Shown: in pieces, positions 1-64,000 of the stretch
How positions within the stretch are numbered: the first letter of the stretch is position 1
Layout of the letters: each line of letters starts with the position of its first letter
Sequence record: NC_052658.1
Direction: 5' to 3' (one strand)
DNA length: 64,000 nucleotides
Source of the DNA: Escherichia phage nepoznato
Made by a program: the position numbers and the translations under genes
The notes under the pieces: model-generated
Database searches by the model: none
What the model was told of the DNA's origin: nothing
The model's input: only the letters and a program-made list of their open reading frames with translations

Positions 1-1
1 A

Positions 2-700
2 GATTATGTAGATGGTGTTATTAATTGCGCCGCTTATACGGCTGTAGATAAGGCAGAACATGATTTTGCTACTGCTTTGGCTGTTAATGCGTATGGACCT
101 GCAAATATTGCGGCAGTGTGCAGCAAACTTAAAATTGATTTTGTGCATATTTCTACAGATTATATTTTTAATTATTCTCATCCTATTTTTGAAGATACTA
201 CACCTAACCCAATAAACAATTATGGGTATACGAAAGAACTTGGTGAAAAAATGGTGCGAGGAGTTAACCCAAATGCATATATTATTCGAACAACCTCGGT
301 ATATAGAGAATTTGGAAATAACTTTCTAAAAACCATGTTGTCTCGCTATAATGATGGACAACGTGATTTTATTATTGTTGCTGATCAGTTCTCTTGTCCA
401 ACATATGCTCCAGATTTAGCAGAAGCTATTTTTGAAGTATTAAAAACAGGTTGGTCAAGGTCTGTTAAGACTTACCATTTTGCAGGAAGCCATCTTATTT
501 CTTGGGCGGAGTTTGCGGAAAAGATCTTGACACAGATGCCAGAACCTGTTAAGATATCGGCGGTATCAGCTTCAACCTATAATGCTCCAGCAGCACGTCC
601 GGTGAAGTCACAACTAGTAACCAGTCACTATCTTACAAAATCAGATTTAAATAAAGGTATTGAACAGTCTTTAGCAGTATTACTTAATAAGGAGAGGTAA
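2..700 (+). CDS. RmlD-family dTDP-4-dehydrorhamnose reductase-like sugar nucleotide reductase (5' end outside window)
   Basis: Frame open from window start; motifs HISTDYIF, YGYTKELGE, IVADQFSCPTYAPDLA typical of RmlD. Confidence 0.7.
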   Translation, partial: DYVDGVINCAAYTAVDKAEHDFATALAVNAYGPANIAAVCSKLKIDFVHISTDYIFNYSHPIFEDTTPNPINNYGYTKELGEKMVRGVNPNAYIIRTTSVYREFGNNFLKTMLSRYNDGQRDFIIVADQFSCPTYAPDLAEAIFEVLKTGWSRSVKTYHFAGSHLISWAEFAEKILTQMPEPVKISAVSASTYNAPAARPVKSQLVTSHYLTKSDLNKGIEQSLAVLLNKER

Positions 701-960
701 TGGAATTTGTAATTTTTGGTAAACCTAACTGTCAATTTTGCGAAATGTCAAAACAACTATTAACCATGCGCAATAAACAGTTTGAATATTTAAGTCTTGA
801 TCAAGACTATGATTTAGAATCAATGACTAAAACAGTTGTTGATCTTACCGGAGTTCCTCCACGCACATTTCCACAAATTCTGTCTGAAGTGAACGGGGAG
901 GTAACATACGTAGGCGGTTTTACCGAACTGCGTGATCTCATGGCTCAAATTGCGGAGTAA
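700..960 (+). CDS. nrdC: glutaredoxin-like redoxin (T4 NrdC-like)
   Basis: 86 aa; CQFC active site near N-terminus; C-terminal GGF..L signature; start overlaps upstream stop. Confidence 0.6.
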   Translation: MEFVIFGKPNCQFCEMSKQLLTMRNKQFEYLSLDQDYDLESMTKTVVDLTGVPPRTFPQILSEVNGEVTYVGGFTELRDLMAQIAE

Positions 961-965
961 CAATT

Positions 966-1115
966 ATGAAAAGTAAACAGAAACGTAAGATCTTTTCTCG
1001 TGCTTTGGCAAATGAGCTGAAGTCCAACATAAAGAAAACGAAACCAAAACGTGAAACTTCTCCAGAACATCTGTTGTTTAACGAGTTGGATCACGGAGTA
1101 GGAGACGACGAATAG
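966..1115 (+). CDS. small basic hypothetical protein (about 49 aa)
   Basis: ATG-initiated ORF filling gap between redoxin and lysozyme; below track length cutoff; approximate coordinates. Confidence 0.3.
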   Translation: MKSKQKRKIFSRALANELKSNIKKTKPKRETSPEHLLFNELDHGVGDDE

Positions 1116-1122
1116 GAAGTAA

Positions 1123-1623
1123 ATGGCTAAAGTAGTAGATGAGTTTGATATGCTACGAGTCGATGAAGGACTGAAGCTTACTGTTTATCAAGACCATCTT
1201 GGTTATTGGACAGTCGGCATAGGACACCTTCTGACTAAAATAAAAGATAAAGCAAAGGCTATTCAAATCTTAGATAATCTTCTTGGTCGTAAGACTAATG
1301 GAGTTATCACAGAAAAAGAAGCCCGTCAAATCTTTGCTGACGATGTTGCAAAAGTGAAGAGAGACATAAAAAACAGTGCTATCTTATCACCAATCTATGA
1401 TAAGGTGAGTGATACTCGTAAATTGGGAATAATTAACATGGTTTTCCAGTTGGGGTTAAAAGGTGCTGAAGGGTTTCAAAATAGCTTGACTTTAATCAGC
1501 AATGCATATTATACTCAAGCAGGTAAAAACATGCGTAAAAGCCGATGGTATAGCCAGACGCCAAACCGTGCTGAACGAGTAATTAAAGTTCTGACTTCTG
1601 GAACTTTAGATGCTTACAACTAA
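1123..1623 (+). CDS. e: T4-type lysozyme (endolysin, GH24 muramidase)
   Basis: Near-colinear match to T4 lysozyme blocks: EGLKL..Y.D..GYWTVGIGHLLTK, INMVFQLG, AGF.NSL, KSRWY.QTPNRA.RVI. Confidence 0.9.
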   Translation: MAKVVDEFDMLRVDEGLKLTVYQDHLGYWTVGIGHLLTKIKDKAKAIQILDNLLGRKTNGVITEKEARQIFADDVAKVKRDIKNSAILSPIYDKVSDTRKLGIINMVFQLGLKGAEGFQNSLTLISNAYYTQAGKNMRKSRWYSQTPNRAERVIKVLTSGTLDAYN

Positions 1624-1626
1624 TAA

Positions 1627-1645
1627 AGGGGCTTCGGCCCCTTCT
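1627..1645 (+). terminator. GGGGC-UUCG-GCCCC tetraloop hairpin (mRNA-stabilising or terminator)
   Basis: Perfect 5-bp GC stem with UUCG loop followed by UUCU; same hairpin recurs at 15124. Confidence 0.4.
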
Positions 1646-1660
1646 AAAAGGAGTGCTACT

Positions 1661-2419
1661 ATGGGAAATAAAACCGCAGCTAAAACACAACGGCAGAAAC
1701 TGGCTAATTCAGCAAAGATTGAAAGCCGTTATGCAGCAAAAGCGGTAGGTAATGACGATTACCGTTTAGATGAATTTATGCCTGAAGGGGACCAAAATAA
1801 GATTGTTCAAAGCATGATTTGGAATGATCTGACTGTTGTAAATGCTCCGGCAGGGACTGGTAAAACCTCTGTTGCTTTATGGAAAGCTTTGCAGATGCTT
1901 CGTTCAGGAGACTTCCGTAAACTACTTTTTATCAAGAACCCTACTGAAGTAGGAGATGATCAGATTGGTTTCTTGTCTGGGGATAAAACAGATAAACTAG
2001 CAGCACACTATGAATCTACAAAACGTATTTTCCAGCAATTCATGACAGCCAACAAATTGGAAAACGATATTGGATCAGGTAAGATCGAATTGAATATTCC
2101 TAACTATTTGTTGGGAGCTACCCTGGATAATACAATTGTCATTATTGACGAAGCACAACTTATGTCAACAGAAACACTTAAACTTCTTATTGAACGTGCA
2201 GGTATTAATACGCATGTTATTGTATTAGGCGATGTTCGCCAGACATATGCAATTAAAAAACGTAGCAATGGTCTGCATCAAATTTTGGAACTTTTATATC
2301 CAGAAAATGAAGAAGGTGTTCGTGAGCCAATTGTAGATTTTATTGGATATGTTGAACTGACAACGGACGATAATAAACGTGGACGTTTGTCTAAACTGAT
2401 TACTGAAGTGTTTATTTAA
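1661..2419 (+). CDS. phoH: PhoH-like ATPase
   Basis: Walker A NAPAGTGKTS, Walker B IIDEAQ, PhoH-like KNPTEVGDDQIGFL and HVIVLGDVRQ; start set to ATG 1661 after hairpin. Confidence 0.85.
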   Translation: MGNKTAAKTQRQKLANSAKIESRYAAKAVGNDDYRLDEFMPEGDQNKIVQSMIWNDLTVVNAPAGTGKTSVALWKALQMLRSGDFRKLLFIKNPTEVGDDQIGFLSGDKTDKLAAHYESTKRIFQQFMTANKLENDIGSGKIELNIPNYLLGATLDNTIVIIDEAQLMSTETLKLLIERAGINTHVIVLGDVRQTYAIKKRSNGLHQILELLYPENEEGVREPIVDFIGYVELTTDDNKRGRLSKLITEVFI

Positions 2420-2451
2420 TAACGTGGCAGGGAAGCCATTTATAAGGAGGA

Positions 2452-2955
2452 TTGATGGGTGTAGCAACAATAGCTATCGGAAGAAGCGGTATAGATGAGT
2501 GCTATCAAACGGGACTCGTAAAACCTAACGAATTTCGTCAAATTTGTGTAAACCATATTGAAAAAGAGATTGCTCTTACTTTAGAGAATATGACCCTCCG
2601 AGATAAACTGGAAATGTTTAAATGTTGGTGTCTAGGAGAAGATTGGCTTTTAAACCATTTTCAAGAACTTTCTGATAGTAAAGAAAGCTTGTTTGATTGT
2701 ATAATAGGAATAGCTGGCTCCGATCCCAGCCTTCTGCACATAACAGAAGAAGAGGCGAAGTTACTGTTCTTAAGTAATTTGTTTAATAAGAAAGCACTGC
2801 TTGTTCGTGATTGTAGTGATCTTCTTAATAACCCGCTCGCAACGTCTGATCAAATTTTTGTTGACAAAGAGACACTACGTGCGATAGAATACATCTGCAA
2901 ATATGTGAATGGCGGGAAAGCGGTTCTTAAAACATTAACAGAGGAGGAAGAATAG
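2452..2955 (+). CDS. hypothetical protein
   Basis: 167-aa ORF with RBS AAGGAGG upstream; no recognisable domain. Confidence 0.5.
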   Translation: MMGVATIAIGRSGIDECYQTGLVKPNEFRQICVNHIEKEIALTLENMTLRDKLEMFKCWCLGEDWLLNHFQELSDSKESLFDCIIGIAGSDPSLLHITEEEAKLLFLSNLFNKKALLVRDCSDLLNNPLATSDQIFVDKETLRAIEYICKYVNGGKAVLKTLTEEEE

Positions 2956-3647
2956 TGACGACAATTATTGCAACCAAGAATAAGATTTTGAGTGATGGTA
3001 AGGTAACTTTTGGCGGACGTGTAGATTCTATTAATTTCAAAAAGGTCCGAAAAATTGGAGATTACCTTGTAGGTGGTGCTGGTCGTCTGACCTCCGTGCT
3101 TTCTTTCTTTCAATGGTTTGAACAAAACCTACAGTGCGAAGCAGCACGTGATGCTGTCCCTGGTTTGATGATTCATTCTGATCCAGACAAAGAAGATGAA
3201 GAGTTTATTGCGCTTGTTGTTCATCCAGACGGACGTATTTTCCTGCACGAAGGTAACAATCCAACACGTGCATATCCGATTGATGAAGAATATTATGCAG
3301 TAGGAAGTGGGTCAGACTTTGCTTTAGCTGCTCTTGATGCAGGGGCAACACCAGAACAAGCTATGGAAGTAGCTAAAAAGCGAGATGCTTTTTCTGGTGG
3401 TGAAACATTTATTGAAGAACAAGACGAGATTATTGAATTAACAGACGATGATTTAGAAAACTTCTCCAAAGAAGAATTAATCAATCTTTTGAAATTCGGT
3501 AATCCCTACGGTGAAGAAGAACCTCGTAACGTGGCAGGTAACGAGGCGGATACTGAAGAAAAATCTGTTGCAGAAAACAACTTGACTTCTAAATCTGAAA
3601 ATATTAATCTCGTAAATGTGGCGGATTTCGAAGGAACCGCTATTTAA
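2955..3647 (+). CDS. HslV-like Ntn-hydrolase peptidase
   Basis: N-terminal MTTII (Thr nucleophile after Met), KKVRK, GGAG, AVGSGSDFALAAL blocks matching HslV; acidic C-terminal extension. Confidence 0.55.
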   Translation: MTTIIATKNKILSDGKVTFGGRVDSINFKKVRKIGDYLVGGAGRLTSVLSFFQWFEQNLQCEAARDAVPGLMIHSDPDKEDEEFIALVVHPDGRIFLHEGNNPTRAYPIDEEYYAVGSGSDFALAALDAGATPEQAMEVAKKRDAFSGGETFIEEQDEIIELTDDDLENFSKEELINLLKFGNPYGEEEPRNVAGNEADTEEKSVAENNLTSKSENINLVNVADFEGTAI

Positions 3648-3653
3648 CAAACT

Positions 3654-3672
3654 GCCCCTTCGGGGGCATTTC
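3654..3672 (+). terminator. GCCCC-UUCG-GGGGC tetraloop hairpin
   Basis: GC stem with UUCG loop followed by AUUUCUU, between two plus-strand genes. Confidence 0.4.
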
Positions 3673-3692
3673 TTAAACATAGGAGATTAATA

Positions 3693-4127
3693 ATGTTACA
3701 AGTTCCTGCTAAGTTTGTTGAAGGCGCTATCCACTCTTACCGTCAAACATGTAAGAGGGCAAGAAACTGTTTAGATGGTCTGGTGGCAAAAACCTATACT
3801 GTTGAAAAGAAGAAACGTTGGTTTGGCAAAGATGTTTACGAAGTTAATATTTTTGGTGAACATAAACTAAACCACGATACTCCTGAAAACATGTTAGAAA
3901 TATTTCTAAGAGATGACAAAATATCTCCTATGGATTACCAACTTTTAAAATTTTATGATTCTTCTTTGGCTATTGATAAGTTTGTTGAGGATATTCTGTC
4001 TAGAAAAACAGATAAAAACACTTATCCTCTAGAGGCTGATCAAATAGGATTATTAAACGAGATTTCATCTTTTAAAGAGTTGGATAATATTACAAAAGAG
4101 GAGATTTTAGATGGCATTAGATTATGA
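3693..4127 (+). CDS. hypothetical protein
   Basis: 144-aa ORF, RBS AGGAGA upstream. Confidence 0.5.
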   Translation: MLQVPAKFVEGAIHSYRQTCKRARNCLDGLVAKTYTVEKKKRWFGKDVYEVNIFGEHKLNHDTPENMLEIFLRDDKISPMDYQLLKFYDSSLAIDKFVEDILSRKTDKNTYPLEADQIGLLNEISSFKELDNITKEEILDGIRL

Positions 4128-4620
4128 TCGCCCAACGAGCGATTATTATCCAACACCGCAAAAAGCAATCAATAGTTTGTTTAGTGTTATAGATTTCAAA
4201 AATCTAAAGGAAGAAGGTTGGGTTTTTGCAGAACCTTGCAGAGGTGAAGCTGAAGCGATTTATCGCCATTTTCCTGAAGGTTCAGAATATTGTGAACTTG
4301 AAGAAGGTAAGGATTATTTTAGTCACGAGTGGGAAAATCGTCCCGACATTATAATCACAAACCCTCCATTTAAGTTAGCAATGGAGTTCTTGGAAAAGAG
4401 CTTAAAAGAGGCGGATGTTTGTATTTATCTTCTTCGGTTGGGCTTCTTGGAGTCAAAGAAACGACGAGAGTTCCATCAAAAGAATCCACCGACAAACCTT
4501 ATAGTTCTTTCAGAACGGCCTTCGTTTGTTGCAGGTGGAACAGATAAGACAGCATACGCTTGGTATGTATACGACCCAAAGAATCGTTTGGGCCTCTCTC
4601 AACCATTTTATTTTGTTTAA
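4111..4620 (+). CDS. dam: phage Dam-type DNA N6-adenine methyltransferase
   Basis: N-terminal DYYPTP and catalytic NPPF motif in a 169-aa protein, as in small phage Dam-family methylases. Confidence 0.7.
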   Translation: MALDYDRPTSDYYPTPQKAINSLFSVIDFKNLKEEGWVFAEPCRGEAEAIYRHFPEGSEYCELEEGKDYFSHEWENRPDIIITNPPFKLAMEFLEKSLKEADVCIYLLRLGFLESKKRREFHQKNPPTNLIVLSERPSFVAGGTDKTAYAWYVYDPKNRLGLSQPFYFV

Positions 4621-4632
4621 GGAGTGTGAACT

Positions 4633-4869
4633 ATGGGTAAACTAATTATGACAGTGGCTATTGATTTTGATGAAGTAGATGAAAGCCTCAACCTTTCACT
4701 TTCTACTGATGTAGAGGGTGAAATGGATAATATTGAAGCAGCTACTGCTCTTTTCTTCAAAAAAGCTATTGAAGTTTATGCCGAACATGCTGCAAACCAA
4801 GCAGTAGACTATGGCGGCATCGTGCGAGCTTTGGTTCACTCTACCGAGGACAATGACTGGGAAGACTAA
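4633..4869 (+). CDS. hypothetical acidic protein
   Basis: 78-aa ORF in tandem same-strand array. Confidence 0.45.
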   Translation: MGKLIMTVAIDFDEVDESLNLSLSTDVEGEMDNIEAATALFFKKAIEVYAEHAANQAVDYGGIVRALVHSTEDNDWED

Positions 4870-5072
4870 TGGCTTACAATTATTACTGCATTTATGCACA
4901 TGAAAAGAAAAAAGGTGACACTGGGACTAACGTTTATGCGGAGTCTGAATCTCATGCAAAAGAGATTGGTGCTATCCTTCTATCACGCTGGACTGGAAAT
5001 AATTACAGTGCAGAAGATATGTTTGCAGAAGTAGATTCTGGTATCCAAGAAGACAACATAACAACTACGTGA
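4869..5072 (+). CDS. hypothetical protein
   Basis: 67-aa ORF, ATGA-type overlap with upstream gene. Confidence 0.4.
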   Translation: MAYNYYCIYAHEKKKGDTGTNVYAESESHAKEIGAILLSRWTGNNYSAEDMFAEVDSGIQEDNITTT

Positions 5073-5117
5073 TATACTTATACTCCCTTCTCGGAGGGAG
5101 TATTTTAAGGAGGGATT

Positions 5118-5312
5118 ATGCAGAGCGGAGAAGAACTTTTAGAGAAACAATTCTCAACGCGTCAACAAGCTTTAAGTTATATGGTTTTTCTAAGCAATCT
5201 TGATGTGAATGAGATACTTTTACGGCGCGAAGGTAATTTCTGGAGCGTTAAATATCATGCAACAAGGTCTGTAATCTACCTGGAAGAGGCGGAATTCTCT
5301 TTGGTAGAATGA
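5118..5312 (+). CDS. hypothetical protein
   Basis: 64-aa ORF preceded by hairpin and RBS AAGGAGGG. Confidence 0.45.
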   Translation: MQSGEELLEKQFSTRQQALSYMVFLSNLDVNEILLRREGNFWSVKYHATRSVIYLEEAEFSLVE

Positions 5313-5326
5313 TCCGAGGAGTAGTT

Positions 5327-5899
5327 ATGCGTTCAACTTTCACTGGCAAAATAAACGCTGGTTTGATTTTTACCGCAGTAAGCATTCTTAGCAAAAAGTT
5401 TAAAGTTGTTAACTTACCTGTGTGTGTCGATTTCGATCATGTTTTTGATCCTTCGAACCCCACTCGTTGCATAGTAAGGAGTAATGTTGAAAACCCAACA
5501 GAAAATCTTTTTTATGTAACAAAACCATCTCAAAGCATACTTAACCAGGTTGAGGCGAAATTGATACCTAACGGTAAATATTACTCCTTTTTACCTTGTA
5601 AGTCGGTTGAAGTAGAGAATAGCAGTACTTTCGCTAACAACTTGTCTGTATTCGTTTTCTTTGTTTCGCACGAAGATGAAACAGATGAAATGGTAGCAAC
5701 AGTGAGATCACTTTATGACTCTTTAGGGGTTGTTTATAGACAACAAGTGTGCGAAAATAATAAAGCCTGTGTAGATTTCATTATCAACGGTATTTGTGTT
5801 TGTAGAGTAGAATCTTTTTGGCTGCACGATACATATGTGACTGTAGCAGAGGTTATATCTGAACCAAAATTTAGTCATGCTGTTTCGTTAATAATTTGA
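5327..5899 (+). CDS. hypothetical protein
   Basis: Track ORF 5309-5899; start moved to internal ATG preceded by GAGGAG. Confidence 0.45.
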   Translation: MRSTFTGKINAGLIFTAVSILSKKFKVVNLPVCVDFDHVFDPSNPTRCIVRSNVENPTENLFYVTKPSQSILNQVEAKLIPNGKYYSFLPCKSVEVENSSTFANNLSVFVFFVSHEDETDEMVATVRSLYDSLGVVYRQQVCENNKACVDFIINGICVCRVESFWLHDTYVTVAEVISEPKFSHAVSLII

Positions 5900-5909
5900 G
5901 GAGGAAGGA

Positions 5910-6239
5910 ATGGAAATTACTACAGAACAAGCCCTTATCGACGAGGGTCGTAAAATCTTAGAAAAGCATTTAGGGGAGATTCATAAAACTCCTGGCTATT
6001 TGGGTTGGAGAATTGTTGAAGCTGTAGATTTCCTTCCTCGTAACAGTAAAAGCGTCGAAATGCGATCTCTTTTCTTATTAGTAAAGGTGGATGGGGATAC
6101 ACCTTTTAAAGATGCCGCAGAGCATATTGAAAAAGTTGAAGAGAAAGCTTATGCAGAATTTGCCGATCTTGTTTTAGAACAAGAGATTGAAGGAAAGGTG
6201 AATATTTTTATTTTCTTAGATTTTGAGGAGGATAAGTGA
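5910..6239 (+). CDS. hypothetical protein
   Basis: 109-aa ORF, RBS GGAGGAAGG upstream. Confidence 0.45.
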   Translation: MEITTEQALIDEGRKILEKHLGEIHKTPGYLGWRIVEAVDFLPRNSKSVEMRSLFLLVKVDGDTPFKDAAEHIEKVEEKAYAEFADLVLEQEIEGKVNIFIFLDFEEDK

Positions 6240-6979
6240 TCATACATAGAGAAATTACTGTTAAAAGCGATCAAGATCTTTTTATAATTGGAGATCTACA
6301 CGGTTGTTATAATTTGTATGAAAAAGGAAAGGCAAAGTTAGGTATCCGAGATACAGATGTAGTTGTATCTTTAGGAGATCTTACTGACCGTGGAAAGCAA
6401 AACTTTCGTTGTGTTTTAGAATTTACTCGTAAACACAATCGCTACGCTATTCGTGGAAATCATGAAGACATGATGATTAAAGGTATGCTGGAAGGAGATC
6501 GTAGCTACTTCGAGTGTTGGTATCAAAATGGAGGATATACAGTCCTTGAAGAATGTGGTGAAGAAGGAGCTACAGCCTTAGCAATGATGACAGAAGATTT
6601 ACCTGTTGTTCTCATTGTTAACTACAGAGGCATGAAACTTGCGTTTATTCATGGTGGGTATCCATCTTCTTTGGAATATCTCCCTGTAACAGATATTCCA
6701 GAATACACTTTGAAGATGACAAAAACACAGGAAAACCGTTTTGCTGAAGCACTTATGTGGGACAGAGATATGGTGGACTGTGCTAAAGAGGGAATGAAAC
6801 TTCCTGTTGTGATGGGTGTGGACTATGTGTTTCATGGACACTCTTATGTAAAAACACCTATTATCAATGCGAATCGTGTTTATATGGATACTGGATCTGT
6901 GTTCAATAATAACTTAACATTTGCTTATTTCGATATGGACGGTGGTCTTCAATTTTATTCAACTCTTGAGGAGGATTAA
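6236..6979 (+). CDS. Ser/Thr protein phosphatase (calcineurin-like metallophosphoesterase)
   Basis: Metallophosphatase motifs GDLHGCY, GDLTDRG, GNHED, GHS in order; GTG start overlapping upstream stop. Confidence 0.8.
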   Translation: MIIHREITVKSDQDLFIIGDLHGCYNLYEKGKAKLGIRDTDVVVSLGDLTDRGKQNFRCVLEFTRKHNRYAIRGNHEDMMIKGMLEGDRSYFECWYQNGGYTVLEECGEEGATALAMMTEDLPVVLIVNYRGMKLAFIHGGYPSSLEYLPVTDIPEYTLKMTKTQENRFAEALMWDRDMVDCAKEGMKLPVVMGVDYVFHGHSYVKTPIINANRVYMDTGSVFNNNLTFAYFDMDGGLQFYSTLEED

Positions 6980-7287
6980 TGTATAAGATTACAATTATTC
7001 AAAGTGTAGGTAATATCCGTAAAGAAGTTATCTTAGAAACAGAAGATGTTAATCTTGTTCGTGAGATTGTTTTTAAGGAAGATAACCTGCAAACTGTAGA
7101 ATCGGATGCACCGAATCTTATGGTGGATCAAGAATATTCTGAACTTCGTCGTATTTTTGAAGAGATTCAGAAGAAAGAAACACAACCTACCATAAAACCT
7201 TTTGGTCCTTATGATCCGAGCAATCCTAGCAGTCCTTGGATCATGAGAAATACGGAACCCTATACACCTTTTGAAATTACTTGTTGA
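6979..7287 (+). CDS. hypothetical protein
   Basis: 102-aa ORF with RBS GAGGAGG. Confidence 0.45.
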   Translation: MYKITIIQSVGNIRKEVILETEDVNLVREIVFKEDNLQTVESDAPNLMVDQEYSELRRIFEEIQKKETQPTIKPFGPYDPSNPSSPWIMRNTEPYTPFEITC

Positions 7288-7294
7288 GGTGATT

Positions 7295-7876
7295 ATGGCA
7301 GAACTGTTCTATACGGGAGTTGGAAGTAGAGACATATCTGAAGAAGAGTGGGCTTTGATGGTAGGCATAGGAAAATGGCTTTCAAACCTTGGGTTTAAAT
7401 TAAGGTCTGGGAAGGCAGAGGGTAGTGATTCTGCTTTTGAAACAGGTGTCCAAGAGTCTGAAAATCCTACTAACAAGGAGATTTATGTTCCTTGGGAAAA
7501 TTTCAAAGGTAATCAGATTCCAGGTGATGTTATTGTTCTTGCAAAACCAGATACAATGAACTATGCTATCTCTGTGCAATGGATCAAAGATGTTCACCCA
7601 GCTTATGAAAAGCTTAAGCAGGGTGCTAGAAAATTGCACCAACGTAATGTGCATCAGGTGTTAGGCAGAGATTTGGAGAATCCTGCTCCATCGTGTTTCT
7701 TGTTGGCTTGTGCTAATACTGATAAACATGGGGATGCAAAAGGTGGAACAGCTACGGCTTGGAAGATAGCTAAAGCCAATAATGTTCCTTGTTTAAACAT
7801 TCGTGGGAAAACAAAACAAGAGATTTACGATTTTCTACGACCTTTGGTAATGAGGGCAATAACAAGTGATTCCTAA
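7295..7876 (+). CDS. SLOG/DprA-like Rossmann-fold nucleotide-binding protein
   Basis: GVGSRD ... SGKAEGSDSA ... GGTATAW pattern; start moved to ATG after GAGGTG. Confidence 0.4.
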   Translation: MAELFYTGVGSRDISEEEWALMVGIGKWLSNLGFKLRSGKAEGSDSAFETGVQESENPTNKEIYVPWENFKGNQIPGDVIVLAKPDTMNYAISVQWIKDVHPAYEKLKQGARKLHQRNVHQVLGRDLENPAPSCFLLACANTDKHGDAKGGTATAWKIAKANNVPCLNIRGKTKQEIYDFLRPLVMRAITSDS

Positions 7877-8378
7877 ACGTAAACGTGGTGAACAAAGAAC
7901 AAATTTGGCAGAAATCTTAGATTACAACATGGTTAATGATGTGACAAAAGAAATTCTCCCTATTGTAGAAGATATTCTTCGTAGAGGGTTACGATTCTGC
8001 TCGGATCGGGTACATTTCATGTGGACACATAAAAGTGACTCCGCTTTGAATTTCTATCCTTTAGATTATACTCTGAACAATACAGAGATGAAAGATATCA
8101 ACAAATACTTAATGGGATATAAAGATATAACCGAAACTGTTCTTGGAGAATTGGCAGAGATCTTGGCTAATGATATCCTTAGAAATATTAATAAGGCTCT
8201 TGACAGAAGTCCAGCAGGAGTAGTAGTATCTTTTGCTGTGCCAGATATGGTTAAATATGAGTCTACAATACCTAATAAAGCTTATGCCTTTCTTCGGAGA
8301 GACGTTCGTGGAAATGTGTTGGAGATGGAGTCAAACTACAAGATTGAGGAGGTTTTATGGCAGAGTTCGGATCAGTAA
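7866..8378 (+). CDS. hypothetical protein
   Basis: 170-aa ORF in tandem array. Confidence 0.45.
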   Translation: MIPKRKRGEQRTNLAEILDYNMVNDVTKEILPIVEDILRRGLRFCSDRVHFMWTHKSDSALNFYPLDYTLNNTEMKDINKYLMGYKDITETVLGELAEILANDILRNINKALDRSPAGVVVSFAVPDMVKYESTIPNKAYAFLRRDVRGNVLEMESNYKIEEVLWQSSDQ

Positions 8379-8647
8379 CAAGTTTTGAAAGTAACTTCGT
8401 TACCGCTTGGGAAGCTTGGGATGAAATGGGTGTTGGGGAACTTTATTTTTACAATGTAACACTACGTCCAGAGTATGCTTACCTGGTACCAGAAGGAACA
8501 GTTCAAATTGGCATGTATTTGTCTTCTCAAGACGGTGTTGTTCAATTTGAGTTTTATTCTAACACAACGGACAACGAATTTACATACCGCGCATTTCATG
8601 TCAACATGTCTTTAGGAGAGGAGAAATTTTATGACGACCAAGTTTAA
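8357..8647 (+). CDS. hypothetical protein
   Basis: 96-aa ORF in tandem array. Confidence 0.4.
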   Translation: MAEFGSVTSFESNFVTAWEAWDEMGVGELYFYNVTLRPEYAYLVPEGTVQIGMYLSSQDGVVQFEFYSNTTDNEFTYRAFHVNMSLGEEKFYDDQV

Positions 8648-8828
8648 AACAGTAGAAGAAGCCGTAAAAGCAGCTTATGAGGCTTTAGCGGAAGCAGAGC
8701 AGTTAGCAGATGAGACTGGTAAAGGTTTCCGTTTCTCCCCTGAATATGGGATGGGTGGTTATTATGATCCAGAAGACGAAAATGAGAACACTGGAACAAA
8801 TTGGCATCCATCTTCTTTAAGTTGTTAA
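8631..8828 (+). CDS. hypothetical protein
   Basis: 65-aa ORF with RBS GGAGAGGAG. Confidence 0.4.
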   Translation: MTTKFKTVEEAVKAAYEALAEAEQLADETGKGFRFSPEYGMGGYYDPEDENENTGTNWHPSSLSC

Positions 8829-9109
8829 TAGGAGGTAAAGTGGGAATCGAAGATATCAAAGGTTATAAACCGCATACCGATGACAAAATTGGTAAAGTGA
8901 ATGCTATTAAAGATGCTGAAGTTCGATTAGGATTAATCTTTGATGCTCTAATGTCTGAATTGTGGGCTGAACTGGATGATTGTGAAGATTTGGAAGAGTC
9001 TACCAATATATCCACCCGCCTTGACCAAATTTCAATAGCAAAGACTAAGTTGAAAGAAGCTTCTATGTGGGCCTGTCGTTCCGTTTTCCAACCAGAGGAG
9101 AAATACTAA
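8801..9109 (+). CDS. hypothetical protein (true start possibly GTG near 8840)
   Basis: Track ORF; AGGAGG followed by GTG about 40 nt inside. Confidence 0.4.
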   Translation: MASIFFKLLIGGKVGIEDIKGYKPHTDDKIGKVNAIKDAEVRLGLIFDALMSELWAELDDCEDLEESTNISTRLDQISIAKTKLKEASMWACRSVFQPEEKY

Positions 9110-9327
9110 TGAGTGATCGTAATGTTGAAGAATTAACTGAAAAAGCCCAAGCTATTATGGCTTTAGTGGACGAACTTACAAAAGAAGCTGAAGATGCTGG
9201 TTTTGGTCTTAGTTTAGAAAATGACGCAATCTGTTTTGAAGATTGGCAATCCTCTTCTTGTTATGGTGAAGGTGATGATGGTTTCGTCGTTAATTCTCAA
9301 GGCGTTTGGCACAGTAGTAGCTGTTAA
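9109..9327 (+). CDS. hypothetical acidic protein
   Basis: Track ORF 9067-9327; start moved to ATG after GAGGAG. Confidence 0.4.
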   Translation: MSDRNVEELTEKAQAIMALVDELTKEAEDAGFGLSLENDAICFEDWQSSSCYGEGDDGFVVNSQGVWHSSSC

Positions 9328-9336
9328 GGAGAGATT

Positions 9337-9609
9337 GTGGAGTCTGAAGGCGAACTGCTGATAAAAAAGAAAGTTAAAGAGATGGAACAAGCACAAAGAA
9401 AGTTTCGTAAGGAGATTGAAGAACTTTGTGAACAGTTTCAGGAACAAGCTTGGATAGGTGACTACGGTAACGGAGAAACTTATTACCCTACAGGAACGCC
9501 AGCCGCAGATCACTATATTGATTTCATTTGTGAAGATTATGGTGTAGAGTTGGATGAAAATGGTTTAACCACAAGAGGTGTTTGGATCTCTTCTTCCTCA
9601 ATGTGTTAG
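9337..9609 (+). CDS. hypothetical protein
   Basis: 90-aa ORF followed by intrinsic terminator. Confidence 0.45.
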   Translation: MESEGELLIKKKVKEMEQAQRKFRKEIEELCEQFQEQAWIGDYGNGETYYPTGTPAADHYIDFICEDYGVELDENGLTTRGVWISSSSMC

Positions 9610-9618
9610 TAAATAATA

Positions 9619-9640
9619 ACCCGCTTCGGCGGGTTTTTTA
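9619..9640 (+). terminator. intrinsic terminator
   Basis: ACCCGC-UUCG-GCGGGU hairpin followed by UUUUUU. Confidence 0.7.
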
Positions 9641-9669
9641 TTGACAGAAATCTGGAAGCTTGATAAACT
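9641..9669 (+). promoter_or_regulatory. sigma70-type promoter
   Basis: TTGACA, 17-bp spacer, TAAACT; directly after terminator and before RBS GAGGAG of next gene. Confidence 0.55.
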
Positions 9670-9699
9670 TAACCTATCAACCAATAGAGGAGAAATATT

Positions 9700-10635
9700 A
9701 TGGTGTTAATTGGTAGCCGTGCATTACAAATTCATGCTATGGATATGGGAAAAGACTTGTATCGCCCTTGTGTAGATTTAGATTACCTCTGTACAGAACA
9801 AGAATGGGAAGAATTATCAAAAATGTTCTCTCAAGATGAGTTTGTTGAACTTGTAGAGCGTAAAGGGAACAAGGGCCATGTCAAAATGATAGCTGGTGCA
9901 CATTTGGAATACGATATTGCTTCTCAAGGAGATAGCACAGAAGCTTTGATTAGTTATTGTGAAGACTCTGATGATATTCGTCGAACTTACGCTGGACACG
10001 TTGTTGCTCCTTTAGATGTGCTCTACCTTCTTAAAATGAGTCATCGTTTTAAAAAGGATAGTCCTCACTTCTTTAAAACTATGAAAGATATTCATTTCAT
10101 GCGGTCACTGGGCGCAAAGATCCCAGAAAATCTTAAGAGTATTTATGAGTTGCGTGAGAAAGAAACATACACTTACTCTCATCCAAACTTAAACGTGAGA
10201 AGTAAAGACTTCTTTAAAGGTGATGAGGTTCCGTATGTTTATGATCATGACTCTATTCATGAAGCAATCGCAGTAATGGATGCTCCAGCATATAAATCTT
10301 ATATGAAAGATGGAAGTGAAGTTATGACCAGCAAAGAAAAGTTTTTTGCTCAACCAAAACATGTGCGCCTGTTAGGTGTTTATGAAGAAGCGTGTGTTTT
10401 GGCTTTGGAACGTTCACAAATTCCTTTCGGTGAAGAGATCGGAGGTCCAACCCCTAAGCAAAGTTTTATGATGGCTTTATCTAAAGTTTGCACATCTATC
10501 ACTAGTGGTTGGTTTCGTGAATATGCCTATGAATCCTTCCATGTCGTGATGAAGCTTTATGAAAGTATGGGAGAAGATGATTACATCAAAAGATTCCACG
10601 CTAATAAACACTTACTTAAACCTTTTGAGGAATAG
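9700..10635 (+). CDS. hypothetical protein (311 aa)
   Basis: Long ORF after promoter with RBS; no confident domain. Confidence 0.55.
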   Translation: MVLIGSRALQIHAMDMGKDLYRPCVDLDYLCTEQEWEELSKMFSQDEFVELVERKGNKGHVKMIAGAHLEYDIASQGDSTEALISYCEDSDDIRRTYAGHVVAPLDVLYLLKMSHRFKKDSPHFFKTMKDIHFMRSLGAKIPENLKSIYELREKETYTYSHPNLNVRSKDFFKGDEVPYVYDHDSIHEAIAVMDAPAYKSYMKDGSEVMTSKEKFFAQPKHVRLLGVYEEACVLALERSQIPFGEEIGGPTPKQSFMMALSKVCTSITSGWFREYAYESFHVVMKLYESMGEDDYIKRFHANKHLLKPFEE

Positions 10636-10636
10636 T

Positions 10637-11308
10637 ATGGGGAGGAAATTAGAAAACCTGTCTGGAATGGTATTCAATGGTATAACAGTTCTTGATGTAG
10701 CAATTAAGGAGACTGGATGATCTACAAAATGGAATTGTATTTGTCATTGCGGTGAGAAGTTTGTTACTACAGCCGAAAGATTAAAATCTGGTAAAACTAA
10801 ATCTTGTGGTTGTGAGCGTTACCATTACAAGTTCATTGAGGATAGATATACATATAATTCCTACAATGCCATGATAGACAGGTGCACCAATGAGAACTCA
10901 CCGAATTATCCTAAGTATGGAGGTAGTGGAGTTTCTGTATGCTGTAGATGGTTAGAGAAGGGGGACTTAGGTTTTTTGAATTTCGTTGAGGATATGGGTA
11001 GTAGACCACAAAACACAACCTTAAACAGAATTAATTCTGCTGATGTTTATAGCAAAGAAACCTGTGAGTGGGCTTCACTCGCAATGCAATCTTATGATCA
11101 AAAACTAAGGAAAGATAATCTATCCGGTATTTGTGGGGTAAAATACAGAAAAGATAGGGGCAAATGGATTGCATACATCCGAGTCAATGGAGAGCATATT
11201 AGTTTATACTATGGTAACAGTAAAGAAGAAGCTATTCGTAAACGGAAGGAGGCAGAGATGTTATATTATGATAGGGCTAAGGTGAAACCTTACGAAGGAG
11301 GTTATTGA
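10637..11308 (+). pseudogene. AP2-domain homing-endonuclease-like ORF interrupted by in-frame TGA near 10718
   Basis: Continuous frame from ATG 10637 except one TGA after 27 codons; downstream Cys-rich C.C.CG...SCGC motif and AP2-like GVKYRKDRGKWIAYIRVNGEHISLYYGNSKEEAIRKRKEAE. Confidence 0.4.
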
Positions 11309-11309
11309 T

Positions 11310-11708
11310 ATGGGTTGGTGTGATCAGTCACAAAGTTACTTCAAAGTAACACATGCGGATCTCAACAAAGCAAGAGTGAAGTTGTTGAGTATCGAAAAAG
11401 AAACAGTGGCTATTGACAAACGTCTCCGAGAGAGTAAAGTGGTAATCACTTCTTGGTTTGGACTGAAACGTAAAGTCATGACGCAACGAGAGCATGTAGT
11501 TAAAAATATGCACGGTTGGGCTTGGTTCCACGATATGGCAGAACATTTGGGATACATTTCTCCTGAAGAACATGATCTCTTGGAGTTACGCTACCGCCTT
11601 CCAGATGTAGAAGATTTAGATTTGTGGATCAGTTCAGAACAGATCTTCCTAACAGAAAGTGATTGGCGTAAAGTTATGGCTTGTCTTGAATGGAGGGGTA
11701 ATGAGTAA
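11310..11708 (+). CDS. hypothetical protein
   Basis: 132-aa ORF. Confidence 0.45.
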   Translation: MGWCDQSQSYFKVTHADLNKARVKLLSIEKETVAIDKRLRESKVVITSWFGLKRKVMTQREHVVKNMHGWAWFHDMAEHLGYISPEEHDLLELRYRLPDVEDLDLWISSEQIFLTESDWRKVMACLEWRGNE

Positions 11709-12384
11709 AACAGTTTTGTCTATGTTTGACGGATCTGGGATCATGGTGTTACGTTATGCCGAAGCAGGTCACAAGTGTTTTTGTGTAAACGCTGATGAAG
11801 GGGACCACGGTAAATACGAGGTTAGGATGGAGCACCCAAACATAACCTATGTGAATGCTTGGATAGATTCTACATTCAACCCTGAAGATCATGGAATACC
11901 TAAACCCGATATTATTTTTGGATTTCCACCTTGCACTATGTTAGCAGGTAGTGGTAGCAAACACGAACGCAGCACAGAGGAATTAGATGAAGCTTTAGCT
12001 AATATTCGTGTAGTGGAAGATTTGGGTAACAAATACAATGTTCCTTGGATGATTGAGAACCCAGTAGGTAAACTTTCAACCTTATGGCGTAAACCAGATT
12101 TTTACTTTGATCCTTATGAGTATGGTGGGTATTTGTTTGAAGAGGAAGGAAGCTTTCATCCTAAAATGCCTACCCGTGATGGGTATACAAAGAAAACTTG
12201 TATTTGGCACGGCAATGGTTTTGTTCAACCAGTGAAGAAACCAGTAGATCATATAGGCTGCTTCTGGGGTTGGAAAAGCTTAGGTGGAGCTAGTGCAAAA
12301 ACAAAACAACTTAGATCACTAACCGCACGTGGTTTTGCTCGTGCAGTGTTTTTGTCTAACAATCTTCTAGATAAGGAGAAATAA
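11701..12384 (+). CDS. C5-cytosine methyltransferase-like protein (short)
   Basis: Motif I-like SMFDGSG, motif IV-like GFPPCT, motif VI-like MIENPVG; shorter than canonical C5-MTases. Confidence 0.45.
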   Translation: MSKTVLSMFDGSGIMVLRYAEAGHKCFCVNADEGDHGKYEVRMEHPNITYVNAWIDSTFNPEDHGIPKPDIIFGFPPCTMLAGSGSKHERSTEELDEALANIRVVEDLGNKYNVPWMIENPVGKLSTLWRKPDFYFDPYEYGGYLFEEEGSFHPKMPTRDGYTKKTCIWHGNGFVQPVKKPVDHIGCFWGWKSLGGASAKTKQLRSLTARGFARAVFLSNNLLDKEK

Positions 12385-13034
12385 TGTCAAATTCAAAACC
12401 AGTGGTTGCTTATCAAGTAGATCGTAATGATGGTGAAGGAAGTGTTGTTATTTTCAGTACACACGGTCTTGAGGCTCGTCGAAAAGGTGCATATCGTTTA
12501 GAATGTGAGTTTGAAGACTGCACAAGCCACCGTGTCAAACAATTCGATCAATATGCTGATAAAGGCTTCGTCCCTATCAAAGCCTTACTGGAAGATGGTT
12601 GGTGGGTATATTCTGCTTTTGATGGTGTTAGACTCGACGAACCTGTAGGAGGTCTTGAGGCAGATTTTGATGAATGCGAAGATGGCTTGTATATTGAAGA
12701 GGATCTTGTATTCTCCCTTGACGAGAAAAGTGTGTGGAAGAACTGGGAAGAAATGGAACGTCACGCGCATTTTATCAACAATGCTTTGATTCGTAAAGCT
12801 TGGTTTATGGAGGCGGTGAAGGTAGCGTATCCGCAGTTCACCTTTACAGAGGTTTGGGGCGGTCCACACCACATCACCCATACAGCATTTTTCGACTTCC
12901 CTGGTTCACGTTACAAAGGTAATATAATGTGGGACTGGGATGAGAATAAAGTACCATCTGTTAAAGACTTTCGTTGCTATGTTTGCCAAGGTGATCAAGA
13001 AGCCCTTGACAAATACCTACAAAGTCTGGTATAG
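12384..13034 (+). CDS. hypothetical protein
   Basis: 216-aa ORF, overlapping start/stop with upstream gene. Confidence 0.5.
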   Translation: MSNSKPVVAYQVDRNDGEGSVVIFSTHGLEARRKGAYRLECEFEDCTSHRVKQFDQYADKGFVPIKALLEDGWWVYSAFDGVRLDEPVGGLEADFDECEDGLYIEEDLVFSLDEKSVWKNWEEMERHAHFINNALIRKAWFMEAVKVAYPQFTFTEVWGGPHHITHTAFFDFPGSRYKGNIMWDWDENKVPSVKDFRCYVCQGDQEALDKYLQSLV

Positions 13035-13051
13035 TGCCAACATCTGAACAA

Positions 13052-13080
13052 AGCCTCCTGTTTCAGGGGGCTTTTCTTTT
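13052..13080 (+). terminator. probable intrinsic terminator
   Basis: GC-rich imperfect hairpin (AGCCTCCTG..CAGGGGGCT) followed by T-run. Confidence 0.45.
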
Positions 13081-13092
13081 ATAGGAGGGAAT

Positions 13093-13572
13093 ATGTTTCA
13101 AGTAAATATCAATGTGCATAATAGTTACTCTGATTGTGAAACGTGTGGCTATAATTCATCTAATGTTGTTCGTATTAGTGGCGATTTAGGAGAAGCTTCT
13201 TTTGGAGAAGAAGCAAGTTGCTTTAGTGGTATGGATGCAGAATGGAATGATATTGCACATTGGTTGGTGAGCAAACTAAAAGAAAAAGAGAAACCCTTTC
13301 CTACTCTGCTTGATCGTTCCTTTGTAGAAGATGCAGGTAAAGCATATGCGGATTATGCTTATGCAGACGGGAAATATTTGGAAGATGATAAGGCTAACCA
13401 TTTGCTTTATGTTTATTATGAAGCTGAATCTGCCTACGATAATTATTATAGCATGTCTAACATCCTCCGTCTATTTGCAGAGTTTGATATTTATTTTGAA
13501 GTAGAATTTTCAGAAGATGATACTTACGAATATGATTCTTATGATCCATTTGAGGAGGACGAGGGTGAATGA
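13093..13572 (+). CDS. hypothetical highly acidic protein
   Basis: 159 aa, D/E/Y-rich; RBS AGGAGGG. Confidence 0.5.
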   Translation: MFQVNINVHNSYSDCETCGYNSSNVVRISGDLGEASFGEEASCFSGMDAEWNDIAHWLVSKLKEKEKPFPTLLDRSFVEDAGKAYADYAYADGKYLEDDKANHLLYVYYEAESAYDNYYSMSNILRLFAEFDIYFEVEFSEDDTYEYDSYDPFEEDEGE

Positions 13573-14309
13573 TAGAACGAAAACCCTTACCAGATAGAGA
13601 TTACTTGTTATCAAGGTTTAGTGTGGAGAATGGTCGTCTTGTTTGGAAACCTAAACCTTCTACAACAAAAGAGAACAAAAGGTGGAATAGCAGATACGCA
13701 GGGAAGATTGCAGGGACTATTGATAAAGTTGGTTACTCTCATGTCAAAATAGATGGTATTGTATACTTGGAGCACAGAGTTTGTTTTAAAATGTACCATA
13801 ATTACTGTCCAGATGTTATAGATCATGATGATGGCAATAAGCTTAATAATGCGGAAAGTAATTTATTGGATAGTAACTATTTATTAAATAATAACAATAG
13901 ACATGTGGATGGGTTAGAAGGTATTTATGAAAAGGATGGTGTTTTTCTTTGGGTTATAAACTACAACCAAGAAACTTTCTCTGTTTCAGGTTTCAAAACT
14001 AAAGAGGAAGCTACTGTAGCTAGAGCTTTAGCAAAACAAGAAATTTTGAAAGGATCTTATATCAAAAAAGAAAAGAAGCGTATAGATAACACTTCAGGAT
14101 TAAGTTGTGTGTTTGTGGCAACAAGAGAGAGAACATTCTTTTTCAAGTTTGTGTTTGACAAGACCACGTATTGCAAATATGGTTTCAACGATCCAGAGAG
14201 ATGTGCTATAGCTCTGGAGAAGCTAAGGTTGAAGGTGATGAAAGAAAAATATAAACCTGCAAATAAAAGCATTTGCGAAAAACATAAGGAGGAGATTTAT
14301 GCCGCGTAG
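13569..14309 (+). CDS. free-standing HNH homing endonuclease-like protein
   Basis: GYSHVKIDGIVYLEHRV and IDHDDGNKLNNAESNL motifs typical of HNH nucleases. Confidence 0.6.
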   Translation: MIERKPLPDRDYLLSRFSVENGRLVWKPKPSTTKENKRWNSRYAGKIAGTIDKVGYSHVKIDGIVYLEHRVCFKMYHNYCPDVIDHDDGNKLNNAESNLLDSNYLLNNNNRHVDGLEGIYEKDGVFLWVINYNQETFSVSGFKTKEEATVARALAKQEILKGSYIKKEKKRIDNTSGLSCVFVATRERTFFFKFVFDKTTYCKYGFNDPERCAIALEKLRLKVMKEKYKPANKSICEKHKEEIYAA

Positions 14310-15114
14310 AGTCATATTCATAACTGGCGCAGGACTATCTGTGGATAGCGGTATCCCAGCTTTTAGAACAGATACTTCTTCAGGGGAGGCGTTATGGTCT
14401 TCTTATAATCTTTCTGAAGTCTGTGACATTTTCAACTTCCGTGACGGTTATCAGCAAGAACAAGGTATTCTTGATGCTATGGGCGGTTTAGATGCGGAAG
14501 GATATAACCTCTACCGTAAAACTCACGACTTTTACAATAAACGTCGCGCGGAATTAGAGAAAGTTGACCCGAATCCGGCACATCTTCAGATTGGGGAATG
14601 GTTCAAAAAACATGGTGCAGAAAAGATTATTAACATCACTACTAACGTTGATGACCTCCTTGAACGAGCAGGAGTAGATAGGGAAGAAGTGCTACATGTG
14701 CATGGTTTTCTTCCTGAAATTACTTTTCAAAGAAAAGCTGGACAACCTACAATTGTAAAAGATGTTGGTTATCAAGCCATAGATGTAGATGACTACCATT
14801 ATGTAAAACCTAATGTAATCTTCTTTGGGGAAGCTGCTCCACTTTACACAGATATGTATCATATTTTTGATACACTGACGGCTCAAGATATGGTTATCGT
14901 TGTAGGCTGCTCTAACCAAGTAATCAACTTCAACTGGGAACTCTTCCCTGCCCTGAATATTGGGGTTAAGATGGTTGTAGTTAACCCAGGTTTGAATTTT
15001 GTAGAACAAACTCTCTACGAAGAACGTGGAGTGCTTGTCTACCGAGAGAAAGCAGGAACAGTCTTCAGTGATGAAGGCTTTATCAAAATGGTCGAAGACC
15101 ACTTAAACAAATAA
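14299..15114 (+). CDS. Sir2-family NAD-dependent protein (sirtuin-like)
   Basis: Sirtuin motifs GAGLSVDSGIPAFR, TTNVDDL, HVHG, KPNVIFFGEAAP; no obvious Zn-binding Cys tetrad. Confidence 0.75.
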   Translation: MPRRVIFITGAGLSVDSGIPAFRTDTSSGEALWSSYNLSEVCDIFNFRDGYQQEQGILDAMGGLDAEGYNLYRKTHDFYNKRRAELEKVDPNPAHLQIGEWFKKHGAEKIINITTNVDDLLERAGVDREEVLHVHGFLPEITFQRKAGQPTIVKDVGYQAIDVDDYHYVKPNVIFFGEAAPLYTDMYHIFDTLTAQDMVIVVGCSNQVINFNWELFPALNIGVKMVVVNPGLNFVEQTLYEERGVLVYREKAGTVFSDEGFIKMVEDHLNK

Positions 15115-15123
15115 ACCACTCAA

Positions 15124-15143
15124 GGGGCTTCGGCCCCTTTCTT
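15124..15143 (+). terminator. GGGGC-UUCG-GCCCC hairpin with U-tract
   Basis: Same tetraloop hairpin as at 1627, followed by UUUCUUAUU. Confidence 0.5.
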
Positions 15144-15157
15144 ATTAGGAGAATAAA

Positions 15158-15430
15158 ATGACTGAAGAAATCCGTGATTACTACCTTGCACATTACGTTT
15201 ACTACTTTGCTAATGCTACACAAAAAGGGGAAGGTAATCTTTACTTGGCAACAGGGCATGGAACAGGTGTTAGGAAATCAAATATTGATAATGCCTTGGC
15301 TCAAGTGGCTGCTGGGCTAGAAGATAAACTTAAAACACCTGTAGTTGTAGTGATGCAAAACATAAGTTACCTAGCAAGTTGTACTGAAACCGAATTTAAC
15401 GCGTCTGAAACGCAATCTAACGAAGAATAA
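15158..15430 (+). CDS. hypothetical protein
   Basis: 90-aa ORF, RBS AGGAGA; last gene of plus block. Confidence 0.5.
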   Translation: MTEEIRDYYLAHYVYYFANATQKGEGNLYLATGHGTGVRKSNIDNALAQVAAGLEDKLKTPVVVVMQNISYLASCTETEFNASETQSNEE

Positions 15431-15436
15431 AATAAA

Positions 15437-15462
15437 GGCACCCACTTGGGTGCCTTTCCTAT
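15437..15462 (+). terminator. intrinsic terminator at convergent junction
   Basis: GGCACCC..GGGTGCC hairpin then UUUCCUAUUUU. Confidence 0.65.
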
Positions 15463-15499
15463 TTTAGAGCGTCTCTGTTTGATTTAGGTGGGTTCTAGC

Positions 15500-15730
15500 T
15501 TACTTGTGTAGTGCTCTCTCGTATAACTCAATAATCAATTCATCCTCTACTGTAATACGCGCCATTTGATCCGTCTTAAGGATTGTTGGTTGGTAGTGGT
15601 GCATTTCACTATTGATACTACAATCCCATTCGTCATTACCTAAATACTCTCCTATGTGGATCTTAACCATAAACGGAAACGGGTTATCTACCAAAAATGC
15701 CATACAACCTTCTTCGATTTTATTTAACAC
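15500..15730 (-). CDS. hypothetical protein
   Basis: 76-aa ORF, last on minus block. Confidence 0.4.
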   Translation of the reverse strand: MLNKIEEGCMAFLVDNPFPFMVKIHIGEYLGNDEWDCSINSEMHHYQPTILKTDQMARITVEDELIIELYERALHK

Positions 15731-15754
15731 ACGACCTCCTATTGCTACAGATAT

Positions 15755-15776
15755 GAAAAAACCCGCCGAAGCGGGT
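15755..15776 (-). terminator. intrinsic terminator (minus strand)
   Basis: On minus strand ACCCGC-UUCG-GCGGGU followed by UUUUUU. Confidence 0.6.
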
Positions 15777-15821
15777 TCTATTGCTACGATAGAATCACTA
15801 TCCTATAGTATTGTTTCTGTG

Positions 15822-16103
15822 TCAAGCCTTAGCGTAGAAAAACTTCTCATATTCAGCTTTTGTTACGATTGTGGGGCAACCTTTTGTTCCATCCTCGATA
15901 ACAGGGGCTTCTACCATTCTGGTGTTGAATAAGCAATAATTTCCACGCATGTAAATACCCAGTTTTGTTTCTACGATGTGCTCTTTACTTACACTTGAAA
16001 ACTTAATCTCACCATCGGAGTCTCTTATAGCAATAAGCGCATGTTCGGGCCAATCTTTTCCTTTTGCTCCTAAAGCATTATACAATTCTTGAACGAGTTC
16101 CAT
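15822..16103 (-). CDS. hypothetical protein
   Basis: 93-aa ORF with RBS GGAGG. Confidence 0.5.
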   Translation of the reverse strand: MELVQELYNALGAKGKDWPEHALIAIRDSDGEIKFSSVSKEHIVETKLGIYMRGNYCLFNTRMVEAPVIEDGTKGCPTIVTKAEYEKFFYAKA

Positions 16104-16115
16104 ATGACCTCCTTA

Positions 16116-16316
16116 TTAAATAACAAATTTTTCTTCTTCTGGCTTATCGTAATCTGGAGAATAAACATGTGCGGGATTAAAACCTTTAAAATTTCCGCGA
16201 CCTTTACGTGGACAGTTGAATGTGCGAGCTTGATGATCCCCAAAAGATTTCCCACAATGCATACATTTAAAATCAGTGCGTTTAGTCATGCCATATCTCC
16301 TTTTAAAAGGCTGCAC
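16116..16316 (-). CDS. small Cys-rich (zinc-finger-like) basic protein
   Basis: 66 aa with CMHCG and FNCP Cys pairs. Confidence 0.5.
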   Translation of the reverse strand: MQPFKRRYGMTKRTDFKCMHCGKSFGDHQARTFNCPRKGRGNFKGFNPAHVYSPDYDKPEEEKFVI

Positions 16317-16452
16317 CTATTGAAGATGCAGCTTTGATAGATTATTTAGATGAGTCTAAAATGTCTTTTACTTTTGCCGTGATAACGTCTTGATATTTGT
16401 TAATAAGATAGCCTACAACTACACCTACGATAAATGAAACCATTATTTCTCC

Positions 16453-17061
16453 TTATTTAAGTGGTGAGAGAACAATCTCTCGGTTTTTTAAGAACCAAAG
16501 CATGTCATCTTGATCATAGTCTGATCCCTCTGTAGTAGAATTTTTGATAGAATCAAAAAACCAACGAGGTATGCCAAAACAACTTCCAGATGACTGCACG
16601 TCTTTCTGCGACATTTTAAATGTGATTGGAAAATCACAATTCTCAATCTCTCGGATATCTGCTGAAGATAATATTGTAACTTCAACCAGTTCGTCGTTAG
16701 ATGTAGTATCGTTGTCTTCCTCAATAATGTCAAGTGCTTTTTGCACATCTTTTACATCTAATGTTAAACCTGTGGCTTTCTGAAAAGCCGAAACAAAAAT
16801 GAGAGCTTCTTCAGAGCAAGGGGCTTCCAGCAAATGAGCCATAATAGGTGACAAGCAAATGTTAAGATCTTTGTCATACCAACGAACAATCCACACAGGT
16901 GTTGATCCGTTTTGTTTGTCACGAGCCAAAATTGTAACGTGCTGACCCTCTTCTGGTATATGATACAAACCAGAAAAACCAGGGCCTGTAGTAGATTTTT
17001 TGACACGTGCTACATGTCCCACTTCTAAAGGATCTTTACCATCCCAAATCTTCTCTTCCAT
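16453..17061 (-). CDS. hypothetical protein
   Basis: 202-aa ORF with RBS GGAGG. Confidence 0.55.
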   Translation of the reverse strand: MEEKIWDGKDPLEVGHVARVKKSTTGPGFSGLYHIPEEGQHVTILARDKQNGSTPVWIVRWYDKDLNICLSPIMAHLLEAPCSEEALIFVSAFQKATGLTLDVKDVQKALDIIEEDNDTTSNDELVEVTILSSADIREIENCDFPITFKMSQKDVQSSGSCFGIPRWFFDSIKNSTTEGSDYDQDDMLWFLKNREIVLSPLK

Positions 17062-17069
17062 ATAACCTC

Positions 17070-17333
17070 CTAAATAACATCTTTGAAATAGTGAATCACT
17101 TCAATATTATGATACAAAGTGCTTCGCTCTTTTGTGTACTCTGTTTTAGTAACAAACACTTTTGCAATACCGTACTTATGTGCTGGTAGGTTTGGATTAG
17201 TTTGCATAATTTCTTTCACTACGCTTATAGTTTCGTGCTCGGATTCCCAATAAGTGAAGTAACCCTCACTATCAACGATTAAAGACTCGTTTTCAAGATC
17301 TACAAAACAGAAAAATATTGACGGATGGCTCAT
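17070..17333 (-). CDS. hypothetical protein
   Basis: 87-aa ORF. Confidence 0.5.
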   Translation of the reverse strand: MSHPSIFFCFVDLENESLIVDSEGYFTYWESEHETISVVKEIMQTNPNLPAHKYGIAKVFVTKTEYTKERSTLYHNIEVIHYFKDVI

Positions 17334-17497
17334 TCTTTTTCTTCAACCTTCCTCAAAGCTTTTTGATCGAATATGGCGTGTTGCAATTCCCCGTTTTCAT
17401 CGAACCAAGTTACTTTACAAGATTCACCATAACTTTCTATTACTGTCATTTGTTTGTTTGCACCTTTAAGGCAAACCACATCACCTACTTGCATCAT
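17330..17497 (-). CDS. small YodC/DUF2158-like protein (about 55 aa)
   Basis: Minus ORF MMQVGDVVCLKG..MTV....CKVTWF below track cutoff; approximate coordinates. Confidence 0.35.
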   Translation of the reverse strand: MMQVGDVVCLKGANKQMTVIESYGESCKVTWFDENGELQHAIFDQKALRKVEEKE

Positions 17498-17943
17498 GAT
17501 TGAGTTCCTTTTTGTTTTTCAATAGCTGCACGAATTTCTGCTAAAGGTTCTGCTACCAAGTCTTCAACTTCTTGGATTTGTTCATTCATCACATCACGAA
17601 CCATTTGAATACGCTCTTCAAGGGAAACAGCAAGTTCATCTGCATAAGCCATATTAAGAACGTGGTAGAAATTTTCTTGTGCACTTAAAGCACCAGATAA
17701 CAAATAATCCTGATCTTCCTCTGGTAAAAGCATGTGTTGCTCATATTCAGCAAAAGTGTTTTTGTTAATCTCAAGCAAAGCACCCATCATAACATCATAC
17801 TGATAATCTTTATGACCAGGATTGTTTAAAATAATATCTTCAAAGATATTAAGAAGAATCTTAGTAACAAAAGCATTGTTTTCGGCACCTTCCATCTGAC
17901 GGATTACCGTGATTACTTCTTTTTCTTTAGCGTTTTGGCTCAT
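17494..17943 (-). CDS. hypothetical protein
   Basis: 149-aa ORF. Confidence 0.5.
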   Translation of the reverse strand: MSQNAKEKEVITVIRQMEGAENNAFVTKILLNIFEDIILNNPGHKDYQYDVMMGALLEINKNTFAEYEQHMLLPEEDQDYLLSGALSAQENFYHVLNMAYADELAVSLEERIQMVRDVMNEQIQEVEDLVAEPLAEIRAAIEKQKGTQS

Positions 17944-18133
17944 AGTGTTTCTCCTCTGATTCTATTTCGATATAGCCTGTGGTTTTGCACGGGTTACACT
18001 CGTAAATTTGACCTACATCCGCCATAACATATCCTGCACCACCACAATAGGGGCAAGGCATAGGAGGACAAGGTATGGACGTAGTGATTGTTACGACATT
18101 ATCAATTTCCAACATTTTCGCCATTATTACCAT
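17927..18133 (-). CDS. small Cys-rich zinc-ribbon-like protein
   Basis: 68 aa with CPPMPCPYCGG and CNPC. Confidence 0.45.
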   Translation of the reverse strand: MVIMAKMLEIDNVVTITTSIPCPPMPCPYCGGAGYVMADVGQIYECNPCKTTGYIEIESEEKHYEPKR

Positions 18134-18372
18134 TCCGCTATTAACGTCAAACCAAGTGCATCGTTAAAACGCTCAACATTTGAGTATAGGTATGGAGGGG
18201 TTATTTGCTCTAAAATTTGTGCTGCTTCCACTTGGTGCTCTATGTTTTGAGAAGTTCGGGCATAAACTAAGACACCCATTTTATTCAAAATAAAAACAGA
18301 ATCAGACCCATCCAGCTTATCAACGGCTGCATACATTTTAGTCATATTTTCTCCTGGATTACCATTCAGCAA
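18127..18372 (-). CDS. hypothetical protein, C-terminal LIAEW (paralog of 18359-18574)
   Basis: 81 aa; shares C-terminal LIAEW-stop with neighbour. Confidence 0.4.
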   Translation of the reverse strand: MLNGNPGENMTKMYAAVDKLDGSDSVFILNKMGVLVYARTSQNIEHQVEAAQILEQITPPYLYSNVERFNDALGLTLIAEW

Positions 18373-18574
18373 TAAGACTAGGATTCATAGCAAAAGCTTT
18401 GAAAGTTGTTATGTCATGACTAACATTAAAACTAACGCCTTTTACTTTCTCTAGTATTTGAACTTTCGTCTCTCCGTCCCACGGTAGTATGATAACACCA
18501 TCTTCTGTGATCAACCACCAATGGTTCTCTCCATCTCGTGAATCTTTTGCTTTGTATAGAAAATTGGAACTCAT
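18359..18574 (-). CDS. hypothetical protein, C-terminal LIAEW
   Basis: 71 aa; RBS AGGAGG; first gene after minus-strand promoter. Confidence 0.45.
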   Translation of the reverse strand: MSSNFLYKAKDSRDGENHWWLITEDGVIILPWDGETKVQILEKVKGVSFNVSHDITTFKAFAMNPSLIAEW

Positions 18575-18612
18575 TCTTCCTCCTGTTCGGTATTATTCAC
18601 TTGTGAGACACA

Positions 18613-18641
18613 ATGTAACACAAGCTTTGTGAGTTTGTCAA
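18613..18641 (-). promoter_or_regulatory. sigma70-type promoter for minus block 18574-15500
   Basis: On minus strand TTGACA, 17-bp spacer, TTACAT with TG two nt upstream. Confidence 0.4.
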
Positions 18642-18775
18642 GGATCTAATTACATTCTACAGAAGAAGAGGGTTAATAACTATAGGAATAGTCTTACTAT
18701 AGGTGCAATACTAGTTAAGAGTTAGATTGATAGGTAAGATTTATCTTAAACACATAATTGATAGGTGAACCAGCA

Positions 18776-18840
18776 TTGACTTTTTCAAAAAAATATGGTA
18801 CCCTAAACATATGTTTACGAGCGATAGCGAGTAGTAGATT
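18776..18840 (+). promoter_or_regulatory. conserved promoter-like element, copy A (TTGACT, 17 bp, TGnTACCCT, then CGAGCGATAGCGAGTA box)
   Basis: About 60-bp near-identical copy at 49918; extended -10 with GC-rich discriminator. Confidence 0.4.
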
Positions 18841-18934
18841 TCTATATAATAATGTTTCATGTTACTCACGATAGTGAGGTATGAAACGTAAGTGAAGGTA
18901 GATAAACTATGATCATCTATCTACCATCTATTAA

Positions 18935-19144
18935 TCAGTATAGATCTAATGTTAGACTAACAGTTATCCAACAAACAATAACAGTCCATATAACAAGTAA
19001 TGATCTACAAAATACATCCCATTCAAATACATTGTATGTTAACCATTCTCCCATCACAACAGAAGAACCTAACCAACATCCAACAATAACTATAATCCAA
19101 TAAAAGAATCCTACAGTGGAGTATATAGCAAAAGCTTTTAACAT
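18935..19144 (-). CDS. small hydrophobic membrane protein
   Basis: 69 aa, W/I/V-rich predicted TM segments; strong RBS GGAGGAAAG. Confidence 0.45.
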   Translation of the reverse strand: MLKAFAIYSTVGFFYWIIVIVGCWLGSSVVMGEWLTYNVFEWDVFCRSLLVIWTVIVCWITVSLTLDLY

Positions 19145-19557
19145 CTTTCCTCCAGAAGTTGTTCAACAGTTTGACGAGTATGATTGTCCCAGTAAACCTT
19201 AGTGAAGTCAAGAGTTCCTTGTTCGTTTCTCTTAGTTTCGAAGAAGTATCCGCCTTCTCTTTCTACTCTGTCTCTAATGTGCTCTATGAGGTGCTTTTTA
19301 CAAGATGCTGATAAACAGTAGTCATACTCCCCACGAAGTAACGCTATAGCTGCAAGTCTGTTATCACCAACTTGAGATATTGTCCAAGAAAGCATACTAC
19401 CTTCTATACCTAAAGGTGTTTGTCGGATTGAATATCCACCATACCGACTGATAGAAATTATGGAGAGTGGTTCTCCTGTTAGAGATCTTCCTAATGCACC
19501 TTCTGTTGGACTTCCTTCAATAATACGTTTGAAAAAAGCTTTGATCTTACCTAACAT
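19138..19557 (-). CDS. hypothetical protein
   Basis: 139-aa ORF. Confidence 0.5.
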   Translation of the reverse strand: MLGKIKAFFKRIIEGSPTEGALGRSLTGEPLSIISISRYGGYSIRQTPLGIEGSMLSWTISQVGDNRLAAIALLRGEYDYCLSASCKKHLIEHIRDRVEREGGYFFETKRNEQGTLDFTKVYWDNHTRQTVEQLLEERC

Positions 19558-19701
19558 AAGTCCCCCTTAAAAACTTACTTGTTTAAAGTATCTCTTACTT
19601 GTTCTGCTTGACGTTTAGTAATAAAAGTTCCAACAGAAACATTAAACTCATTGACTACAGAGAACGATCCATCACGATTCTCACGAATATTAAACAACTT
19701 C

Positions 19702-19905
19702 TTACTCATTACTACCTCCTTCAATGCTTTGTGCCGTACCGTCCCAAGACATTAGAATGTTTGCCAATAGTTCACGAGGCTCTTTAAACCAAACTTCCAT
19801 CTCATCTAGAATCTCGTCCGTGTCGTAAGTATAACCTGGAACACCAAGTTCACATTTCTTAAGGTAGCTTTCTAACCAACGGTGATAATTCTTAACCCCA
19901 TTCAT
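19702..19905 (-). CDS. hypothetical protein
   Basis: 67-aa ORF. Confidence 0.45.
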   Translation of the reverse strand: MNGVKNYHRWLESYLKKCELGVPGYTYDTDEILDEMEVWFKEPRELLANILMSWDGTAQSIEGGSNE

Positions 19906-20278
19906 ACTGTGCTACCTTTTCTTTTACCCAATTTACACGATCTTTGTCATAATGTTGAGTGCCAATGAAAAGAGCATTGTGGAAGCTTTCAGCACCGAAA
20001 GGGTAGATTGGATCTAAACCATCTTCTTCAAATAACATTTTTAGTCTCTTTGATGTAGATTTCTTAGTTTCTGAATCGTAGCTTGTGGTTATAAGCCAAT
20101 CTTCCAAACAACGACATAACCCTTGACGAGAATCCCAAGGAAAAACACAATCTCCGACAGGAGCTTGTTCAGCCCATTTCAACCAGCCTTTAAAAAAGTT
20201 ATACAATATGTAGTCTTCAGTGTAATACATTAGCGCCTCCTTTACGTATACAATAACACCCCGCAGAACGGGGTGCAA
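19892..20278 (-). CDS. hypothetical protein, member of GLC.CL/YPF paralog family
   Basis: Shares W..W......GLCRCLEDWL ... YPFG pattern with 21170, 24605, 28158, 31243. Confidence 0.5.
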   Translation of the reverse strand: MHPVLRGVIVYVKEALMYYTEDYILYNFFKGWLKWAEQAPVGDCVFPWDSRQGLCRCLEDWLITTSYDSETKKSTSKRLKMLFEEDGLDPIYPFGAESFHNALFIGTQHYDKDRVNWVKEKVAQYEWG

Positions 20279-20281
20279 CTA

Positions 20282-20893
20282 TTATTTAATCTGTTTAAAA
20301 ATTTCGTTTGGAACGGTACCGTTTAAAATACCTTCTACGATCTCTTGTGCAGATGTGTAAGAGAGTCCAAAAGAAGCTACGCCTAAAATTGCCTCCTTCA
20401 AAGGATCTGGCAGGGGTTCAAAATTACCTGCAACAAAGCCACCTGCACAAGCAGCGCCTTCATCATCCCAGAAAACAACTGCTACATCGTTACCATGCGA
20501 AGTTGTGCGATGTGCAATAACTTCAACTTCTGTTCCTTCTTTAGGAACAGAATAAGAACTGTCCCAAGAATATCTTTCCAAATCAGGAACAAAGATAACC
20601 TTTTCACCTACTGGCGGCAGTTCACAACGATAATACCAAGAATTTTTTTCGTTCATTGTTTTATTTTCCTCCACGTCTTCAAAAGTAACGATCCAATCGT
20701 AGCCGTAAGAAAACGGATATTTTAGATCTAAAGAATAAGTTTGACCTAGATCGTCCTCAACAAGAACCATCCTGTCAAAGTTTGCGATGTTAGGATTATG
20801 TTTAATGACAGGGTATGTTTCCCCTACAGTAAATTGTCCCAAATGGTAAAGTTCATCTCTCCAAGTAATTTGGATATGAGTGCATTGAATCAT
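20282..20893 (-). CDS. hypothetical protein
   Basis: 203-aa ORF. Confidence 0.55.
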   Translation of the reverse strand: MIQCTHIQITWRDELYHLGQFTVGETYPVIKHNPNIANFDRMVLVEDDLGQTYSLDLKYPFSYGYDWIVTFEDVEENKTMNEKNSWYYRCELPPVGEKVIFVPDLERYSWDSSYSVPKEGTEVEVIAHRTTSHGNDVAVVFWDDEGAACAGGFVAGNFEPLPDPLKEAILGVASFGLSYTSAQEIVEGILNGTVPNEIFKQIK

Positions 20894-20897
20894 AAAA

Positions 20898-21170
20898 TCA
20901 CCCCCAAGAAATATTTATATATCTTACAATGTTTGCACTGTCTAAAGCCATGTTTGCACCACACCCACGCTCGCGCCAATAACTAACAATACCTTCACAG
21001 ATACTCTCTTGTATCTTCTTATCACTTGGCATTTCTAGTATAAGACTTGGGTTGTGGATGTTTATGTTATAATATCCTTCCTCTGCGGCTTGAGCTACCA
21101 ATTTACTTACTTTTTCAAAGTACGGGGAATTAGTGGCATCTGCCATTGCTTTTAAGGTTTGTCTATCCAT
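20898..21170 (-). CDS. hypothetical protein
   Basis: 90-aa ORF. Confidence 0.5.
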   Translation of the reverse strand: MDRQTLKAMADATNSPYFEKVSKLVAQAAEEGYYNINIHNPSLILEMPSDKKIQESICEGIVSYWRERGCGANMALDSANIVRYINISWG

Positions 21171-21568
21171 TATTCTGCCTCATCATAGAAGAAATCCAAC
21201 TCTTGTTCCAGTTGTTTAACTCGCTCCTTAACCCACTGTACACGTTTTTCATTAAACATGCAACGTTTTTCCTTACACTCTTGCTCAAAAGATTTTGCTG
21301 TGTTAAACGGGAAAGTTGTATCTAAACCAGCATTTTCAAAACTGGCTAATTGCATACCATAAACAGAATATGCTAAAGAATGATCGGCTCGAAATTCATC
21401 ACTTATATACATACGTAGACCTCGGCATAAGCCAACATCAGCGTAACCACTTTCTCGTGGAAAGAGACGGAGGTGTTCTAACCAATTATTATAGAAATCT
21501 AAAAGAATCCTCTTACACTTCAAATCAATTGTCATAAAAAGTTTCTCCTTCATCGAACAAGTTGGCAA
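21170..21568 (-). CDS. hypothetical protein, GLC.CL/FPFN paralog family
   Basis: FYNNWLEHL..GLCRGL...FPFN pattern. Confidence 0.5.
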   Translation of the reverse strand: MPTCSMKEKLFMTIDLKCKRILLDFYNNWLEHLRLFPRESGYADVGLCRGLRMYISDEFRADHSLAYSVYGMQLASFENAGLDTTFPFNTAKSFEQECKEKRCMFNEKRVQWVKERVKQLEQELDFFYDEAE

Positions 21569-21935
21569 GATTGTTCACCGCAATTTGGGTGGAAAGAAGA
21601 CAACTGTTTGCAGACACATAAGCACGGGCTATTTTGTAAACATAAACTTTCGTATTGCAATCTTCTAAAATCGGAAGACTTTCATCGATAGCATCTATAA
21701 CACTAAACATCACATCTAAAACTTTAATTGTAAGTATTGTATCTATATCTTCGTAACCTTTTTCAATCCGACCTGAATAGAAAGTATAGTCCTCAACAGT
21801 TCGTCGTTTAAATTGGCGCATAAAATCAGAACCATCTGTAGCAGAATTGAACAAATTTTCAAAAAATACCTCCCATCCGGCAAAAAGGGCTGACAGCATG
21901 ATTAAGTGATCTACAGATTCATTTTCTTGTTTCAT
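21525..21935 (-). CDS. hypothetical protein
   Basis: 136-aa ORF. Confidence 0.5.
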   Translation of the reverse strand: MKQENESVDHLIMLSALFAGWEVFFENLFNSATDGSDFMRQFKRRTVEDYTFYSGRIEKGYEDIDTILTIKVLDVMFSVIDAIDESLPILEDCNTKVYVYKIARAYVSANSCLLSTQIAVNNLANLFDEGETFYDN

Positions 21936-21943
21936 ATCCTCTC

Positions 21944-22621
21944 CTATTTAATGTTCAATCTAGCACACAAGCGAGAAACAGTTTTAGCATCCCACTTACC
22001 ACCACGTGCTGTTGCGATTTTCTTACTATTGAATTTTTCAGCAATAGTTTTGTAAGGTGTATTTAAATCTCTAAGGATTTCTAAGCGTTCACGGAATGTC
22101 TCTGCAAAAGCATCTGCTTTAACAGAATTGTATTCCATTTTTCCTTTTCTACGTGCAGCGGCAGTTTTAGGATTAGCACTGCCTAATAAAACACCTTTGC
22201 TTTTTGCTACAGCAAGACCCTTTTTAATACGATCAGCAATACCTCTGACTTCTTGTTCAGCCAAAACAGACAGAAGCTGTATAACCATTTTATCTGCGTC
22301 TGGCATGATGGCTATCTTAACATCGATCATTTCTAGAAGAGTTGCTACGGAGGCGTTGTTACGACCCAAGCGGTCAACTTTAGCTACCAATAAAGTTGCT
22401 CCGGTAGCTTTACACATTTCAACCGCTTTAACCAGTTCCTTACGTTGCTTCCAATCGCCCTTACCAGAATAGTATTCAGAAAATTGACCAATAACTTCAG
22501 CATCAGGCACAGAGTCTAAGAAGTAACGGATATCGTTCTCTTGGCTCTCCATACCATATTGTGCCTCACCTTTTTTCTGTTTAGAAAGACGACTGTAAAC
22601 AACAAACTTTTTCATAACCAC
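21944..22621 (-). CDS. small serine recombinase (resolvase/invertase family)
   Basis: N-terminal VVYSRLS catalytic-Ser region, VAKVDRLGRN, C-terminal HTH-like tail; about 225 aa. Confidence 0.8.
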   Translation of the reverse strand: MVMKKFVVYSRLSKQKKGEAQYGMESQENDIRYFLDSVPDAEVIGQFSEYYSGKGDWKQRKELVKAVEMCKATGATLLVAKVDRLGRNNASVATLLEMIDVKIAIMPDADKMVIQLLSVLAEQEVRGIADRIKKGLAVAKSKGVLLGSANPKTAAARRKGKMEYNSVKADAFAETFRERLEILRDLNTPYKTIAEKFNSKKIATARGGKWDAKTVSRLCARLNIK

Positions 22622-22685
22622 TCCTAAACCATTGCTGTATTCTCACTTTACAAAACGAATAAACACTTGTCAAGGTATTTATTAT

Positions 22686-22898
22686 TTACAGCCATTCTAC
22701 TTTTAAGCAGTATTCTTCGACATGTTGTTTACGCTTGTTTTTGTCTATGTAAGTGTATTCAACAAATGTCCCAAGATAATCCTTGTCCACATTGTGTTGG
22801 CTATTAATTGGACATTTAGTACGACAAACCCGTTGCCACTGACGAAGAATTACGGCTTTGTTTTTAGGATCAAAGGGATGAGGGTAATGTGCCTTCAT
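22686..22898 (-). CDS. hypothetical protein
   Basis: 70-aa ORF. Confidence 0.45.
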   Translation of the reverse strand: MKAHYPHPFDPKNKAVILRQWQRVCRTKCPINSQHNVDKDYLGTFVEYTYIDKNKRKQHVEEYCLKVEWL

Positions 22899-23222
22899 TC
22901 ACGCCTCCTGTTTTAGTCGAAAAATATTTTGAATAACGAGAGATGTATAGTTATCACTTAGTCCCATAAGTTCTACTTCCAAGTTTCGAATATCTTCCAC
23001 CGTAGGAGGATATGTTGGTAAAAATGCTTGAGCATTACCAGATCCAACCTCATTGCTGTAAGCAGTTGTAAAATTGTAAGATACAAAACATGAAACACCT
23101 TTTTGTCGGTACCCGATTAATCGACGAATACACCAGATAAGAGCCAAACCTATGAGAACACCTCCTAAACCAGCTAACAAGAAGGATAAGTTCATAATAG
23201 CTTCGTTAACAACTGCTTGCAT
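22899..23222 (-). CDS. membrane protein (single TM)
   Basis: Hydrophobic stretch LSFLLAGLGGVLIGLALIW. Confidence 0.5.
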   Translation of the reverse strand: MQAVVNEAIMNLSFLLAGLGGVLIGLALIWCIRRLIGYRQKGVSCFVSYNFTTAYSNEVGSGNAQAFLPTYPPTVEDIRNLEVELMGLSDNYTSLVIQNIFRLKQEA

Positions 23223-23232
23223 TCTTTTCTCC

Positions 23233-23580
23233 TTAGTTGTGTAAACCCAAATGTGCTACAACTTCTCTACGATAAGATAACTGCATAGCGATTTTATAGC
23301 CAGGATGAAAACCATTTACATCAATGTCATCAAACCAAACCTCAAATGAACCGTGTTTAAGAGTCATTAAGTTAATATACCATTCAATAGTATAATGATC
23401 GTTAGCAATACCTTCGATGTAAAATTCTCGACAACAGTGAGATAAATCTTCACTTGTTTCACGTTTCCAGTCTTTGATAGCACCCTTCTCTTTGGCTTTA
23501 TTCAGAATGTGGATCAGGTCTTCAACTTGCATATTCTCTCCTTTAGTTCCAACTAATAATAATGTGTTTGATAATCCCAA
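23233..23580 (-). CDS. hypothetical protein
   Basis: 115-aa ORF. Confidence 0.5.
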   Translation of the reverse strand: MGLSNTLLLVGTKGENMQVEDLIHILNKAKEKGAIKDWKRETSEDLSHCCREFYIEGIANDHYTIEWYINLMTLKHGSFEVWFDDIDVNGFHPGYKIAMQLSYRREVVAHLGLHN

Positions 23581-24097
23581 AAATACTGTGCTCTGCGGTT
23601 GCCAATGTTACATCCAAACCTTTTGCACGTAGCATTGTAGCTACAACATTTGCCCCTCTTTTCTGTTCACTTATCTGTTCATAAGAAGAAGGGTTATTGC
23701 ACAAACCAAAACTGGAAGGTTCAAAGTATTTTTCAAACTTCCCTTGTTCCGCACAATCTTCAATCTCTAATAGAACGGCGTCTACCATTTCAGTAAAATG
23801 GGAATTTGCTTGCAGTGCTTTATTACGCAGTTTATCACGTAAACTTCCCGTAGATTCTTCCTGCTCTTCTGTCTGTCCATCTTCACAGAAAGGATGAAGT
23901 TCAGCCCAGTCCCAAGCATCTCCTTCTAAAGCAAATAGAGTGTTGTAATTGAAGAAAGTGCAGCGCGGATATTCCCCGTTGAAAGAATCTTTCAGCAGAA
24001 TATATTTCTTACCGTTTGCATGGAAGAGTTCTCCTTTGATAACCTTACCTACAAGGATATCACTGTTAGTGGAACGGGTGCAAATAAACTTTTTCAT
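23543..24097 (-). CDS. hypothetical protein
   Basis: 184-aa ORF. Confidence 0.5.
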   Translation of the reverse strand: MKKFICTRSTNSDILVGKVIKGELFHANGKKYILLKDSFNGEYPRCTFFNYNTLFALEGDAWDWAELHPFCEDGQTEEQEESTGSLRDKLRNKALQANSHFTEMVDAVLLEIEDCAEQGKFEKYFEPSSFGLCNNPSSYEQISEQKRGANVVATMLRAKGLDVTLATAEHSIFGIIKHIIISWN

Positions 24098-24159
24098 GAT
24101 TTTCTCCTCTTTGTTTCGATGAGATGATTATGACAAAGACAGATCCTTCTGTCAACTAT

Positions 24160-24381
24160 TTATTTCCATTCCCCTTGGTGTTCTTTGATCTCATAAGAGT
24201 AGTATTCGAACATGCTCATACAAACCACACCAGACATTTCTAAACAAAGAGGTTTACTATTATAAAAGGCACTTATCATTCTTCCAGCTTTATCTGCTGA
24301 CTCTTTAGTATCACATCCACAAACTGTTCTCACCCAAGGATCAGGGCCATCATATTTAAGACGCACAATCCACATGATCAT
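24160..24381 (-). CDS. hypothetical protein
   Basis: 73-aa ORF. Confidence 0.45.
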   Translation of the reverse strand: MIMWIVRLKYDGPDPWVRTVCGCDTKESADKAGRMISAFYNSKPLCLEMSGVVCMSMFEYYSYEIKEHQGEWK

Positions 24382-24605
24382 TCTTCCATCTCAAACCATT
24401 CAGGGAACACTTTGCGGAAGACCCGCGTGTTTTCTAAGAGAAATTCCAACTCTTTTTCCAAATCTGCGTTCCAACCGTTTATTTTAACACGGATTGCCAA
24501 TGCACTTGCACGGCGACTCAATTCTTGACAGATTGGATCACGCAGAACTATTGAGTCATAAAACTGACAAACAGCCTCAAGTTCATACCAGTTATAATCC
24601 GACAT
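24378..24605 (-). CDS. hypothetical protein
   Basis: 75-aa ORF. Confidence 0.45.
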   Translation of the reverse strand: MSDYNWYELEAVCQFYDSIVLRDPICQELSRRASALAIRVKINGWNADLEKELEFLLENTRVFRKVFPEWFEMEE

Positions 24606-24931
24606 TATTCATCCTCCTCTGCAATACGATCTCTTACCCAATTAATCCTGTCCACGTTCAGGTGACATACCTCTGCATCTGATTCTAAGACATATGCATC
24701 GTAGTTCTCATTGAAAGGGAGTGCTTGACTCAACCCTTTGTGGTAAAACTGTGCGTGCATTTCATCTGACAAGGTTGTTATAAGGGGATTGTAATTACCT
24801 CTGTGCACATAATCGAACAAGTTGGCACACAAACCACAATCCCGCCGAAAAGGTTTACCATCAGGAGCACCAACATCAATCCATGCTAGATAAATTTTAT
24901 AAAACTCCATCAACCTTGTGCTTGTTTTCAT
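24605..24931 (-). CDS. hypothetical protein, GLC.NL/LPFN paralog family
   Basis: FYKIYLAWI..GAPDGKPF..DCGLCANLFDYV ... LPFN. Confidence 0.5.
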   Translation of the reverse strand: MKTSTRLMEFYKIYLAWIDVGAPDGKPFRRDCGLCANLFDYVHRGNYNPLITTLSDEMHAQFYHKGLSQALPFNENYDAYVLESDAEVCHLNVDRINWVRDRIAEEDE

Positions 24932-25169
24932 TTAGCCACCTCGTTAGTTTTTCTTGCTCTTTGTTTGCGCGTTCTAAGCTTCTGAACTTTAAACAGAGGG
25001 AACGAGAATCCCTACCCATGCACAAGCTTTCATCTAAGCTGTGCTCCCCAACCAACCAAAGAGAGTATGTTTGAACATCTAACCCATAGTTTCTGTCTTT
25101 CCATAATCTCACCCCAAGAACATCAAAAGGAGCTTCCGCGACTAAAGAAAGAAACCGATCTTTATTCAT
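24897..25169 (-). CDS. hypothetical protein
   Basis: 90-aa ORF. Confidence 0.45.
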   Translation of the reverse strand: MNKDRFLSLVAEAPFDVLGVRLWKDRNYGLDVQTYSLWLVGEHSLDESLCMGRDSRSLCLKFRSLERANKEQEKLTRWLNENKHKVDGVL

Positions 25170-25231
25170 ATTACACCACCTTGCTCACGTTGATAATGTA
25201 TGTATACCATACATAAAATAAATGTCAAGGC

Positions 25232-25432
25232 TTATCGACACAGATAGTTGTAACGATCTGCTTTATCCTCGGCTTCAGCAAAGTCAGCAATCAAGGAAGT
25301 TTTGAGTTCTTCCAACTCTTTCACCCAAGAGTCGTAATCGTTCTGTGTTTCTCCAATAGTTTGGAGAAAACAATCGTCGTAGCCAATAGACATGGCTAAC
25401 TCGATAATACGTTCCAGTTTTTCTTCCATCAC
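25232..25432 (-). CDS. hypothetical protein
   Basis: 66-aa ORF. Confidence 0.45.
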   Translation of the reverse strand: MMEEKLERIIELAMSIGYDDCFLQTIGETQNDYDSWVKELEELKTSLIADFAEAEDKADRYNYLCR

Positions 25433-25791
25433 TTCTCTCCTTCTACAGACTTCTGTTTAACATAAAAGTAAGCACCACGAGCAAGATACAAATCATGTTC
25501 AATATCGCTCACAGGAAAACCATCTGGATTTTTAAAACCGTCTTCTACAGCCAAAATGAGAGATCGTAAACTGATAGCTAACAACTCCATTTGATCTTGT
25601 AGTTTTCTATTTTCTGCATAAAGGTTTTTGCATTTTTGTTCTGCATTTTTCCATTGTTCTAATGCATGATCATAGTTTCGCATAAGGATAGCTTTTTCTT
25701 GTTCACGTTTAAAAGTTTCTTCACAAATGAAACCCGTGCCTAAACCAGTTTCTTCATCTTTGACAAACACTTCAACAAAATCTTTAGACAT
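25429..25791 (-). CDS. hypothetical coiled-coil protein
   Basis: Track ORF 25429-25923; start moved to internal ATG preceded by AGGAGA, removing overlap. Confidence 0.45.
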   Translation of the reverse strand: MSKDFVEVFVKDEETGLGTGFICEETFKREQEKAILMRNYDHALEQWKNAEQKCKNLYAENRKLQDQMELLAISLRSLILAVEDGFKNPDGFPVSDIEHDLYLARGAYFYVKQKSVEGEK

Positions 25792-25792
25792 A

Positions 25793-26056
25793 TTATCTCC
25801 TATTTGCTTTTGGATACTCCCAACCCTCTGGGAGATCTTCTTTACACATCCACTCAAAAGGCCAGCGACAATAACTGTGCCACTTTCCATCGAGATACAA
25901 GCAATCTTCATCCACTGGTCCACAAGGGTTGATAACTACAACACACCCTTTTGCTCGCCAATATTGAACTATTTCAGGGTAAAAACAAGAAACGTCGGTC
26001 CACTCCCAAATACGTTCATCATTCAAACGGTATGCTGCTGGCAATGTCTCTTTCAT
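25793..26056 (-). CDS. hypothetical Trp/Cys-rich protein
   Basis: 87-aa ORF. Confidence 0.45.
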   Translation of the reverse strand: MKETLPAAYRLNDERIWEWTDVSCFYPEIVQYWRAKGCVVVINPCGPVDEDCLYLDGKWHSYCRWPFEWMCKEDLPEGWEYPKANRR

Positions 26057-26060
26057 ATTA

Positions 26061-26507
26061 TTAAACCTCTGTCAAAGAGAAACGCCAATCCTTACTACTA
26101 CCTACACCAAGGAAGATATAGTCTCCGGTACTAACGGAATATCTCCAAGCGGGAATCCAATCAGGAATCTCTGGCTTATGGCTGTAGCCATAACGCTCGC
26201 CACTCGAATCTGTTGCAATATAATTAACAAATTCAGGAACCTCTAAAGTTTCACCTTGATACTCTACACGCTTGAAGCCATCTTCCACTTCTTTCTCACC
26301 TTCTACCAGAAGGGCAAGAAGTTTGATGTGAGGGCAAGTGAAATCTTGTCCTGGATAACGTGAACGGATATCTGTTAACAATGCGACTACAGCATCCGAT
26401 AACTCTTTATAATCCTCATATCTTACAAATGTACCTTCTGTCGGATCATCAGGACACAAACGCCAAACATCGTTGCAGTTTACAGCATAATGTCTCATTT
26501 TAGTCAT
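26061..26507 (-). CDS. hypothetical protein
   Basis: 148-aa ORF. Confidence 0.5.
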   Translation of the reverse strand: MTKMRHYAVNCNDVWRLCPDDPTEGTFVRYEDYKELSDAVVALLTDIRSRYPGQDFTCPHIKLLALLVEGEKEVEDGFKRVEYQGETLEVPEFVNYIATDSSGERYGYSHKPEIPDWIPAWRYSVSTGDYIFLGVGSSKDWRFSLTEV

Positions 26508-26579
26508 AAATACCTCTATTCATATATTAAGAAACCCAAAATAATAACCAGAACAATGAAAATGATAGTCTCTATCATA

Positions 26580-26828
26580 TTACCAAGCTGCCACTACCCC
26601 AGTGCGTAGGGTTTCTTCATACCCCCAAATATCTGCACTAAGAGCAACAGCAGTCCATTCTGGGGACCAAGTAAAACCCAACAGATCTGTCATCTTTTCA
26701 GCATCTTTTTTAATGCTTTCTTCATCAGAGAAAACACGGTAAAGATCTTCCAACTCTTTTGTAATCTCTGCACGTTCTTCTTCGGTAATCGGTGTTCCTA
26801 CACGATCAGTAGTAAAAACATTCAGCAT
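26580..26828 (-). CDS. hypothetical protein
   Basis: 82-aa ORF. Confidence 0.45.
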   Translation of the reverse strand: MLNVFTTDRVGTPITEEERAEITKELEDLYRVFSDEESIKKDAEKMTDLLGFTWSPEWTAVALSADIWGYEETLRTGVVAAW

Positions 26829-26837
26829 AATATCCCC

Positions 26838-27236
26838 TTATCGTTGCGTACAATCAGCTTCTAGAGTAAGAACATTCGTTATTGTTTTATCATTTTTTAG
26901 AAATGCAAACCAAGCCAAAGTGTCTCGATACTCTGTGCGCATCATCACAACTTCGGTAGTGCCAATAAACTGCTGTGAACCGTACATAGAACTTCCATCT
27001 TTACTCTTTCCTCCTGTGTTTTGAAGAATACCGCTCATCAAAGCACCACCCGAATTTTTAAGGATAAAAGAGTTATCTTTATTAATGACAACAGAAGCCA
27101 TTTTCTTAGGACCAGAAATCACTTCACCTTTCAGATTTTTAACAACTACATCTGATACACACTCATAAACTTGAGACGCATTTGCTGTTCCAAGAGATGC
27201 AATGAGTAACAATAAACCTACGATAATCTTTTTCAT
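26838..27236 (-). CDS. secreted or lipoprotein-like protein
   Basis: N-terminal signal peptide MKKIIVGLLLLIASLGTANA. Confidence 0.55.
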   Translation of the reverse strand: MKKIIVGLLLLIASLGTANASQVYECVSDVVVKNLKGEVISGPKKMASVVINKDNSFILKNSGGALMSGILQNTGGKSKDGSSMYGSQQFIGTTEVVMMRTEYRDTLAWFAFLKNDKTITNVLTLEADCTQR

Positions 27237-27331
27237 ATAAACTCTCCTCTTTGTTTACCCGATGCGCCCCTGTTGGGCGGAAAGGGTTGTACGCAAAATT
27301 TTTAGCTCCAATCGTCGGGTGTCCCGACTCC

Positions 27332-27538
27332 TTACGCTTTTAATGTTTTAACAGAATGACAAGCTTTGCAAACCATAACCGGAACAAGTTCGTCTCCACT
27401 ATCCGCATAAATCACTGTTTTCTTCATTCTGCCACCACATGAACAATACTCTGTATGATCCGCTGGAATATTAAATATTCCGTAATCACTTTCATACTGT
27501 TTCTTACATATGGACACTGCTTTTGTAAAACAAGACAT
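27332..27538 (-). CDS. small zinc-ribbon-like protein
   Basis: 68 aa with CSCGG and CKACH. Confidence 0.45.
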   Translation of the reverse strand: MSCFTKAVSICKKQYESDYGIFNIPADHTEYCSCGGRMKKTVIYADSGDELVPVMVCKACHSVKTLKA

Positions 27539-27540
27539 AC

Positions 27541-27762
27541 CTACTCCGAAAGAACATTCACTTCGTCAGAGAAAAATACGTAATCACAACCTTCCCAAAC
27601 ATCTTCTTCAAACCACTCCCATCCCTCAACTTTGGACATTTCTTCTATCGTAACAAAGAATGTTGTCATATCATCACTAACAAGATGTGCTTCAACAACA
27701 AAAGGAATCTGAACATTCTCAAAACCAACATAACCCAATACATCACAAACTCTAATTTTCAT
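27541..27762 (-). CDS. hypothetical protein (paralog of 30752-30982)
   Basis: Shared W.W.E....G.DYVFF C-terminal pattern. Confidence 0.45.
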   Translation of the reverse strand: MKIRVCDVLGYVGFENVQIPFVVEAHLVSDDMTTFFVTIEEMSKVEGWEWFEEDVWEGCDYVFFSDEVNVLSE

Positions 27763-27763
27763 A

Positions 27764-27964
27764 TTATGCTCCTTTGTAGATTATGTTGGTGCGTTCACAC
27801 TCTGCCACCAGCAAGCGATTAGCAATGTTGTCCATAGGAACATCAATCTCTACGCTCCAGGCATTGATATACACTTCTTCAATCTTTGCTCCAAGCATTT
27901 GTGCGATCAGAGCAACAGCCCCAGCATATTCAAGTTTAATCTCAATTACCATTTTGCACCTCAA
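27764..27964 (-). CDS. hypothetical protein
   Basis: 66-aa ORF. Confidence 0.4.
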   Translation of the reverse strand: MRCKMVIEIKLEYAGAVALIAQMLGAKIEEVYINAWSVEIDVPMDNIANRLLVAECERTNIIYKGA

Positions 27965-27966
27965 GG

Positions 27967-28167
27967 TTATTTATCTTGCTTATATCTTACAAGGCGATCA
28001 CACTCCAGGTCAAGAAATTTCTCCGCATTTCGTTCATGTTTGAGCACAATACATTGTTCTTTCAAGTCTGTAGCTCTTTGCTGCGCGGCTCCTGGGTCAA
28101 AATCCCAAAGCCATGCGGCGAAAAGAACAACCATAACAATTGCCAAGAAAACAAACACTATAGGCAT
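27967..28167 (-). CDS. small membrane protein
   Basis: Track ORF 27967-28203; start moved to ATG after AGGAGG; hydrophobic IVFVFLAIVMVVLFAAWLW. Confidence 0.4.
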   Translation of the reverse strand: MPIVFVFLAIVMVVLFAAWLWDFDPGAAQQRATDLKEQCIVLKHERNAEKFLDLECDRLVRYKQDK

Positions 28168-28472
28168 TGCACATCCTCCTGTGTAGCATGATCTTTTACC
28201 CATTTTATACGGGCAGCATTCAAATGCAATAGCCCGTTTCTTTGTGCAAAATCATATTTAAACCAGTCTCCGTCATCAAACGGGTATTCTTCAGACAACC
28301 CTGCTTCTCGAAATTGCATTTGCATTTCATAATTTAGGTCATCATAACCACCAGACCAAAGATAGAGGCAACTACATAATCCTTTATCATGCCAGAAAGG
28401 ATTATTATCTGGAGCACCAGCTAATAGCCAGTTATGATATGCCTGATAAAATTCTTTAAGTTCCTCTGACAT
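28158..28472 (-). CDS. hypothetical protein, GLC.CL/YPF paralog family
   Basis: FYQAYHNWLLAGAPDNNPF..DKGLCSCLYLW ... YPFD. Confidence 0.5.
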   Translation of the reverse strand: MSEELKEFYQAYHNWLLAGAPDNNPFWHDKGLCSCLYLWSGGYDDLNYEMQMQFREAGLSEEYPFDDGDWFKYDFAQRNGLLHLNAARIKWVKDHATQEDVQCL

Positions 28473-28664
28473 TTAACCTCCTGTATGCAGTGTTGAAAGA
28501 TACGCAGCAAAAGCATTCTCGGCTGTTTTCACCTCCTCTTCAAGATCTTCACGCTCTGCTGGCGTTAATGCATTCCGCACAGCAGCGTCTGCTTCTCGGA
28601 TTTTTCTTACTAAACGTGAAACATCTTTCAATTGTTGAAAAGTAGCCATAATCTTTCTCCTGTT

Positions 28665-28949
28665 TTAGTTAGTGTCACGCCATTCGGCAATCTCTTCGGC
28701 TAAACGATCACAAGAATCGAAAGCCACTTTACCTTTAGTCTGATTTTCATGTCGTACTTCCTTCAATGCGAGTAATGCGTTCACCAGATTATCAACACCT
28801 TGATCATCCAGTGCGATAACATCGAAGTTAAACCCTGTATCAGTTGGGACTTTACGTTTTATGGTGTAATAGTCTCCTTCATGACGTTCAACATACGCGT
28901 ATGGGTAACTGCTGTTTGGATCATGTTTCACGCGAATAGATGTTTTCAT
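28665..28949 (-). CDS. hypothetical protein
   Basis: 94-aa ORF. Confidence 0.45.
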   Translation of the reverse strand: MKTSIRVKHDPNSSYPYAYVERHEGDYYTIKRKVPTDTGFNFDVIALDDQGVDNLVNALLALKEVRHENQTKGKVAFDSCDRLAEEIAEWRDTN

Positions 28950-28964
28950 GTTTTGTTCTCCTCT

Positions 28965-29216
28965 TTAATCAAACCAGTTGTATTCGGAAGGGTAACGAGC
29001 GTAGTTTGGCTTGTACCCCAGTCTTTTCATCTTAACAGACATACGAGTGAAGCCAAAAGTTGTTTTGCCCTTAGACATAAACTTCTTCCCACTCTTCATT
29101 GGCTTCTTAGGGTTTTTGATCGTCTGGTGTAACGCTCGCGCAAGCCACAAAGTGTATGCGCTAGGCACTTGATTAACTTTCATCTTGTTACCTTTCATCA
29201 TTTCACCTCGGACCAA
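28965..29216 (-). CDS. hypothetical basic protein
   Basis: 83 aa, K-rich. Confidence 0.45.
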   Translation of the reverse strand: MVRGEMMKGNKMKVNQVPSAYTLWLARALHQTIKNPKKPMKSGKKFMSKGKTTFGFTRMSVKMKRLGYKPNYARYPSEYNWFD

Positions 29217-29497
29217 TCAATAGTGATCCACTCATATGCTCCGTTTAGGTCCATTTCTTTATAAACAACAAGCCCACGCTCACGAAGAATTGCTACTGCT
29301 TCATCCATCCATTTCACCTGATTGTAGATTTCCCCTGGGTGGGTAGGGGAATTATCCAGACCAAAATCGGATGGCGTGAAATTCCTTGAAGAGTTTCCCG
29401 CTCGTGCTTCAGCAAAACAAGTCTCGATCACTTCTTCAACAGGGAAGTTGAAGGAAGCTTCTTTTGCAATACGGCGTAACTGTTCAGTCAGATTCAT
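29198..29497 (-). CDS. hypothetical protein
   Basis: 99-aa ORF. Confidence 0.45.
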   Translation of the reverse strand: MNLTEQLRRIAKEASFNFPVEEVIETCFAEARAGNSSRNFTPSDFGLDNSPTHPGEIYNQVKWMDEAVAILRERGLVVYKEMDLNGAYEWITIDWSEVK

Positions 29498-29524
29498 CTT
29501 ATTCTCCTTTCGTTGTGTGAAACA

Positions 29525-29962
29525 TTATAACAGATCTAATGCTTTCAACTCTTCTTTCAATGATTCAAGCAGGTCACATTCAACGTCAATCAGAGATAAC
29601 AAGTGACCAACAATGCCTTCCAGATGTTGATACTCACTATAACTTATAAATTCAGAATTGTAAACAGAAACATCCTTAGTTTCTTTCACAACTTCCCCCG
29701 CAGACACGCAAATAAAAAAGTTACGCTCTCCGCGAGCTAACAATATCTCCCAACTTCTGAACGGATACTGTCCAGCCTCAATAATATCCCCGCTGTCCAA
29801 TAAAGTCAATGAGCAAACAGACCCTGATTCACTAACATCTTCGACGCGGAAACAAGACCCGTCAATCAAAGCCGCCATTTTGAAATTTTCATCAGAGATC
29901 ATAGAGAAAGCTTCACATGCAGCTTTACTTTTGAAACAGTAAACAGCATTAACTTTAAACAT
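29525..29962 (-). CDS. hypothetical protein
   Basis: 145-aa ORF. Confidence 0.5.
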   Translation of the reverse strand: MFKVNAVYCFKSKAACEAFSMISDENFKMAALIDGSCFRVEDVSESGSVCSLTLLDSGDIIEAGQYPFRSWEILLARGERNFFICVSAGEVVKETKDVSVYNSEFISYSEYQHLEGIVGHLLSLIDVECDLLESLKEELKALDLL

Positions 29963-30050
29963 AACATTCCCCTTTTAAACAAAAGACACACCGATGGTAG
30001 CAACAACCAGACGCTTATAAACTTCAACCTCTTCTGTAGGATTAGCCATT

Positions 30051-30503
30051 TTATGCTCTGCCTAGTTCATCATACCATTTCAAAGCGTCTTTTGGAAGCA
30101 TACCAAAATCTTCTTTTAGTTCTTTTTCAATCTCTTCTTTCAGTTCATTCAACACTTGCAGTTGGCGTATTTTCTTCCGTAACAAAGCTTCCCGTTCACT
30201 GTTGCTTGGTGTTACTTCATTTCCTGCTATCATCACATATCCTGTCGGAGAGCAAGGAAGATAGTCATCAATATCTTCTAAAGCATAACGATAATTGGAG
30301 TCCAGGAAGTTTACATGCACACGATCACATCCAAACAAGGTAGCACGGAATACTTCGTAACGAGTTTCAGATAGGATATGTTGCACACAGACAATACCTA
30401 CATCATTTTGCACTGCACAGGTTACATCCAACAAACTTGAATGTTCTTTGACATAATCTGCAACACATTGCACATGTGCTTCCAGTATAGATAGTTGTTT
30501 CAT
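30051..30503 (-). CDS. hypothetical protein
   Basis: 150-aa ORF. Confidence 0.5.
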   Translation of the reverse strand: MKQLSILEAHVQCVADYVKEHSSLLDVTCAVQNDVGIVCVQHILSETRYEVFRATLFGCDRVHVNFLDSNYRYALEDIDDYLPCSPTGYVMIAGNEVTPSNSEREALLRKKIRQLQVLNELKEEIEKELKEDFGMLPKDALKWYDELGRA

Positions 30504-30748
30504 TTTCTACCTCCCCATAATGCTAACATTTTATTGAAAATGGAAACGCGTCGTGCGCGAGATGCCATATCATAATTCATTCTTTCCGTCTCTGCAAGAA
30601 ATTGATCTACTGTAATCAACGCTTTTGTCTTCTCTTTCAGAGTTTGCATATTCATCCATTCACATTCAGAGTACCAATTATCGAAATACAAACTATCAAG
30701 AAGATCCATTGCTGCTTCATTCTGTTGTGGTGTGATCATTGCACACAA
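30500..30748 (-). CDS. hypothetical protein
   Basis: 82-aa ORF. Confidence 0.45.
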   Translation of the reverse strand: MCAMITPQQNEAAMDLLDSLYFDNWYSECEWMNMQTLKEKTKALITVDQFLAETERMNYDMASRARRVSIFNKMLALWGGRK

Positions 30749-30751
30749 CCT

Positions 30752-30982
30752 TTAATAAACAATTTCATATTCGTGAGGAAAGAAAACATAATCTTCTCCT
30801 TCTCGTGCATCTATCTCGTCCCAAAACCATTCCTGCACTTCCATCATCTTCGAGAATCGCACATGAGCAAGTCCACTGTATTCCACCGTAGCTTCCAGCA
30901 CAAGTGGAAATTTTGCATGTGCCAAGCCTTTATAACCACCATCATTCTCAATACGAATTTTCATGCGTTTCATGTTATGCAT
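30752..30982 (-). CDS. hypothetical protein (paralog of 27541-27762)
   Basis: W.W.E....GEDYVFF pattern. Confidence 0.45.
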   Translation of the reverse strand: MHNMKRMKIRIENDGGYKGLAHAKFPLVLEATVEYSGLAHVRFSKMMEVQEWFWDEIDAREGEDYVFFPHEYEIVY

Positions 30983-31184
30983 CCTTCAGACCCTTAATAA
31001 AGTAACGACCAACCGGATTCCCTCGGAAGTATTCGTTAATGAAATCGATAACACACGTTTCACTGCCTGTCACAACGGACGGCTTACAGTTTTGGAATTC
31101 TACAGCTACACGGCTGGCTTTAGCCAGTGCTTGCACACGTGTAGGATTAGTCAAGAACATTGTGACAGTTTTCAAATTCTTCAT
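30975..31184 (-). CDS. hypothetical protein
   Basis: 69-aa ORF. Confidence 0.45.
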   Translation of the reverse strand: MKNLKTVTMFLTNPTRVQALAKASRVAVEFQNCKPSVVTGSETCVIDFINEYFRGNPVGRYFIKGLKDA

Positions 31185-31242
31185 TTCATCTCCTCATTAA
31201 CTGTTTGTTATGCGCGGTATGCAAACTATCATACAAACATCT

Positions 31243-31617
31243 TTATTCAATGCAAGCATTATTTGCATCTTCAATTCTGTCTTTCACCCACTGAAGACGT
31301 AACGTGTTGGTATGACACGCCAAGTTTATACACTCTGAAAGGTAATCCATGCAATCTGCATTGAACGGAAGATTGTAGTCCAGCCCTGCACATGTAAATT
31401 GTTTCCTCATTTCATATTTCAAACGGTCTAACAAATGATCACGCCATCTTCTATCTTCTTCTCTAGTTGTCTCACCAACAAAATCATCTACGTAATCTAC
31501 CAGACAACCACATAAGCCACTCGTTGTGCGATTCATTGCAGGATAGTTGGCAATCCATGCTTTATAGAAGCGAAGCAATGTTGCACTACTCAACGGAACA
31601 TTTTTACTCTCTTGCAC
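31243..31617 (-). CDS. hypothetical protein, GLC.CL/LPFN paralog family
   Basis: FYKAWIANYP...GLCGCLVDYV ... LPFN. Confidence 0.5.
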   Translation of the reverse strand: MQESKNVPLSSATLLRFYKAWIANYPAMNRTTSGLCGCLVDYVDDFVGETTREEDRRWRDHLLDRLKYEMRKQFTCAGLDYNLPFNADCMDYLSECINLACHTNTLRLQWVKDRIEDANNACIE

Positions 31618-31955
31618 GATAATCTCCTCTCATCATTAGCCATCTTTCATGGCAATCATCAATCACCAACATCATACGATCAATCTTCGGCAATTACAAT
31701 CGAATTATCATAGGGGATTCCTATCAATTATCCCATATATACTGATTATTTTTGACACCCCACTCTTGTATAAAAAGTAACCCAAAATATCTACGGGGAG
31801 AGATTATTTCGGGACACCCTGTTTCATGGCAATCATGGCAAGAATATCTAATAGAATCAATATCATATGGCAAAAATCATGGCGTATACGTAAGAAGTGC
31901 TTAACGCGAATTTTCGGGCCGTCAGGTCCACGCAGCGACAATTCCCAAATATCAT

Positions 31956-31979
31956 GCGAATGAGAATAATTATCATTCG
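31956..31979. promoter_or_regulatory. Fur-box-like palindrome
   Basis: GCGAATGAGAATAATTATCATTCG; GATAAT/ATTATC hexamer arrangement. Confidence 0.3.
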
Positions 31980-32137
31980 TATTCAATGACTTATGCAAGG
32001 CTCATGCCAACATAGCGACAAGGTGGGCCACTTGATTATAAATCACACAAACACTTATTTATCAATGGTTTGGCAACTTCATCATATGACGGAACATTGT
32101 CAACTGATCCCGCTCATGACAAGCAGACTATTATTTA

Positions 32138-32156
32138 TATGAGAATGATTATTATT
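32138..32156. promoter_or_regulatory. Fur-box-like element
   Basis: ATGAGAATGATTATTATT. Confidence 0.25.
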
Positions 32157-32213
32157 TAAACGTTTATTAACATAAAAACTAAAATAAATCAAGATTATTC
32201 TGATTTTATTTAC

Positions 32214-32410
32214 GTTTAAGAGAAGGTGCTCAACATCCTACCGGATCGCCGTTGGCAATCCTGCGGATATTTACGCCCCCATGATTAAGGTTTATCTCTT
32301 TTCTTAGTGCTCAACATATCGCGTAGCGATAGTATTCGCCCCCGTGATATTTGCTCTTCTCTTAGTGCTCAACATTCCCGCCTGTGGCGGTAACATTTCG
32401 CCCCCAAAAT
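32214..32410. repeat. three direct iterons: CTTAGTGCTCAACAT box, variable short hairpin, (A)TTTCGCCCCC box
   Basis: Boxes near 32225, 32304 and 32363, each followed 30-40 bp later by CGCCCCC; spacing about 60-70 bp. Confidence 0.6.
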
Positions 32411-32453
32411 TATTGACTTTTATTCTATTATGTGCATAGTGTGCAATGTATCG

Positions 32454-32472
32454 GAATGATGATAATCATCCT
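32454..32472. promoter_or_regulatory. Fur-box-like palindrome
   Basis: GGAATGATGATAATCATCC (GATGAT-A-ATCATC). Confidence 0.3.
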
Positions 32473-32779
32473 CCCATTGCCCCCATAATTATTGCCATGC
32501 TAATTGTTTCCTTATGTAATTATCACAATGACTATTGTTATTGCGCTAATGTTATGATCTTGGTAATTACATATAATGCTAATAATAAGCCAGCGCAATA
32601 AGTGTAAGCGTCATTACGCTTGCAATTATTGCAAGCTACGCAGTAACAAGAAATAACCATCACCGATGGTTATGATTGTTGGGGTGTAGTTGGCTTATTA
32701 TTAGCTCGCTACGTGTCCGGCGTAGCGTGCTAATGATGAGTCTGTAAATGATTCATTGTGTAATGATTTCATTCAGGCA

Positions 32780-32995
32780 CTATTTTGCTAATAGTTATTA
32801 TTTTAATGGTTTCGTTTGTTATTGTTCGTTAGTTGGTTGTTTTGTCGTGTTATCGTTATCTTGCTTAGTATTCATCATGGTTTGATTGTTTGTCGTTATC
32901 AATCATCTTGCTATTATTCCTTTGATTATGATTAGTTTGCTTATTGTTTTATGTTGTTTGTTGGTTAGTTGTTGCGAACTATTATCAACATTATA
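32780..32995. repeat. T/G-skewed low-complexity tract (GTT/TTG-rich, nearly A-free on plus strand)
   Basis: About 200 bp of gtttgttattgttcgttagttggttgttttgtcg... with extreme strand asymmetry. Confidence 0.5.
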
Positions 32996-33030
32996 ATTAT
33001 GCGCTTATATTGCATAGATAATCATGGGTA

Positions 33031-33050
33031 GATGATAATGGTTATCATTG
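33031..33050. promoter_or_regulatory. Fur-box-like element
   Basis: GATGATAATGGTTATCATTG. Confidence 0.25.
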
Positions 33051-33271
33051 CACTAGAAAGGAGGTAAAAGGGTGTTTTTGATGGTTTGTTGTTGGTTGTT
33101 GATCGATTTTAACCGCTCTAAATGGCTCTCTAACAGCCTGTAACCCTGGGAGGTATGGTTATTCGTTTGCTGGTTGATTAGCTCGATACCGCGATTTATT
33201 CAGTTTTGTTCTGTGTCGGTTTTTCATAGGCGGAAGCTATCAATATTGTTCGGGCAAAAATAAAGGGCGCT

Positions 33272-33292
33272 TAGTGCGCCCCTTGTATAATC
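33272..33292 (-). terminator. intrinsic terminator (minus strand) ending the cassette array
   Basis: On minus strand GGGGCGCACUAAGCGCCC hairpin then UUUAUUUUU. Confidence 0.6.
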
Positions 33293-33661
33293 TTACTTTG
33301 TGCTGTTGTAAACGTTATCGCGTTCAACCATCACCGCAAGGCGGATCAGTTGATCAGTTGTATCGCGTAAATTGTCGGGCCATGTTTTACTGTTCCAGCT
33401 ATCCAGGTTTGATTGTATATAGGTTTCAATGGCTTGATCCATATTATCAAACAAGTTTTCCTCCAGGCTCTCGGCTGTTTCACACTGGAAAGCATTAGCG
33501 ACACTATTAATCAATAAGCAAGCCAGTAAATCAGCGTTGCGCCAATTTTTACGGATAGTTTCATCTGTCAGATAACCAACGAGATTAACCTTTGCGCCAG
33601 TGGTGGACGTTGCGATCACTTCTTGCGCTTTTTCAACTGCTTTAATTGCTGATTTGCTCAT
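33293..33661 (-). CDS. hypothetical protein (cassette 1 ORF)
   Basis: Track ORF 33293-33739 runs into the promoter; start moved to ATG (MSKSAIK) after RBS AAAGAGG. Confidence 0.5.
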   Translation of the reverse strand: MSKSAIKAVEKAQEVIATSTTGAKVNLVGYLTDETIRKNWRNADLLACLLINSVANAFQCETAESLEENLFDNMDQAIETYIQSNLDSWNSKTWPDNLRDTTDQLIRLAVMVERDNVYNSTK

Positions 33662-33677
33662 CTTCTTTTCCTCTTTG

Positions 33678-33739
33678 TGGGCTTGCTGTATTGCTCGCCC
33701 TACGTGATAAATAATAATATAAGGGTGATCCCGTGTCAA
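33678..33739 (-). promoter_or_regulatory. PeSL-like early promoter with weak leader hairpin (unit 1)
   Basis: Minus strand TTGACA, 17 bp, TATTAT, TATCACGTAGG, weak GC hairpin, RBS. Confidence 0.5.
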
Positions 33740-33877
33740 TAGGTAGAATTGTAAAGATTTGATAGTTTATCTCTTTGATGCTTTGTTGTTTGATAGATGT
33801 TAGCTATCAATATATAGCGGGGTCGTCCGGTGATTATCTTCCCTGTTTCCAGTGCCGCCCGTTCAATAAGCATAACA

Positions 33878-33905
33878 AAAAACAGGACAAAAACAAGCCC
33901 TGTTT
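33878..33905 (-). terminator. probable intrinsic terminator (minus strand)
   Basis: ACAGG...CCUGU hairpin followed by U-run on minus strand. Confidence 0.35.
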
Positions 33906-33913
33906 TGTAAAGA

Positions 33914-34117
33914 TTAGATGATCTGCATATCTTCCACGATAATTTCTAATTTCCAAACAAGATGATCTAAGCTCCCTGATAAAAATGATTCCGATACATA
34001 ACCGCCATCGGACACCGTAGCAAGGATCTCGCCATTTGCTTGCTCTTTGATTTGAACATCCAGGCGGTTAGCCTTTGCTTTGTTCAGGACGGCGATCAGG
34101 CGGTTAGCTGTAGTCAT
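33914..34117 (-). CDS. hypothetical protein (cassette 2 ORF)
   Basis: Start moved to internal ATG (MTTANRL) 20 nt after leader hairpin. Confidence 0.5.
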   Translation of the reverse strand: MTTANRLIAVLNKAKANRLDVQIKEQANGEILATVSDGGYVSESFLSGSLDHLVWKLEIIVEDMQII

Positions 34118-34140
34118 GATGTTTCTCTCTTCTGTTGTGA

Positions 34141-34197
34141 GCGGCACTATTGCCGCCCTACGTGATAAACTTTACTACCTGTTGCGCCTGCTGTCAA
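34141..34197 (-). promoter_or_regulatory. PeSL-like early promoter with leader stem-loop (unit 2)
   Basis: Minus strand TTGACA, 17 bp, TAAAGT, TATCACGTAGG, GCGGCA-AUAG-UGCCGC. Confidence 0.6.
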
Positions 34198-34198
34198 A

Positions 34199-34303
34199 CT
34201 ATTTTTTCTTTGCTTCCATTCGTCTAAGGTTACGGCTTGACTTGTTACGCAAGGCGCTCAAATCATCATAACCTTTAAAAGGTTGCATATTGTTCGGATT
34301 CAT
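34199..34303 (-). CDS. small basic protein (about 34 aa)
   Basis: Minus ORF MNPNNMQPFKGYDDL... with RBS AAGGGG; stop abuts -35 of unit 2; approximate. Confidence 0.3.
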   Translation of the reverse strand: MNPNNMQPFKGYDDLSALRNKSSRNLRRMEAKKK

Positions 34304-34313
34304 GCTACGCCCC

Positions 34314-34592
34314 TTAACGGTTATAAACGTCGTGAATAGTGATAAAGGCGCTACGACCATAAGCCGCCAAATCGGGATTGATCCAAGTGTTATCTAACAG
34401 TGTTTCAAGGACGATAGAATCATCATGAATAGCATCATAGAAATCAGGATGTATGATCGTTTCAATATCGTCCGGTGTTAGTTCCCAATTAAGGTTGCAA
34501 ACCGCTAAAACGTCTACCAATAACTTCCAATCTTGCAAATTAGTGGTTAATACTGTTTTCATTTCTTCGGTAGTGAGTTTAACGATGGTCAT
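34314..34592 (-). CDS. hypothetical acidic protein (cassette 3 ORF)
   Basis: 92-aa ORF about 20 nt after leader hairpin. Confidence 0.5.
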   Translation of the reverse strand: MTIVKLTTEEMKTVLTTNLQDWKLLVDVLAVCNLNWELTPDDIETIIHPDFYDAIHDDSIVLETLLDNTWINPDLAAYGRSAFITIHDVYNR

Positions 34593-34612
34593 GATATTTT
34601 CTCTTTTTGATG

Positions 34613-34673
34613 AGGCGGAAAGTGTTCCCGCTCTCGATGTGAAACATTATACAACACTAAAAACTGATTGCAA
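34613..34673 (-). promoter_or_regulatory. PeSL-like early promoter with leader stem-loop (unit 3)
   Basis: Minus strand TTGCAA, 16 bp, TATAAT, TTTCACATCGAGA, GCGGGAA..TTCCGCC hairpin. Confidence 0.55.
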
Positions 34674-34683
34674 GTGTTTTTAA

Positions 34684-35013
34684 TTATCGCTTGCTATTCT
34701 CTTTCTCTACTTCCCCGATAGCATCGCAAAATTGATTGATAACATCAGGGTGAACGTCAATAGCGTCAAACAATCCGCTATTAGTTGCATTTTGTAAAGC
34801 AATAGACAATTCAGCCAGGGCGTTCAATTGTTTTACACGGAATTGATCGCGGATTGAATCCATATATTCCATCACTGCACTTTCCAGTGTTTCCCATGTA
34901 GTCGCTGCACCTTCGCCTACAGTTACATCCCACAAATTAGACTCGATTTGAGTCAGTACTACAGTTGGGCGACCAGCAACAACACTGCGGGCTAATTCGA
35001 TTTCATTAAACAT
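34684..35013 (-). CDS. hypothetical protein (cassette 4 ORF)
   Basis: 109-aa ORF. Confidence 0.5.
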   Translation of the reverse strand: MFNEIELARSVVAGRPTVVLTQIESNLWDVTVGEGAATTWETLESAVMEYMDSIRDQFRVKQLNALAELSIALQNATNSGLFDAIDVHPDVINQFCDAIGEVEKENSKR

Positions 35014-35020
35014 TTTATTT

Positions 35021-35079
35021 TCCTCTTTGTGGGGAGAACTATTCTCCCCTTCATGTAAAACAGTCTACAGGTTTATTTC
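35021..35079 (-). promoter_or_regulatory. PeSL-like early promoter with leader stem-loop (unit 4)
   Basis: Minus strand TTGACA, 16 bp, TAGACT, TTTTACATGAA, GGGGAGAA-UAG-UUCUCCCC. Confidence 0.6.
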
Positions 35080-35089
35080 TCAATGTCAA

Positions 35090-35269
35090 CTATTTATTAT
35101 CGGGATTGTAAGCCAGGACCGCGCCACTTGCTTTCACCGCCCCAGCCTCATAGCTGCGTAAATCTTCCTCGGTGATATTCATTGCGATCACTTCCTCGAC
35201 CTCTACGCCAGTAGCAAGGGCGATCTCTTTGATGATATTTGATGTTTTGATAATGTCGATAGTTTTCAT
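35090..35269 (-). CDS. hypothetical protein
   Basis: Track ORF 35090-35317; start moved to ATG (MKTIDIIK) after AAGGGG. Confidence 0.45.
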   Translation of the reverse strand: MKTIDIIKTSNIIKEIALATGVEVEEVIAMNITEEDLRSYEAGAVKASGAVLAYNPDNK

Positions 35270-35279
35270 AGTAAGCCCC

Positions 35280-35399
35280 TTACAGAAGAATAGCCGCGAT
35301 GGTTGAAATGAAAGCAATAACAGCGACGATGATCATCATGTTTTTACCTTCGGTTACTGCTACGTTTTCGGTGCTGTATTCTACGGTATATTTGCTCAT
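35280..35399 (-). CDS. small tail-anchored membrane peptide (about 39 aa; cassette 5 ORF)
   Basis: MSKYTVEYSTENVAVTEGKNMMIIVAVIAFISTIAAILL; first ORF after unit 5 leader. Confidence 0.4.
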   Translation of the reverse strand: MSKYTVEYSTENVAVTEGKNMMIIVAVIAFISTIAAILL

Positions 35400-35415
35400 C
35401 TTTCTACCCTCGTTT

Positions 35416-35475
35416 GTGGTTGGCTGTTGTCGCCGCCCTATGTATTTAATATACACTACCACGGCAGCATTGCAA
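35416..35475 (-). promoter_or_regulatory. PeSL-like early promoter with weak leader hairpin (unit 5)
   Basis: Minus strand TTGCAA, 16 bp, TATATT, TACATAGG, GC-rich leader. Confidence 0.5.
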
Positions 35476-35488
35476 GTTTATTTTGCAA

Positions 35489-35779
35489 TTATTTTTCTTC
35501 TGTAAAAAGCCCATCATTAACAACGGCGGCGATGATTTCACGGGCCATTGATTCGGGAAACGGTAGGCTATAATCCTGGCTTGTTTCATCTTCGCAAGAT
35601 ACCCAATGATAAGCTAATGAATAATACCCCTTAGAAACGGTTTTCAGGCTAACAATGATCACGGTGTTTTGTTCGTTGGTAAACGTCGCCGTGATGGTCT
35701 GGTCGTTTTGCACCATATCCATCAAACGGGCGTTATCATTTACCAGGGAAAACATTAGCACGGTGTTAGCTTTACTCAT
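35489..35779 (-). CDS. hypothetical protein (cassette 6 ORF)
   Basis: Start moved to ATG (MSKANTV) 20 nt after leader hairpin. Confidence 0.5.
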   Translation of the reverse strand: MSKANTVLMFSLVNDNARLMDMVQNDQTITATFTNEQNTVIIVSLKTVSKGYYSLAYHWVSCEDETSQDYSLPFPESMAREIIAAVVNDGLFTEEK

Positions 35780-35799
35780 GATTGCATCCTCAAAGGGGC

Positions 35800-35854
35800 G
35801 CGGCACCATTGCCGCCCTACACGATAACTATAACACAATGTAAAACAGGATCAA
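35800..35854 (-). promoter_or_regulatory. PeSL-like early promoter with leader stem-loop (unit 6)
   Basis: Minus strand TTGATC, 16 bp, TATAGT, ATCGTGTAGG, GCGGCA-AUGG-UGCCGC. Confidence 0.55.
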
Positions 35855-36057
35855 CCTTTATTTTTCCACGGTGTCAGCTTGTTAATCATTGGTGATAAAT
35901 AGCGTTTACCAACGTAAAACAGTACGCCAACTGATGCAACGGCGGCGACCTCATGCATAGCCGACGGGAAACGGGTATCATAATAAGATCCAATAATAGC
36001 GATAGCGGCAACGGCTGCAACGTCGATAATGATTTTTTCTTGTTTTGCGGTGATCAT
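35851..36057 (-). CDS. small membrane protein (cassette 7 ORF)
   Basis: 68 aa with hydrophobic AAVAAIAIIGS and VAAVASVGVLFYVG segments. Confidence 0.5.
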   Translation of the reverse strand: MITAKQEKIIIDVAAVAAIAIIGSYYDTRFPSAMHEVAAVASVGVLFYVGKRYLSPMINKLTPWKNKG

Positions 36058-36079
36058 AATATTTACCTTTTTGTATGGT

Positions 36080-36136
36080 GGGGAACTATTCCCCGCCTGA
36101 TGTAATACAGTTTAACAGGTCCGGTTATGGTGTCAA
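36080..36136 (-). promoter_or_regulatory. PeSL-like early promoter with leader stem-loop (unit 7)
   Basis: Minus strand TTGACA, 16 bp, TAAACT, TATTACATCAGGC, GGGGAA-UAG-UUCCCC. Confidence 0.6.
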
Positions 36137-36142
36137 CCGTTT

Positions 36143-36328
36143 TTAAAGATATTTTATGCTAATAACGTTTTCCGGTTTAACCTTGTTATAATGTGCATCA
36201 ACATAGATCAAACCATCGTCAGAAAAGCCCAGGATCACGCCCTGCGCAATAAAACCGTATTCGTCACGGTAACGCACGGCTATTTTTAATGTTGCGCTGT
36301 ACGCTGTTTTAAGCTCGTTTAAAGTCAT
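36143..36328 (-). CDS. hypothetical protein
   Basis: 61-aa ORF after a terminator-like hairpin and RBS GAGGAT. Confidence 0.45.
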   Translation of the reverse strand: MTLNELKTAYSATLKIAVRYRDEYGFIAQGVILGFSDDGLIYVDAHYNKVKPENVISIKYL

Positions 36329-36357
36329 TTTTGTTTATCCTCTACATGTAAAAAGAA

Positions 36358-36381
36358 AGGGCGCTTGGTGCGCCCTTGTTA
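36358..36381 (-). terminator. intrinsic terminator or attenuator inside the array
   Basis: On minus strand AAGGGCGCACCAAGCGCCCUU then UUCUUUUU; near-identical to 33272 hairpin. Confidence 0.5.
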
Positions 36382-36383
36382 TG

Positions 36384-36530
36384 TTAATCCTCTAAATCCA
36401 TCCAATTATATTTGTCACTCTTCCCGCGCTTTGTTTTATTACGCTTGTCGCCTTTGCGGATCACTTCCTCGTTCCAGGCCTTGCGGATCTTGGAAGATTG
36501 AATTTTTTCTGCGCGATTAGATGTATTCAT
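36384..36530 (-). CDS. small basic protein (about 48 aa; cassette 8 ORF)
   Basis: MNTSNRAEKIQSSKIRKAWNEEV...; RBS AAGAGGAAAC; below track cutoff. Confidence 0.4.
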   Translation of the reverse strand: MNTSNRAEKIQSSKIRKAWNEEVIRKGDKRNKTKRGKSDKYNWMDLED

Positions 36531-36550
36531 TTTGTTTCCTCTTCATATGA

Positions 36551-36603
36551 GCGGCACCATTGCCGCTATATTGTTAATTTAAACTGTTTTGTAAAATTGT
36601 CAA
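36551..36603 (-). promoter_or_regulatory. PeSL-like early promoter with leader stem-loop (unit 8)
   Basis: Minus strand TTGACA, 16 bp, TAAATT, GCGGCA-AUGG-UGCCGC. Confidence 0.55.
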
Positions 36604-36609
36604 GGTTTA

Positions 36610-36960
36610 TCATTCATAAGAGCAAGCAAGGATCACGCCTGCAATATAAAGCCAATAATTTTCCCTTTCTCGTTGGATTTTATCATCGCGGCTATTCTCT
36701 TTAATGTATCCCCAGGATGTTAACAGGCGATCAATTTCCCAATATTCGAAAGCGATATTGATATCTGATGGCAAACCTTGTAACCAACTTGCCAGGGCGC
36801 GGACTATTGATCCGTTATATCGTTTTTGATTATCAGGGTACCAGTACTCTGATTCAAAGCGGCGCATCAGTTCGGCTATCTTCTCTTTTTCGCCAGTGAT
36901 GCCATAGTCGATTGATGCTAGGATGTAACCTTTAATTTCGTTTTGTGCTTTCATGGTCAA
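36610..36960 (-). CDS. hypothetical protein
   Basis: 116-aa ORF immediately downstream of 36967-37188 (co-transcribed). Confidence 0.5.
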   Translation of the reverse strand: MTMKAQNEIKGYILASIDYGITGEKEKIAELMRRFESEYWYPDNQKRYNGSIVRALASWLQGLPSDINIAFEYWEIDRLLTSWGYIKENSRDDKIQRERENYWLYIAGVILACSYE

Positions 36961-36966
36961 TCTCTC

Positions 36967-37188
36967 TTATTTACTTACAACCAGTTGATAACCGTTTTCT
37001 ACATTGCTAAACACTGTTAGCCCGTCGTCGCGCTCACTCATCAACAAGCAAGGCGATAACATGCGTTCGGCAGCTTTACACTCATTATAAGCGGCAGTGA
37101 TGTCTCCTGCTGCCTTGTCTTCTGTAGTAAATGTCTCGTTTACGTAAACCTGACCAGCAACAACGGCGACAATAGCAAAAGTAATCAT
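36967..37188 (-). CDS. hypothetical protein (cassette 9 ORF)
   Basis: 73-aa ORF with N-terminal hydrophobic segment. Confidence 0.5.
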   Translation of the reverse strand: MITFAIVAVVAGQVYVNETFTTEDKAAGDITAAYNECKAAERMLSPCLLMSERDDGLTVFSNVENGYQLVVSK

Positions 37189-37221
37189 GATGTTTCCTTG
37201 TTAATAGTGGTTTCTCTTCTC

Positions 37222-37259
37222 TATAGCGCCCATTATAAAGCGCTATAACGAAAAGTCAA
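37222..37259 (-). promoter_or_regulatory. sigma70 promoter with -10 inside an 8-bp-arm palindrome (operator-like; unit 9)
   Basis: Minus strand TTGACT, 16 bp, TATAAT; TATAGCGC-N10-GCGCTATA inverted repeat spans the -10. Confidence 0.55.
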
Positions 37260-37262
37260 CGA

Positions 37263-37430
37263 TTATTTTTTAAGGCTTAAAGTACCTAACTTGTCAGCAT
37301 GACGCAGACCAGGGAAGATCCATTTGCCTGATTCATCTTTTACCGGAGCTTTAAGCGTAGCGCCCAGGTTGGCGGCGTTAACTTTACGTGCAACGTTGCG
37401 AGCGGCTTCACGGGTAGCGCAAGTGATCAT
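37263..37430 (-). CDS. small protein (about 55 aa; cassette 10 ORF)
   Basis: MITCATREAARNVARKVNAANLG...; 20 nt after unit 10 hairpin; below track cutoff. Confidence 0.35.
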   Translation of the reverse strand: MITCATREAARNVARKVNAANLGATLKAPVKDESGKWIFPGLRHADKLGTLSLKK

Positions 37431-37454
37431 GATGTTTTCCTCTTCTCTTTGTTA

Positions 37455-37516
37455 GGCGGTGGACCATTCCGCCGCCTTGATGTAATACAGTTTACTCTTT
37501 TTCTTTCCGGTGTCAA
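37455..37516 (-). promoter_or_regulatory. PeSL-like early promoter with leader stem-loop (unit 10)
   Basis: Minus strand TTGACA, 16 bp, TAAACT, TATTACATCAAGG, 9-bp stem with G-U wobble and AUGG loop. Confidence 0.6.
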
Positions 37517-37526
37517 CAATCTTTTT

Positions 37527-37754
37527 TCAGATTAATTCATCCAGGCATAACAGGCGATCAACGTTGAGATCGGTTAGGCTGATGGTTGGCACCTGGTAGG
37601 ATTCGATGTACTCAACGCTCGACCATTGCCCGAAGTTAGCGACCGCCCAGCTATTCAAGGAAGAGTGAAGATCATCCCCTTTCTTCTCGGTGATAACTGC
37701 TACTACCTGGGAAGTGCCAACGGTGCCGGATACGCGAACAATATTGATAGCCAT
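37527..37754 (-). CDS. hypothetical protein (cassette 11 ORF)
   Basis: 75-aa ORF 20 nt after leader hairpin. Confidence 0.5.
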   Translation of the reverse strand: MAINIVRVSGTVGTSQVVAVITEKKGDDLHSSLNSWAVANFGQWSSVEYIESYQVPTISLTDLNVDRLLCLDELI

Positions 37755-37777
37755 GATTTTTCTCTCTTCTGTTAGGC

Positions 37778-37832
37778 GGGGCGCTTGTCGCCCCTATGTG
37801 ATACATCTTACACTAATTTTAAACGTTGTCAA
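37778..37832 (-). promoter_or_regulatory. PeSL-like early promoter with leader stem-loop (unit 11)
   Basis: Minus strand TTGACA, 16 bp, TAAGAT, TATCACATAGG, GGGCGACAAGCGCCCC hairpin. Confidence 0.6.
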
Positions 37833-37927
37833 ATTATTTTCTATTTCTTCCGTAATAGCCCAATTTATGATCTAAGCTAAAACGTTTTGTTAGATAGGTA
37901 GAACGATGTTTCATTTTTATATCTCCT

Positions 37928-38167
37928 TTACATTCCAACCATCGCGGCGCGGATCGCTGTAGTGCTATACTTGAAACCGTCTGGAGTTTTATCTTGTCCA
38001 GTTTGTTCCAGGAATAACATCATATCACGGGCAGCATCATTACGATTAGTATTAGCGGCGATAAATTCTTTCGCCAACCGATATAACGATTCATCGTTAT
38101 TAATCCAAAGGCTTACATTCCAATGAGTTTTATTTTTGTGACCTAAGAACATTTTTGATTTAGCCAT
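37928..38167 (-). CDS. hypothetical protein (cassette 12 ORF)
   Basis: 79-aa ORF. Confidence 0.5.
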   Translation of the reverse strand: MAKSKMFLGHKNKTHWNVSLWINNDESLYRLAKEFIAANTNRNDAARDMMLFLEQTGQDKTPDGFKYSTTAIRAAMVGM

Positions 38168-38192
38168 GATGTTAATCTCTTTTTTCAGTGAG

Positions 38193-38251
38193 GCGGGAAG
38201 TGTTCCCGCTCTCTATGTAATACAGTTTACTCTTTTTATTCGTGCTGTCAA
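38193..38251 (-). promoter_or_regulatory. PeSL-like early promoter with leader stem-loop (unit 12)
   Basis: Minus strand TTGACA, 16 bp, TAAACT, TATTACATAGAGA, GCGGGAA-CAC-UUCCCGC. Confidence 0.6.
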
Positions 38252-38257
38252 TGCTTT

Positions 38258-38623
38258 TTATAAATCTTTTTTACGTTTAACATCGCTCGCATGACTGTAT
38301 ACAGTGATCCCATTATCACGGCAAAAACGGGAAAGATACGCGCCGCGTGAAAACTCTTTACCTTCCATATTAATAACCTTGCTAAATTCTTCCAGGGCGA
38401 CGGTATCAAAATGATCACCATAACCATATTGAAACGGAACGTTAACCACCTCGATCAGTTTACCGCCGATCTCAACGTCAACCATTAAAGAAAAATATGT
38501 ATTACCGTAGGACTGTTGAAACCAACGACGGGCGCTAATATGCACCGCCTCAATGCTGGATAGTTCAATTTTAGCCGTGTCAGCCAGGGTAGCATAAGAG
38601 GAAACATTAATATTAATAGCCAT
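38258..38623 (-). CDS. hypothetical protein (cassette 13 ORF)
   Basis: 121-aa ORF. Confidence 0.5.
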   Translation of the reverse strand: MAININVSSYATLADTAKIELSSIEAVHISARRWFQQSYGNTYFSLMVDVEIGGKLIEVVNVPFQYGYGDHFDTVALEEFSKVINMEGKEFSRGAYLSRFCRDNGITVYSHASDVKRKKDL

Positions 38624-38645
38624 GATGATAACCTTTTTATTGTTG

Positions 38646-38701
38646 GCGGCACCATTGCCGCCCTACGTGATAAACTATAACAGAATTTTAAACAATGTCA
38701 A
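38646..38701 (-). promoter_or_regulatory. PeSL-like early promoter with leader stem-loop (unit 13)
   Basis: Minus strand TTGACA, 16 bp, TATAGT, TATCACGTAGG, GCGGCA-AUGG-UGCCGC. Confidence 0.6.
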
Positions 38702-38711
38702 ACGTTTTTTC

Positions 38712-38957
38712 TTAGTTTGCGAAATATGGCGCGGCGGCTGATGCCGTTAAGCTCCAAGTGATTTGACTATCGATCAAGTATTCTTCATTCTTGATCCGCA
38801 CGGTATCAATCGAGAAGTTACTAAAAGGTTTACTTTTAATTTTACGAACAACCGTTACACGACGGTTATTTTTCATCTCTTTTAACTGAATCCAGGCGAA
38901 ACCTTTTTCATTAACGAAAATTTCATTGTGGTTAGTGATAGATGATAAGTGTTTCAT
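38712..38957 (-). CDS. hypothetical protein (cassette 14 ORF)
   Basis: Start moved to ATG (MKHLSSI); the track N-terminus YHVGRR is just the translated leader. Confidence 0.5.
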   Translation of the reverse strand: MKHLSSITNHNEIFVNEKGFAWIQLKEMKNNRRVTVVRKIKSKPFSNFSIDTVRIKNEEYLIDSQITWSLTASAAAPYFAN

Positions 38958-38980
38958 GATTTTTCTCTCTTCTGTTTTGA

Positions 38981-39040
38981 GCGGTGGACCATTCCGCCGC
39001 CCTACGTGATACATATTACTACTTTTTCAAACGTTGTCAA
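38981..39040 (-). promoter_or_regulatory. PeSL-like early promoter with leader stem-loop (unit 14)
   Basis: Minus strand TTGACA, 16 bp, TAATAT, TATCACGTAGG, 8-bp stem with AUGG loop. Confidence 0.6.
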
Positions 39041-39049
39041 CAATCTTTT

Positions 39050-39331
39050 TCAACTATATGATCCGCACCGTTCGCAATAGTGATCTTCTTCCTCTTCCAC
39101 TACTTGACCGACAAAATGATCAACCTTTGATTTCAGGCTTTTATAATTACTTTCTACTTCCTGTAGTCGTCGTTGGTAGTATTCCAGGGCTTGCACATAT
39201 GCCGCTTGTTCTGTTTTAGCTTGCATCGCTAAATTCATGCCGCGCGTGTCATCATACAACCAATAACCATCATTGCATTCACTGATTGACAGTGTGGGGC
39301 TTAGTTTTTCGTGACGGATAACCTTGCTCAT
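39050..39331 (-). CDS. hypothetical protein with C-terminal Cys pair
   Basis: Track ORF 39050-39364; probable start MSKVIRHEKL; ends CERCGSYS. Confidence 0.45.
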   Translation of the reverse strand: MSKVIRHEKLSPTLSISECNDGYWLYDDTRGMNLAMQAKTEQAAYVQALEYYQRRLQEVESNYKSLKSKVDHFVGQVVEEEEDHYCERCGSYS

Positions 39332-39341
39332 AGTGTGCGCC

Positions 39342-39446
39342 TTATAGAATGATTGAAACAACAATTGCTACAGTGATCCACACTGGAACGGCTAACAAAA
39401 TAGCGTTAATCGTTCCAACCGTCAAGCTATTTCCTTTATTAATCAT
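39342..39446 (-). CDS. small membrane peptide (about 34 aa; cassette 15 ORF)
   Basis: MINKGNSLTVGTINAILLAVPVWITVAIVVSIIL; RBS AAGAGG; approximate. Confidence 0.35.
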   Translation of the reverse strand: MINKGNSLTVGTINAILLAVPVWITVAIVVSIIL

Positions 39447-39475
39447 TGTAAGCCTCTTGCATAATTTCACTATGA

Positions 39476-39532
39476 GCGGCACCATTGCCGCCCTACGTGG
39501 TAAATATTATGCCAGTGGCGGCGATATGTCAA
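39476..39532 (-). promoter_or_regulatory. PeSL-like early promoter with leader stem-loop (unit 15)
   Basis: Minus strand TTGACA, 17 bp, TAATAT, TACCACGTAGG, GCGGCA-AUGG-UGCCGC; 42-bp core identical to unit 18. Confidence 0.6.
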
Positions 39533-40086
39533 AGACTATTTTCAAAGTTTTCTAGGGCGATCCTTTTTTCTTCCTCTGTCGGCTGATAATCAGGAAAAGC
39601 ATCAGCACACAACAACGGCGGGATCTCTTCGTACTCTTCCTCTTCCGTTGTCTCCTCGTCTTCCTCCTGGGCTATGGCTGCAATTTTGGCTAATTTTCTT
39701 TCAGCTTGAATCAATTTACCATCAAGTACGTTTTTTGCCATGTTGTAAGCGGTCCAGGTGATGCGCTTACTTTCCAGGGCCTGATCGAGCGCCGCTATCT
39801 TGCTGGGGTATTCATCCAGGACACGAAAAGCCGGATCAACTTTGTACAAAGGATTATCTTTCGCGCCGTCGCTCGCATCTTCCGCACTGGATAAATCAGC
39901 GTTACCATTTGCCAGCCAGCCAGGGCGCACATAACGCGCTTTTATGTTGCCGTTACTACGTGCTAACCTGTTACCTATTTGCTCACCGCTATATCCCGTG
40001 GATTCATCGATAAGATGATCGGGAATGATGCGCGGATCATCTGCTTCATGTTTTACCCAAGACTGGATCACATATTCGCGGCCCAT
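39529..40086 (-). CDS. hypothetical protein with acidic C-terminal region
   Basis: Start moved to ATG (MGREYV) after AGGTGG; co-transcribed with 40088-40345. Confidence 0.5.
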   Translation of the reverse strand: MGREYVIQSWVKHEADDPRIIPDHLIDESTGYSGEQIGNRLARSNGNIKARYVRPGWLANGNADLSSAEDASDGAKDNPLYKVDPAFRVLDEYPSKIAALDQALESKRITWTAYNMAKNVLDGKLIQAERKLAKIAAIAQEEDEETTEEEEYEEIPPLLCADAFPDYQPTEEEKRIALENFENSL

Positions 40087-40087
40087 A

Positions 40088-40345
40088 TTAACCACCTTTT
40101 TTCAACAATCGGCATACTTTAAAAAGACTTGCTGAATCCTTGCAAGGGTAGAAAGATGTACGATAATCACGTACGCCAACCTTGCGGATCTCGATGTTTT
40201 CGCATGTTGTTTGATCAAAGATATTTATTTCATCACGCCCCCTTATATAAACATAGTGGGGATGTATTAACGCATATTTTGCTAATCTGTAAAAAGCGTT
40301 ATCTTTGAACGCGATCACGTGACCTTTTAATTTGATGTAAAACAT
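40088..40345 (-). CDS. hypothetical protein (cassette 16 ORF)
   Basis: 85-aa ORF after RBS AAGGTGG. Confidence 0.5.
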   Translation of the reverse strand: MFYIKLKGHVIAFKDNAFYRLAKYALIHPHYVYIRGRDEINIFDQTTCENIEIRKVGVRDYRTSFYPCKDSASLFKVCRLLKKGG

Positions 40346-40363
40346 TCTACCACCTTACAAATA

Positions 40364-40418
40364 GCGGGAACTATTCCCGCTTTATGTAACATATTAACAA
40401 ATTAGTCGTTAATGTCAA
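40364..40418 (-). promoter_or_regulatory. PeSL-like early promoter with leader stem-loop (unit 16)
   Basis: Minus strand TTGACA, 16 bp, TAATAT, TTACATAAA, GCGGGAA-UAG-UUCCCGC. Confidence 0.6.
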
Positions 40419-40421
40419 GCC

Positions 40422-40694
40422 TTAAAGCAAAAACGCTACATCTTGCGCTTTTAATGTAGTGTCAACCATTTTTGGGCTTTTATAATCAACAAAACGCGCG
40501 GTTTTTTCAATAGCAAAACCGAGATAATCTTGTTTATTGAATTTACATTCTTTCTTAAATGTTTCCCGCGCCACGGTGATCGCTGCGTCCAGGGATAAAC
40601 GCCCGTCAATGTTGATATTTGCGAAAGATCCGCCACCGCTCATAGGTTTACCAGTGGTGCCAGCTACGATCATTGTTGCGCTATATGATGCCAT
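40422..40694 (-). CDS. hypothetical protein (cassette 17 ORF)
   Basis: Start moved to ATG (MASYSATMIV). Confidence 0.5.
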   Translation of the reverse strand: MASYSATMIVAGTTGKPMSGGGSFANINIDGRLSLDAAITVARETFKKECKFNKQDYLGFAIEKTARFVDYKSPKMVDTTLKAQDVAFLL

Positions 40695-40719
40695 GATTAT
40701 AATCTCTCTTCTGTTGTGA

Positions 40720-40780
40720 GCGGCTGAACCATTCCGCCGCCCTATGTGATACATCTTATCAGGTTGTTGGTTGTTGTCAA
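40720..40780 (-). promoter_or_regulatory. PeSL-like early promoter with leader stem-loop (unit 17)
   Basis: Minus strand TTGACA, 16 bp, TAAGAT, TATCACATAGG, 8-bp stem with AUGG loop. Confidence 0.6.
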
Positions 40781-40786
40781 TACTTT

Positions 40787-40984
40787 TTATTCTATTCCTG
40801 CAATCTGATTAACGCGTTTGCATTTTGTAGCGTGCTGGTCTTCTGTAATTACTCCCATTTCTAACAGTGAATCAATGAAAGATAAAACCGTTTCATGATC
40901 ATCCTGGGGATGACTGAACTCAGTAAAACCGTTTACTACCACGTTTATTTGTCCAGCTTTCGCCACAATGTGCAATGTTGCCAT
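40787..40984 (-). CDS. hypothetical protein (cassette 18 ORF)
   Basis: Start moved to ATG (MATLHIV). Confidence 0.5.
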   Translation of the reverse strand: MATLHIVAKAGQINVVVNGFTEFSHPQDDHETVLSFIDSLLEMGVITEDQHATKCKRVNQIAGIE

Positions 40985-41005
40985 GATTTTAACTCCAAAT
41001 AATGA

Positions 41006-41062
41006 GCGGCACCATTGCCGCCCTACGTGGTAAATATTATGCCGCCACCTGGCGAACGTCAA
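41006..41062 (-). promoter_or_regulatory. PeSL-like early promoter with leader stem-loop (unit 18)
   Basis: Minus strand TTGACG, 17 bp, TAATAT, TACCACGTAGG, GCGGCA-AUGG-UGCCGC. Confidence 0.6.
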
Positions 41063-41171
41063 TCACTTTTTCAATCTTTTTTATTTTCTTTTTGCTTGCT
41101 ATATATAAAAGAAAGGGCTATCATCTTTCTACCGCGCCAACCTGGGCGCACATCAAAGAAAGGGCGATACC

Positions 41172-41438
41172 ATGACAAATACTACATTACACCTTATGCA
41201 CTCATTGGGCTGGCAAGGCGGCACGGTGCACCAGGTAGCAAGCGCAACGGGCTTAAAGGTTGAAACCGTTCTCAACCTATCAGATTATAAGGTCGAGGAT
41301 AGTTATCAATTACAAAGTTACACGGGCGGTTTTACCTGGGCGCGTGAAGGTGGGAAAGAAAGCAATATACCACATTGGGGAAAAGGTGATATTCATTTTT
41401 GGCTAGGTGTCCTGACCTGGCAAGAAAACAAAAAATAA
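41172..41438 (+). CDS. hypothetical protein
   Basis: 88-aa plus-strand ORF diverging from the minus array. Confidence 0.45.
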   Translation: MTNTTLHLMHSLGWQGGTVHQVASATGLKVETVLNLSDYKVEDSYQLQSYTGGFTWAREGGKESNIPHWGKGDIHFWLGVLTWQENKK

Positions 41439-41440
41439 TC

Positions 41441-41469
41441 TTGACAAGCCCAGGGATCGGGCTTATACT
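41441..41469 (+). promoter_or_regulatory. sigma70-type promoter with PeSL-like leader, no downstream ORF
   Basis: TTGACA, 17 bp, TATACT, then GTTTTACATACAG and GC-rich hairpins; no plus ORF of 20 aa or more before 42.2 kb. Confidence 0.5.
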
Positions 41470-41477
41470 GTTTTACA

Positions 41478-41600
41478 TACAGAAGAGGAAGCGCCACCCC
41501 CACGGCGTAAAGGCGGGGCTAACATACCAGGGGCACTGGTTGGAAGGTTGATCGCCGGTAGGCTGGGCGCTATATATTTGTAAAGAAATGTAAAGATAAA
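41478..41600 (+). ncRNA. candidate structured non-coding transcript or leader
   Basis: About 80-nt GC-rich segment flanked by GCGCC...GGCGC with internal hairpins, downstream of the consensus promoter; not tRNA-like. Confidence 0.25.
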
Positions 41601-41699
41601 ATAATCGCTTGCTTTCCTGGCTGGATCTGTTATTCTTATTACATGGCGAGGGGACACGGGAGCGCGAGACAAACACCGCCCCTGCGCGTCATTCTCTAA

Positions 41700-41720
41700 A
41701 TGAGAATGATTATCATTTAC
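41700..41720. promoter_or_regulatory. Fur-box-like palindrome (AATGAT-T-ATCATT)
   Basis: GAGAATGATTATCATTTAC; perfect 6-1-6 inverted repeat. Confidence 0.35.
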
Positions 41721-41759
41721 TTTATTAAATAAGAATCAATCTCATTTATAAACCTAAAT

Positions 41760-41778
41760 GCGAATCATTATCATTTGC
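41760..41778. promoter_or_regulatory. Fur-box-like element
   Basis: GCGAATCATTATCATTTGC. Confidence 0.3.
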
Positions 41779-42159
41779 ATTTCCACATGAGAACTCTTCT
41801 CATTCCCATCTGCATAAATTTTTGTAAACTTTAAATTTTGCTTTTGTACTTTCATTTTTGTAAAAGCAAAAAAACTTTAAATACTGTGGGCGCGCAAAAT
41901 TTTTAAAATTTTCCTTGACTTTTGAGTTTTGTTTTGTATCTGACATTTTAAGATAATTTTCCTAAACTTTAAATTTTGGTTTTCAACTTTCACTTTTGTA
42001 AATTCTTAAAAAGTTTAAATAATTTGAGGGATTTTTGAGATAATGGATAGTGGGAATTTGATATAACCTTTAATCTTATTAGTAGACCTTCAGGAACCCA
42101 CCTAGATCGAATCCTGGTGATGCAAACTGAAAAAGACAAGGGTTTGTATAGGACAAAAT

Positions 42160-42195
42160 AATAGGCTCTCTACGGTGCTGTAGGAGCCTTATTTC
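42160..42195 (+). terminator. long hairpin with U-tract at convergent junction
   Basis: AGGCTCTCTAC...GTAGGAGCCT stem followed by TATTTCT. Confidence 0.5.
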
Positions 42196-42244
42196 TGTGC
42201 TACAAAGTGACACCTTTGTTCTAAAAATGAAAAAAGTTAAAATA

Positions 42245-42787
42245 TCACAAATATCGTCTTTGCGGTATTTTGTCTGGGAAAAGTATTTCGATCAGTTTGT
42301 TATGATATTTACCTAAAAGATTTTGCCCTTTCCAGTTGACCGGATTTAGCACCCCTGGTTCATACATCCCCATTCCAATTCCGTAAACCTTATCGTAGGG
42401 GCTTGCTTCAACAAACGTTTTGTATTGGTAAAGGTGTAAGTCTGCATACAAATCTGGATTCTGTACATATTTCAAGCATAAACCTCGCATAACAATACGC
42501 TCACGGTTCTCTTCCCATACGTTGTTATCAAAATCCGACACTGCCCTACCCATACGTTTGTAATAAGCTTGGATCTTCTCATCTTTCCGTATCAAACTAT
42601 GAGTCAGAATAGCCTGTGCAGTGTTGTGGTCATTAAAAAGCAAAGCTTTACGCCACATCATATATTGTTCGACACAATTAAATGTTTGATTGTAACCTGG
42701 TTCGGTTTCTGTAAAGGGTGCAATATACCAATTACTAAACACATCTTTATGTGAAAAGAAGAATACATAATCATCAGTTATTCGCAT
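42245..42787 (-). CDS. NADAR-domain (YbiA-like, DUF1768) protein
   Basis: FFFSHKDVFSNWY, EQYMMWRKA, YGIGMG and WKGQNLLGKYHNKL blocks matching the NADAR/YbiA family. Confidence 0.7.
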   Translation of the reverse strand: MRITDDYVFFFSHKDVFSNWYIAPFTETEPGYNQTFNCVEQYMMWRKALLFNDHNTAQAILTHSLIRKDEKIQAYYKRMGRAVSDFDNNVWEENRERIVMRGLCLKYVQNPDLYADLHLYQYKTFVEASPYDKVYGIGMGMYEPGVLNPVNWKGQNLLGKYHNKLIEILFPDKIPQRRYL

Positions 42788-42998
42788 TTTTCATACTCTC
42801 CAAAATTTCACGTTGCCCTTTCTGATAGGCTTTCATCAGGACCACTTTAAGGTTTGTCTCCAAAAGATCTTCATTGTAGTTATACCGCTCCACAACATAT
42901 GTCAATTCATCATAAAGATCAAGAACGGGGTAGAATACAGGGTTATCTGCTAAACGTGCCATAGTTTCTCCTTTGTTAGTCCATCCACCAGTAGCCAT
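42774..42998 (-). CDS. hypothetical protein
   Basis: 74-aa ORF. Confidence 0.45.
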   Translation of the reverse strand: MATGGWTNKGETMARLADNPVFYPVLDLYDELTYVVERYNYNEDLLETNLKVVLMKAYQKGQREILESMKNANN

Positions 42999-43341
42999 AA
43001 ACTGCGTCTGCGTCGATGAGTTTGTGTTTGTTGTTCCGCATGTAGTCTAAGATAAGTAGACGTTTATTGTATCTGGAGAGATTATGACCCTCTTTTCCGC
43101 CATAGTCAAAATATTTTGCAAGATCTTTACACTCAAACAAAATCAGTTCGGGAGTTTCTTCACACTGGTCTGTCTGGTACACTTGACGAATGATCATGTA
43201 TACATCATCGTCTTCCGCTAAATGCTCTACTGGTCCACATCCAGCAGGAACAAATTCATAGTCCCATCGGATCAGATGTTTCTCTACTGCTTCAAAGAAA
43301 TCCATCCTTTCGTTGCGCATAATTTGAACGTCAACTAACAT
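42976..43341 (-). CDS. hypothetical protein
   Basis: 121-aa ORF. Confidence 0.45.
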   Translation of the reverse strand: MLVDVQIMRNERMDFFEAVEKHLIRWDYEFVPAGCGPVEHLAEDDDVYMIIRQVYQTDQCEETPELILFECKDLAKYFDYGGKEGHNLSRYNKRLLILDYMRNNKHKLIDADAVYGYWWMD

Positions 43342-44519
43342 GTTTCCTCCTGTAATGTTCCACCATAAAGTTTATAAATGTTTTGTATTGATGCCATGCA
43401 AGATAACTCCGCTGTCTCTGTGTAGCCATCTGGCATAGCATATTTGCTCACTGCTTCCGTGTGAAGGACACGCTTACAACGCTTTTCTGCATCTTTGCAT
43501 TGCTTCACAGTAGGGAAGTGCCACACTTGGCCCTGTTTCATAGTAAACACATTACGACTATTTTGTTCTTTGATACGGCGATTACTATTATTAGCAATAC
43601 CAAACTTCAGTGCACAGATAATATCTTGCTCATCGTAAATATAATTAATGTAGGCTTGTTGTTGATTTTTGTTAGCACACTGCGGACAACCTTGTCCTAT
43701 GTTTAAAAGGTTGTTTGCAGTTCCTTTTTGTTCCCCATGACTCTTACATACATATTTAAACTTACCTATAGAAGATGGTTTGGTAATCCATCCTATCCAA
43801 ACATACCCTTTCTTTTCTATTTTCTTTCTTACTTTATACGTAATCTGTTCCGCTGTATACCTATAAGATGCAGAGCAACGGCAGGGTAAGTGTCCATATT
43901 TAAGATTGCTACGCGTCATATAAAACTTACCATCACATAGTCCAGCTTTAACATATTCATCATGAGAACAAACAGGACACTGAACCATCCATACCGGATC
44001 ACACCCTTTACGTTCCCCCGTGTTGGTGAAAATAGTGCCTTCCTTAAACTTCCCTGTAGAAAAGAAATCTGCAATATGTTGATCGTCGGGTATTGTTTGT
44101 GACCTCCTTGTGTTCTCATACCTACATATAAGACAACCACTGCCATGTTTAAAACTATCAAAACTACATGTATTCCATTCATGACCATACCTACAACGTA
44201 GCATCATTTTCGTACGCGCACCTTTAAACGGTTCTACGATACCTATGATGGTAATCCCCTTAGCTTCCGCTATTGGTTTACATTCAGTAAGGTATGTTTT
44301 TAAATCTTTAATTTGACCTGCACACATAGGACAACCACTACCACGTTTAAAACTGTTAATACTTGTAGTATCCCATTTATAACCACAATGACACAACAAA
44401 TCAAGTTTTGTATTAACCCCTTTCCATTCTCCCGTCCATCCTAAGATTTGGATTTGCTTACTCTCTGCTATGGGTTGACACTCTTCTTTATATTGTTCCC
44501 ATGATTTTGGTGCTGCCAT
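43335..44519 (-). CDS. Cys-rich protein with three tandem zinc-ribbon-like repeats
   Basis: Three repeats of GW.G......L.C.CG..W.T....F..GSGC..C in 394 aa; function unknown, possibly nuclease-associated. Confidence 0.5.
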   Translation of the reverse strand: MAAPKSWEQYKEECQPIAESKQIQILGWTGEWKGVNTKLDLLCHCGYKWDTTSINSFKRGSGCPMCAGQIKDLKTYLTECKPIAEAKGITIIGIVEPFKGARTKMMLRCRYGHEWNTCSFDSFKHGSGCLICRYENTRRSQTIPDDQHIADFFSTGKFKEGTIFTNTGERKGCDPVWMVQCPVCSHDEYVKAGLCDGKFYMTRSNLKYGHLPCRCSASYRYTAEQITYKVRKKIEKKGYVWIGWITKPSSIGKFKYVCKSHGEQKGTANNLLNIGQGCPQCANKNQQQAYINYIYDEQDIICALKFGIANNSNRRIKEQNSRNVFTMKQGQVWHFPTVKQCKDAEKRCKRVLHTEAVSKYAMPDGYTETAELSCMASIQNIYKLYGGTLQEETC

Positions 44520-44554
44520 CTGTTGCTCCTCTTATTAATCTGATATCCATACAA

Positions 44555-44580
44555 GAGAAAACCCGCCGAAGCGGGTTTAA
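44555..44580 (-). terminator. intrinsic terminator (minus strand)
   Basis: On minus strand AACCCGC-UUCG-GCGGGUU followed by UUCUC. Confidence 0.5.
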
Positions 44581-44594
44581 TAAATCTCAACTTA

Positions 44595-45734
44595 TTAGAA
44601 CACGCTACCTAATGTGGTGGAACGTTGTGTTACAGGCTCCAGCACCACTCGCAGAGTGTTTCCTGGTGTAGTGCTCATCACCAGAATCTTACCACCTTCA
44701 ATCAGATCACAAGTTAGACCATCAGCAGTTGCACACAGATCAATATGTGGGTCGCCATCTTCATCCAGGATAACATAACTGTTGGTTTCCATTGCTTCCA
44801 CTTCATCATCTTTCAAACTTTGCAGATAGATGTTCAGGGAACAAGCACCCGACAAAAACTTAGTAGGGGTGAAGTCGTGCCAGTTATTGATCCAATTCAC
44901 CTTCAGGGTTTTGCCATTAGCTACGATAGAAGCCACATTCCATTTAGCATCGTTGCCTAAAGAAATACCCATCATTTCCAGACATTCTTTAAAAGTCATT
45001 TTTGGATAGAAATTCAATTCTTCTACAATACCTTGAATAACATCAAAAGACAACTCTGTGCTAACATCCCATAAACGTTGGAAGTTATCTACGTGTTTTT
45101 TATTTACCAAGTTCTTATCCAAGTAATCTAACATAGTTTCACTAGACAGTTTATCGTAATTGAAACTGTAATAGATACGACTAGGACGGTTTACAAAATA
45201 TTCCGAGATATAGCCACTATTTTTAGTGAGGATGTAAAGTTTATTTCCACTTCCTGTTCCATCCAACAAGGTCAACAGTGCTTCCTGATCTTCTTTCTTA
45301 GCGTACACTTTATCAAATTCGTCAAATAAAACAACAGCACGATCTGTAATTTTACTCATAAATTCTAAGAAGCCAGCATCTGTGTAAGGCTGTGTAACCA
45401 AAATGGTTGGAATACCTAAACCTTCTGTGGACATTAGAGACATGCTAATCAGTTTAGCTAACATCGTCTTACCACTGCCCTTTGTCCCTGTCAGTAACAC
45501 CCCAGTATTTTTACCTTCTTTACTACGACGAGCAAATGTTTTAATAACATGTGCGGCGCGGTCTTTAGTTTCCCCATAAAGAGTGTTCGGAAGAGAGAAA
45601 CTTTCGCCACGCACTAAAGAGTAGTTACCGTGCGGATCGCAGTTGACAACCCAAACTCCAGCAGGAAGTTTATTAGCTTCAACACCATATTCCTTATTTA
45701 CAACAGCCACATCTCCAAAAATAGTGTATTTCAT
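44595..45734 (-). CDS. AAA-type ATPase
   Basis: Walker A GTKGSGKT, Walker B VLFDEFDK. Confidence 0.6.
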   Translation of the reverse strand: MKYTIFGDVAVVNKEYGVEANKLPAGVWVVNCDPHGNYSLVRGESFSLPNTLYGETKDRAAHVIKTFARRSKEGKNTGVLLTGTKGSGKTMLAKLISMSLMSTEGLGIPTILVTQPYTDAGFLEFMSKITDRAVVLFDEFDKVYAKKEDQEALLTLLDGTGSGNKLYILTKNSGYISEYFVNRPSRIYYSFNYDKLSSETMLDYLDKNLVNKKHVDNFQRLWDVSTELSFDVIQGIVEELNFYPKMTFKECLEMMGISLGNDAKWNVASIVANGKTLKVNWINNWHDFTPTKFLSGACSLNIYLQSLKDDEVEAMETNSYVILDEDGDPHIDLCATADGLTCDLIEGGKILVMSTTPGNTLRVVLEPVTQRSTTLGSVF

Positions 45735-46090
45735 TAGAACGTTTCTCCTTTTAAAATAATTACTGTAAACTTTGCAGTTTTTTCACTCTTAATATTCTTG
45801 ATTAATAAGTACTCTCCTCCAGGTGCATCTTTGTATTGTTTAATAGCTACTATTTCATTTTTGCAAGTAGCTATAATCGAATAAAAAGGACGTTCCGTGT
45901 TATCTTCTTTTCCTGTATATGCCTCAACATCTTTGCACTCTTCTAGAACACCATTCCCAGGTGTATAGTAAAACTTGTTGCCTGTGATCACAACATCTTT
46001 ACCAATATCCGTTTTAACTGCTACAAATTTTTGAGCGTAAGTGGTGAAGCTTACGGTAGCCAGCAATGTGGCTAAGATTAATTTTTTCAT
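45734..46090 (-). CDS. secreted or lipoprotein-like protein
   Basis: Start moved to ATG after GGAGGG; signal peptide MKKLILATLLATVSFTTYA. Confidence 0.5.
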   Translation of the reverse strand: MKKLILATLLATVSFTTYAQKFVAVKTDIGKDVVITGNKFYYTPGNGVLEECKDVEAYTGKEDNTERPFYSIIATCKNEIVAIKQYKDAPGGEYLLIKNIKSEKTAKFTVIILKGETF

Positions 46091-46104
46091 AAACTTCCCT
46101 CCTA

Positions 46105-46269
46105 TTCCCACAACATACAAATCGCAGCGACAAACATGTTAGCAACAGCCGCACCAAGAACTATAAACATCGCCAGTTCAGAAAAATATTCACCAACCAG
46201 AGGGGATACTATTGCACAGAGTAGTCCCAATGTCAAACACAAGTTGATGATGAAGTTTAAAATCATATT
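46105..46269 (-). CDS. small membrane protein (about 54 aa)
   Basis: MILNFIINLCLTLGLLCAIVSPLV...; below track cutoff; approximate. Confidence 0.3.
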
Positions 46270-46275
46270 CTCTCC

Positions 46276-46467
46276 TTACAACCAACCCTTTGCCTGGTAG
46301 CCTTTAGAAAATCCATCTTCCCATTCTTCGAATTCCTTTTTGTGTGTCTTTGGACAATATGGATTTACTTTATTAAACATACCAAACTTGAACCCTGCGG
46401 TATACCCCTTCTTAAAAGCTATTGATTCTAAAGAGATCATATTCTTTCTCCTCTTAGAACTCGACAA
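46276..46467 (-). CDS. hypothetical protein
   Basis: 63-aa ORF. Confidence 0.45.
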   Translation of the reverse strand: MSSSKRRKNMISLESIAFKKGYTAGFKFGMFNKVNPYCPKTHKKEFEEWEDGFSKGYQAKGWL

Positions 46468-46705
46468 TGATTTTGTCTAAGTGTTCTGCTTCAACTTGGG
46501 ATAATGTTAACACCTGCACCAAACCTCTGTCAATACCAATTTTAATGACTTGCAAATAATCACCAAAAAGATCTGATAAAGAAATAGCATGTTCCGTAAC
46601 TACAATAACTTCATTACCTTTAGTGTATTCTTTCCACACCCGACCACATTTATAAATGTAATCTTTTTGATCTTCAGTAATCATTTTAGGTTTGATACTT
46701 AGCAT
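46454..46705 (-). CDS. hypothetical protein
   Basis: 83-aa ORF. Confidence 0.45.
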   Translation of the reverse strand: MLSIKPKMITEDQKDYIYKCGRVWKEYTKGNEVIVVTEHAISLSDLFGDYLQVIKIGIDRGLVQVLTLSQVEAEHLDKIIVEF

Positions 46706-47043
46706 TAAAGACTCCCGTATTCTGGTTCAATATTATGTTTACGACAAATAGTATCCCAACGTTCATTACCAAAACTTCTTCCATGTAGAGCGTTAAATGC
46801 GAAATGCTCTGCCAACCACAATACTACATCATCAGGATCTGTGTCAAGTGGAATCCTAAACTCTCGGTCATAACGCATACGCAGAATAAAATCCTTATCA
46901 TCTTCAAGGAGATACATGTGGCTTTTAGCCCGTGATGCCAAATCAAAGAAAGGAGGCTCATCTTTCCAAATGTGACGCTCAACTTCAACACCATGATCAA
47001 CTACCAGAGTAGCGATCACCTCTCTCATCTCTTTACTAAACAT
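46705..47043 (-). CDS. hypothetical protein
   Basis: 112-aa ORF. Confidence 0.45.
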   Translation of the reverse strand: MFSKEMREVIATLVVDHGVEVERHIWKDEPPFFDLASRAKSHMYLLEDDKDFILRMRYDREFRIPLDTDPDDVVLWLAEHFAFNALHGRSFGNERWDTICRKHNIEPEYGSL

Positions 47044-47044
47044 A

Positions 47045-47296
47045 TTAAAGCCCTCCTAATTTAATGGTCCACTCGACACCTGTTGGGTAACTTCCACGGC
47101 AAATCTTACCATCAGAATGCCAGTTGATACTGTCAGGAAAGGTGTGGTTGACTACTTTTTCATGTGGAAGCCAAGCCGTAGGCTTCTCTCCGCCGTTGAT
47201 CCACACAAAACCTGCATCTTCGAGAAGTTCAAGTGCAAATTCCATATCTTTTGCGTCGTATACCGTCATCTTTTGACCTTTTTGGAACTGAATCAT
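47045..47296 (-). CDS. hypothetical protein
   Basis: 83-aa ORF. Confidence 0.45.
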   Translation of the reverse strand: MIQFQKGQKMTVYDAKDMEFALELLEDAGFVWINGGEKPTAWLPHEKVVNHTFPDSINWHSDGKICRGSYPTGVEWTIKLGGL

Positions 47297-47308
47297 ATTA
47301 CCCCCCTA

Positions 47309-47497
47309 TTAACCAATTAGTTCAACTGCTTTGCAGATGTAGATCCAAACCGGAGTGAGCATAAGAGCTATACCAAATACACAATTCCACTTGATTCCCA
47401 TTTCCTCTATTAGAGACATGATTAAGCCAACAGCACTAATAATCAGATAGATCCCTAAGAAAGCCATTGTGAAGAATTCAGACATATTTAGCTCCAA
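47309..47497 (-). CDS. small membrane protein
   Basis: 62 aa, two hydrophobic segments. Confidence 0.45.
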   Translation of the reverse strand: MELNMSEFFTMAFLGIYLIISAVGLIMSLIEEMGIKWNCVFGIALMLTPVWIYICKAVELIG

Positions 47498-47847
47498 AGA
47501 TTATCAAAATAACTAGCGAATAAAAGACGGCCCTCTAACCGTGCCTTCCTTTGATCTTCAGCATACACGATTTCTGGATTACCACTATCAATAAAAGCAT
47601 TCTCCATCTTTTCTAAAATATTTAACCACTCTCTTCTACCTGTCTCCTCTTCTTCATCTGTATACGGCGCACTTCTATTTGGATACAAAACACGCATCAG
47701 TTTAGTGGGGATCATGACAAACGTGCTATTGTTTGCCTTCTCACGGAAGGCTTTAATTCCTGCATAGATTACCTTCCCCAAAACTGCATCCAAATCCATC
47801 AAGTCACTTTCTTCTATTTGAATTTCGTCGTGTACAATTTTCATCAT
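47488..47847 (-). CDS. hypothetical protein
   Basis: 119-aa ORF. Confidence 0.45.
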   Translation of the reverse strand: MMKIVHDEIQIEESDLMDLDAVLGKVIYAGIKAFREKANNSTFVMIPTKLMRVLYPNRSAPYTDEEEETGRREWLNILEKMENAFIDSGNPEIVYAEDQRKARLEGRLLFASYFDNLWS

Positions 47848-48128
47848 GCCTTCTCCCGATCTGCATCTAATTTCGACAAGAAAGCTGTATACTCTTCCGA
47901 ACCTTGGTGTAAAAACATGCGATAAGAGCTTACCAGTTTCTTGGTCGTTGTATAACGTTCCATTTCCCCAACAACACCTCCACCTAGTGTGTAGAGCACA
48001 ATACCTTCAACTCCAACATGGGTTACTACTTCAACCAAATCTGTGTTATCCCAATGGTAGTTAGGTGACACAATAAGATCGCCAACTGTCAGTTTAATGT
48101 TTGCTGCTTCGTCTTGTGAATAATACAT
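47844..48128 (-). CDS. hypothetical protein
   Basis: 94-aa ORF. Confidence 0.45.
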   Translation of the reverse strand: MYYSQDEAANIKLTVGDLIVSPNYHWDNTDLVEVVTHVGVEGIVLYTLGGGVVGEMERYTTTKKLVSSYRMFLHQGSEEYTAFLSKLDADREKA

Positions 48129-48140
48129 TTTGTTCTCCTC

Positions 48141-48434
48141 TCACATTAAGACACGTTTTGTATCGATGGGTGCATTATCAAACATGTTAAGAACATTGTC
48201 AAGCAGTTTTACTAATTCATTTGTAATTTGTTCTTTTGAACGGGAGGAAGTGAGCACTTTGCTTTCACCAACGATATGCATAACTTTTATAGGGGCATCT
48301 AAAATAATGTTGTGTTGACGATCCTCTTCAAAAGAAGCCAACCATTTCTCATTGTTACCGTGCAAGGCTACAATCACACCAAAACCGTTAATTGTTTCAG
48401 AAATATTCTTAGTTGCTAAAGTAATGTTCATCAT
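48141..48434 (-). CDS. hypothetical protein
   Basis: 97-aa ORF, first gene of minus block. Confidence 0.45.
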   Translation of the reverse strand: MMNITLATKNISETINGFGVIVALHGNNEKWLASFEEDRQHNIILDAPIKVMHIVGESKVLTSSRSKEQITNELVKLLDNVLNMFDNAPIDTKRVLM

Positions 48435-48490
48435 CTACCTCTCTTGTTAATGTTCATACATGATACCTGAAAATAATTTCAGATCAAGTA

Positions 48491-48518
48491 TTGACATACT
48501 TTTTAATCTTGTTAAGAT
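48491..48518 (+). promoter_or_regulatory. sigma70-type promoter for plus block
   Basis: TTGACA, 16 bp, TAAGAT, upstream of RBS AAGGAG and ATG 48549. Confidence 0.55.
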
Positions 48519-48548
48519 CAACTCCTACCAAACAAAAGGAGAAAACAA

Positions 48549-48992
48549 ATGCAAAACATCCAAAACATCAAACTAACTTGGCCCGAAGCTAAAGAAGCAA
48601 TGAAGGAAGGTAGACGTGTTGAGCACCGCCATTTTTGTGGTGGCGAATGGTTTGAGATGCGAGATGGTGTTATTCTCGACGAACAAGGTTATAACATGGA
48701 AACTTGGTTCAGAGGGGAAGCTTGGCAGGAAGAGGGTTGGTCTGTAATTGAAAAAGAAGACAGTAAGGAAGAAGGCGTGTTGTCTAATGTAGAACGCAAG
48801 ATGAGGGAAACAAAGATACCTGCTTTGGATTTTGTATACCTGGAAGAACTTGTGGCAGCATCTTTTGTAGCAGGAAATCTTTGGAATACACCTGTTAGCC
48901 GACTGGAGAACCAAAATAACCCATCTGCTCGTAATCACAAGCTTTATAAGGGTAAAGGTCACAACAAATTAAAGAAAGGAAAGAAGAAATGA
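48549..48992 (+). CDS. DUF2829-like protein (Tad2-like candidate) with basic C-terminal tail
   Basis: N-terminal LTWPEAKEAMKEGRRVEHRHF..W resembles the DUF2829 signature; C-terminal K-rich tail. Confidence 0.45.
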   Translation: MQNIQNIKLTWPEAKEAMKEGRRVEHRHFCGGEWFEMRDGVILDEQGYNMETWFRGEAWQEEGWSVIEKEDSKEEGVLSNVERKMRETKIPALDFVYLEELVAASFVAGNLWNTPVSRLENQNNPSARNHKLYKGKGHNKLKKGKKK

Positions 48993-49138
48993 TCTACAAA
49001 AACAAGTTCACTGGTTGTCTCCGTAAATTTATCAATAAGAAAGGGTATGTTTCTCTTGACAAGGGTGTTACGTGGGTGCAAAATGGCACTTCAGAACAAC
49101 TGATCAAGGCTTTACCTTACTATGAGGAGGTTTTATGA
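48989..49138 (+). CDS. small hypothetical protein (about 49 aa)
   Basis: MIYKNKFTGCLRKFINKKGY...; below track cutoff; approximate. Confidence 0.3.
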   Translation: MIYKNKFTGCLRKFINKKGYVSLDKGVTWVQNGTSEQLIKALPYYEEVL

Positions 49139-49395
49139 CACTTTATCACGTAACTACAGAAGGCGACTGTGAAGGCCGCACTACAAAAGATTTGGGGTAT
49201 GTTGAAGCAGATTCACCTGAACATGCTATCAAATACCTGCATTCCATTGGGAAGTATGCGGGTTATGAGTATACTATCTACGAGGTTGAAATTATTAACC
49301 TTATACAAGTGGCAACTCCTATGGCAGAGTTGAAACATCTTAAGGCAAAAGTAAGACCTGGTATAGTGTCCGATTACAAAGGGGAAGTAAAGTGA
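49135..49395 (+). CDS. hypothetical protein
   Basis: 86-aa ORF with RBS GAGGAGG. Confidence 0.45.
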   Translation: MTLYHVTTEGDCEGRTTKDLGYVEADSPEHAIKYLHSIGKYAGYEYTIYEVEIINLIQVATPMAELKHLKAKVRPGIVSDYKGEVK

Positions 49396-49604
49396 GTGGA
49401 TGGATTAAAGTATCTGGTACCGAGGATGTTCCTATCGGAGAGTGGCTTGTAATCATGGCAAACGGCAAGAAGGGATTCTGTGAAGTTAACAAAACACGCA
49501 ATGGCACGATAGCTGTTATCAATGGTCATTTTTATTTTGACTTGGCACCTGTGATCGCATACCATGCACTACCAACATATGAAGAGGAGATTAACAATGG
49601 CTAA
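49392..49604 (+). CDS. hypothetical protein
   Basis: 70-aa ORF. Confidence 0.45.
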   Translation: MSGWIKVSGTEDVPIGEWLVIMANGKKGFCEVNKTRNGTIAVINGHFYFDLAPVIAYHALPTYEEEINNG

Positions 49605-49914
49605 CAAAGAACCACATGTATATACTGCACTGGTAAAGCACTTGAACAAAGAACGTAACAGGATCATTGCAGATTATCGTAAATTTAAACGTAGTAGTCT
49701 AAATCGTAAATACATGCCACATGCAGCTTTTGACGCTACACGTGCAGTATTTCGTGCAAAGATTGCGGAAATGGATAATCTGCTTAAGCTTGCACGATTA
49801 TCTATTCATGCATCCAAAGTAACAGGAGTCACTCACTTCTTTGACTTCGATACTAAAGCACTATATGCACCAGAAGCAGGTGAACAATTGATTTATCTAC
49901 TTACCAAAAAATAA
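49597..49914 (+). CDS. hypothetical protein
   Basis: Track ORF 49564-49914; start moved to ATG after GAGGAG. Confidence 0.45.
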   Translation: MANKEPHVYTALVKHLNKERNRIIADYRKFKRSSLNRKYMPHAAFDATRAVFRAKIAEMDNLLKLARLSIHASKVTGVTHFFDFDTKALYAPEAGEQLIYLLTKK

Positions 49915-49917
49915 GTG

Positions 49918-49980
49918 TTGACTTTTTTCAAAAAATATGCTACCCTAACCCCGAAGGGTCGAGCGATAGCGAGTATAGAT
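49918..49980 (+). promoter_or_regulatory. conserved promoter-like element, copy B (TTGACT, 17 bp, TGnTACCCT, then CGAGCGATAGCGAGTA box)
   Basis: Near-identical to copy A at 18776. Confidence 0.45.
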
Positions 49981-50090
49981 TATGTAATAGATTAATCTCT
50001 ATCGTTAGATGTTCGAAGAACAGAGATTTAAGTACTTGTTCTTATCGGTAGATGATCGTAAGATCAAGAACAATAATAGGAGAGTGTGTT

Positions 50091-50288
50091 ATGTTAGTCA
50101 GTGAAATACTACCTGACTCTAATGGTAATCAGATCACTATTGATTGGTTTCCTGGTACTGGTACACTAGATCTAACTGCTGAATGGTCTGGTGATATTTA
50201 TGGAGAAGGTGTATTATCATTGTCTACAGAACAAATGATCATCCTTCGTGACTTCTTAATTAGTTTAGATCTAGGAGAAAACAAATGA
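50091..50288 (+). CDS. hypothetical protein
   Basis: Track ORF 50052-50288; start moved to ATG after GGAGAG. Confidence 0.4.
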   Translation: MLVSEILPDSNGNQITIDWFPGTGTLDLTAEWSGDIYGEGVLSLSTEQMIILRDFLISLDLGENK

Positions 50289-50554
50289 GTAAGACTTCTA
50301 TCGAGTTTATCGAGAAATCCCCTGTTCCAAAATTATATCGTTTAGATGAAATTGAACCTATGTCTGTTTTCTACTACTACGATTCAGAAGTAAGTGAACA
50401 AGAACGGGACTACTACTTAGCTACAGATACAGGTGCAGTGTGCTTAACAGGTTCTCGTGCAGGAGAATACATTGTGACTAGTCGTTTTAATGAAGCAGAC
50501 TACTGTTGGGCTAAGGTTGAAACTAAGATTGTCATCAACATCACCAATCATTAA
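50285..50554 (+). CDS. hypothetical protein
   Basis: 89-aa ORF. Confidence 0.45.
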   Translation: MSKTSIEFIEKSPVPKLYRLDEIEPMSVFYYYDSEVSEQERDYYLATDTGAVCLTGSRAGEYIVTSRFNEADYCWAKVETKIVINITNH

Positions 50555-50576
50555 GACTAATCTGATAAAGAGCTAC

Positions 50577-50606
50577 TTGACATGTGCAAAGCTCTTTGTG
50601 TAGAAT
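50577..50606 (+). promoter_or_regulatory. sigma70-type promoter
   Basis: TTGACA, 18 bp, TAGAAT, followed by RBS AAGGAG and ATG 50637. Confidence 0.4.
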
Positions 50607-50636
50607 AAAGATTCACTTACTAAGGAGATTTTATAA

Positions 50637-50834
50637 ATGGCTACAAAGAAACAGAAAATGAAATGTCTTACTCTCACTGAACTGGGTCAAGCTTCCAACT
50701 GCGTTACTGTTGGTAAGATTTATTCTACAGTTCTTGATAAAGACAACAACAGTTTTACTTTCAAAGATGATAACGGAAACCCTCAAGTTGGAATCTACCC
50801 TTCCTGTGCTTTTGGTACTTGGGAAAAAGTGTAA
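50637..50834 (+). CDS. hypothetical protein
   Basis: 65-aa ORF. Confidence 0.45.
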   Translation: MATKKQKMKCLTLTELGQASNCVTVGKIYSTVLDKDNNSFTFKDDNGNPQVGIYPSCAFGTWEKV

Positions 50835-50877
50835 CTAATTAGAGGGTATACTTGTAAATAAGATTAAGGAGGCATTT

Positions 50878-51051
50878 ATGGGAGATAAACAAAGTAACAT
50901 CCGTTACGCTCTTTATGGAAGAATGGGTGCAGATTGTGAATGGATGCTTCTGTCGCAACGTATACCCTCTTACAAAGAGGCTCTTGCGAAAAGAGAACAC
51001 TACAAGCAAACTTGGCGTTTGGTCATCTGTAAGGCTTATGAGGAGGCATAA
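50878..51051 (+). CDS. small hypothetical protein (about 57 aa)
   Basis: MGDKQSNIRYALYGRMGADCEW...; RBS AAGGAGG; below track cutoff; approximate. Confidence 0.35.
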   Translation: MGDKQSNIRYALYGRMGADCEWMLLSQRIPSYKEALAKREHYKQTWRLVICKAYEEA

Positions 51052-51359
51052 TGAGCACATTAACGAAAGCAGTGGAAGTTCACCAGGCATACGAAGAAGC
51101 TGTTAAGGATCATCCAAACCCTTCTTCACTGGTATTTGAAGACTTAAGCCAATACAAGTGGTGTGAAACTCATGATGAAGTCTACTTTTGGAATCCTCCT
51201 AGTTGCGAAGGTAATGTTCATCTGTATAGCTACGAATTGGAATACCGACATGCTGTAGATGAAGATGATAACTACATCATGTTCTACATCAACGATGGGT
51301 GTGGTAGCCAGTGGCACGTTGTCTTCGACAAAAACAAAAAGTCTGACGAGGAGATGTAA
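51051..51359 (+). CDS. hypothetical protein
   Basis: 102-aa ORF. Confidence 0.45.
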   Translation: MSTLTKAVEVHQAYEEAVKDHPNPSSLVFEDLSQYKWCETHDEVYFWNPPSCEGNVHLYSYELEYRHAVDEDDNYIMFYINDGCGSQWHVVFDKNKKSDEEM

Positions 51360-51718
51360 TGAAAAAGTTGCTATTTGTCCTAATGTTGGCGGTGTCTGTC
51401 AGTGCTTCTGCTCGTGACGGCTTCAAGGTTGGGGCAGATCGCACTAAATTCTTCACATGGTTCGGAGGTGAAGCACTTTACCAAGATGGTAAAGATAAAA
51501 TAAAATGTAAGTATGTAGAAACATTAAAAGGTGTGGATGATTGGGGTGATGCTTATCAAGCAACAGGCTTCTCTTGTAAGAAACACCTTTACATTGTAGT
51601 AAAAGAGTTTCAAGATATAAATAAACAACTTTTTATTTTAGTAGATCCTAGCAAATTTGATGAACGGACAGCTTATGAAGTTGACATGTTCTTAGAATAC
51701 AAGAAGGAGGAAAAATGA
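51359..51718 (+). CDS. secreted protein
   Basis: Signal peptide MKKLLFVLMLAVSVSASA. Confidence 0.5.
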   Translation: MKKLLFVLMLAVSVSASARDGFKVGADRTKFFTWFGGEALYQDGKDKIKCKYVETLKGVDDWGDAYQATGFSCKKHLYIVVKEFQDINKQLFILVDPSKFDERTAYEVDMFLEYKKEEK

Positions 51719-52077
51719 GAGAAACGATTGTAGATGTTGTTATTAATGGTCAACGTTATGTGCCTGTTGTAGAGAAAGCTGAACCAGACGCTTTAGATGT
51801 TGTTTTTGAAGACGATGATCTTGGAACTGTTACTGTGCGTGAATATTTCAGACGACTGCTCTCTACACTTTGGGAAGAAGAAGACAGTTTCAGTGGAAAA
51901 CGCCCTTTCGGTAACTCTTGCTGGCAGTTCGATTTGATTATTGGTTTGATCGATGCTGGGTACCTGGAAGGTAAAGTTTATCGTGACGAAGATGGTGGTA
52001 TAGAAGATACCGACTATGATCGTGAAGAAGCAGATAAACTCATCCAGGGTCTGATCGCACGTATGTGTTTAGGTTAA
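51715..52077 (+). CDS. hypothetical acidic protein
   Basis: 120-aa ORF. Confidence 0.45.
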   Translation: MRETIVDVVINGQRYVPVVEKAEPDALDVVFEDDDLGTVTVREYFRRLLSTLWEEEDSFSGKRPFGNSCWQFDLIIGLIDAGYLEGKVYRDEDGGIEDTDYDREEADKLIQGLIARMCLG

Positions 52078-52190
52078 ATAGTGAAGGGTATAGTCATGCA
52101 GGGATTGGTAAGGTTCTAAACAGATCTCGCAACTCTGTATCCCACAGGTTAATGCGAAATAAGGTCAACACAAAATAAGAGGAGAATTTT

Positions 52191-52544
52191 TTGAAAAATA
52201 TTATTGATGTAGATGTGTTTGGTATCACAACACTACAAGACAAACAAGCAACATTGTATTACCATAAAAAAGAGGACCAAGCTTACATCTACATCGGGGC
52301 AGAAAAGTTTGGTGTCGGAGATATGGTTTTAAATGTCGAAGGAGATCTTCCTTTAGAACAAAAGTTGAAAGTTTTTCGTTTCACAGGAGATGTTAAACTA
52401 GACGGCGTTATCGCAATCCTACAAGAAGACCATTATTACATGGTAACTTTCGTTACTCCTGCTTTCTCTGGCCTTAATGGAGAAGAAGCTCTTAACGATG
52501 TTATTATCTTAAAGATTGGTAATGCTCTAAACGATGTAAACTAA
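52191..52544 (+). CDS. hypothetical protein
   Basis: 117-aa ORF. Confidence 0.45.
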   Translation: MKNIIDVDVFGITTLQDKQATLYYHKKEDQAYIYIGAEKFGVGDMVLNVEGDLPLEQKLKVFRFTGDVKLDGVIAILQEDHYYMVTFVTPAFSGLNGEEALNDVIILKIGNALNDVN

Positions 52545-52551
52545 AGGGGGA

Positions 52552-53067
52552 GTGAGTATGTTCTTTGATGCAAATTCTCTTTTTGTATCTACAGCAGGGC
52601 AGTCTGCTGTTAATGCAGAATTTGAGGAAAGAGAAGAATGGATTGATAATCACAACTACGATCCAAGTAATTTAAACTGGTGCAGTTTGGATGTTGGTAA
52701 TCTTAGTCGAGATAATGCACTTAGAGCATACTACTCTGTATATACTGTTGACAATCTTTATCAATACTACGTGTTTCGTAGTCTTATTGTTAATCTTAAT
52801 TTAGCTGGACGTTTAAAGAACAATAAGGCATTCACATTGGGACATTATATTCCCTTCCGTAAAGGTGGTGTGCATTTTCCATGTAATTGGATTATTCAAA
52901 CACGAAAAGAAAACAGTTTAGCAGGAGACACCATGCCAAGATTTAAAGATAAGTGGACATGGGAAAAACAAATGGGATACATTAATGCACATTTGCCACC
53001 TAATCTAAAAGAACCTTACGCCAGCAGAGCTAAGGAAATGATGAGGATTGTCAAGAGTTTTTATTAA
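52552..53067 (+). CDS. hypothetical protein (possible His-Me finger nuclease motif)
   Basis: GHYIPFRKGGVHFPCNW...RKEN loosely resembles an HNH core. Confidence 0.35.
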   Translation: MSMFFDANSLFVSTAGQSAVNAEFEEREEWIDNHNYDPSNLNWCSLDVGNLSRDNALRAYYSVYTVDNLYQYYVFRSLIVNLNLAGRLKNNKAFTLGHYIPFRKGGVHFPCNWIIQTRKENSLAGDTMPRFKDKWTWEKQMGYINAHLPPNLKEPYASRAKEMMRIVKSFY

Positions 53068-53081
53068 GAGAGGAGAAATAC

Positions 53082-54674
53082 GTGTCTACACAATTGAGTT
53101 TTACACCTACCGACGAACAATACGCTATTGAAAGTGGGTATCAAGAAAATCGTTTCGTTACAATTCAAGCTAAATCTGGATCAGGTAAAACGTCAACGCT
53201 GTATATGTTGGCTAATGGCACAAATGATAGTATTCTATACTTAGCATTTAACAAAAGTATGGCAGAGGAAGCTCGACGTAAAATGCCGCCCAATGTTATG
53301 TGCCGAACGCTACATTCTATCTGTTACCAGCGTCTTCCACAAAACCTTCGACACAAATTATCTCGTCCAGAAGGTCAATATGTTAACGTAGCTGGCACTG
53401 GTAGTGAGATTGCCAAGAAATTCAAGATTCAGAACTTGATCGATAAGAATGGTAAAGTGCTACTGACTCGTGCAATGATCGGGTTAATGGTAAAACAAAC
53501 TTTAGCTAAATATGAGTTTTCTGACGATGAACATATCGGACATAAACATTTTCCTAAAGTGCACATGTCAGACTTAAAACGTAAAAACATCAACGAACAA
53601 AAACTTATTAACGAAGTTGTTAAATATGCGAAGCAACTTTGGCGTGAGCGTATTGATCCTAAATCAGAAACCATTATGACTCATGACACCTACGTGAAAC
53701 TCTTTGAATTGAGCAAAGAAGACTTAGGATACGATATTATTTTTGGAGATGAATTCCAGGATGTTAACCCTGCATTCCTGTCTATCCTTCGCAATGCTAA
53801 ATCGGCTAAACGTATTGTTGTTGTGGGTGATGAATTTCAGAGTATTTATCAGTTCCGTGGAAGCCAGAACATGATGAAGCAAACGGCTACATATGGGGTT
53901 GAGTTGCCTCTGACAGCTTGTTTTCGCTTTGGTCCTAAAGTTGCGGACATTGCTAATGCGATCCTTTCTGATCGCTCACCTCTGAAGCATCCGCTGGTAG
54001 GCAAAGGTTATGATACTGTCACTGGAAGTTTTCATTCCGATGTGGTAGATTATAGTAAACCTTACACCATTATTTTCCGTAAGAATTTGACCCTGTTGCT
54101 CGAAGCTATGGACCGAATCGCTAACGGAGAAGAGATTATTATTAACGTAGATACCAAAGATTTCATTTCTATGGTCGATAGTGTTAATGCTTTACGTAGA
54201 GGTGATTTGGACAAAGTTAAGCATGAGACAGTTCTACCTTACACTTCTTGGGAAGAATTTGTAGAGTGTGCAGAATCAGATCCTGATGCAAAACGACTTT
54301 TAAACATTGTTGTTTCTGGTAAAGCTAATAATATTGCATACACTTTACGTATGCACCGTAACTCTCCAACGGCTAAAGTTACTTTAACTACAGCCCACAA
54401 ATCAAAAGGTTTGGAATGGGATCAGGTTATTGTTGCAAATGACTTCCCTTCTAATTATGATAAGAAGGGTGAGTGGGTAGGTCTTGAAGAATCAGAACGA
54501 AATCTTCTGTATGTTGCACATACACGTTGTATTAAATGTCTGCAATGGAACCGGACTGTTCAAGAGATTTTAGACATGCATCGTTTAGGTAAGAGCACGG
54601 CTCCTGTATCTGAAGAAGATAAGCTTATAGCTGCCCTTGCTCGTAAGATTAATCAAATCAGAGAGGATCGTTAA
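53082..54674 (+). CDS. UvrD/Rep-family SF1 DNA helicase
   Basis: Walker A AKSGSGKTST, DEFQD, QSIYQFRG, C-terminal VAHTRC motif. Confidence 0.75.
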   Translation: MSTQLSFTPTDEQYAIESGYQENRFVTIQAKSGSGKTSTLYMLANGTNDSILYLAFNKSMAEEARRKMPPNVMCRTLHSICYQRLPQNLRHKLSRPEGQYVNVAGTGSEIAKKFKIQNLIDKNGKVLLTRAMIGLMVKQTLAKYEFSDDEHIGHKHFPKVHMSDLKRKNINEQKLINEVVKYAKQLWRERIDPKSETIMTHDTYVKLFELSKEDLGYDIIFGDEFQDVNPAFLSILRNAKSAKRIVVVGDEFQSIYQFRGSQNMMKQTATYGVELPLTACFRFGPKVADIANAILSDRSPLKHPLVGKGYDTVTGSFHSDVVDYSKPYTIIFRKNLTLLLEAMDRIANGEEIIINVDTKDFISMVDSVNALRRGDLDKVKHETVLPYTSWEEFVECAESDPDAKRLLNIVVSGKANNIAYTLRMHRNSPTAKVTLTTAHKSKGLEWDQVIVANDFPSNYDKKGEWVGLEESERNLLYVAHTRCIKCLQWNRTVQEILDMHRLGKSTAPVSEEDKLIAALARKINQIREDR

Positions 54675-54926
54675 ATGGCAGGGTATCACATAACAAATAT
54701 TAAGAAGCAACCTTATGGCAGCATAGAAAAGATTAAAGAGGAAGTAGAAGAACTTTTTGATGCTGTTGAACAGGATTGCAAAATAATGCAACTTGTTGAA
54801 TTATCAGATATTATAGGTGCTGTCGAGGGAGTTTTAGAACAACAGTTCCCAGATATGACTTTACAAGATTTGATCATTATGTCAAACATTACTAAACGCG
54901 CTTTCCGCACAGGAGGAAGATCATGA
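54675..54926 (+). CDS. MazG-like nucleotide pyrophosphohydrolase-like small protein
   Basis: 83-aa predicted all-alpha protein with EE..E acidic pattern (KEEVEELFDAVEQD, GAVEGVLEQ). Confidence 0.35.
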   Translation: MAGYHITNIKKQPYGSIEKIKEEVEELFDAVEQDCKIMQLVELSDIIGAVEGVLEQQFPDMTLQDLIIMSNITKRAFRTGGRS

Positions 54927-55480
54927 ACGTAGCTGTTATTGCTCAAGCTATTGATTACTATGGACGGTTTGCGGAGATGTTGGAAGTCCCTTATCTTGTA
55001 GATGCAGATATCCTTGCATATACATTACCAGAAGGTAAAGAGGATCGCCCCTTGGGGCATCCTAATGGGAAGTTTTATGTTGCCAGTGCCGAGCAATCAT
55101 TCTTGCAAATGGAAAAGGATGGCTACGAGTTTATCGCTGGTCATCCCTACATGGCCCTGACACCATGTTACCGCACAGAGGAAGTGTTGGATGATTCTCA
55201 CTTCAACATCTTCTTGAAGCTGGAGTTGATTGAGTTCTATCCCAGCTTTGGTGAAGTGAAAGAGTATGCCGAAGAAATGCGATACTTCTTCTGGACCTAC
55301 TACAAAGTCCAAACAAGAATTGTAGAAACAGAAATAGGGCTTGACGTGGAAGACATGAATGGTTTAGAATTAGGGTCATTCGGAACAAGATTGTCCCCAC
55401 AAGATCATCCATATATTTATGCAACAGCCATAGCCGAACCTCGTGCATCTATGGCAATTAACAGGAGGAATCATGATTAA
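54923..55480 (+). CDS. hypothetical protein
   Basis: 185-aa ORF. Confidence 0.45.
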   Translation: MNVAVIAQAIDYYGRFAEMLEVPYLVDADILAYTLPEGKEDRPLGHPNGKFYVASAEQSFLQMEKDGYEFIAGHPYMALTPCYRTEEVLDDSHFNIFLKLELIEFYPSFGEVKEYAEEMRYFFWTYYKVQTRIVETEIGLDVEDMNGLELGSFGTRLSPQDHPYIYATAIAEPRASMAINRRNHD

Positions 55481-56858
55481 TAAATTTGCCCGTAAACAGG
55501 AAGTTGCTGAAGCAGCACGTCGCGCTGGTGTGTATGACAAATTGTGTGAAGGTATTGTGAAGGTGTATGGCTGGGAGGGAGAAGATGATCCAACCTGTTC
55601 AGGTGATTTTGCAATGAACGATATGACCTTCCCATATATTTCCTACAATGTCTCCACTGGTGAAATAAACGGTGTAACCAGCACCAGTGTTGATCGTTAT
55701 CCAGACGCAGAACAAACCACAGGAGGTTACATGTTAGATTTGATTCTTAAGAAATCAGGGTTATTGGGAATCGAAGACGTTTTCGTAGATGCAGATAGTT
55801 TATCATTAGGAGATGTTGTTAAACTACTGGTAGACTTTAGGTTTGCAACAGGTAAAAGCTTCTGGAAGCCAGAAGATGCTGAACGTTTGAAGACAATCGA
55901 TCCAAGTATGTATGAACTGCCACAATATAAAGATAAACAATTCCGCAAGGTTATCTTCTTTGATCGTCAAGCAGGCTTAGATGCAATGCATATTGAAGTT
56001 GGGGATTTACCACGCCCACACTCTGCTGCTACTGGTGATCGCGGCCTTGTAGAAGTCACGGCTCAAGAATTTAAAAATATGTTTGCTGCGAAATACGATG
56101 AAGCTGCGCCTGTGCCAAGTATTGAGGAGCAAGAGGAAGAACAGTTTGTAGCGGAAGATACTGCATTTGAATATCTGCCGAACACAGGTGTTATGCCTTC
56201 GGAAGATTTCGTGCAGGTTCGCTTCAACAATGGTCAAACAGATGTTGCTAAGGGAACAGTGTTCACTTGGAATATCGACAATCTGGAAGAGTGGGCGATT
56301 AAAGAATACTTCATTCTCCCGCGCACGGCAAAATACAACTATAATAATGGTGGACACCGCCCTTGTGGTGGTCACGTAGAAGTTCTCTTTCGTGACGGAA
56401 CTACGGATAGTGGATCGGCTACGCATTTCACTTGGGGTCATGTTGGATATGATCGGGATATTGTTGGTTGGCTTCCAACTAACAACCCTAAACCACGTTA
56501 CCGTAAGCCTCGTAAGAAGCCTCCGGTAGGTAAGAAGAGTGTCGTTCGTGTCCTCTACACTACGCAACAGACCTACACATTTAAAAATGTGGTAGACGTG
56601 CAAGTAACCGAGGAGCGAGTTTATATCCAATATGATCGTGAAGTTACAGAGGGTATCAAAGAATCGGTTACTACCGAAATTGAAAATAAGCTTGTTATGG
56701 CAATCATTGTGGAAGAAAGTAAAGTAGAGAACGGTAAAGCCTATACTGTTCGTGATAGCTTCTTGCGTAATATCGATGGAACCTGGGATTACAATGGACA
56801 CGATGGGACCGCTGTGAAGAACGGTAAGATCATGGGAAGACAATTCCTCTCCAAATGA
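55473..56858 (+). CDS. hypothetical protein (about 461 aa)
   Basis: Track ORF 55443-56858; start moved to ATG after AGGAGG. Confidence 0.5.
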   Translation: MINKFARKQEVAEAARRAGVYDKLCEGIVKVYGWEGEDDPTCSGDFAMNDMTFPYISYNVSTGEINGVTSTSVDRYPDAEQTTGGYMLDLILKKSGLLGIEDVFVDADSLSLGDVVKLLVDFRFATGKSFWKPEDAERLKTIDPSMYELPQYKDKQFRKVIFFDRQAGLDAMHIEVGDLPRPHSAATGDRGLVEVTAQEFKNMFAAKYDEAAPVPSIEEQEEEQFVAEDTAFEYLPNTGVMPSEDFVQVRFNNGQTDVAKGTVFTWNIDNLEEWAIKEYFILPRTAKYNYNNGGHRPCGGHVEVLFRDGTTDSGSATHFTWGHVGYDRDIVGWLPTNNPKPRYRKPRKKPPVGKKSVVRVLYTTQQTYTFKNVVDVQVTEERVYIQYDREVTEGIKESVTTEIENKLVMAIIVEESKVENGKAYTVRDSFLRNIDGTWDYNGHDGTAVKNGKIMGRQFLSK

Positions 56859-56868
56859 TAAAACTTAA

Positions 56869-56895
56869 AGGCGCACTTTGCGCCTTTTTTGATTT
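56869..56895 (+). terminator. intrinsic terminator
   Basis: AAGGCGCA-CUUU-GCGCCUU hairpin followed by UUUUU. Confidence 0.65.
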
Positions 56896-56961
56896 CCCTC
56901 AAAGCTTTTTTCGGTTGAAAGAGGTAGAATAATAGTTCTACTCACAAAATAAGGATTAATA

Positions 56962-57834
56962 ATGAAAGATTTGTACCAAGATGTTTTTTCTTTTTTAGAT
57001 CGCACTTCAGAAACATACACTAGAGAGAATGCAAACAAACCTTCCCACCTTGTTAACACGCACAGGGATCTCTTGGCGGGGATTTTAAGCAAACATATGG
57101 CAATGACACAGATACTGCCAAAAAACTTGTCAGAATGGCATACAGAAGGTTTTGGACATATTCACGACTTGGATTATCTGCTCTCTCCTCTTACAAACTG
57201 TTGTCTTGTTAATTATCAAGATATGTTAGAGAATGGTTTTAAGATCGGTGCTGCACAGATAGAAAAACCAAAATCTATTGGAGTAGCTACTACAGTGCTA
57301 ACTCAAATCATCCAAGCTGTTGCCTCCAGTCAGTATGGAGGTCAGACGTGTGCGCACATTGATAAAGGTCTTAGTCCTTATGTTGAAGCCAGTTTCCTTA
57401 AAAACATGGAGATAACCAAACGTCGCTACGGTTGTTATGCAAGGAAAGAAGCCCTAGAAATGACCGAACAAGATGTATATGACGCTATGCAAACTCTTTT
57501 GTATCAGGTTAACACTTTAATGAGTGTTAATGGACAATCTCCTTTTATTACAATCAGTATGGGTCTGGATACCTCTGTTTTTGGCAGAATGATCACAGCT
57601 AACTATCTTAAAGTGCATAGTAACGGTCTAGGTAAAGATCATGTAACGCCTGTATTCCCTAAAGTTATTTTCTTTTTACAAGAAGGTGTTAACATGAAAC
57701 CTAGTGATCCTAACTACGACCTTAAGCAACAAGCTTTGGCATGTTGTGCTGATCGTATTTATCCAGATTTTATTTCTGTTCCTTTGAACAAAGAAGTTAC
57801 GGGATCAGCAGATGGTACCGTTACGAGTATGGGT
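56962..57834 (+). CDS. nrdD: anaerobic ribonucleoside-triphosphate reductase NrdD, exon 1
   Basis: Colinear with T4 NrdD N-terminal half (NANK, RDL.AGI.SKH, NCCLV, ENGFK.G.AQIE.PKSIGVAT, SPMG); track ORF stop lies inside the intron. Confidence 0.85.
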
Positions 57835-58604
57835 AAACTATAACTGCTCATGTAAAATCTGCCTAAACGGGGGAACTCTCAACAGAGACAATCCCGTGCT
57901 AAACGTAACAGAACTCCCAACACAGAAGAAGGGGGTACTGATATGAGAAAACAAATTCGTGATTTTGAAGGGTATGAAATTGACGAGCTTGGAAATGTTT
58001 ATTGTACCAGGTATAAGGATGAAAGAATCCTTCGCTCGTGGGAAGAAATAAACACAGGATACCAACTTGTCAGAATACGTAAAAACAAGAAAACTGTTTG
58101 CTTTCGGGTGCACAGACTTGTAGCTGAAGCGTTTTTACCCAATCCAGACAATTTACCTTATGTGAAGCATAAAGGTGACAATAGGAAAGACAACAGTGTA
58201 TACAATCTTGAGTGGGGATCTTGTCCAGACAACACGCAAGAGGGTTACGATAATAACTGTTATGCTTTCTACACAAGGTGTCACAGTGTAAAAGCTACTC
58301 ATAAGGCTACTGGTGAAGTTTTTTACTTTAAAAGTCTGAGATGTTGTGCTGACGCTTTAGGGTTGGACAGAAAAAGAATATCTGCAATCTTAAAACAAGG
58401 AGCACCAAATAATTATGATTATGAGTTCTGTTACGAAATGCCTAACGACTAGCTGTGATGAATGTAGCAGCGTAGGGTGTAAGCCTATGACACCCCAAAT
58501 GGTAGACATGCTTTAAGCATGAAGATATAGTCTGATCTGCATGGTGACATGCAGCAGCACGTAATGGTGCGGGAGTGGCCTTGCGAGCCACTTTGAACAT
58601 AATG
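57835..58604 (+). mobile_element. group I intron in nrdD carrying an HNH homing endonuclease ORF
   Basis: 770-bp insertion between SMG and CRSFLS codons; exon 1 ends in T and the insertion ends in G; boundaries inferred from T4 NrdD alignment. Confidence 0.6.
57943..58452 (+). CDS. intron-encoded HNH homing endonuclease
   Basis: GYEIDELGNVY...VHRLVAEAFLPNP...KHKGDNRKDNSVYNLEWG motifs typical of phage HNH endonucleases. Confidence 0.75.
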   Translation: MRKQIRDFEGYEIDELGNVYCTRYKDERILRSWEEINTGYQLVRIRKNKKTVCFRVHRLVAEAFLPNPDNLPYVKHKGDNRKDNSVYNLEWGSCPDNTQEGYDNNCYAFYTRCHSVKATHKATGEVFYFKSLRCCADALGLDRKRISAILKQGAPNNYDYEFCYEMPND

Positions 58605-59546
58605 TGTAGAAGTTTCTTGTCATACTATGCAACAGAGCAAGGAGAAAAATATGATGGACGATTCAACCTTGGAGTAGTTTCTATCAACTTGCCTCTGATT
58701 GCTGCGGAAGCGAGAAGTAAAGGAGAATCTTTCACCGATCTTCTTAATAAACATATGGAGATAGCCTACGATGCTCACATGCTACGTGTAAACCGTATCA
58801 GACATACCAAAGCATCTGAAAACCCTATTCTTTTCATGGAAGGGGCTTTAGCGCGTTTAAATGCCAATGATGAAATTGGTGTTTTGTTTGAAGGTGGTTA
58901 TGCTTCTATTAGTATTGGTTATGTAGGTCTTGCCGAAGCTTTGGAAATCCTTTATCCAGAAGAAAAAGATAAAAAGGAACTTGGTAAAAACATTCTGCAA
59001 CATATGAAAGATGTGTGTGCTGTGTTTAAAGAGCGATCTAAGCTGGCATTTAGTCTCTATGGAACTCCAGCAGAATCTTTGTGCTATAAGTTTGCAACAG
59101 CTTTAAATGAAAAATACCCAGGTTTGGTAGAAAGAGACTATCTTACTAACTCTTTTCATCAACCTGTATGGTTGGTAACAAATCCTTTTGAAAAATGGGA
59201 TTATGAAGCAGGTTTTGCACAGATTAGTAATGGTGGTAACATAAGTTATGTCGAAACACCAAACTTAAAGAATAACTTAGAAGCTTTGGAGACTTTAGTA
59301 GACTACGCTTATGAACATATTCACTATTTTGGTATTAATCAGCCCGTGGATCAATGCTTTAAGTGTGGTTTTCATGGAGAATTTAAGGCAACGGCTAAAG
59401 GGTTTGAGTGTCCTGATTGTGGCAACCATGAAGAAGAAACTATTTCTGTAGTTAGACGTGTATCAGGGTATCTTTCTGCTCCTAATTCACGGCCTTATAA
59501 CAAAGGTAAAATGCAGGAAGTTTTGCAAAGGGAGAAACATCTTTGA
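58605..59546 (+). CDS. nrdD: anaerobic ribonucleoside-triphosphate reductase NrdD, exon 2
   Basis: CRSFLS...NLGVV.INLP, TPAE.LCY.F, Zn-site CFKCG...CPDCG and glycyl-radical motif RVSGYL; joined product about 604 aa. Confidence 0.85.
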   Translation, partial: CRSFLSYYATEQGEKYDGRFNLGVVSINLPLIAAEARSKGESFTDLLNKHMEIAYDAHMLRVNRIRHTKASENPILFMEGALARLNANDEIGVLFEGGYASISIGYVGLAEALEILYPEEKDKKELGKNILQHMKDVCAVFKERSKLAFSLYGTPAESLCYKFATALNEKYPGLVERDYLTNSFHQPVWLVTNPFEKWDYEAGFAQISNGGNISYVETPNLKNNLEALETLVDYAYEHIHYFGINQPVDQCFKCGFHGEFKATAKGFECPDCGNHEEETISVVRRVSGYLSAPNSRPYNKGKMQEVLQREKHL

Positions 59547-60013
59547 ATTTTGCAGGATATGAACCTGTAGATCTTATTAATGGTGAGGGAGTTAGGTGCT
59601 CCCTCTGGGTTAGTGGTTGTAGCCACGGTTGTCGTGGCTGTTTTAACCAGAAAGCCTGGTCTTATTCTTACGGGGAACCGTTTACTCACGAAAATGTAGA
59701 GCAAGTTTTAAAAGATTTGTCAAGACCGTTTGTAAAAGGTTTAACAATTTTAGGAGGAGAACCATTAGATCCGCAGAATATTTACAATGTTAAAAGCCTT
59801 ATAGAAAAGGTTAGAGACGTTTATGGGTCAAGCAAAGATATAATGGTGTATACAGGATATACTTTTGAGGAAGTGCCTTTATATATTAAAAATCTTGTTG
59901 ACATTATTGTAGACGGAAAGTATGAAATAAACAATCCAACTACAAAACCTTTCAGAGGGTCAGATAATCAAAGATTATGGACCAAAACGGCAAGTGGTTG
60001 GCAATCAGATTAA
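59543..60013 (+). CDS. nrdG: anaerobic RNR activating protein NrdG (radical SAM)
   Basis: Cys cluster CSLWVSGCSHGCRGC near N-terminus; directly downstream of nrdD. Confidence 0.85.
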   Translation: MNFAGYEPVDLINGEGVRCSLWVSGCSHGCRGCFNQKAWSYSYGEPFTHENVEQVLKDLSRPFVKGLTILGGEPLDPQNIYNVKSLIEKVRDVYGSSKDIMVYTGYTFEEVPLYIKNLVDIIVDGKYEINNPTTKPFRGSDNQRLWTKTASGWQSD

Positions 60014-60015
60014 CT

Positions 60016-60218
60016 TAGGAGGTTTCATGGTTACATATTTTGCTGTAGGAGATAGAGTAGGGACGGCAGGAGAACTGTTGAAGAACAGTGATCGGGACGT
60101 TAAGGAGATTCTTGCAACCCTTGTGGATATTTTACAAAGAAAAGAGTTGCTTTCTGATCGAGATGTTGCTAAATTACTTGATATCGGAGGAGATGAACTT
60201 CAAAGACTTCCATTTTAA
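60016..60218 (+). CDS. hypothetical protein
   Basis: Track ORF 59994-60218; probable start MVTYFAV after GGAGG. Confidence 0.4.
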
Positions 60219-60233
60219 GTGAGGAGATAAGTA

Positions 60234-60839
60234 ATGCAACATAGTGTAGTAGTCAACATGCCGAATAGTGGGGATAAATCTTTTGGTGTCCCTGCTAAAA
60301 AAGTGTGGAAAGCCCATTTTCATCTTACTTTATCTAACGTTAGTTCTGAAGAGTTGATGAAAGCAGCTAAGATTATTGGTGCCAAATGCACAACAATTGA
60401 TTTACATCGGGATACAAAGTCTCAACGTGATCGTATGTTAACAAAGTATCAAAGCGATCTCGACACTACTTTAATGTTGCAGTGTGTAGAAAAACTTGAG
60501 AATGCAGGTTTCAATGTTGTTCGTTACAAACTGGAACGAATGTTTAAACATGTTGCCTGTGTTCTTTTCATGGATCTAAGTAAAGAAAATTATGGAGAAG
60601 TTCACATTAAGACTTCAGCAAGTGATCCCGAAGTAGAAACAAACTTCTTCCGTATTTCTTCTAATGCTGAAGAAATTGATTACCGATTTTATAATGCTCG
60701 CTTATATTCCGCAGAAGATAAGTTGCGTTTCAATGAAGCGTATGATATGCTCTTGAACAGTGGGATACAGATAAAAGGCTACCACATAGAACAAGTGGTA
60801 GTGGACAGTAATCTTAACTTAGACGCATGGTGGGCTTAA
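60234..60839 (+). CDS. hypothetical protein (one H-x-T-x motif; weak 2H-phosphoesterase resemblance)
   Basis: 201 aa with FHLTL near residue 28; second motif not evident. Confidence 0.45.
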   Translation: MQHSVVVNMPNSGDKSFGVPAKKVWKAHFHLTLSNVSSEELMKAAKIIGAKCTTIDLHRDTKSQRDRMLTKYQSDLDTTLMLQCVEKLENAGFNVVRYKLERMFKHVACVLFMDLSKENYGEVHIKTSASDPEVETNFFRISSNAEEIDYRFYNARLYSAEDKLRFNEAYDMLLNSGIQIKGYHIEQVVVDSNLNLDAWWA

Positions 60840-60840
60840 T

Positions 60841-61497
60841 ATGACTATTAAACATATCTCTTTTGATGTATGGAACACACTGATCACAGCAAACTCCAAT
60901 TACGCAGACATGCGAGCCTGGACTATCGCAAAATATGGAGATATTACGGAAGTGGAAGCAAGAGCAGCTTATAAGAAGATCAAAAAGGAACTGGATAATG
61001 CAGCACTTCAAGGCAAAGCCGAGTGTGCAGCATACGCCTGGGAAAGACTTGGTTCTGAACTTGGGATAACACCTTGGAAGTCTGCAAAGCTTCGTTTCGA
61101 GTGTGAACAGTGGTTCCTTAAGTTTCCACCACACGTAGCCGTGGATCTGCCGATGTACTTGCTGTATCTTTCGGGACGTTATGATTTGAGTATTAAGAGC
61201 AATACCAACTTTATATCAGGGGATATCCTGCGTCGTGCTTGTAAGTTTGATAGTTGGAATTGTTTTGAGTTCACCCATTTCTCGGATGAAGCTTTACTTT
61301 GTAAACCAGATCCGCGATTCTTTGCTCGCACGCTCACATATTCTCCGATCCCTCTGTTAGGGCACGAAGTATTGCACGTAGGCGATAGTGAAGAATATGA
61401 TGGAAAATGTGTTGACTTAGGATTTAACTTCTGTCATATTAAGAACCCTAACGACTTACTAGAGAAACTTAAAAGAGGAGAAATTGTAAATGCGTAA
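60841..61497 (+). CDS. HAD-superfamily hydrolase-like protein
   Basis: Motif I-like FDVWNTL near N-terminus and motif IV-like HVGDSEEYD. Confidence 0.5.
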   Translation: MTIKHISFDVWNTLITANSNYADMRAWTIAKYGDITEVEARAAYKKIKKELDNAALQGKAECAAYAWERLGSELGITPWKSAKLRFECEQWFLKFPPHVAVDLPMYLLYLSGRYDLSIKSNTNFISGDILRRACKFDSWNCFEFTHFSDEALLCKPDPRFFARTLTYSPIPLLGHEVLHVGDSEEYDGKCVDLGFNFCHIKNPNDLLEKLKRGEIVNA

Positions 61498-62317
61498 TCA
61501 AACTCAAATTTTTGCAAATAAATTTGATGACCTGGAAACTGCTACTTTTGATATCCAAGATTATTCAAAATTGAAATTTGGTAGTAACCAAGCCGCGCGT
61601 CGTATGGGTAAAGAATTGGCACTTCAGTTTTTTGCTCAAGTGGCAATGAAACATATTGGGGAACAATTTGTTATCATTCCTTCTCCTTACAACCATGTGC
61701 ATAATGCTGCAACAATGATGACAGATCATTTTATTAATTACTTTAACATGTTGCAATCACAATATAATCAAGGTCGTTCAGCAGAACTGGACATTATTCA
61801 TCGTAAAGTTAGCTATATCAACGATTATGGTTTCTTGGATAAAGCTAGTCGTAAGAAACTTATTGATGGGGATACATTCTACTGCAACAAAGAATTCTGG
61901 GGTGATAAGAAGCTTGTATTCATTGATGATGTAAATATCACTGGAACGCATGAAGACAAACTGATTGAGATTCTTGATGAAAATCAAGTTAAAAATGATG
62001 TTTACTTCCTGTATTTTGCAAAATATGAAGGTAATCAAGCAGATACCGAAGCTAAACTGAATTTTAACTACATTAATACACCAGAAGCGTTTGTTAAAAT
62101 GATTAATGAAGAACGTGATGCACAGTGTCTTGTTCGTCCTATTAAATATCTTATGGGCCAAAATCATGAAGACTTCAAAATCATTCTTAGCCAATTGCCA
62201 CACTACTATGTAGAGCAACTTTTCTTCGGCTGTTTAGCTGAAGGCTACAATCGAATTGCAAAGTATACTGAAAACTTTGAATTCTTGGATCGTTACACAA
62301 AACAACACATTCTGTAA
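61490..62317 (+). CDS. phosphoribosyltransferase-fold protein
   Basis: PRPP-binding-loop-like KKLVFIDDVNITGTHEDK. Confidence 0.5.
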   Translation: MRNQTQIFANKFDDLETATFDIQDYSKLKFGSNQAARRMGKELALQFFAQVAMKHIGEQFVIIPSPYNHVHNAATMMTDHFINYFNMLQSQYNQGRSAELDIIHRKVSYINDYGFLDKASRKKLIDGDTFYCNKEFWGDKKLVFIDDVNITGTHEDKLIEILDENQVKNDVYFLYFAKYEGNQADTEAKLNFNYINTPEAFVKMINEERDAQCLVRPIKYLMGQNHEDFKIILSQLPHYYVEQLFFGCLAEGYNRIAKYTENFEFLDRYTKQHIL

Positions 62318-62331
62318 TAAGGAGCTAAAAA

Positions 62332-62805
62332 ATGCTTAAAATGAAAACAGGTAATCTTATTGATGCCGCTAAAGCAGGTGAAGTAACTGTTATTGCTCAT
62401 TGTTGCAATTGTATGTGTAATATGGGGGCAGGAATTGCTCCGCAAATTAAACGAGCATTCCCTTATGCATATGCGGCGGATTTAGACACAATGGCTGGTG
62501 ATCAGAGTAAGTTAGGTTCTTTTAGTTTAGGGGTGCCAGACGAACAATCAGACCCTTTGGTATATAATCTATACGGGCAATACCGTTACGGATATAATGC
62601 TAAAGGTCGTCAGTTGGACTATGATGCCCTATACGATGCACTAATAGCTATGGCTAATGATTTGCTTCTCCGTGACCAAAAATGTAAGATCGGTTTACCT
62701 ATGATTGGAGCGGGACATGCCGGAGGTAATTGGGCTATCATCCAAGTGATGATTGAAGAAACTTTAGTAAAAACAGGTCACGATGTGACTATTTATAAAC
62801 TTTAA
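62332..62805 (+). CDS. macro-domain protein (ADP-ribose binding/processing)
   Basis: VIAHCCNCMCNMGAGIA and IGLPMIGAGHAGG glycine-rich loops typical of macro domains; 157 aa. Confidence 0.55.
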   Translation: MLKMKTGNLIDAAKAGEVTVIAHCCNCMCNMGAGIAPQIKRAFPYAYAADLDTMAGDQSKLGSFSLGVPDEQSDPLVYNLYGQYRYGYNAKGRQLDYDALYDALIAMANDLLLRDQKCKIGLPMIGAGHAGGNWAIIQVMIEETLVKTGHDVTIYKL

Positions 62806-62817
62806 GAGGAGATTAGT

Positions 62818-63039
62818 ATGGGTGTTTTTGCAGGTATTGTTGCAGTGGTAAGCTTTTTTGTTATTGCTTTTATGCTTAGTTTGATTCCAGCTTGGTTACT
62901 GTTGCTGGCTTACAACTATGTTGCTGAAGTTATGGGTCATGCAGATATCACTGTCCCAGTAACCTTCTGGACCGTGGTTTGTGTTTCGTTTATTCTGGCT
63001 GTATTACGAGGAATCTTTTCCTCTCATTCAACAAAATAA
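62818..63039 (+). CDS. small membrane protein (two TM segments)
   Basis: 73 aa, hydrophobic. Confidence 0.45.
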   Translation: MGVFAGIVAVVSFFVIAFMLSLIPAWLLLLAYNYVAEVMGHADITVPVTFWTVVCVSFILAVLRGIFSSHSTK

Positions 63040-63042
63040 GTG

Positions 63043-63101
63043 TTGACATAGTTCTTAAAAAGAGTAAGATATATCACATGAAGCGGGGAATAGTTCCCCG
63101 C
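63043..63101 (+). promoter_or_regulatory. PeSL-like early promoter with leader stem-loop (plus strand)
   Basis: TTGACA, 16 bp, TAAGAT, TATCACATGAA, GCGGGGAA-UAG-UUCCCCGC, RBS GAGAGGAG, ATG. Confidence 0.6.
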
Positions 63102-63118
63102 AAAGAGAGGAGAAAAGA

Positions 63119-64000
63119 ATGCAACTCGGTTTCCCAATTATTGATGTAGTTGTTTTAGTTGGTATTTTGGCATTGTCTATTGGTATCGATTTCTTTGGTC
63201 ATAAAGAGAATAAAGAAATTGGAATTAAATCTGCTTTGCTTTGGTCTATTTTTTGGATTGCTTTAGCTTTAGGATATTACGCATTCATTTGGGTAGAACA
63301 TGGTAAAGAGTTTGCCGCGCTTTTCCTAAGTGGCTATGTGTTGGAAAAGAGTCTTTCTGTAGATAACCTGATGGTGTTCATGGCAATTTTTGCAAGCTTT
63401 GGAATTAAGAGCACACATCTCCAACATAAGATTTTACTTTGGGGGATTGCAGGAGCCATTGTCTTCCGAGGTATTTTTGTTGCAGCAGGCACCGCTTTGT
63501 TTAACCTTCATTGGTCGGTACAAGTGTTGTTCGGTTTGATTGTAGCTTGGTCTGCCGTAGCTATCATCAAAGGTGGTGACGAAGAAGAGGATATTGATTA
63601 CTCTAAGCATTGGGCTGTTCGTTTAGTAGGTAAAGTTCTGCCTGTGCACAATGCACTGGATGGTGAAAAGTTCATTACCATTAAGAATGGTATTAAATAT
63701 GCAACTCCTGCTCTTCTTTGTGTGTTTGTTATTGAGCTTACAGATATTGTCTTCTCTTTTGATTCAGTTCCGGCTGTGATCGGTGTGACACAAGAACCTC
63801 TGCTGGTTTATTCTGCAATGCTGATGGCTGTTCTTGGTTTACGTGCGCTTTTCTTTGTGTTAAGTGTAGCTGTGAAATATCTGGTTCACTTAGAGAAAGC
63901 TGTTGCTGTGGTTCTGGTGTTTGTTGGTGTTAAACTTATGTATCACCCGTTCGGTGAAACACTTCATGCCAAGTGGTCATTCCTCCCGCATGATATTTCC
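63119..64000 (+). CDS. TerC-family integral membrane protein (3' end outside window)
   Basis: Open frame of 294 codons to window end; multiple TM segments; TerC motifs LSVDN and FSFDSVPAV. Confidence 0.7.
   Translation, partial: MQLGFPIIDVVVLVGILALSIGIDFFGHKENKEIGIKSALLWSIFWIALALGYYAFIWVEHGKEFAALFLSGYVLEKSLSVDNLMVFMAIFASFGIKSTHLQHKILLWGIAGAIVFRGIFVAAGTALFNLHWSVQVLFGLIVAWSAVAIIKGGDEEEDIDYSKHWAVRLVGKVLPVHNALDGEKFITIKNGIKYATPALLCVFVIELTDIVFSFDSVPAVIGVTQEPLLVYSAMLMAVLGLRALFFVLSVAVKYLVHLEKAVAVVLVFVGVKLMYHPFGETLHAKWSFLPHDIS

Follow-up and report, generated by a model that had tools for sequence, protein, structure and literature searches.

Direct repeat units in Escherichia phage nepoznato as probable border signals of a terminal repeat shared with related coliphages

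Three direct repeat units of Escherichia phage nepoznato probably represent the border signal, i.e., the terminase cut signal, of an exact direct terminal repeat (DTR), with the second and third units as dispensable extra copies. We analyzed a 64,000-nucleotide stretch of this phage (sequence record NC_052658.1; hereafter the window), and the genome records of close relatives show unit 1 to carry the right DTR border and a diverged unit to carry the left one. A previous interpretation made without any database search (hereafter the sequence-only reading) had listed packaging among several possible roles for these repeats, and it is this option that the data favor: the right DTR border of relatives falls within the first conserved box of unit 1, and the left border bears the same motif.

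The window derives from a Phapecoctavirus genome (phAPEC8-like myovirus, subfamily Stephanstirmvirinae) and is 95–98% identical to many E. coli phages. The repeat units are located in a 1.7-kb non-coding island (Table 1) with minus-strand genes on either side, and are immediately preceded on their left by a very AT-rich stretch (32130-32215). No GC-skew turn was detected at the repeat site, and a Pfam scan of ten window proteins, including those of both island-flanking ORFs, identified no terminase, initiator, or recombinase near the repeats. Many GenBank records of relatives start or stop within this island, and public records of Phapecoctavirus begin at many arbitrary positions.

Table 1 Features of the 64,000-nucleotide window discussed in the text.
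Feature	Position	Strand	Composition and remarks
Non-coding island holding the repeat units	31618-33292		1.7 kb
ORFs flanking the island	31243-31617 and 33293-33739		No Pfam match
Left-border cut motif	31897..31905	+	GTGCTTAAC; virion DNA of relatives starts at 31902/31903
Direct terminal repeat (DTR)	31903..32230		328 bp, or 329 if T at 31902 is counted; mapped from the ends of relatives
Left-border hairpin and C-run	31916..31953		Imperfect GGGCC-GTCA-GGTCC at 31916-31929; block AATTCCCAAATATC at 31940-53
Unit 1	32216..32280	+	Purine run TTAAGAGAAG; box1 32226-32236; hairpin A 32243-32261; box2 TTTACGCCCCC 32270-32280
Hairpin A (unit 1)	32243-32261		GGATCGCC-GTT-GGCAATCC; 8 pairs
Unit 2	32296..32343	+	Pyrimidine run CTCTTTTCTTA; box1 32307-32317; hairpin B 32318-32330; box2 TTCGCCCCC 32335-32343
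Hairpin B (unit 2)	32318-32330		ATCGC-GTA-GCGAT
Unit 3	32354..32405	+	Pyrimidine run CTCTTCTCTTA; box1 32365-32375; hairpin C 32378-32390; box2 TTCGCCCCC 32397-32405
Hairpin C (unit 3)	32378-32390		CCGCC-TGT-GGCGG
Structured element	32578-32727	+	~150 nt; ~170 bp right of unit 3; ~675 nt from the left genome end

All three units are in the same orientation and follow the same plan, in which box1 (GTGCTCAACAT) is followed by a unit-specific hairpin and then by box2 (T(T/A)CGCCCCC). The direct units with a box/hairpin/box plan described in the sequence-only reading are indeed present, at 32226-32405, and the two inverted repeats it had singled out were recovered in units 2 and 3. Several of its details required correction: unit 1 has GAGAAG before box1 in place of the "CTTAG" prefix ascribed to every unit, the closing box is not uniform (unit 1 box2 carries one mismatch), the distances from box1 to box1 are 81 and 58 bp rather than 60–70 bp, and a diverged fourth copy at 31897 had been overlooked. 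Hairpin A includes one C.A mismatch on the + strand, i.e., G.T on the minus strand. The pyrimidine run of unit 3 is the reverse complement of the unit 1 purine run, and the spacers between units are homologous, with the hairpin part replaced.

These repeats are specific to this location in the window. The box1 11-mer is found exactly three times in 64 kb, always within a unit and on one strand, and the shorter GTGCTYAAC reaches six copies against 1.05 expected in the window (0 of 100 shuffles reached six), including four on the + strand within a 480-bp interval (31897-32373). For hairpin types B and C and for the hairpin of a more distant relative (phiWec188), the probability of a perfect 5-bp stem with a 3-nt loop in such a short spacer was ~0.01–0.03 each, as estimated from shuffling or against the genomic background. 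When folded as single-stranded DNA, the units were modestly better than shuffles (z -1.0 to -2.4), and as minus-strand RNA they also beat shuffles (z -3.8, -2.0, and -4.4). Two sets of additional candidates were rejected as chance matches, namely a possible extra copy at 48616-48647(-), which lies inside an ORF and has its box order reversed, and the 18 loci returned by an IMG/VR scan for the pattern GTGCTCAACAT-N(8-38)-CGCCCCC, all single matches in unrelated contexts.

The link to genome ends comes from the records of relatives. The DTR is present only once in the window, which must therefore read across a collapsed end or a concatemer junction. In the Mt1B1_P17 and WPEC1 records, the first base corresponds to window position 31903 and an exact prefix = suffix of 328 bp is seen, and the Schickermooser record starts at 31902 with an exact prefix = suffix of 329 bp; these three end-bearing records were produced by separate laboratories. 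For Schickermooser, a 328-bp terminal repeat was reported by Korf et al. 2019 (PMC6563267). At the other end, the Mt1B1_P17, Schickermooser, WPEC1, and dw-ec records all finish with ...TGCT at the equivalent of window 32230, the match to three SA_NWU phage records stops at this same position, at the record terminus, and the 3A1_SA_NWU record ends with ...GTGCT, again corresponding to 32230. The dw-ec record (GenBank OL739525.1) provides direct physical evidence for both DNA ends, with one adapter joined to AACGCG... and to ...GATGCT. As a separate observation, the 211 and 156 nt of non-phage adapter/barcode sequence retained at the ends of OL739525.1 represent a contamination of this record.

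Across the 13 Phapecoctavirus records in which both borders could be measured, the cut-to-cut distance was 329. The right border is positioned after T32230, within box1 of unit 1 (...GAGAAGGTGCT^CAACAT). By transfer from relatives 95–98% identical to the window, we infer that the DNA ends of nepoznato itself are at 31902/31903 and 32230. The left-end base differs among records (TAACGCG or AACGCG), and the right end is constantly ...GCT.

The left border reads ...GTAAGAAGTGCT^TAACGCG, and shares the core motif of the right border in the same orientation and, within one base, the same register: GTGCT^TAAC is found at the left and GTGCT^CAAC at the right, and both are conserved in 20 genomes. Together with the imperfect hairpin and C-run that follow it (Table 1), this copy at 31897 may constitute a diverged "unit 0". 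The hairpin component, which includes one G.T pair on the + strand, is weakly supported because its single-strand fold does not exceed shuffles, and a different palindrome occupies the same position in a distant clade (TTCCGGC-N14-GCCGGAA in phiWec188). Similar borders are found in another genus of the subfamily: the annotated 343-bp DTR of phi92 has borders GGTGCT^TAACGCG and TAGGCT^CAACAAA, and a 342-bp DTR was assigned by PhageTerm to its relative BME3. The motif (T/G)GCT^YAAC, with a purine-rich run before the cut, is common to both borders in Phapecoctavirus and phi92, and thus appears to mark both borders across the subfamily.

Two side observations relate to these borders. Near-identical phages differ in the two bases at -6/-5 from the right-border cut (window 32221-32225: AAGGTGCT, AAGATGCT, AACTTGCT, and AACGTGCT), and the left-border copy is invariant within the genus. 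Outside of the subfamily, the 459-bp PhageTerm repeat of the Vequintavirus LL12 (MH491969 104966-105424) has one border at GGAGTGCTGCCA^GG, in which GTGCT is present with the reported cut 5 nt further on, and its other border is unrelated. Either the exact cut register is therefore confined to the subfamily, or the published LL12 coordinates are approximate. This LL12 border also displays a GAGTGCT repeated just upstream and a block AATTCTCAAATATC downstream, and in that respect resembles the left border of nepoznato.

Next, we compared 31 units across 20 genomes. The repeats are conserved in relatives: at least one unit was found in each of the 20 genomes, and the number of units was 1, 2, or 3 among phages 95–98% identical. 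Within the genus, three hairpin types (A, B, and C) occur in a constant order, and the observed combinations are ABC (only in the nepoznato window), AC, BC, AB, B alone, and C alone. Type B comes first or stands alone in some phages, and type C is the only unit of Schickermooser and ESCO13; the hairpin adjoining the cut may be A, B, or C, and the boxes are constant. The upstream context distinguishes the first unit from later ones: first units are preceded by GTTTAAGAGAA-NN-TGCT in 20 of the 20 genomes, and later units in every case by a pyrimidine-rich run, the reverse complement of the purine run, which reads CTCTTYTCTTAGT (CTCTT(T/C)TCTTAGT) in all of them but that of ECML-183-2, altered by a small deletion. 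Both two-unit phages with readable ends (WPEC1 and dw-ec) end at the first unit.

The way in which units differ points to recombination. Deletion end points are located in box1 or box2, so the boxes seem to act as recombination sites. In addition, five genomes have GTA and six have TAC as the loop of hairpin B; this inversion of the palindrome is found in every architecture class and suggests recurrent template switching at the hairpins. In a clade ~70% identical to nepoznato in the island (phiWec179, phiWec188, and PsgM04F), each phage has one unit with the same box1 and a related box2 (TTTCCCCCGC or TTCGCCCCC), along with a different palindrome in phiWec188 (CCGCC-ATA-GGCGG) and weak palindromes in phiWec179 and PsgM04F. 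Finally, phi92 retains the cut motif and has neither a hairpin nor CGCCCCC after its right border.

For all elements but box1 of unit 1, a serious alternative, albeit one we consider unlikely, is that they are functionless by-products: only this box would matter as a cut site, and the hairpins, box2, and units 2 and 3 would have arisen through snap-back or template-switch repair at a leftover end, which makes palindromes, and unequal crossing-over, which duplicates them. The variable copy number in near-identical phages and the deletion end points within boxes are consistent with such an origin, as are the inversion of the hairpin B loop, which is typical of template switching at palindromes, the homologous inter-unit spacers with a replaced hairpin part, and the use of the same motif by phi92 with no hairpin or box2. 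However, a complete unit was missing from none of the 20 genomes compared, and two clades sharing only ~70% identity in the island have both kept box2 and a palindrome beside the cut. Moreover, conservation is far stronger in the boxes than in the hairpin sequence, pointing to selection on the boxes.

If the units are border signals, as we favor, the terminase complex would be predicted to recognize an oriented site. A cut at the left copy would begin a genome, and one made in the right copy, 328 bp further along when the next junction is reached, would finish it, with the 328 bp between the cuts duplicated by synthesis such that both ends carry the repeat. A 1-nt 3' overhang removed on blunting would reconcile the one-base discrepancy between records. 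How the opposite-strand nicks of the classical repeat-duplication scheme would be made is not accounted for by a directly repeated asymmetric site alone.

More tentatively, the GC-rich hairpin and C-run found after each cut, on the same side, may act as an accessory element, which could seat the small terminase subunit or stop the translocating motor. This role is favored by the conservation of the boxes, by the ease with which the palindrome is exchanged, and by stems improbable by chance, whereas the modest folds and the exceptions among relatives argue against it. Specifically, since phi92 has no hairpin or CGCCCCC at its right border and the palindromes of phiWec179 and PsgM04F are weak, the hairpin and box2 cannot, on comparative grounds, be a universal requirement for cutting. 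Natural one-unit phages exist, which indicates that units 2 and 3 are dispensable and that one complete unit beside the repeat is enough. Units 2 and 3 would thus be best seen as extra copies gained and lost by recombination between boxes.

A structure-specific version of this mechanism appears improbable. Here, the packaging enzyme would recognize the box/hairpin/box module by its extruded form, a hairpin or cruciform between two fixed boxes, and the extra copies would provide alternative or back-up termination sites or stall the motor. Structure-specific recognition would explain why the palindrome can be freely swapped and flipped. If true, one would expect virions with right-end repeats of ~328, 409, and 467 bp, or a motor stalled at the extra modules, and the modules along with the structured element 170 bp away would form a composite end-proximal control region of a kind undescribed for large myoviruses.

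The sequence-only reading had also suggested replication-origin iterons or tiny structured RNA genes, and neither holds up well. Under the first of these, a phage initiator would bind the three direct repeats and open the adjacent AT-rich DNA, which would fit the non-coding surroundings of the repeats and the highly AT-rich sequence on their left. The spacing of 81 and 58 bp is however irregular, a single unit suffices in relatives, and the copy number (1–3) is not conserved even in near-identical phages. Furthermore, no DnaA box (TTWTNCACA) was found in 31000-34000, there is no turn in GC skew, and the flanking ORFs have no Pfam match, hence no recognizable initiator. As the first repeat coincides with the physical DNA end, its conservation is already accounted for, and we regard an origin as very unlikely.

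The alternative that each unit is or lies within a small structured RNA, or serves an early transcript from the genome end as a hairpin-type promoter or processing site, we judge very unlikely. The minus-strand RNA folds do exceed shuffles (see above), stems with 3-nt loops and conserved flanks are found near a genome end, and a genuine structured element is present on the + strand 170 bp away. N4 early promoters, which consist of hairpins with a short stem, a 3-nt loop, and conserved flanks and are read by a giant RNA polymerase carried in the virion, are similar in form. Yet ARAGORN detected no tRNA or tmRNA and Rfam at gathering scores returned nothing in the window; when relaxed to E<=5 on the island, the Rfam search yielded only sub-threshold snoRNA/miRNA noise, none of it over the units. 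Promoter- and terminator-like sites were no more frequent than in shuffled sequence, and the units are not flanked by any. About half of the relatives carry hairpin B with an inverted loop, hairpin sequences are swapped freely, and pairing is best on the minus strand for hairpin A and on the plus strand for the left-border hairpin. Finally, the largest ORF in the 64-kb window of this ~150-kb genome is 530 aa, leaving no giant virion RNA polymerase in the window.

Two other site types were considered and dropped. GCTCAAC fits the RYYYAAC of integron attC sites, and no inverted GTTRRRY partner closes any unit. A cohesive-end, lambda-type cos site is at odds with the 328-bp terminal redundancy of relatives.

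Among known systems, the T7/T3 concatemer junction is similar in having an exact, non-permuted terminal repeat of a few hundred bp with sequence-specific ends at both borders, a small repeat array directly inside the left terminal-repeat copy, and inverted repeats near the processing site. The T7 repeat arrays and the hairpin-intermediate model reportedly go back to work by Dunn and Studier in 1983 and by Chung, Nardone and Hinkle in 1990. Unlike T7, nepoznato is a 150-kb myovirus, unrelated to it, with the same oriented motif at both borders, box/hairpin/box modules of ~40–55 bp in 1–3 copies instead of 7-bp repeats, and no involvement of a phage RNA polymerase pause site.

In lambda, cos combines the cosN nick site with the three R repeats of cosB, which are bound by the small terminase subunit. 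In both lambda and nepoznato, up to three direct repeats lie to one side of a cut site, and this repeat side stays with the DNA to be packaged at initiation, provided that packaging runs left to right. However, ends of the nepoznato type are terminally redundant (328 bp in relatives) rather than cohesive, and the cut motif itself recurs within the nepoznato repeats. Iteron origins likewise have several direct repeats in a non-coding AT-rich region, but the irregular spacing, the copy number down to one, the lack of a recognizable initiator, and the first repeat at a DNA end all set nepoznato apart. A further comparison is within the subfamily, where phi92 (Justusliebigvirus) and Schickermooser have a homologous region with borders at the same GCT^YAAC register, phi92 differing in having no hairpin and box2 after the right border.

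The island also holds the structured element listed in Table 1, a candidate new phage non-coding RNA or single-strand DNA signal. Its model consists of a 15-bp outer stem (GCTAATAATAAGCCA / TGGCTTATTATTAGC) around two arms, followed by a 3' hairpin. RNAalifold on ten relatives yielded 61 pairs, none broken and 4 compensatory, with 9 compensatory when phi92 was added, and the + strand is indicated by several invariant G.U pairs. Even relatives that share only ~70% identity over the rest of the island retain a column identity of 96% here. The phi92 homologue is found at L044:424-618 (-), with one loop flipped (ACC/GGT) in the same manner as hairpin B, and no Rfam match was obtained for this element. 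Within the island, it may be more novel than the repeat units.

Other sequence features were noted in the island. On the minus strand, a 20-mer, CC(A/C)T(C/G)TTTCATGGCAATCAT, is present twice (31640-31659 and 31817-31836), and the second copy supplies TTGCCA-18-AATAAT, the best promoter-like match of the island (10/12), which is directed towards the small genes of the right genome end, possibly as an early promoter. On the + strand, a promoter-like TTGACT-16-CATAGT directly follows box2 of unit 3 (32413-32440), and a strong Shine-Dalgarno sequence (AAGGAGGT) precedes a 23-codon hydrophobic ORF (VFLMVCCWLLIDFNRSKWLSNSL; 33060-33143); both are on the strand opposite to every neighboring annotated gene. 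AT-rich palindromes resembling Fur boxes (e.g., AATGAGAATAATTATCATT and GATGATAATCATC) were identified at 31956-31980, 32141-32159, 32455-32473, and 33028-33052, the first of which is inside the terminal repeat and kept in phi92. Overall, 10 of the 22 matches to the Fur consensus in the window (<=5 mismatches) fall in the island, which represents 2.6% of the window.

Far from the island, the anaerobic ribonucleotide reductase gene nrdD is split between two ORFs (56962-57843 and 58575-59546) covering profile positions 1-263 and 263-562. The 731-bp gap (57844-58574) includes an ORF, starting at 57944, that resembles an HNH homing endonuclease by eye. This interruption is probably an intron, although Rfam returned no group I intron at gathering score.

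That phages of this group have a terminal repeat was already established. The papers and records consulted on the repeats of the group give only their length and position, and in these we did not find the shared border motif or the box/hairpin/box units described. Taken together, the border-signal interpretation would make this anonymous repeat a packaging signal open to testing across the phAPEC8/phi92 group, whose broad-host-range coliphages are used in phage-therapy cocktails. The motif GCT^YAAC with a purine-rich left half would predict true genome ends from sequence, enabling consistent orientation and annotation, and a minimal packaging signal would represent a defined engineering target. 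The natural one-, two-, and three-unit variants would provide a series for probing the role of the hairpin and C-run in these phages.

Follow-up and report, generated by a model that had tools for sequence, protein, structure and literature searches.

Organization of the array

The window analysed here, a stretch of 64,000 nucleotides from Escherichia phage nepoznato (NC_052658.1), contains on its minus strand a 7.4-kb array (33662-41062) of 18 promoter units and 25 small ORFs. The source phage is a phAPEC8-like Phapecoctavirus (Stephanstirmvirinae) of ~150 kb, and not a T4-type phage. The region appears to be a hyperplastic early-gene array of ORFans in this coliphage, in which the units sit stop-codon-to-promoter at intervals of 257-886 bp. 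All 18 proposed promoter units were present, and the architecture ascribed to them (promoter, stem-loop, small ORF) was recovered: every cassette is a mini-gene complete in itself, with a strong promoter of host type. The -35 box reads TTGACA in 13 of the 18 units (TTGCAA in two; TTGACG, TTGACT and TTGATC once each), 14 units have a spacer of 16 nt and four one of 17 nt, and the -10 box is TAnnnT throughout. Upstream, an A-rich, UP-element-like tract contains the stop codon of the preceding ORF; downstream comes a conserved start-site box, (G/T)TA(T/C)CAC(A/G)TA. The composite pattern of promoter plus box had 13 matches in the 64-kb window, against 0.00 expected from 100 shuffles. After the box follow a hairpin with a stem of 6-11 bp, an A-rich unstructured leader of ~20 nt with a Shine-Dalgarno sequence (SD), and one small ORF or two.

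A covariance model of the leader hairpin (R1) recovered it in 16 of the 18 units, among them units 13 and 16, which were outside its training set, and in one plus-strand copy (63071-63107); its search of the 64 kb gave no further matches. This isolated copy of the module (63043-63118, plus strand; TTGACA-16-TAAGAT, hairpin GCGGGGAA/TAG/TTCCCCGC, 35.1 bits) drives a TerC-family membrane protein. In the following description bit scores are those of R1, all features are on the minus strand, and the higher coordinate of a unit is the first base of its -35 box.

Unit 1 (40985-41062; TTGACG-17-TAATAT, box TTACCACGTA, hairpin GGGCGGCA/ATGG/TGCCGCTC at 41023-41004, 43.1 bits) has an extra small hairpin in its spacer (41055-41042) and precedes a 65-aa ORF (40787-40984). 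Unit 2 (40695-40780; TTGACA-16-TAAGAT, hairpin GGGCGGCGGAA/TGG/TTCAGCCGCTC, 34.4 bits) is followed by a 90-aa ORF (40422-40694), a slot with 5 different hairpins in 6 phages. Unit 3 (40346-40418; TTGACA-16-TAATAT, hairpin AGCGGGAA/TAG/TTCCCGCT, 23.4 bits) precedes an 85-aa ORF (40088-40345) and, directly after it, a 185-aa ORF without its own promoter (39529-40086; phrog_16605, unknown function). Behind unit 4 (39447-39532; TTGACA-17-TAATAT, hairpin GGGCGGCA/ATGG/TGCCGCTC, 43.2 bits) lie a hydrophobic peptide of 34 aa (39342-39446) and a DUF1033 protein of 93 aa (39050-39331), and behind unit 5 (38958-39040; TTGACA-16-TAATAT, hairpin GGGCGGCGGA/ATGG/TCCACCGCTC with an internal C.A mismatch, 40.5 bits) an 81-aa ORF that is missing in phage SKA64 (38712-38957). 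Unit 6 (38624-38701; TTGACA-16-TATAGT, hairpin GGCGGCA/ATGG/TGCCGCC, 45.8 bits) is followed by a 121-aa ORF (38258-38623), and unit 7 (38168-38251; TTGACA-16-TAAACT, hairpin GCGGGAA/CAC/TTCCCGC, 28.4 bits) by a 79-aa DUF7249 protein (37928-38167), which jumbo phage slurp01 also has behind the same module, and a basic 26-aa ORF (37834-37914). Next come unit 8 (37755-37832; TTGACA-16-TAAGAT, hairpin GGGGCG/ACAAG/CGCCCC, 27.1 bits) with a 75-aa ORF (37527-37754) and unit 9 (37431-37516; TTGACA-16-TAAACT, hairpin AGGCGGCGGA/ATGG/TCCACCGCCT, 38.3 bits) with one of 55 aa (37263-37430).

Unit 10 (37189-37259; TTGACT-16-TATAAT) is without a leader hairpin or R1 match and precedes ORFs of 73 aa (36967-37188) and 114 aa (36610-36954). 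Unit 11 (36531-36603; TTGACA-16-TAAATT, hairpin AGCGGCA/ATGG/TGCCGCT, 26.2 bits) precedes a 48-aa member of the T7 gene 1.1 family (36384-36530; PF08200, E 4.9e-13) and a canonical intrinsic terminator (36357-36377; 8-bp GC stem, then TCTTTTT), after which lies a 61-aa ORF with no recognisable sigma70 promoter (36143-36328). Unit 12 (36058-36136; TTGACA-16-TAAACT, hairpin GGCGGGGAA/TAG/TTCCCCACC, 37.2 bits) is followed by a 68-aa ORF with two hydrophobic segments (35851-36057), unit 13 (35780-35854; TTGATC-16-TATAGT, hairpin GGCGGCA/ATGG/TGCCGC, 31.9 bits) by one of 96 aa (35489-35779), and unit 14 (35400-35475; TTGCAA-16-TATATT, box AAATACATAGG, no R1 match), whose hairpin GGCGGCGACAACAGCCAACC is degenerate (-7.7 kcal/mol), by a 39-aa C-terminally hydrophobic peptide (35280-35399) and a 59-aa ORF (35090-35269). 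Unit 15 (35014-35089; TTGACA-16-TAGACT, hairpin GGGGAGAA/TAG/TTCTCCCC, 30.7 bits) is of jumbo-phage type and precedes a 109-aa ORF (34684-35013), missing in other Phapecoctavirus records; unit 16 (34593-34673; TTGCAA-16-TATAAT with a jumbo-phage-type -35 box, hairpin GCGGGAA/CAC/TTTCCGC, 25.1 bits) precedes ORFs of 92 aa (34314-34592) and 34 aa (34199-34303, basic). Unit 17 (34118-34197; TTGACA-17-TAAAGT, hairpin GGGCGGCA/ATAG/TGCCGCTC, 48.3 bits) is followed by a 67-aa ORF (33914-34117) and a second canonical terminator (33879-33906; 10-bp stem, then T-run), and unit 18 (33662-33739; TTGACA-17-TATTAT, hairpin GGGCGAGC/AATACA/GCAAGCCC with an internal loop, 18.2 bits) by a 122-aa ORF (33293-33661) and the third (33284-33262).

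The earlier count of 18 ORFs of 35-120 aa without recognisable domains thus becomes 25 ORFs of 26-185 aa, four of them with Pfam matches; the description of the cargo as largely of unknown function, with tiny hydrophobic peptides included, holds. A part for these ORFs in host takeover or anti-defence, as the first-pass annotation suggested, is speculative. The 25 ORFs are mutually unrelated (mean column identity 11%) and matched 24 PHROG families, the lowest E-value being 1e-113. That one cassette was recently duplicated in tandem, or that the promoters are chance resemblances with no expressed genes, could be suggested by the repetition of the units, and is refuted by this diversity of the ORFs, by the restriction of similarity to the ~100-bp units and by a pattern far beyond chance expectation.

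Structure of the leader hairpin

With the promoter as the only selection criterion, 14 of 15 sites in the array had a hairpin with a minimum free energy (MFE) of -10 kcal/mol or lower directly after the -10 box, a value reached by 3.1% of random 36-mers. In an unfitted MAFFT alignment, 77.2% of cells were paired, compared with 64.5% in shuffles (0/500), and covariation scored 0.302, where shuffles gave 0.135 and slid partners 0.146 at most; in the covariance-model alignment (140 hits, 84 distinct) the score was 0.337 against 0.146. The stem covariation for which the first-pass annotation had proposed a covariance model was therefore confirmed above both shuffle and slide controls. Its claim of a hairpin in every unit did not survive, as units 10 and 14 illustrate. 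Among 120 instances there were 40 distinct hairpins. Their arm polarity is strict, purine then pyrimidine (G-then-C), and the apex (AAUAGUU or AAUGGU) is conserved in different phage families and on stems that differ in sequence and length. Rfam gave no match for the hairpin.

The hairpin holds a fixed place. In 47 of 66 units its stem starts 10-11 nt past the -10 box; the distance from the end of the stem to the ATG is 17-25 nt, and MFE folds leave SD and ATG unpaired. In 62 of 71 units positions 7-8 form a pyrimidine-purine (Y-R) step, which implies an unpaired tail of 3-4 nt in 51 of the 71; with +1 at position 6 the tail would be 5-6 nt.

It is very improbable that the palindrome, at about +4 to +25, is an operator in duplex DNA at which a dimeric repressor shuts off the early promoters. 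Its position resembles that of lacO relative to its promoter, and most copies have a GCGG...CCGC core; however, the spacing of these half-sites varies from 8 to 12 nt among classes, the core is missing in the whole classes GGGGCG/CGCCCC, GGGGAGAA/TTCTCCCC and GGGAGAC/GTCTCTC, and compensatory changes keep pairing, not sequence.

The first-pass annotation had pointed to G-U wobbles in the stems. As evidence for a structure in RNA they are weaker than stated: the 40 distinct hairpins have 12 internal G.U against 6 A.C. The wobble-containing stem quoted as GCGGUGGA/UCCGCCGC is a reading of the antisense (plus) strand; the transcribed strand reads GCGGCGGA/UCCACCGC with a C.A mismatch, and one abundant hairpin class has such a mismatch on the sense strand. 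Wobble asymmetry therefore fails to settle whether RNA or DNA is the selected form.

The absence of a U-tract after the hairpins was confirmed: none of 66 unique units has at least 5 T in the 8 nt past the stem, which hold on average 4.4 A. Since three canonical U-tract terminators are associated with the same array, the hairpin is not an intrinsic terminator of that kind. It could still act as a PeSL-type terminator or attenuator that damps incoming upstream transcription, leaving each cassette expressed mainly from its own promoter. The stem-loop of an RB49 PeSL lowered read-through into lacZ to about the same extent as rrnB T1 did (PMC2839356), and the G-then-C polarity and the placement between ORFs are the same there. 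We consider this unlikely given the A-rich 3' flank; moreover, a sigma70-type promoter lies directly upstream in essentially all of 139 model hits, so that a hairpin without a promoter is essentially never seen, and a strong terminator downstream of the unit's own start would abort the cassette's own transcript too.

Exchange of cassettes between phages

Compared with relatives, the units evolve in the manner of PeSLs, breakpoints and cassette gains and losses falling at units. Units make up 30% of the array and contain 20 of the 31 homology breakpoints (p=9.5e-5), and SKA64 has ~3 kb extra exactly at unit 17. Of 23 ORF clusters, 11 show different hairpin classes at orthologous slots whose flanks are the same, with a hairpin present every time. 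Only Asteriusvirus jumbo phages of ~350 kb, which have this module too, match the 109-aa cassette and its flanking units; in slurp01 the model hits 6 sites within 5 kb, laid out in the same way. Related phages swap units with one another, and the exchange extends to unrelated jumbo phages.

This concentration of breakpoints and hairpin swaps would also fit an inverted repeat that acts as DNA, its hairpin or cruciform, on either strand, being a preferred place for recombination, template switching or nicking; the repeat would then exist to mobilise cassettes and be transcribed only incidentally. Both strands fold about equally (-13.3 vs -12.4 kcal/mol), sense-strand A.C mismatches are G.T on the other strand, and in RB49 one mini-circle crossover was mapped within a PeSL loop (PMC2839356). 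Against this stand a position fixed to ±1-2 nt relative to the -10 box and SD, which like the promoter link a recombination signal would not need, breakpoints scattered over the whole unit rather than confined to the hairpin, and the lack of an adjoining dedicated recombinase. Moreover, duplex DNA does not readily extrude stems of 6-10 bp whose loops have 3-4 nt. We regard a role as DNA as distinctly unlikely, somewhat more so than termination.

Proposed function of the units

Our preferred reading, with a probability of roughly 0.55, is that the units form autonomous early-expression cassettes in which the 5'-proximal hairpin stabilises or insulates the mRNA and the ~100-bp unit provides a patch for recombination. 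The putative start for host RNA polymerase is the conserved purine that lies 8 nt (or 6 nt) past the -10 box; every cassette mRNA would then form the hairpin 3-6 nt behind its 5' end. The hairpin is probably a built-in stabiliser and insulator, as the ompA, papA and T7 gene 10 leaders suggest by analogy: it may impede 5'-end-dependent decay by RppH and RNase E and, by sequestering the only GC-rich segment, would keep the ribosome-binding site open whatever cargo follows. Access of both enzymes is controlled by 5'-terminal base pairing, as far as the reference list of PMC3997798 indicates, and stem-loops that are not 5'-terminal are readily bypassed by RNase E (PMC9943677); a tail of 5-6 nt is probably too long for full protection. 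We counted against stabilisation the hairpin-free strong promoters also present in the window and the only sporadic hairpin in rV5-like relatives. Because ~100 bp of each unit are conserved among cassettes, the units may be patches for homologous recombination and gene conversion, which would delete, insert and swap cassettes between relatives and link the gene pool with that of the Asteriusvirus phages.

A pure stability role leaves the arm polarity and the conserved apex unexplained. These would be accounted for if hairpin and apex were an RNA site for a trans-acting phage or host protein co-regulating all cassettes, by timed shut-off, translational control or nut/boxB-like polymerase modification; a box and hairpin directly after early promoters recall lambda nut sites. 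We hold this to be as improbable as termination: no candidate binding protein, boxA-like motif or Rfam match was identified, classes with unrelated loops (ACAAG, CAC, ATAC, AATAAA) are still maintained, and common descent with gene conversion among units can explain the conserved apex.

Comparison with known systems

The first-pass annotation had matched the array to the PeSL cassettes of T4-type phages. The likeness holds for architecture and evolution, and fails for the placement of the stem-loop. In RB49, on which the definition of PeSLs rests, the stem-loop is part of the promoter itself, in most cases between -35 and -10, and terminates transcription (PMC2839356). The RB49 sequence places it in the promoter spacer, whereas here it is part of the transcribed leader at a fixed position, and the model built from the present units gave 0 hits in 30 kb of the RB49 hyperplastic region. 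Unit 10 comes closest to the RB49 geometry, with an 8-bp inverted repeat (TATAGCGC/GCGCTATA) that embraces the -10 box. Given the different placement and the RB49 search, the array is an analogue or variant of PeSLs and not a match to them; that it is a variant of these mobile regulatory cassettes known from T4-like phages is partly supported, both systems having G-then-C hairpins and placing their units stop-codon-to-promoter between ORFs.

Architecture of the Promoter Units

The minus strand was read and scanned for TTGACA-like and TAnnnT boxes separated by 16-18 nt. All 18 units that the first-pass annotation had placed in the array (33662-41062, minus strand), each named here by the first base of its -35 box, were recovered at their coordinates, and its description of the promoters as near-consensus sigma70 held: the units agree with the consensus at 9-11 of 12 positions, every -10 box reads TAnnnT, the -35 box is TTGACA in 13 of the 18, and the spacer is 16 nt in 14 units and 17 nt in four. 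A composite pattern made of the promoter and the first bases of the following box was matched 13 times in the window, versus 0.00 in 100 dinucleotide shuffles. Neighboring units lie 257-886 bp apart, and the stop codon of the preceding ORF falls within an A-rich tract, a few nucleotides 5' of each -35 box.

Downstream of the -10 hexamer, a start box of the form (G/T)TA(T/C)CAC(A/G)TA separates the promoter from a stem. The stem begins 10-11 nt past the hexamer in 47 of the 66 unique units and 8-15 nt past it in the full set; it comprises 6-11 bp, the commonest loops are AUGG, UGG, UAG, and AUAG, and the two arms differ in composition, with 81% purines in the 5' arm and 18% in the 3' arm. Between the end of the hairpin and the ATG there are 17-25 nt, occupied by an A-rich leader of ~20 nt with a Shine-Dalgarno (SD) sequence, and in minimum free energy (MFE) folds both the SD and the start codon are unpaired. 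Pyrimidine-purine steps occur at positions 5-6, 7-8, and 9-10 of the box, the one at 7-8 being present in 62 of 71 units. Since E. coli RNA polymerase favors starts 7-8 nt past the -10 box, at a purine after a pyrimidine, we infer that transcription begins at position 8 after the -10 box; assuming this +1, the unpaired 5' tail would be 3-4 nt in 51 of 71 units. An alternative +1 at position 6, leaving a tail of 5-6 nt, appears less likely. The claim that a leader stem-loop is present in all 18 units stood for 16 of them. The hairpin of unit 35475 is degenerate, and unit 37259 lacks one in its leader, its -10 box being spanned instead by an 8-bp inverted repeat; neither unit was matched by R1, a covariance model built from the leader hairpins of the units.

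Conservation of Pairing in the Leader Hairpin

As an anti-circularity step, sites were picked by promoter only and the following 36 nt were then folded. Hairpins with an MFE of -10 kcal/mol or lower were obtained at 14 of the 15 array sites picked in this way versus 3.1% of random 36-mers; of 11 promoter-like sites in the rest of the window, only 2 reached the same cut-off. For covariation analyses, the window, a set of five relatives, and contigs from IMG/VR supplied 120 instances, among which there were 74 unique leaders and 40 distinct hairpins. In a MAFFT alignment made without structure fitting and read in the majority register, 77.2% of cells were paired versus 64.5% in shuffles (0/500), and the covariation score was 0.302 versus 0.135 when shuffled and at most 0.146 with slid partners. 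RNAalifold found no consensus structure in the raw MAFFT alignment, because 3-nt and 4-nt loops throw the stems out of register, and this shift was dealt with by the covariance model and explicit pair counting. R1 matched 16 of the 18 units, three of them outside its training set, and one plus-strand copy at 63071-63107; with filters off, no other match was obtained in the 64 kb. The R1-made alignment (140 hits, 84 distinct) scored 0.337 versus 0.146 shuffled and at most 0.152 slid, and one of its stem pairs was CG in 42 cases, GU in 19, AU in 13, and GC in 10, with zero unpaired cells. These comparisons indicate that pairing, rather than sequence, is conserved in the hairpin, in agreement with the earlier description of stems that vary yet stay paired, for which a covariance model had been proposed.

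One stem cited in that description, GCGGUGGA/UCCGCCGC with G-U wobbles, turned out to be an antisense reading; the sense strand is GCGGCGGA/UCCACCGC with a C.A mismatch. The 40 distinct hairpins contain 12 internal G.U pairs and six A.C mismatches, and the two strands fold with nearly equal stability (sense -13.3, antisense -12.4 kcal/mol), so wobbles cannot tell RNA from DNA. A palindrome acting as a duplex DNA operator is unlikely, because the half-sites lie at variable distances (8 to 12 nt) and the common core is missing from some hairpin classes. An Rfam scan of 30-45 kb (E<=1) gave one sub-threshold chance match, to the L2 leader. Two other candidates were rejected: a uORF from the AUG of the AUGG loop, whose frames and stops are inconsistent across units and which meets many AUG-less loops, and a likeness, judged by eye, to CsrA, boxA, or lambda-operator motifs, which are absent from most units.

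Phage Lineage and Turnover of Cassettes

Megablast of 33600-41100 against GenBank phages matched 216 records, the best match being Escherichia phage SKA64 (Phapecoctavirus, Stephanstirmvirinae, 152 kb), with 90% identity over 85% coverage in 10 pieces. In SKA64, tuntematon, phiWec179, nieznany, and PsgM04F, 25-40 short hypothetical genes on one strand are annotated for the region; its counterpart in phAPEC8 comprises genes 258-268 and 001-016, and its length across relatives ranges from 6.3 to 11.6 kb. These matches and the variable-length run of ORFs in the relatives identify the source of the window, as judged by sequence, as a phAPEC8-like myovirus of ~150 kb and the array region as a hyperplastic block. 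It is not a T4-type phage, the megablast matches and annotated relatives placing it in Phapecoctavirus (Stephanstirmvirinae) and not in Straboviridae.

When the array was compared by BLAST with six relatives, collinear blocks were found with cassette-sized indels between them. SKA64 carries ~3 kb extra exactly at unit 34197 and lacks the cassette of an 81-aa ORF, and the cassette of a 109-aa ORF (34684-35013) is absent from all six relatives. Out of 31 distinct breakpoints, 20 fall inside unit intervals, which make up 30% of the array (binomial p=9.5e-5); the comparison of cassette content across relatives suggested in the first-pass annotation thus revealed both variable content and a concentration of breakpoints at units. 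Hairpins were also compared at orthologous slots, for which phages had to agree in both the flank upstream and the ORF downstream. In 11 of 23 ORF clusters, different phages have different hairpin classes at such a slot. Among six phages, five distinct hairpins occupy the slot ahead of a 90-aa ORF, and the classes found at orthologous slots recur ahead of unrelated ORFs. We read this slot swapping as the mark of recombination or gene conversion between units, under selection that retains some hairpin whatever its sequence. The cassettes are presumably mobilized by general homologous recombination.

Cargo ORFs and Neighboring Sequence

The cargo of the array had been described as 18 ORFs of 35-120 aa; the ORFs are small, and 25 of them were found, coding for 26-185 aa. 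Their supposed lack of recognizable domains was nearly right, the exceptions being four Pfam matches (T7 gene 1.1 family in a 48-aa ORF, DUF1033, DUF7249, and, weakly, Gp58); the 25 ORFs matched 24 PHROG families, all but one without stated function. The T7 gene 1.1-family ORF (36384-36530, minus strand; PF08200, E 4.9e-13) codes for a basic protein of 48 aa, and T7-like podoviruses have members of the same early-gene family. Tandem duplication of one cassette was ruled out as the origin of the array because the ORFs are mutually unrelated (mean column identity 11%). Within the 64-kb window, 16 of 17 R1 hits fall in 7.4 kb. At 63043-63997 (plus strand), outside the array, an integral membrane protein of the TerC family (Pfam E 9.9e-41) is driven by an isolated promoter and leader-hairpin module, and therefore the module is not confined to small ORFans.

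At the head of the array there is a non-coding stretch of ~800 bp (41441-42240, plus strand). It starts with a strong promoter, TTGACA-17-TATACT, whose spacer contains a stem-loop (41446-41464) in the geometry of the promoter-early stem-loop cassettes (PeSLs) of RB49; the same stem-loop also resembles a terminator of the plus-strand ORF 41172-41438. Past the promoter, the plus strand shows a GC-rich segment, three 29-nt iterons with the inverted repeat TAAATGAGAATGATTATCATTTA (41696-41804), and AT-rich 72-nt repeats (41817-42026). With these elements the stretch looks like a replication origin transcribed from the strong promoter; a structured ncRNA 3' of the 41441(+) promoter found no support in the RNA fold of the GC-rich part (z=0.04). 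Beyond this origin-like region, 42245-45734 (minus strand) codes for a NADAR-domain protein (E 1.8e-35), a CapR-domain/zinc-finger protein, and an AAA-type ATPase. Since NADAR enzymes are able to reverse DNA ADP-ribosylation by DarT, the NADAR-domain protein is a candidate anti-defense gene product. The SKA64 block matching 42245-45734 is annotated with a putative homing endonuclease, which may be the CapR-domain protein of the window.

Sharing With Jumbo Phages and Other Lineages

Other Phapecoctavirus records contain no homolog of the 109-aa cargo protein (34684-35013), whose matches are ORFs of E. coli and Klebsiella jumbo phages of ~350 kb (Asteriusvirus: PBECO4, slurp01) and also of Erwinia and Serratia jumbo phages. 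For unit 35089, the promoter of its cassette, the best matches were Asteriusvirus-type genomes, at up to 16 places per genome. Six R1 hits at E<1e-3 were obtained in 5 kb of slurp01 (78322-83474), where the units are laid out as AAAAAGTAC-TTGCAA-16-TATAAT-GTTTTACATCGAGA-GCGGGAA..TTCCCGC-SD-ATG and one of them drives a homolog of the 79-aa DUF7249 ORF of the window. Because units 35089 and 34673, which flank the 109-aa cassette, are exactly of the jumbo type, this comparison suggests the import of a whole unit-ORF-unit block.

Asteriusvirus-type arrays (slurp01 and a Klebsiella jumbo phage) combine a TTGCAA -35 box with a perfect TATAAT -10 box, and at least two cargo families (the 79-aa DUF7249 ORF and halves of the 109-aa ORF) are common to these jumbo phages and the window. 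In rV5-like phages (Vequintavirinae) the promoter box is present, and leader hairpins are sporadic and short. A 94.7-kb contig, IMGVR_UViG_3300023100_000003, contains one like unit, TTGACA-17-TAGAAT GTACCACATA GGGAGAC/AATAAA/GUCUCUC, and was matched by megablast to no GenBank phage record; there are hints here that further undescribed lineages may use the module. Literature searches covering Phapecoctavirus, Stephanstirmvirinae, rV5-like phages, and phAPEC6 brought up nothing specific on a promoter/hairpin module or on transcription starts.

Proposed Role of the Leader Hairpin

The hairpin is tightly linked to the promoter. In 106 of 139 R1 hits, at least 9 of 12 promoter positions were matched at the exact expected offset. 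By inspection, the remaining hits showed a shift of 1-3 nt or a -35 box of TTGCAA, TTGCAC, TTGCTT, or TTGATC with good -10 boxes, and the sole promoterless hit of the 139 was a palindromic stem echoed on the reverse strand. If the leader hairpin were a free-standing terminator or recombination site, it should stand alone in some cases; it never does. The observation that no U-tract follows the hairpin was borne out as well, since none of 66 unique units has five or more T in the 8 nt past the stem, where T averages 1.1 (maximum 4) and A averages 4.4. Terminator activity of the unit hairpins is unlikely because this U-tract is missing. Canonical U-tract terminators occur separately in the array, at 36377-36357 (inside it and bidirectional-looking), 33906-33879, and 33284-33262, all on the minus strand. 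The 61-aa ORF that follows the first of them (block 36143-36377, minus strand) has a good SD and no recognizable sigma70 promoter ahead of it.

The cassettes would be transcribed early in infection by host sigma70 polymerase, and with +1 at position 8 or 6 the hairpin would lie 3-6 nt from the 5' end of the transcript. In that position it would probably act as a built-in mRNA stabilizer and insulator, making expression of a cassette independent of its cargo and neighbors. By analogy, this would be the most economical role for the leader hairpin, because a base-paired 5' terminus is protected from RppH and from the 5' sensor of RNase E. That effect was reportedly described by Emory et al. in 1992, by Bouvet and Belasco in 1992, and by Arnold et al. 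in 1998, as cited in PMC3997798. The exact start site matters here, since stem-loops away from the terminus are easily bypassed by RNase E (PMC9943677).

Stability alone leaves unexplained the polarity of the arms and the conserved hairpin apex (AAUAGUU, CAAUGGUG, GAAUGGUC), and there is therefore room for other readings. A leader hairpin serving as the site of a trans-acting binder would draw on precisely these two features; we consider it doubtful, and attach similarly low weight to a PeSL-type attenuator. A DNA-level recombination structure is more improbable still. A broader reading, to which we assign a probability of roughly one in five, is that the promoter, start box, and leader hairpin together constitute an inter-family early-gene 'plug', with the hairpin bound by a common trans-acting factor in one post-transcriptional regulon. 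It would extend over at least three unrelated large-coliphage lineages (Phapecoctavirus, Asteriusvirus, and partly rV5-like phages), among which ready-to-express early genes would be traded by homologous recombination in co-infection. The AAU(G/A)GU apex and the purine-to-pyrimidine polarity would then be what is recognized, most plausibly by a host RNA-binding or decay protein.

These observations widen the PeSL idea, that of mobile regulatory cassettes shuffling orphan genes, beyond T4-like phages, and add to it a new geometry in which the structured element sits in the mRNA. They provide sequence evidence that unrelated phage families on the same host have a regulatory unit and some cargo in common, which offers a concrete route for the horizontal spread of early, possibly host-takeover or anti-defense, genes. 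The unit is a natural, standardized, and compact module (~80 nt) of strong promoter, 5' hairpin, and RBS, with more than 40 natural stem variants that can be used in testing the effect of a 5' hairpin on mRNA fate and in phage engineering. Cross-family sharing and this natural library of compensatory stem variants make the element directly testable, and the 25 cargo ORFs are marked as the set most worth screening.

Comparison With Known Systems

Stabilizing 5'-terminal stem-loops are known in ompA, papA, and the T7 gene 10/phi10 leader, the last with the sequence GGGAGACCACAACGGUUUCCCUC. The units resemble them in having a GC-rich hairpin of 6-10 bp, predicted to lie a few nucleotides from the 5' end, followed by an unstructured SD leader, and some units come close to the phi10 leader in their G-rich 5' arm and in a 3' arm reading GGUUUCCC(G)CUC. 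Those leaders belong to single genes, whereas the window has a repeated mobile module, and the phi10 hairpin begins exactly at +1 of a phage-RNAP transcript, whereas 3-6 unpaired nucleotides are predicted for the units. Across the units (e.g., 39012-38975), the start box with the G-rich hairpin, which in relatives reads CACATA-GGGCGGGAAAUGGUUUCCCGCUC, resembles the end of the T7 class III promoter and phi10 leader, CACTATA-GGGAGACCACAACGGUUUCCCUC. In the window, no gene for a single-subunit RNA polymerase was seen, and the T7-like look is probably a convergent 5'-hairpin design.

Integron cassettes likewise form arrays of small genes that are unrelated and individually mobile, with a repeated structured element (the attC hairpin) at their borders, and morons are mobile genes carrying their own promoter. 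Unlike in integrons, the window has no attC-like imperfect bottom-strand hairpin and every cassette has its own promoter, and no integrase was present among the flanking genes examined; unlike in morons, the flanking units are conserved. Lambda nut sites (boxA and boxB) also place a conserved box and a short hairpin in the nascent early transcript, but the window lacks a boxA consensus, has eighteen copies versus two, and its loops are not GNRA-like pentaloops. An N-like protein was not identified, and this likeness is a resemblance only. Closer are the RpoD-like promoter clusters with UP-like elements found ahead of short early ORFs in jumbo phages of the Rak2/CBB/GAP32/PBECO4 type (PMC5259590). 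They share the promoter array, and slurp01 and the Klebsiella jumbo phage have in addition the box, the leader hairpin, and some cargo, whereas published accounts give promoters only, without leader hairpin or exchange with ~150-kb phages (PMC5259590).

PeSLs were described in RB49/phi1 as a strong sigma70-like promoter with a stem-loop (Arbiol et al. 2010, PMC2839356). The stem-loop takes positions of five subclasses around the promoter, most commonly between -35 and -10; experiments demonstrated that it acts as a terminator and that mini-circles form (PMC2839356). They were later extended to other T4-likes only (Comeau et al. 2014, PMC4122927), the phages concerned being RB49/phi1, PST/T4, and nt-1/KVP40 (PMC2839356; PMC4122927). 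The window units have in common with PeSLs the near-consensus sigma70 promoter, the A-rich upstream tract containing the stop of the previous ORF, the G-then-C stem-loop, the conserved leader with SD, the location ahead of ORFans in hyperplastic regions, and cassette indels or replacements among close relatives that are bounded by units. In contrast, their stem-loop lies in the transcribed leader, 10-11 nt past the -10 box, and not between -35 and -10 as in most RB49 units, and their lineage is Stephanstirmvirinae versus Straboviridae. In the RB49 hyperplastic region the units read AAAAAGTTGTTGACA-GGGGatcaccgatCCCC-TATAAT followed by an unstructured conserved leader, and R1 gave 0 hits in 30 kb of this region (E<=1, filters off). 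Only three window promoters have the RB49-type geometry: 37259, 41062 (with an extra spacer hairpin), and the divergent 41441(+).

The PeSL-like interpretation proposed in the first-pass annotation is therefore partly supported: promoter, stem-loop, ORFan-rich hyperplastic setting, and unit-bounded indels agree with it, whereas stem-loop position, homology to the RB49/phi1 elements, and a T4-like genome do not. Stem-loop position, its likely role, sequence family, and host lineage are not common to the two systems; the concept and the evolutionary behavior are. The element is not categorically new, and consists of promoter cassettes with a leader hairpin that a non-T4 lineage has in common with jumbo phages.

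Follow-up and report, generated by a model that had tools for sequence, protein, structure and literature searches.

The primary origin of phage T7 consists of two tandem promoters and an AT-rich region, and in phage T4 the origins oriF and oriG pair a promoter with an unwinding element, as oriE pairs the RNA of an early promoter with repeats. Classical iterons are units of 17–22 bp. DnaA boxes of phage T5 have been described by Davison (bioRxiv 10.1101/866236). In rV5 the region treated here was labelled merely "non-coding" in the genome paper, and skew analysis did not locate the origin (PMC3606486). Our literature searches on the origins or transcriptomes of these phages, and on Fur boxes in lytic phages, found nothing relevant.

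In this study we analyse a 64,000-nt stretch (the window) of Escherichia phage nepoznato (NC_052658.1), a Phapecoctavirus, i.e. a phAPEC8-like E. coli myovirus. It contains a gene-free locus of ~800 bases that is conserved in the Stephanstirmvirinae and the Vequintavirinae and is matched by 360 phage records. We find that the locus is a conserved cis-acting control region and propose, with a probability of roughly 35%, that it serves as a transcription-activated phage replication origin gated by Fur, the iron regulator of the host. For the rV5-, phi92- and phAPEC8-like phages, much used in phage therapy research, this region has neither an assigned function nor an assigned replication origin, and a conserved 800-bp element with predicted host inputs is directly testable. 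If Fur binds, phage development would be tied to iron, whose availability is very different in broth and in an infected host, and this could account for condition-dependent phage efficacy.

Layout and conservation of the locus

What we observe directly at positions 41441–42195 is a set of parts (Table 1), the order in which they stand, how far they are conserved, and how closely some of them agree in sequence with Fur and CpxR sites. Order, spacing and sequence are kept across subfamilies far more than in the flanking genes, and a non-coding gap of 0.8–1.2 kb is retained in phi92, FBKp34, CR8, SSE121, SSBI34, rV5 and K45PH128C2. Insertions are tolerated between modules (a 197-aa ORF in L020, an extra promoter with a diverged module A copy in P7_Pc), and the unit of promoter, module B and Fur boxes is duplicated in rV5. 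In one Klebsiella phage record the other strand of the homologous region carries annotations for tRNA-Ile and tRNA-Met. ARAGORN detects no tRNA there or in any copy of the locus, and neither tRNA nor tmRNA was found in the window and its relatives.

Table 1. Positions, strands and supporting values of the features at the locus (position 1 is the first letter of the window)
Feature	Position	Strand	Basis or value
88-aa gene	41172..41438	+	ORF list; directly 5' of the locus
Promoter P1, TTGACA-17-TATACT	41441..41469	+	11/12 consensus match; predicted start near 41476-41477
GC hairpin in P1 spacer	41446..41464	+	-8.8 kcal/mol
Module A, 82 nt, near-invariant (CGCCACCCCCACGGCGTAAAGGCGGGGCTAAC...GGTTGGAAGGTTGATCGCCGGTAG)	41480..41561	+	covariance model, 98.7 bits
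CpxR/OmpR-family-type box GTAAAGAAATGTAAA, GTAAA-N5-GTAAA	41580..41594	+	centre ~-57 from P2 start
Promoter P2, TTGCTT-16-TATTCT	41610..41637	+	alignment; predicted start near 41644
Module B leader, conserved GAGACAAACACC at 41666-41677	41644..41690	+	alignment of relatives
Four 21-bp palindromes, consensus AAATGAGAATnATTCTCATTT	41698, 41727, 41756, 41785 (41698..41805)	.	29-bp spacing
AT-rich tract	41700..42095	.	70-79% A+T in 100-bp windows
Direct repeats, 72-nt units at 41817 and 41955	41817..42026	+	82% identity
11-mer AAACTTTAAAT	41826, 41872, 41964, 42010	+	42010 copy with 1 mismatch
Bidirectional terminator hairpin	42164..42188	both	-15.3 kcal/mol on +, -16.0 on -

The near-consensus promoter from which the original prediction set out is P1, the top + strand match in 38.5–44.5 kb. 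Its hexamers are retained and its spacer is variable among 23 related loci, and it is conserved in distant relatives. The GC hairpin within the spacer resembles a terminator that would serve the + strand ORF lying upstream; the hairpin sequence differs among relatives yet stays self-complementary. P2 is weak in this phage, where a consensus promoter scan of the window did not list it, and it aligns with TTGCAA-17-TATATT of the Vequintavirinae, in which a third promoter can be read from the alignment 3' of the Fur boxes. At least two tandem rightward promoters lead into the AT-rich tract, an arrangement that would suit either an origin or a long non-coding transcript. GC skew is positive at 41250–41650, consistent with + strand transcription. 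As an origin marker the skew was discarded, since it tracks gene orientation only, as likewise reported for rV5 (PMC3606486).

Upstream of P2, the tandem GTAAA-N5-GTAAA is the sole match to this pattern in the 64 kb. The CpxR consensus is GTAAA(N)4-8GTAAA (PMC9603713), and the box has this form and lies 5' of a promoter; sites of the OmpR family are similar, and no single regulator is singled out. It shares the form of the E. coli cpxP box GTAAAACAACGTAAAG, with an orientation to the promoter opposite to that at cpxP. Most lineages have invariant half-sites (two variants are known) separated by a variable spacer, a combination that shows selection on binding sites. In this clade 10 bp are inserted between the box and the P2 -35 element, which keeps the helical phase. 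We regard the box, by type only, as a putative CpxR-type activator site for P2.

The four palindromes are Fur-box look-alikes and putative Fur operators. Against the 19-bp Fur consensus GATAATGATAATCATTATC the window's best match is 16/19 at 41702, with 14/19 at 41696, 41754 and 41760, all within the range of the E. coli ent/fep sites (13–16/19). The pairs 41696/41702 and 41754/41760 overlap with a shift of 6 bp, as Fur sites do (PMC2189734). When a position weight matrix made from 46 phage palindromes was run over 50 kb of E. coli K-12, its top six matches fell inside fepA|fes, fepB|entC and fepD|entS. The number of boxes at the locus ranges from one in SSE121 to five in phi92, and the distance from the P2 start to the first of them (+55) is near-constant in all clades. 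Elsewhere in the window there are four more Fur-like boxes, against 0.13 expected.

A GC-rich segment followed by an AT-rich tract had been claimed, and GC content indeed falls from 0.50–0.56 at 41450–41700 to 0.21–0.30 at 41700–42100. In nearest-neighbour calculations no 200- or 300-bp stretch of the 64 kb is less stable than the tract (rank 1, ~3.5 sd from the mean). Its GC content drops to 22% at the lowest over 200 bp, and its beginning lies ~55 nt beyond the start of P2 and ~220 nt beyond that of P1. The direct repeats announced for it are there as well, in the form of the 72-nt pair and the evenly spaced palindromes, and all three exact copies of the 11-mer in the 64 kb fall in the tract. 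At the same place relatives carry three 60–70-bp repeats of different sequence. Lineages thus differ in the repeats beside the tract but share the Fur and CpxR-type boxes, as one would expect of repeats recognised by a phage protein and boxes recognised by host proteins. Neither DnaA boxes (at ≤1 mismatch) nor the IHF consensus occur in 41400–42250, and LexA sites are absent from the locus. A-tract phasing or curvature was rejected for want of a 10–11-bp periodicity.

The strong hairpin expected at the end of the tract folds on both strands, has A-rich and T-rich flanks and is therefore bidirectional; in phage ASO2A it is an annotated terminator. Rightward non-coding transcripts and, from the other side, the leftward NADAR gene are both predicted to end at it. 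Before position 42164 the sole terminator-like site is a weak AU-rich hairpin at 41688–41710, and a canonical GC-rich terminator with a U-run is absent after module A and after module B. Many promoter-terminator cassettes stand between the early genes nearby.

Coding potential and conserved leader segments

The statement that some 700 bp hold no ORF of 20 aa or more has to be withdrawn in its literal form, as 10 mechanical ORFs of 20–69 aa overlap the tract. On the + strand not one of them has an ATG. Frameshifts or stop codons disrupt all 10 in phi92-like relatives, and closer relatives already show most of them broken, so that the tract is effectively non-coding. Comparison with relatives likewise led us to reject the small ORFs as genes, conserved in no case.

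Directly upstream, the 88-aa gene is the sole rightward gene within a leftward gene block. Its product belongs to phrog_19316, of unknown function, and Pfam gives no match for it. The AlphaFold2 model (pLDDT 95) has five helices, no significant structural neighbour and no match to a DNA-binding fold. Homologues stand at the same position in phi92 (gp224), FBKp34 and SSBI34, and the gene is missing or replaced in some clades; by synteny only, it may be tied to the locus.

Module A occurs once in the window, has a variable hairpin in mid-segment and keeps ~90% identity between subfamilies whose proteins have strongly diverged. A hidden small protein was considered and rejected: a conserved TAG ends the frame in some clades, and the indels, which are single bases and changes in hairpin length, are not multiples of 3 and exclude coding. 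In an alignment of 29 distinct sequences, three pairs of helix 3 are changed on both sides (one of them is A-U in 17 and G-C in 12), a score reached by 0 of 500 shuffles and one that collapses in slid controls. Helices 1 and 2 show no variation and hence no covariation signal either way. SSBI34 carries a helix flip from ACC...GGU to GGU...ACC, and an invariant G-U pair can pair solely on the + strand. The original prediction called the GC-rich segment structured, which stands for this one compensated helix and not for the minimum free energy of 41477–41722, which is ordinary (z = -1.0 on the + strand, -0.6 on the - strand). Folding energy was also rejected as a guide to the strand, the + strand being more stable in 18 of 23 copies of module A and 9 of 14 of module B, a weak signal. 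Module B was rejected as a conserved hairpin since changes in its 3' arm are uncompensated in several lineages.

A search of Rfam 15 with the window and five relatives returned no match near gathering score, and a permissive search on 251 nt was also empty. A host origin of the RNA was dropped, E. coli being without a match. A bacterial homologue of module A was suggested by a match to its 20-nt core in Dehalococcoidia and rejected; it scores 12 bits with the covariance model (E 0.4) and lies within chance on our own estimate of ~4 chance matches per 596 Gb. The match in a Proteobacteria MAG is a Phapecoctavirus contig, and a looser DNA pattern found mostly chance matches in viral contigs. The 82-nt module A is a candidate new structured RNA without an Rfam family.

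Candidate functions of the locus

From these parts we infer that transcription starts at the promoters, that the boxes are bound by Fur and CpxR, and that the locus is a site of replication initiation. Host RNA polymerase would begin transcription at P1, a strong early promoter, and at P2, which would have a CpxR-type activator box at about -57. Both transcripts would run rightward, opposing the surrounding genes, through the short conserved leaders of modules A and B, and would then reach the Fur operator array at its fixed +55 from the P2 start, where Fe-Fur might block or shape read-through or exclude H-NS. Transcription getting past the array would enter the lineage-specific repeat tract, where the DNA melts more readily than anywhere else in the 64 kb and where strand opening or an RNA-DNA hybrid could give the replisome access, and the bidirectional terminator would close the unit. 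A promoter with an unwinding element as in T4 origins had been proposed, and of this the layout is real, conserved and non-random; the analogy itself is loose, P1 and P2 being host sigma-70 promoters of the early type and not MotA-dependent middle promoters. Absent from the original prediction were the components likeliest to decide the mechanism: the Fur-box array between promoters and AT tract, the CpxR-type box, P2, module A and the lineage-specific nature of the repeats.

Counted in favour of an origin are the architecture common to two phage subfamilies and many genera, the tandem P1/P2, the least-stable AT tract, the identity of the Fur and CpxR-type boxes, the contrast between these boxes and the lineage-dependent repeats, the positive GC skew, the constant distance from P2 to the first Fur box, the failure of skew analysis to place an origin in rV5, and the T7 and T4 origins built on the same logic. 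Counted against it are the failure of our search to find a recognisable initiator, the absence of DnaA and IHF sites and of A-tract phasing, and repeats that are long (46–72 bp) and few. It is also awkward for an origin that Fe-Fur blocking read-through would hamper replication in iron-rich medium, and conservation as extreme as that of module A is seen more typically in functional RNAs than in origin leaders.

This last point leads to a reading that we regard as possible, although the odds are against it, namely that the locus makes non-coding RNAs: a structured P1 RNA with module A as its core and a short P2 RNA with module B, either of which could be a trans-acting regulator, a sponge or a protein-binding RNA, at levels set by Fur (iron) and a CpxR-type regulator (envelope state). 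They would measure ~240 nt (P1) and ~70 nt (P2) if the 41688–41710 hairpin or bound Fur stops them, and ~700 nt (P1) and ~550 nt (P2) if they reach the 42164–42188 terminator. Module A argues for such RNAs by its conservation, variable hairpin, compensated helix, SSBI34 flip and + strand-only G-U pair, and by having a strong promoter of its own and no coding potential; the insertions tolerated in L020 and P7_Pc suggest independent units, and the duplication in rV5 comprises promoter, module B and Fur box together. Host small RNA genes, for their part, are typically wired to single regulators, as RyhB is to Fur. The same segments, however, lack an Rfam match, an E. coli homologue and a canonical terminator, fold with ordinary energy and weak strand asymmetry, and have helices that are invariant (1 and 2 of module A) or inconsistently compensated (module B). 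Nor would this reading account for the conserved repeats and the AT tract further downstream.

The Fur boxes allow the DNA itself to be the effector, which we consider unlikely. As a decoy, sites on hundreds of genome copies would titrate Fur and derepress host iron uptake, serving iron-dependent enzymes of the phage; as an anti-silencing boundary, Fe-Fur beside the AT-rich tract would prevent H-NS from silencing the early region, in the manner of E. coli ftnA. Four near-consensus boxes in the locus and four elsewhere in the window, against the 0.13 expected, would suit titration, as would scores that equal or exceed those of the ent/fep sites and the T5-like repeat region, another cluster of host-regulator sites in likewise unexplained phage non-coding DNA. 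Multicopy Fur boxes do derepress the regulon in the Fur titration assay (PMC2189734). An anaerobic ribonucleotide reductase gene is carried by the phage within the window, and it too has been counted for the decoy. A single box, as in SSE121, would however be a poor sponge, and the fixed position of the first box relative to P2 points to local regulation and not to bulk titration, which moreover leaves modules A and B, the promoters and the repeats unaccounted for.

A genome-end, packaging or DNA-entry signal like the T5 injection-stop region is very improbable. It would draw on the same palindromes in T5-like Repeat Region 3, which is cis-acting and tied to two-step DNA injection, and on two public records that begin or finish within the locus; most records, however, have the locus internal, there are no DnaA boxes, and the flanks are without homologues of T5 pre-early genes. 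The phiWec189 record starts in the locus, and its first ~147 bases recur at its end, which was rejected as a genome terminus and is an assembly overlap at the repeated Fur boxes. Just as improbable is functionless decaying or selfish filler made of remnants of promoter-terminator cassettes and dead genes, for which the cassettes among neighbouring early genes, the insertions and the tRNAs annotated in one record could be cited, against order, spacing and sequence conserved across subfamilies beyond the flanking genes, copies that are all tRNA-free by ARAGORN, and invariant half-sites that indicate selection.

Comparison with known phage and host systems

In combining an early promoter with a stem-loop the locus resembles T4-type PeSL cassettes, and small early genes nearby have such combinations on either side. 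It differs in that its hairpin is placed within the promoter spacer and that no gene is driven by the promoter. With host Fur promoters (ent/fep and iucA, and ftnA with its anti-H-NS role) and Fur-repressed small RNA genes such as ryhB the locus shares the operator sequence, the 6-bp-shifted matches and the clustering of sites. The phage boxes differ in lying 55–160 nt 3' of a transcription start and not over the -35/-10 elements, in being spaced at 29 bp and not overlapping by 6 bp, and in standing in the genome of a virulent phage.

As in the T7 primary origin (phi1.1A/1.1B) and T4 oriF/oriG, the promoters of the locus serve no gene and point into an AT-rich tract that melts easily. A promoter lies immediately upstream and an unwinding-type element downstream as in oriF/oriG, a likeness of layout short of established membership in that class. 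Unlike the T7 and T4 origins, its promoters are sigma-70 promoters, neither phage-polymerase nor MotA-dependent, and it has a Fur array between promoters and AT tract together with a conserved leader segment. The direct repeats beside an AT-rich region, with a small gene adjacent, recall T4 oriE and iteron origins such as lambda ori and plasmid oriV, and the variation of the repeats by lineage, as if they were read by a co-evolving phage protein, is a further point of likeness. The units of 46–72 bp, with an 11-mer core in four copies, are nevertheless unlike iterons of 17–22 bp, and, in contrast to iteron origins, DnaA and IHF sites are absent and the adjacent protein shows no match to a DNA-binding fold.

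The closest relation in sequence is to the T5 Repeat Region 3, or injection stop, since one family of 21-bp palindromes is common to both (55 nt, 84–86% identity), and both are large, conserved, untranslated, repeat-filled regions whose function is not understood. The T5-like repeat region holds at least seven Fur-type boxes beside three perfect DnaA boxes and a LexA-type box. It lies in the long terminal repeat and has nine other direct repeats, whereas our locus is internal and without these; the long terminal repeat and ordered DnaA boxes that mark Repeat Region 3 are missing from it, so that the palindromes alone are shared, and modules A and B and the CpxR-type box are found at the locus and not in T5. 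We tentatively suggest, as a doubtful generalisation, that large virulent phages of enterobacteria in three families (rV5-like, phi92/phAPEC8-like and T5-like) keep dedicated non-coding loci of high-affinity sites for host global regulators, proteins already present in the host that would act as sensors and architectural factors and would couple origin firing or early transcription to the iron, envelope and DNA-damage state of the host. The regulators may be Fur and the owner of the CpxR-type site here, and Fur, DnaA and the owner of the LexA-type site in T5. Should this be true, the T5 injection-stop palindromes are Fur operators, and the shared palindromes offer a testable identity for elements that have been unexplained for decades.

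Conservation and surroundings of the locus

The segment 41100-42300 is 98% identical to the Phapecoctavirus genomes DIJ07P2, SKA64 and anhysbys. These phages belong to the subfamily Stephanstirmvirinae and are E. coli myoviruses of the phAPEC8 type with genomes of ~150 kb. Public annotation places only a 38-bp 'repeat_region' and a terminator inside the gap. A sensitive DNA search with 41441-42200 matched 360 phage records: Phapecoctavirus genomes over the full query, phi92-like phages over its first 468 nt, many Vequintavirinae genera (including Mydovirus, Certrevirus and Seunavirus, with Klebsiella, Cronobacter, Salmonella and Pectobacterium as hosts) over ~nt 32-340 at 70-77%, rV5-like Vequintavirus genomes over nt 159-312, and T5-like phages over nt 288-342 only. 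A gap of 0.8-1.2 kb lies at the equivalent place in every relative opened, and conservation of non-coding DNA across subfamilies argues for selection on the locus. The rV5 genome map draws the region as a grey 'non-coding' box, and skew analysis did not locate the rV5 origin (PMC3606486). Records named as Campylobacter, Acinetobacter and Pseudomonas phages also match (79-94% identity for the Pseudomonas and Acinetobacter records listed); probably their host labels are wrong or the preparations were contaminated.

Features of the locus and its borders (window coordinates)
Feature	Position	Strand	Remarks
88-aa ORF	41172-41438	+	left border of the non-coding gap
P1	41441-41469	+	predicted promoter, TTGACA-17-TATACT
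GC hairpin in P1 spacer	41446-41464	+	-8.8 kcal/mol
Module A	41480-41561	+	near-invariant leader segment; central hairpin variable in length and sequence
CpxR-type box	41580-41594	+	GTAAAGAAATGTAAA; GTAAA-N5-GTAAA
P2	41610-41637	+	predicted promoter, TTGCTT-16-TATTCT; weak in this phage
Module B	41644-41690	+	leader segment with conserved GAGACAAACACC
Four 21-bp palindromes	41698, 41727, 41756, 41785		29 bp apart; Fur-box look-alikes
Terminator hairpin	42164-42188	both	A-rich and T-rich flanks
NADAR-domain gene	42245-42787	-	right border of the gap; PF08719, E 2e-35

The 88-aa gene holds the same position in phi92, FBKp34 and SSBI34; in Mydovirus and Seunavirus an unrelated ORF of 60 aa stands in its place, and rV5-like and Certrevirus phages lack it. 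Its structure model is confident (pLDDT 95) and found no significant neighbour in the PDB, so that an apparent HTH-like stretch is only an impression. NADAR enzymes reverse ADP-ribosylation, and the adjoining gene may serve anti-defence. The remaining neighbours are all small leftward early genes with promoters and terminators of their own. To the right, a 394-aa protein (43335-44519, minus strand; PHROG 'endonuclease') combines CapR-homology domains with a treble-clef zinc finger; elsewhere, a 225-aa ORF (21944-22621, minus strand) carries a serine-recombinase (Resolvase N-terminal) domain (E 5e-18) in a phage regarded as virulent.

Promoters and leader modules

The near-consensus promoter of the original prediction is borne out: P1 matches at 11/12 positions and is the best plus-strand site in 6 kb. 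Its hexamers are kept in alignments (TTGACA, TTGACG or TTGCAA, then TATACT, TATAAT or TATATT), and its spacer hairpin varies in sequence among relatives while retaining self-complementarity. The GC-rich segment behind it had been called structured, which holds only in part, for the overall fold of 41477-41722 is no stabler than shuffles (z -1.0 on the plus strand, -0.6 on the minus) and one helix in module A shows covariation. RNAalifold on 29 distinct module A sequences gives three helices. In helix 3 both sides have changed at three pairs, one of which is A-U in 17 of the sequences and G-C in the other 12; none of 500 shuffles reached its covariation score, and in slid controls the paired fraction drops from 99% to 18-49%. 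Helices 1 and 2 do not vary among the 29 sequences and hence give no covariation signal either way, and in SSBI34 the distal stem occurs in a flipped version. A coding role for module A is ruled out by the hairpin length changes and a 1-nt indel.

A covariance model of module A finds one copy per genome and nothing in rV5 or T5-like phages; in Pectobacterium phage P7_Pc it also scores weakly on a second, diverged copy that follows an extra promoter. Neither an Rfam match nor an E. coli homologue was found. The second copy in P7_Pc lies with its extra consensus promoter in a 190-bp insertion (record positions 1590-1780), and one viral contig (L020) has, between module A and the CpxR-type box, an inserted 197-aa ORF (6420-7013, minus strand) that has a ribosome-binding site of its own and matches no Pfam family; we regard both as mobile insertions within the locus. 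The record of Klebsiella phage vB_Kpn_K45PH128C2 annotates tRNA-Lys, tRNA-Ile and tRNA-Met at 2074-2769, two of them on the strand opposite to modules A and B; over the whole 5.3-kb stretch ARAGORN found no tRNA, so the annotations look wrong.

The CpxR-type box is the sole GTAAA-N5-GTAAA in the 64 kb and has the form of the published consensus GTAAA(N)4-8GTAAA (PMC9603713), as does the E. coli cpxP promoter box GTAAAACAACGTAAAG. In most aligned lineages both half-sites are invariant and the spacer variable; one metagenomic lineage (L130, L132, L139) has ATAAA as second half-site, and a further sequence (L143) has a single change directly after the first. The box precedes the inferred P2 start by ~57 nt, or by 47 nt in clades without a 10-bp insertion, a difference of 10 bp that keeps the helical phase. 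CpxR is only a candidate regulator here, since sites of the OmpR family look alike and the cpxP box points the other way relative to its promoter. P2 has a clearer counterpart in Vequintavirinae (TTGCAA-17-TATATT). Hairpins can be drawn in module B, but several lineages have arm changes that are not compensated, so a structure is not established there. rV5 carries two copies of a unit made up of promoter, module B and palindrome, and lacks module A.

Fur-like palindromes and the AT-rich tract

Relatives carry one to five palindromes per locus, and the distance from the first, box 1, to P2 is nearly constant in all clades. A position weight matrix built from 46 distinct phage palindromes only was run over 50 kb of E. 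coli K-12 (600-650 kb), and its six top hits all fall in the divergent Fur-regulated promoters fepA/fes, fepB/entC and fepD/entS, 729 bp of the sequence scanned. As an independent check, 19-mers were scored against the classical Fur consensus GATAATGATAATCATTATC: box 1 reaches 16/19, the top 19-mer of the whole window, with 14/19 partner matches offset by 6 bp, and the E. coli ent/fep sites reach 13-16/19. Such a 6-bp overlap is the pattern reported for Fur site clusters (PMC2189734). Elsewhere in the window four further boxes score at least 16 bits, against 0.13 expected. By sequence, then, the palindromes are Fur-box look-alikes and putative Fur sites, and a host protein would be their more economical reader, because the same consensus recurs in phages with strongly diverged proteins and also in T5-like phages. 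The literature searched yielded no mention of Fur boxes in these phages. Three more strong Fur-like palindromes (31958, 32137, 33030) lie in a second large gap (31650-33270, ~1.6 kb), for which eight related records give no annotation. This gap also has 'CTTAGTGCTCAACAT...CGCCCCC' directly repeated three times at ~32290-32410 and, at 32125, the lowest stability of any 100-bp stretch in the window; it may be another such locus.

The predicted shift from GC-rich to AT-rich DNA is present (GC 0.50-0.56 to ~41700, 0.21-0.30 to ~42100), as are the direct repeats and the strong end hairpin (-15.3 kcal/mol on the plus strand, -16.0 on the minus), which folds on both strands between its A-rich and T-rich flanks and is thus a predicted bidirectional terminator. 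Contrary to the claim that the tract holds no ORF of 20 aa or more, it is overlapped by ten mechanical ORFs of 20-69 aa. All of them are lost in phi92-like relatives, most being broken already among close relatives; as they are not kept, comparison indicates that the tract is non-coding in practice. The repeats here comprise one 72-nt pair and copies of the 11-mer AAACTTTAAAT at 41826, 41872, 41964 and 42010; three of these copies are exact, and the window has no other exact copy. In relatives the repeats number three, are 60-70 bp long with a spacing of 63-78 bp, and have different, lineage-specific sequences. Among windows of 200 bp the one at 41896, and among windows of 300 bp the one at 41723, has the lowest nearest-neighbour stability of the 64 kb, ~3.5 sd from the mean, and GC falls to 22% over 200 bp; A-tract phasing was looked for in the tract and is absent.

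The T5-like match lies in 'Repeat Region 3', a long untranslated part of the terminal repeat. In the T5-like Escherichia phage HildyBeyeler this region (2040-2620) has at least seven Fur-like palindromes, three perfect DnaA boxes TGTGGATAA (2288, 2300, 2361) and a LexA-type box TACTGTATATTTATACAGTA (2260-2279) that fits the LexA consensus CTGT-N8-ACAG; it is a predicted cluster of host global-regulator sites. In contrast, searches of our locus for DnaA, LexA and IHF sites found none. An injection stop signal lies within T5 Repeat Region 3, whose palindromes and repeats are unexplained, and of the sites seen in HildyBeyeler the T5 literature covered discusses DnaA boxes only (bioRxiv 10.1101/866236).

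Candidate functions

The locus is a conserved, ordered set of cis elements whose mode of working we infer. By analogy it most resembles a transcription-activated phage origin, a tentative reading to which we give a probability of about 0.35: tandem rightward promoters would feed short conserved leaders, host-regulator operators would follow at fixed spacing, and lineage-specific repeats in the easiest-melting DNA would precede the terminator. Its main rival, possible if doubtful, is that the RNAs themselves are the products; the conservation of module A is typical of functional RNAs, and insertions are tolerated between modules, as in the viral contig and P7_Pc. Rather unlikely is a Fur array acting as decoy or anti-silencing element: the titration of Fur by multicopy boxes in the classical assay makes it physically plausible, but it sits poorly with lineages that have a single box. 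A terminus or injection-stop role is highly improbable. The sole record starting in the locus, that of Escherichia phage phiWec189 (LC739538.1), is labelled a 'complete genome' but repeats its first ~147 bases at its end, with the junction in duplicated Fur-like boxes; this is an uncorrected assembly overlap. That the locus is junk is equally hard to credit given its conservation. These readings are not mutually exclusive.

As a kind of element, a promoter-fed AT-rich non-coding control region or candidate origin is already known; the composition of this one, its spread over three phage groups and its putative Fur and CpxR-type wiring appear undescribed in the literature searched. The comparison is with the established transcription-activated origins of T7 and T4 (oriF, oriG, oriE), and if the origin reading holds, what would be new relative to them is the placing of Fur operators between the promoters and the unwinding tract.
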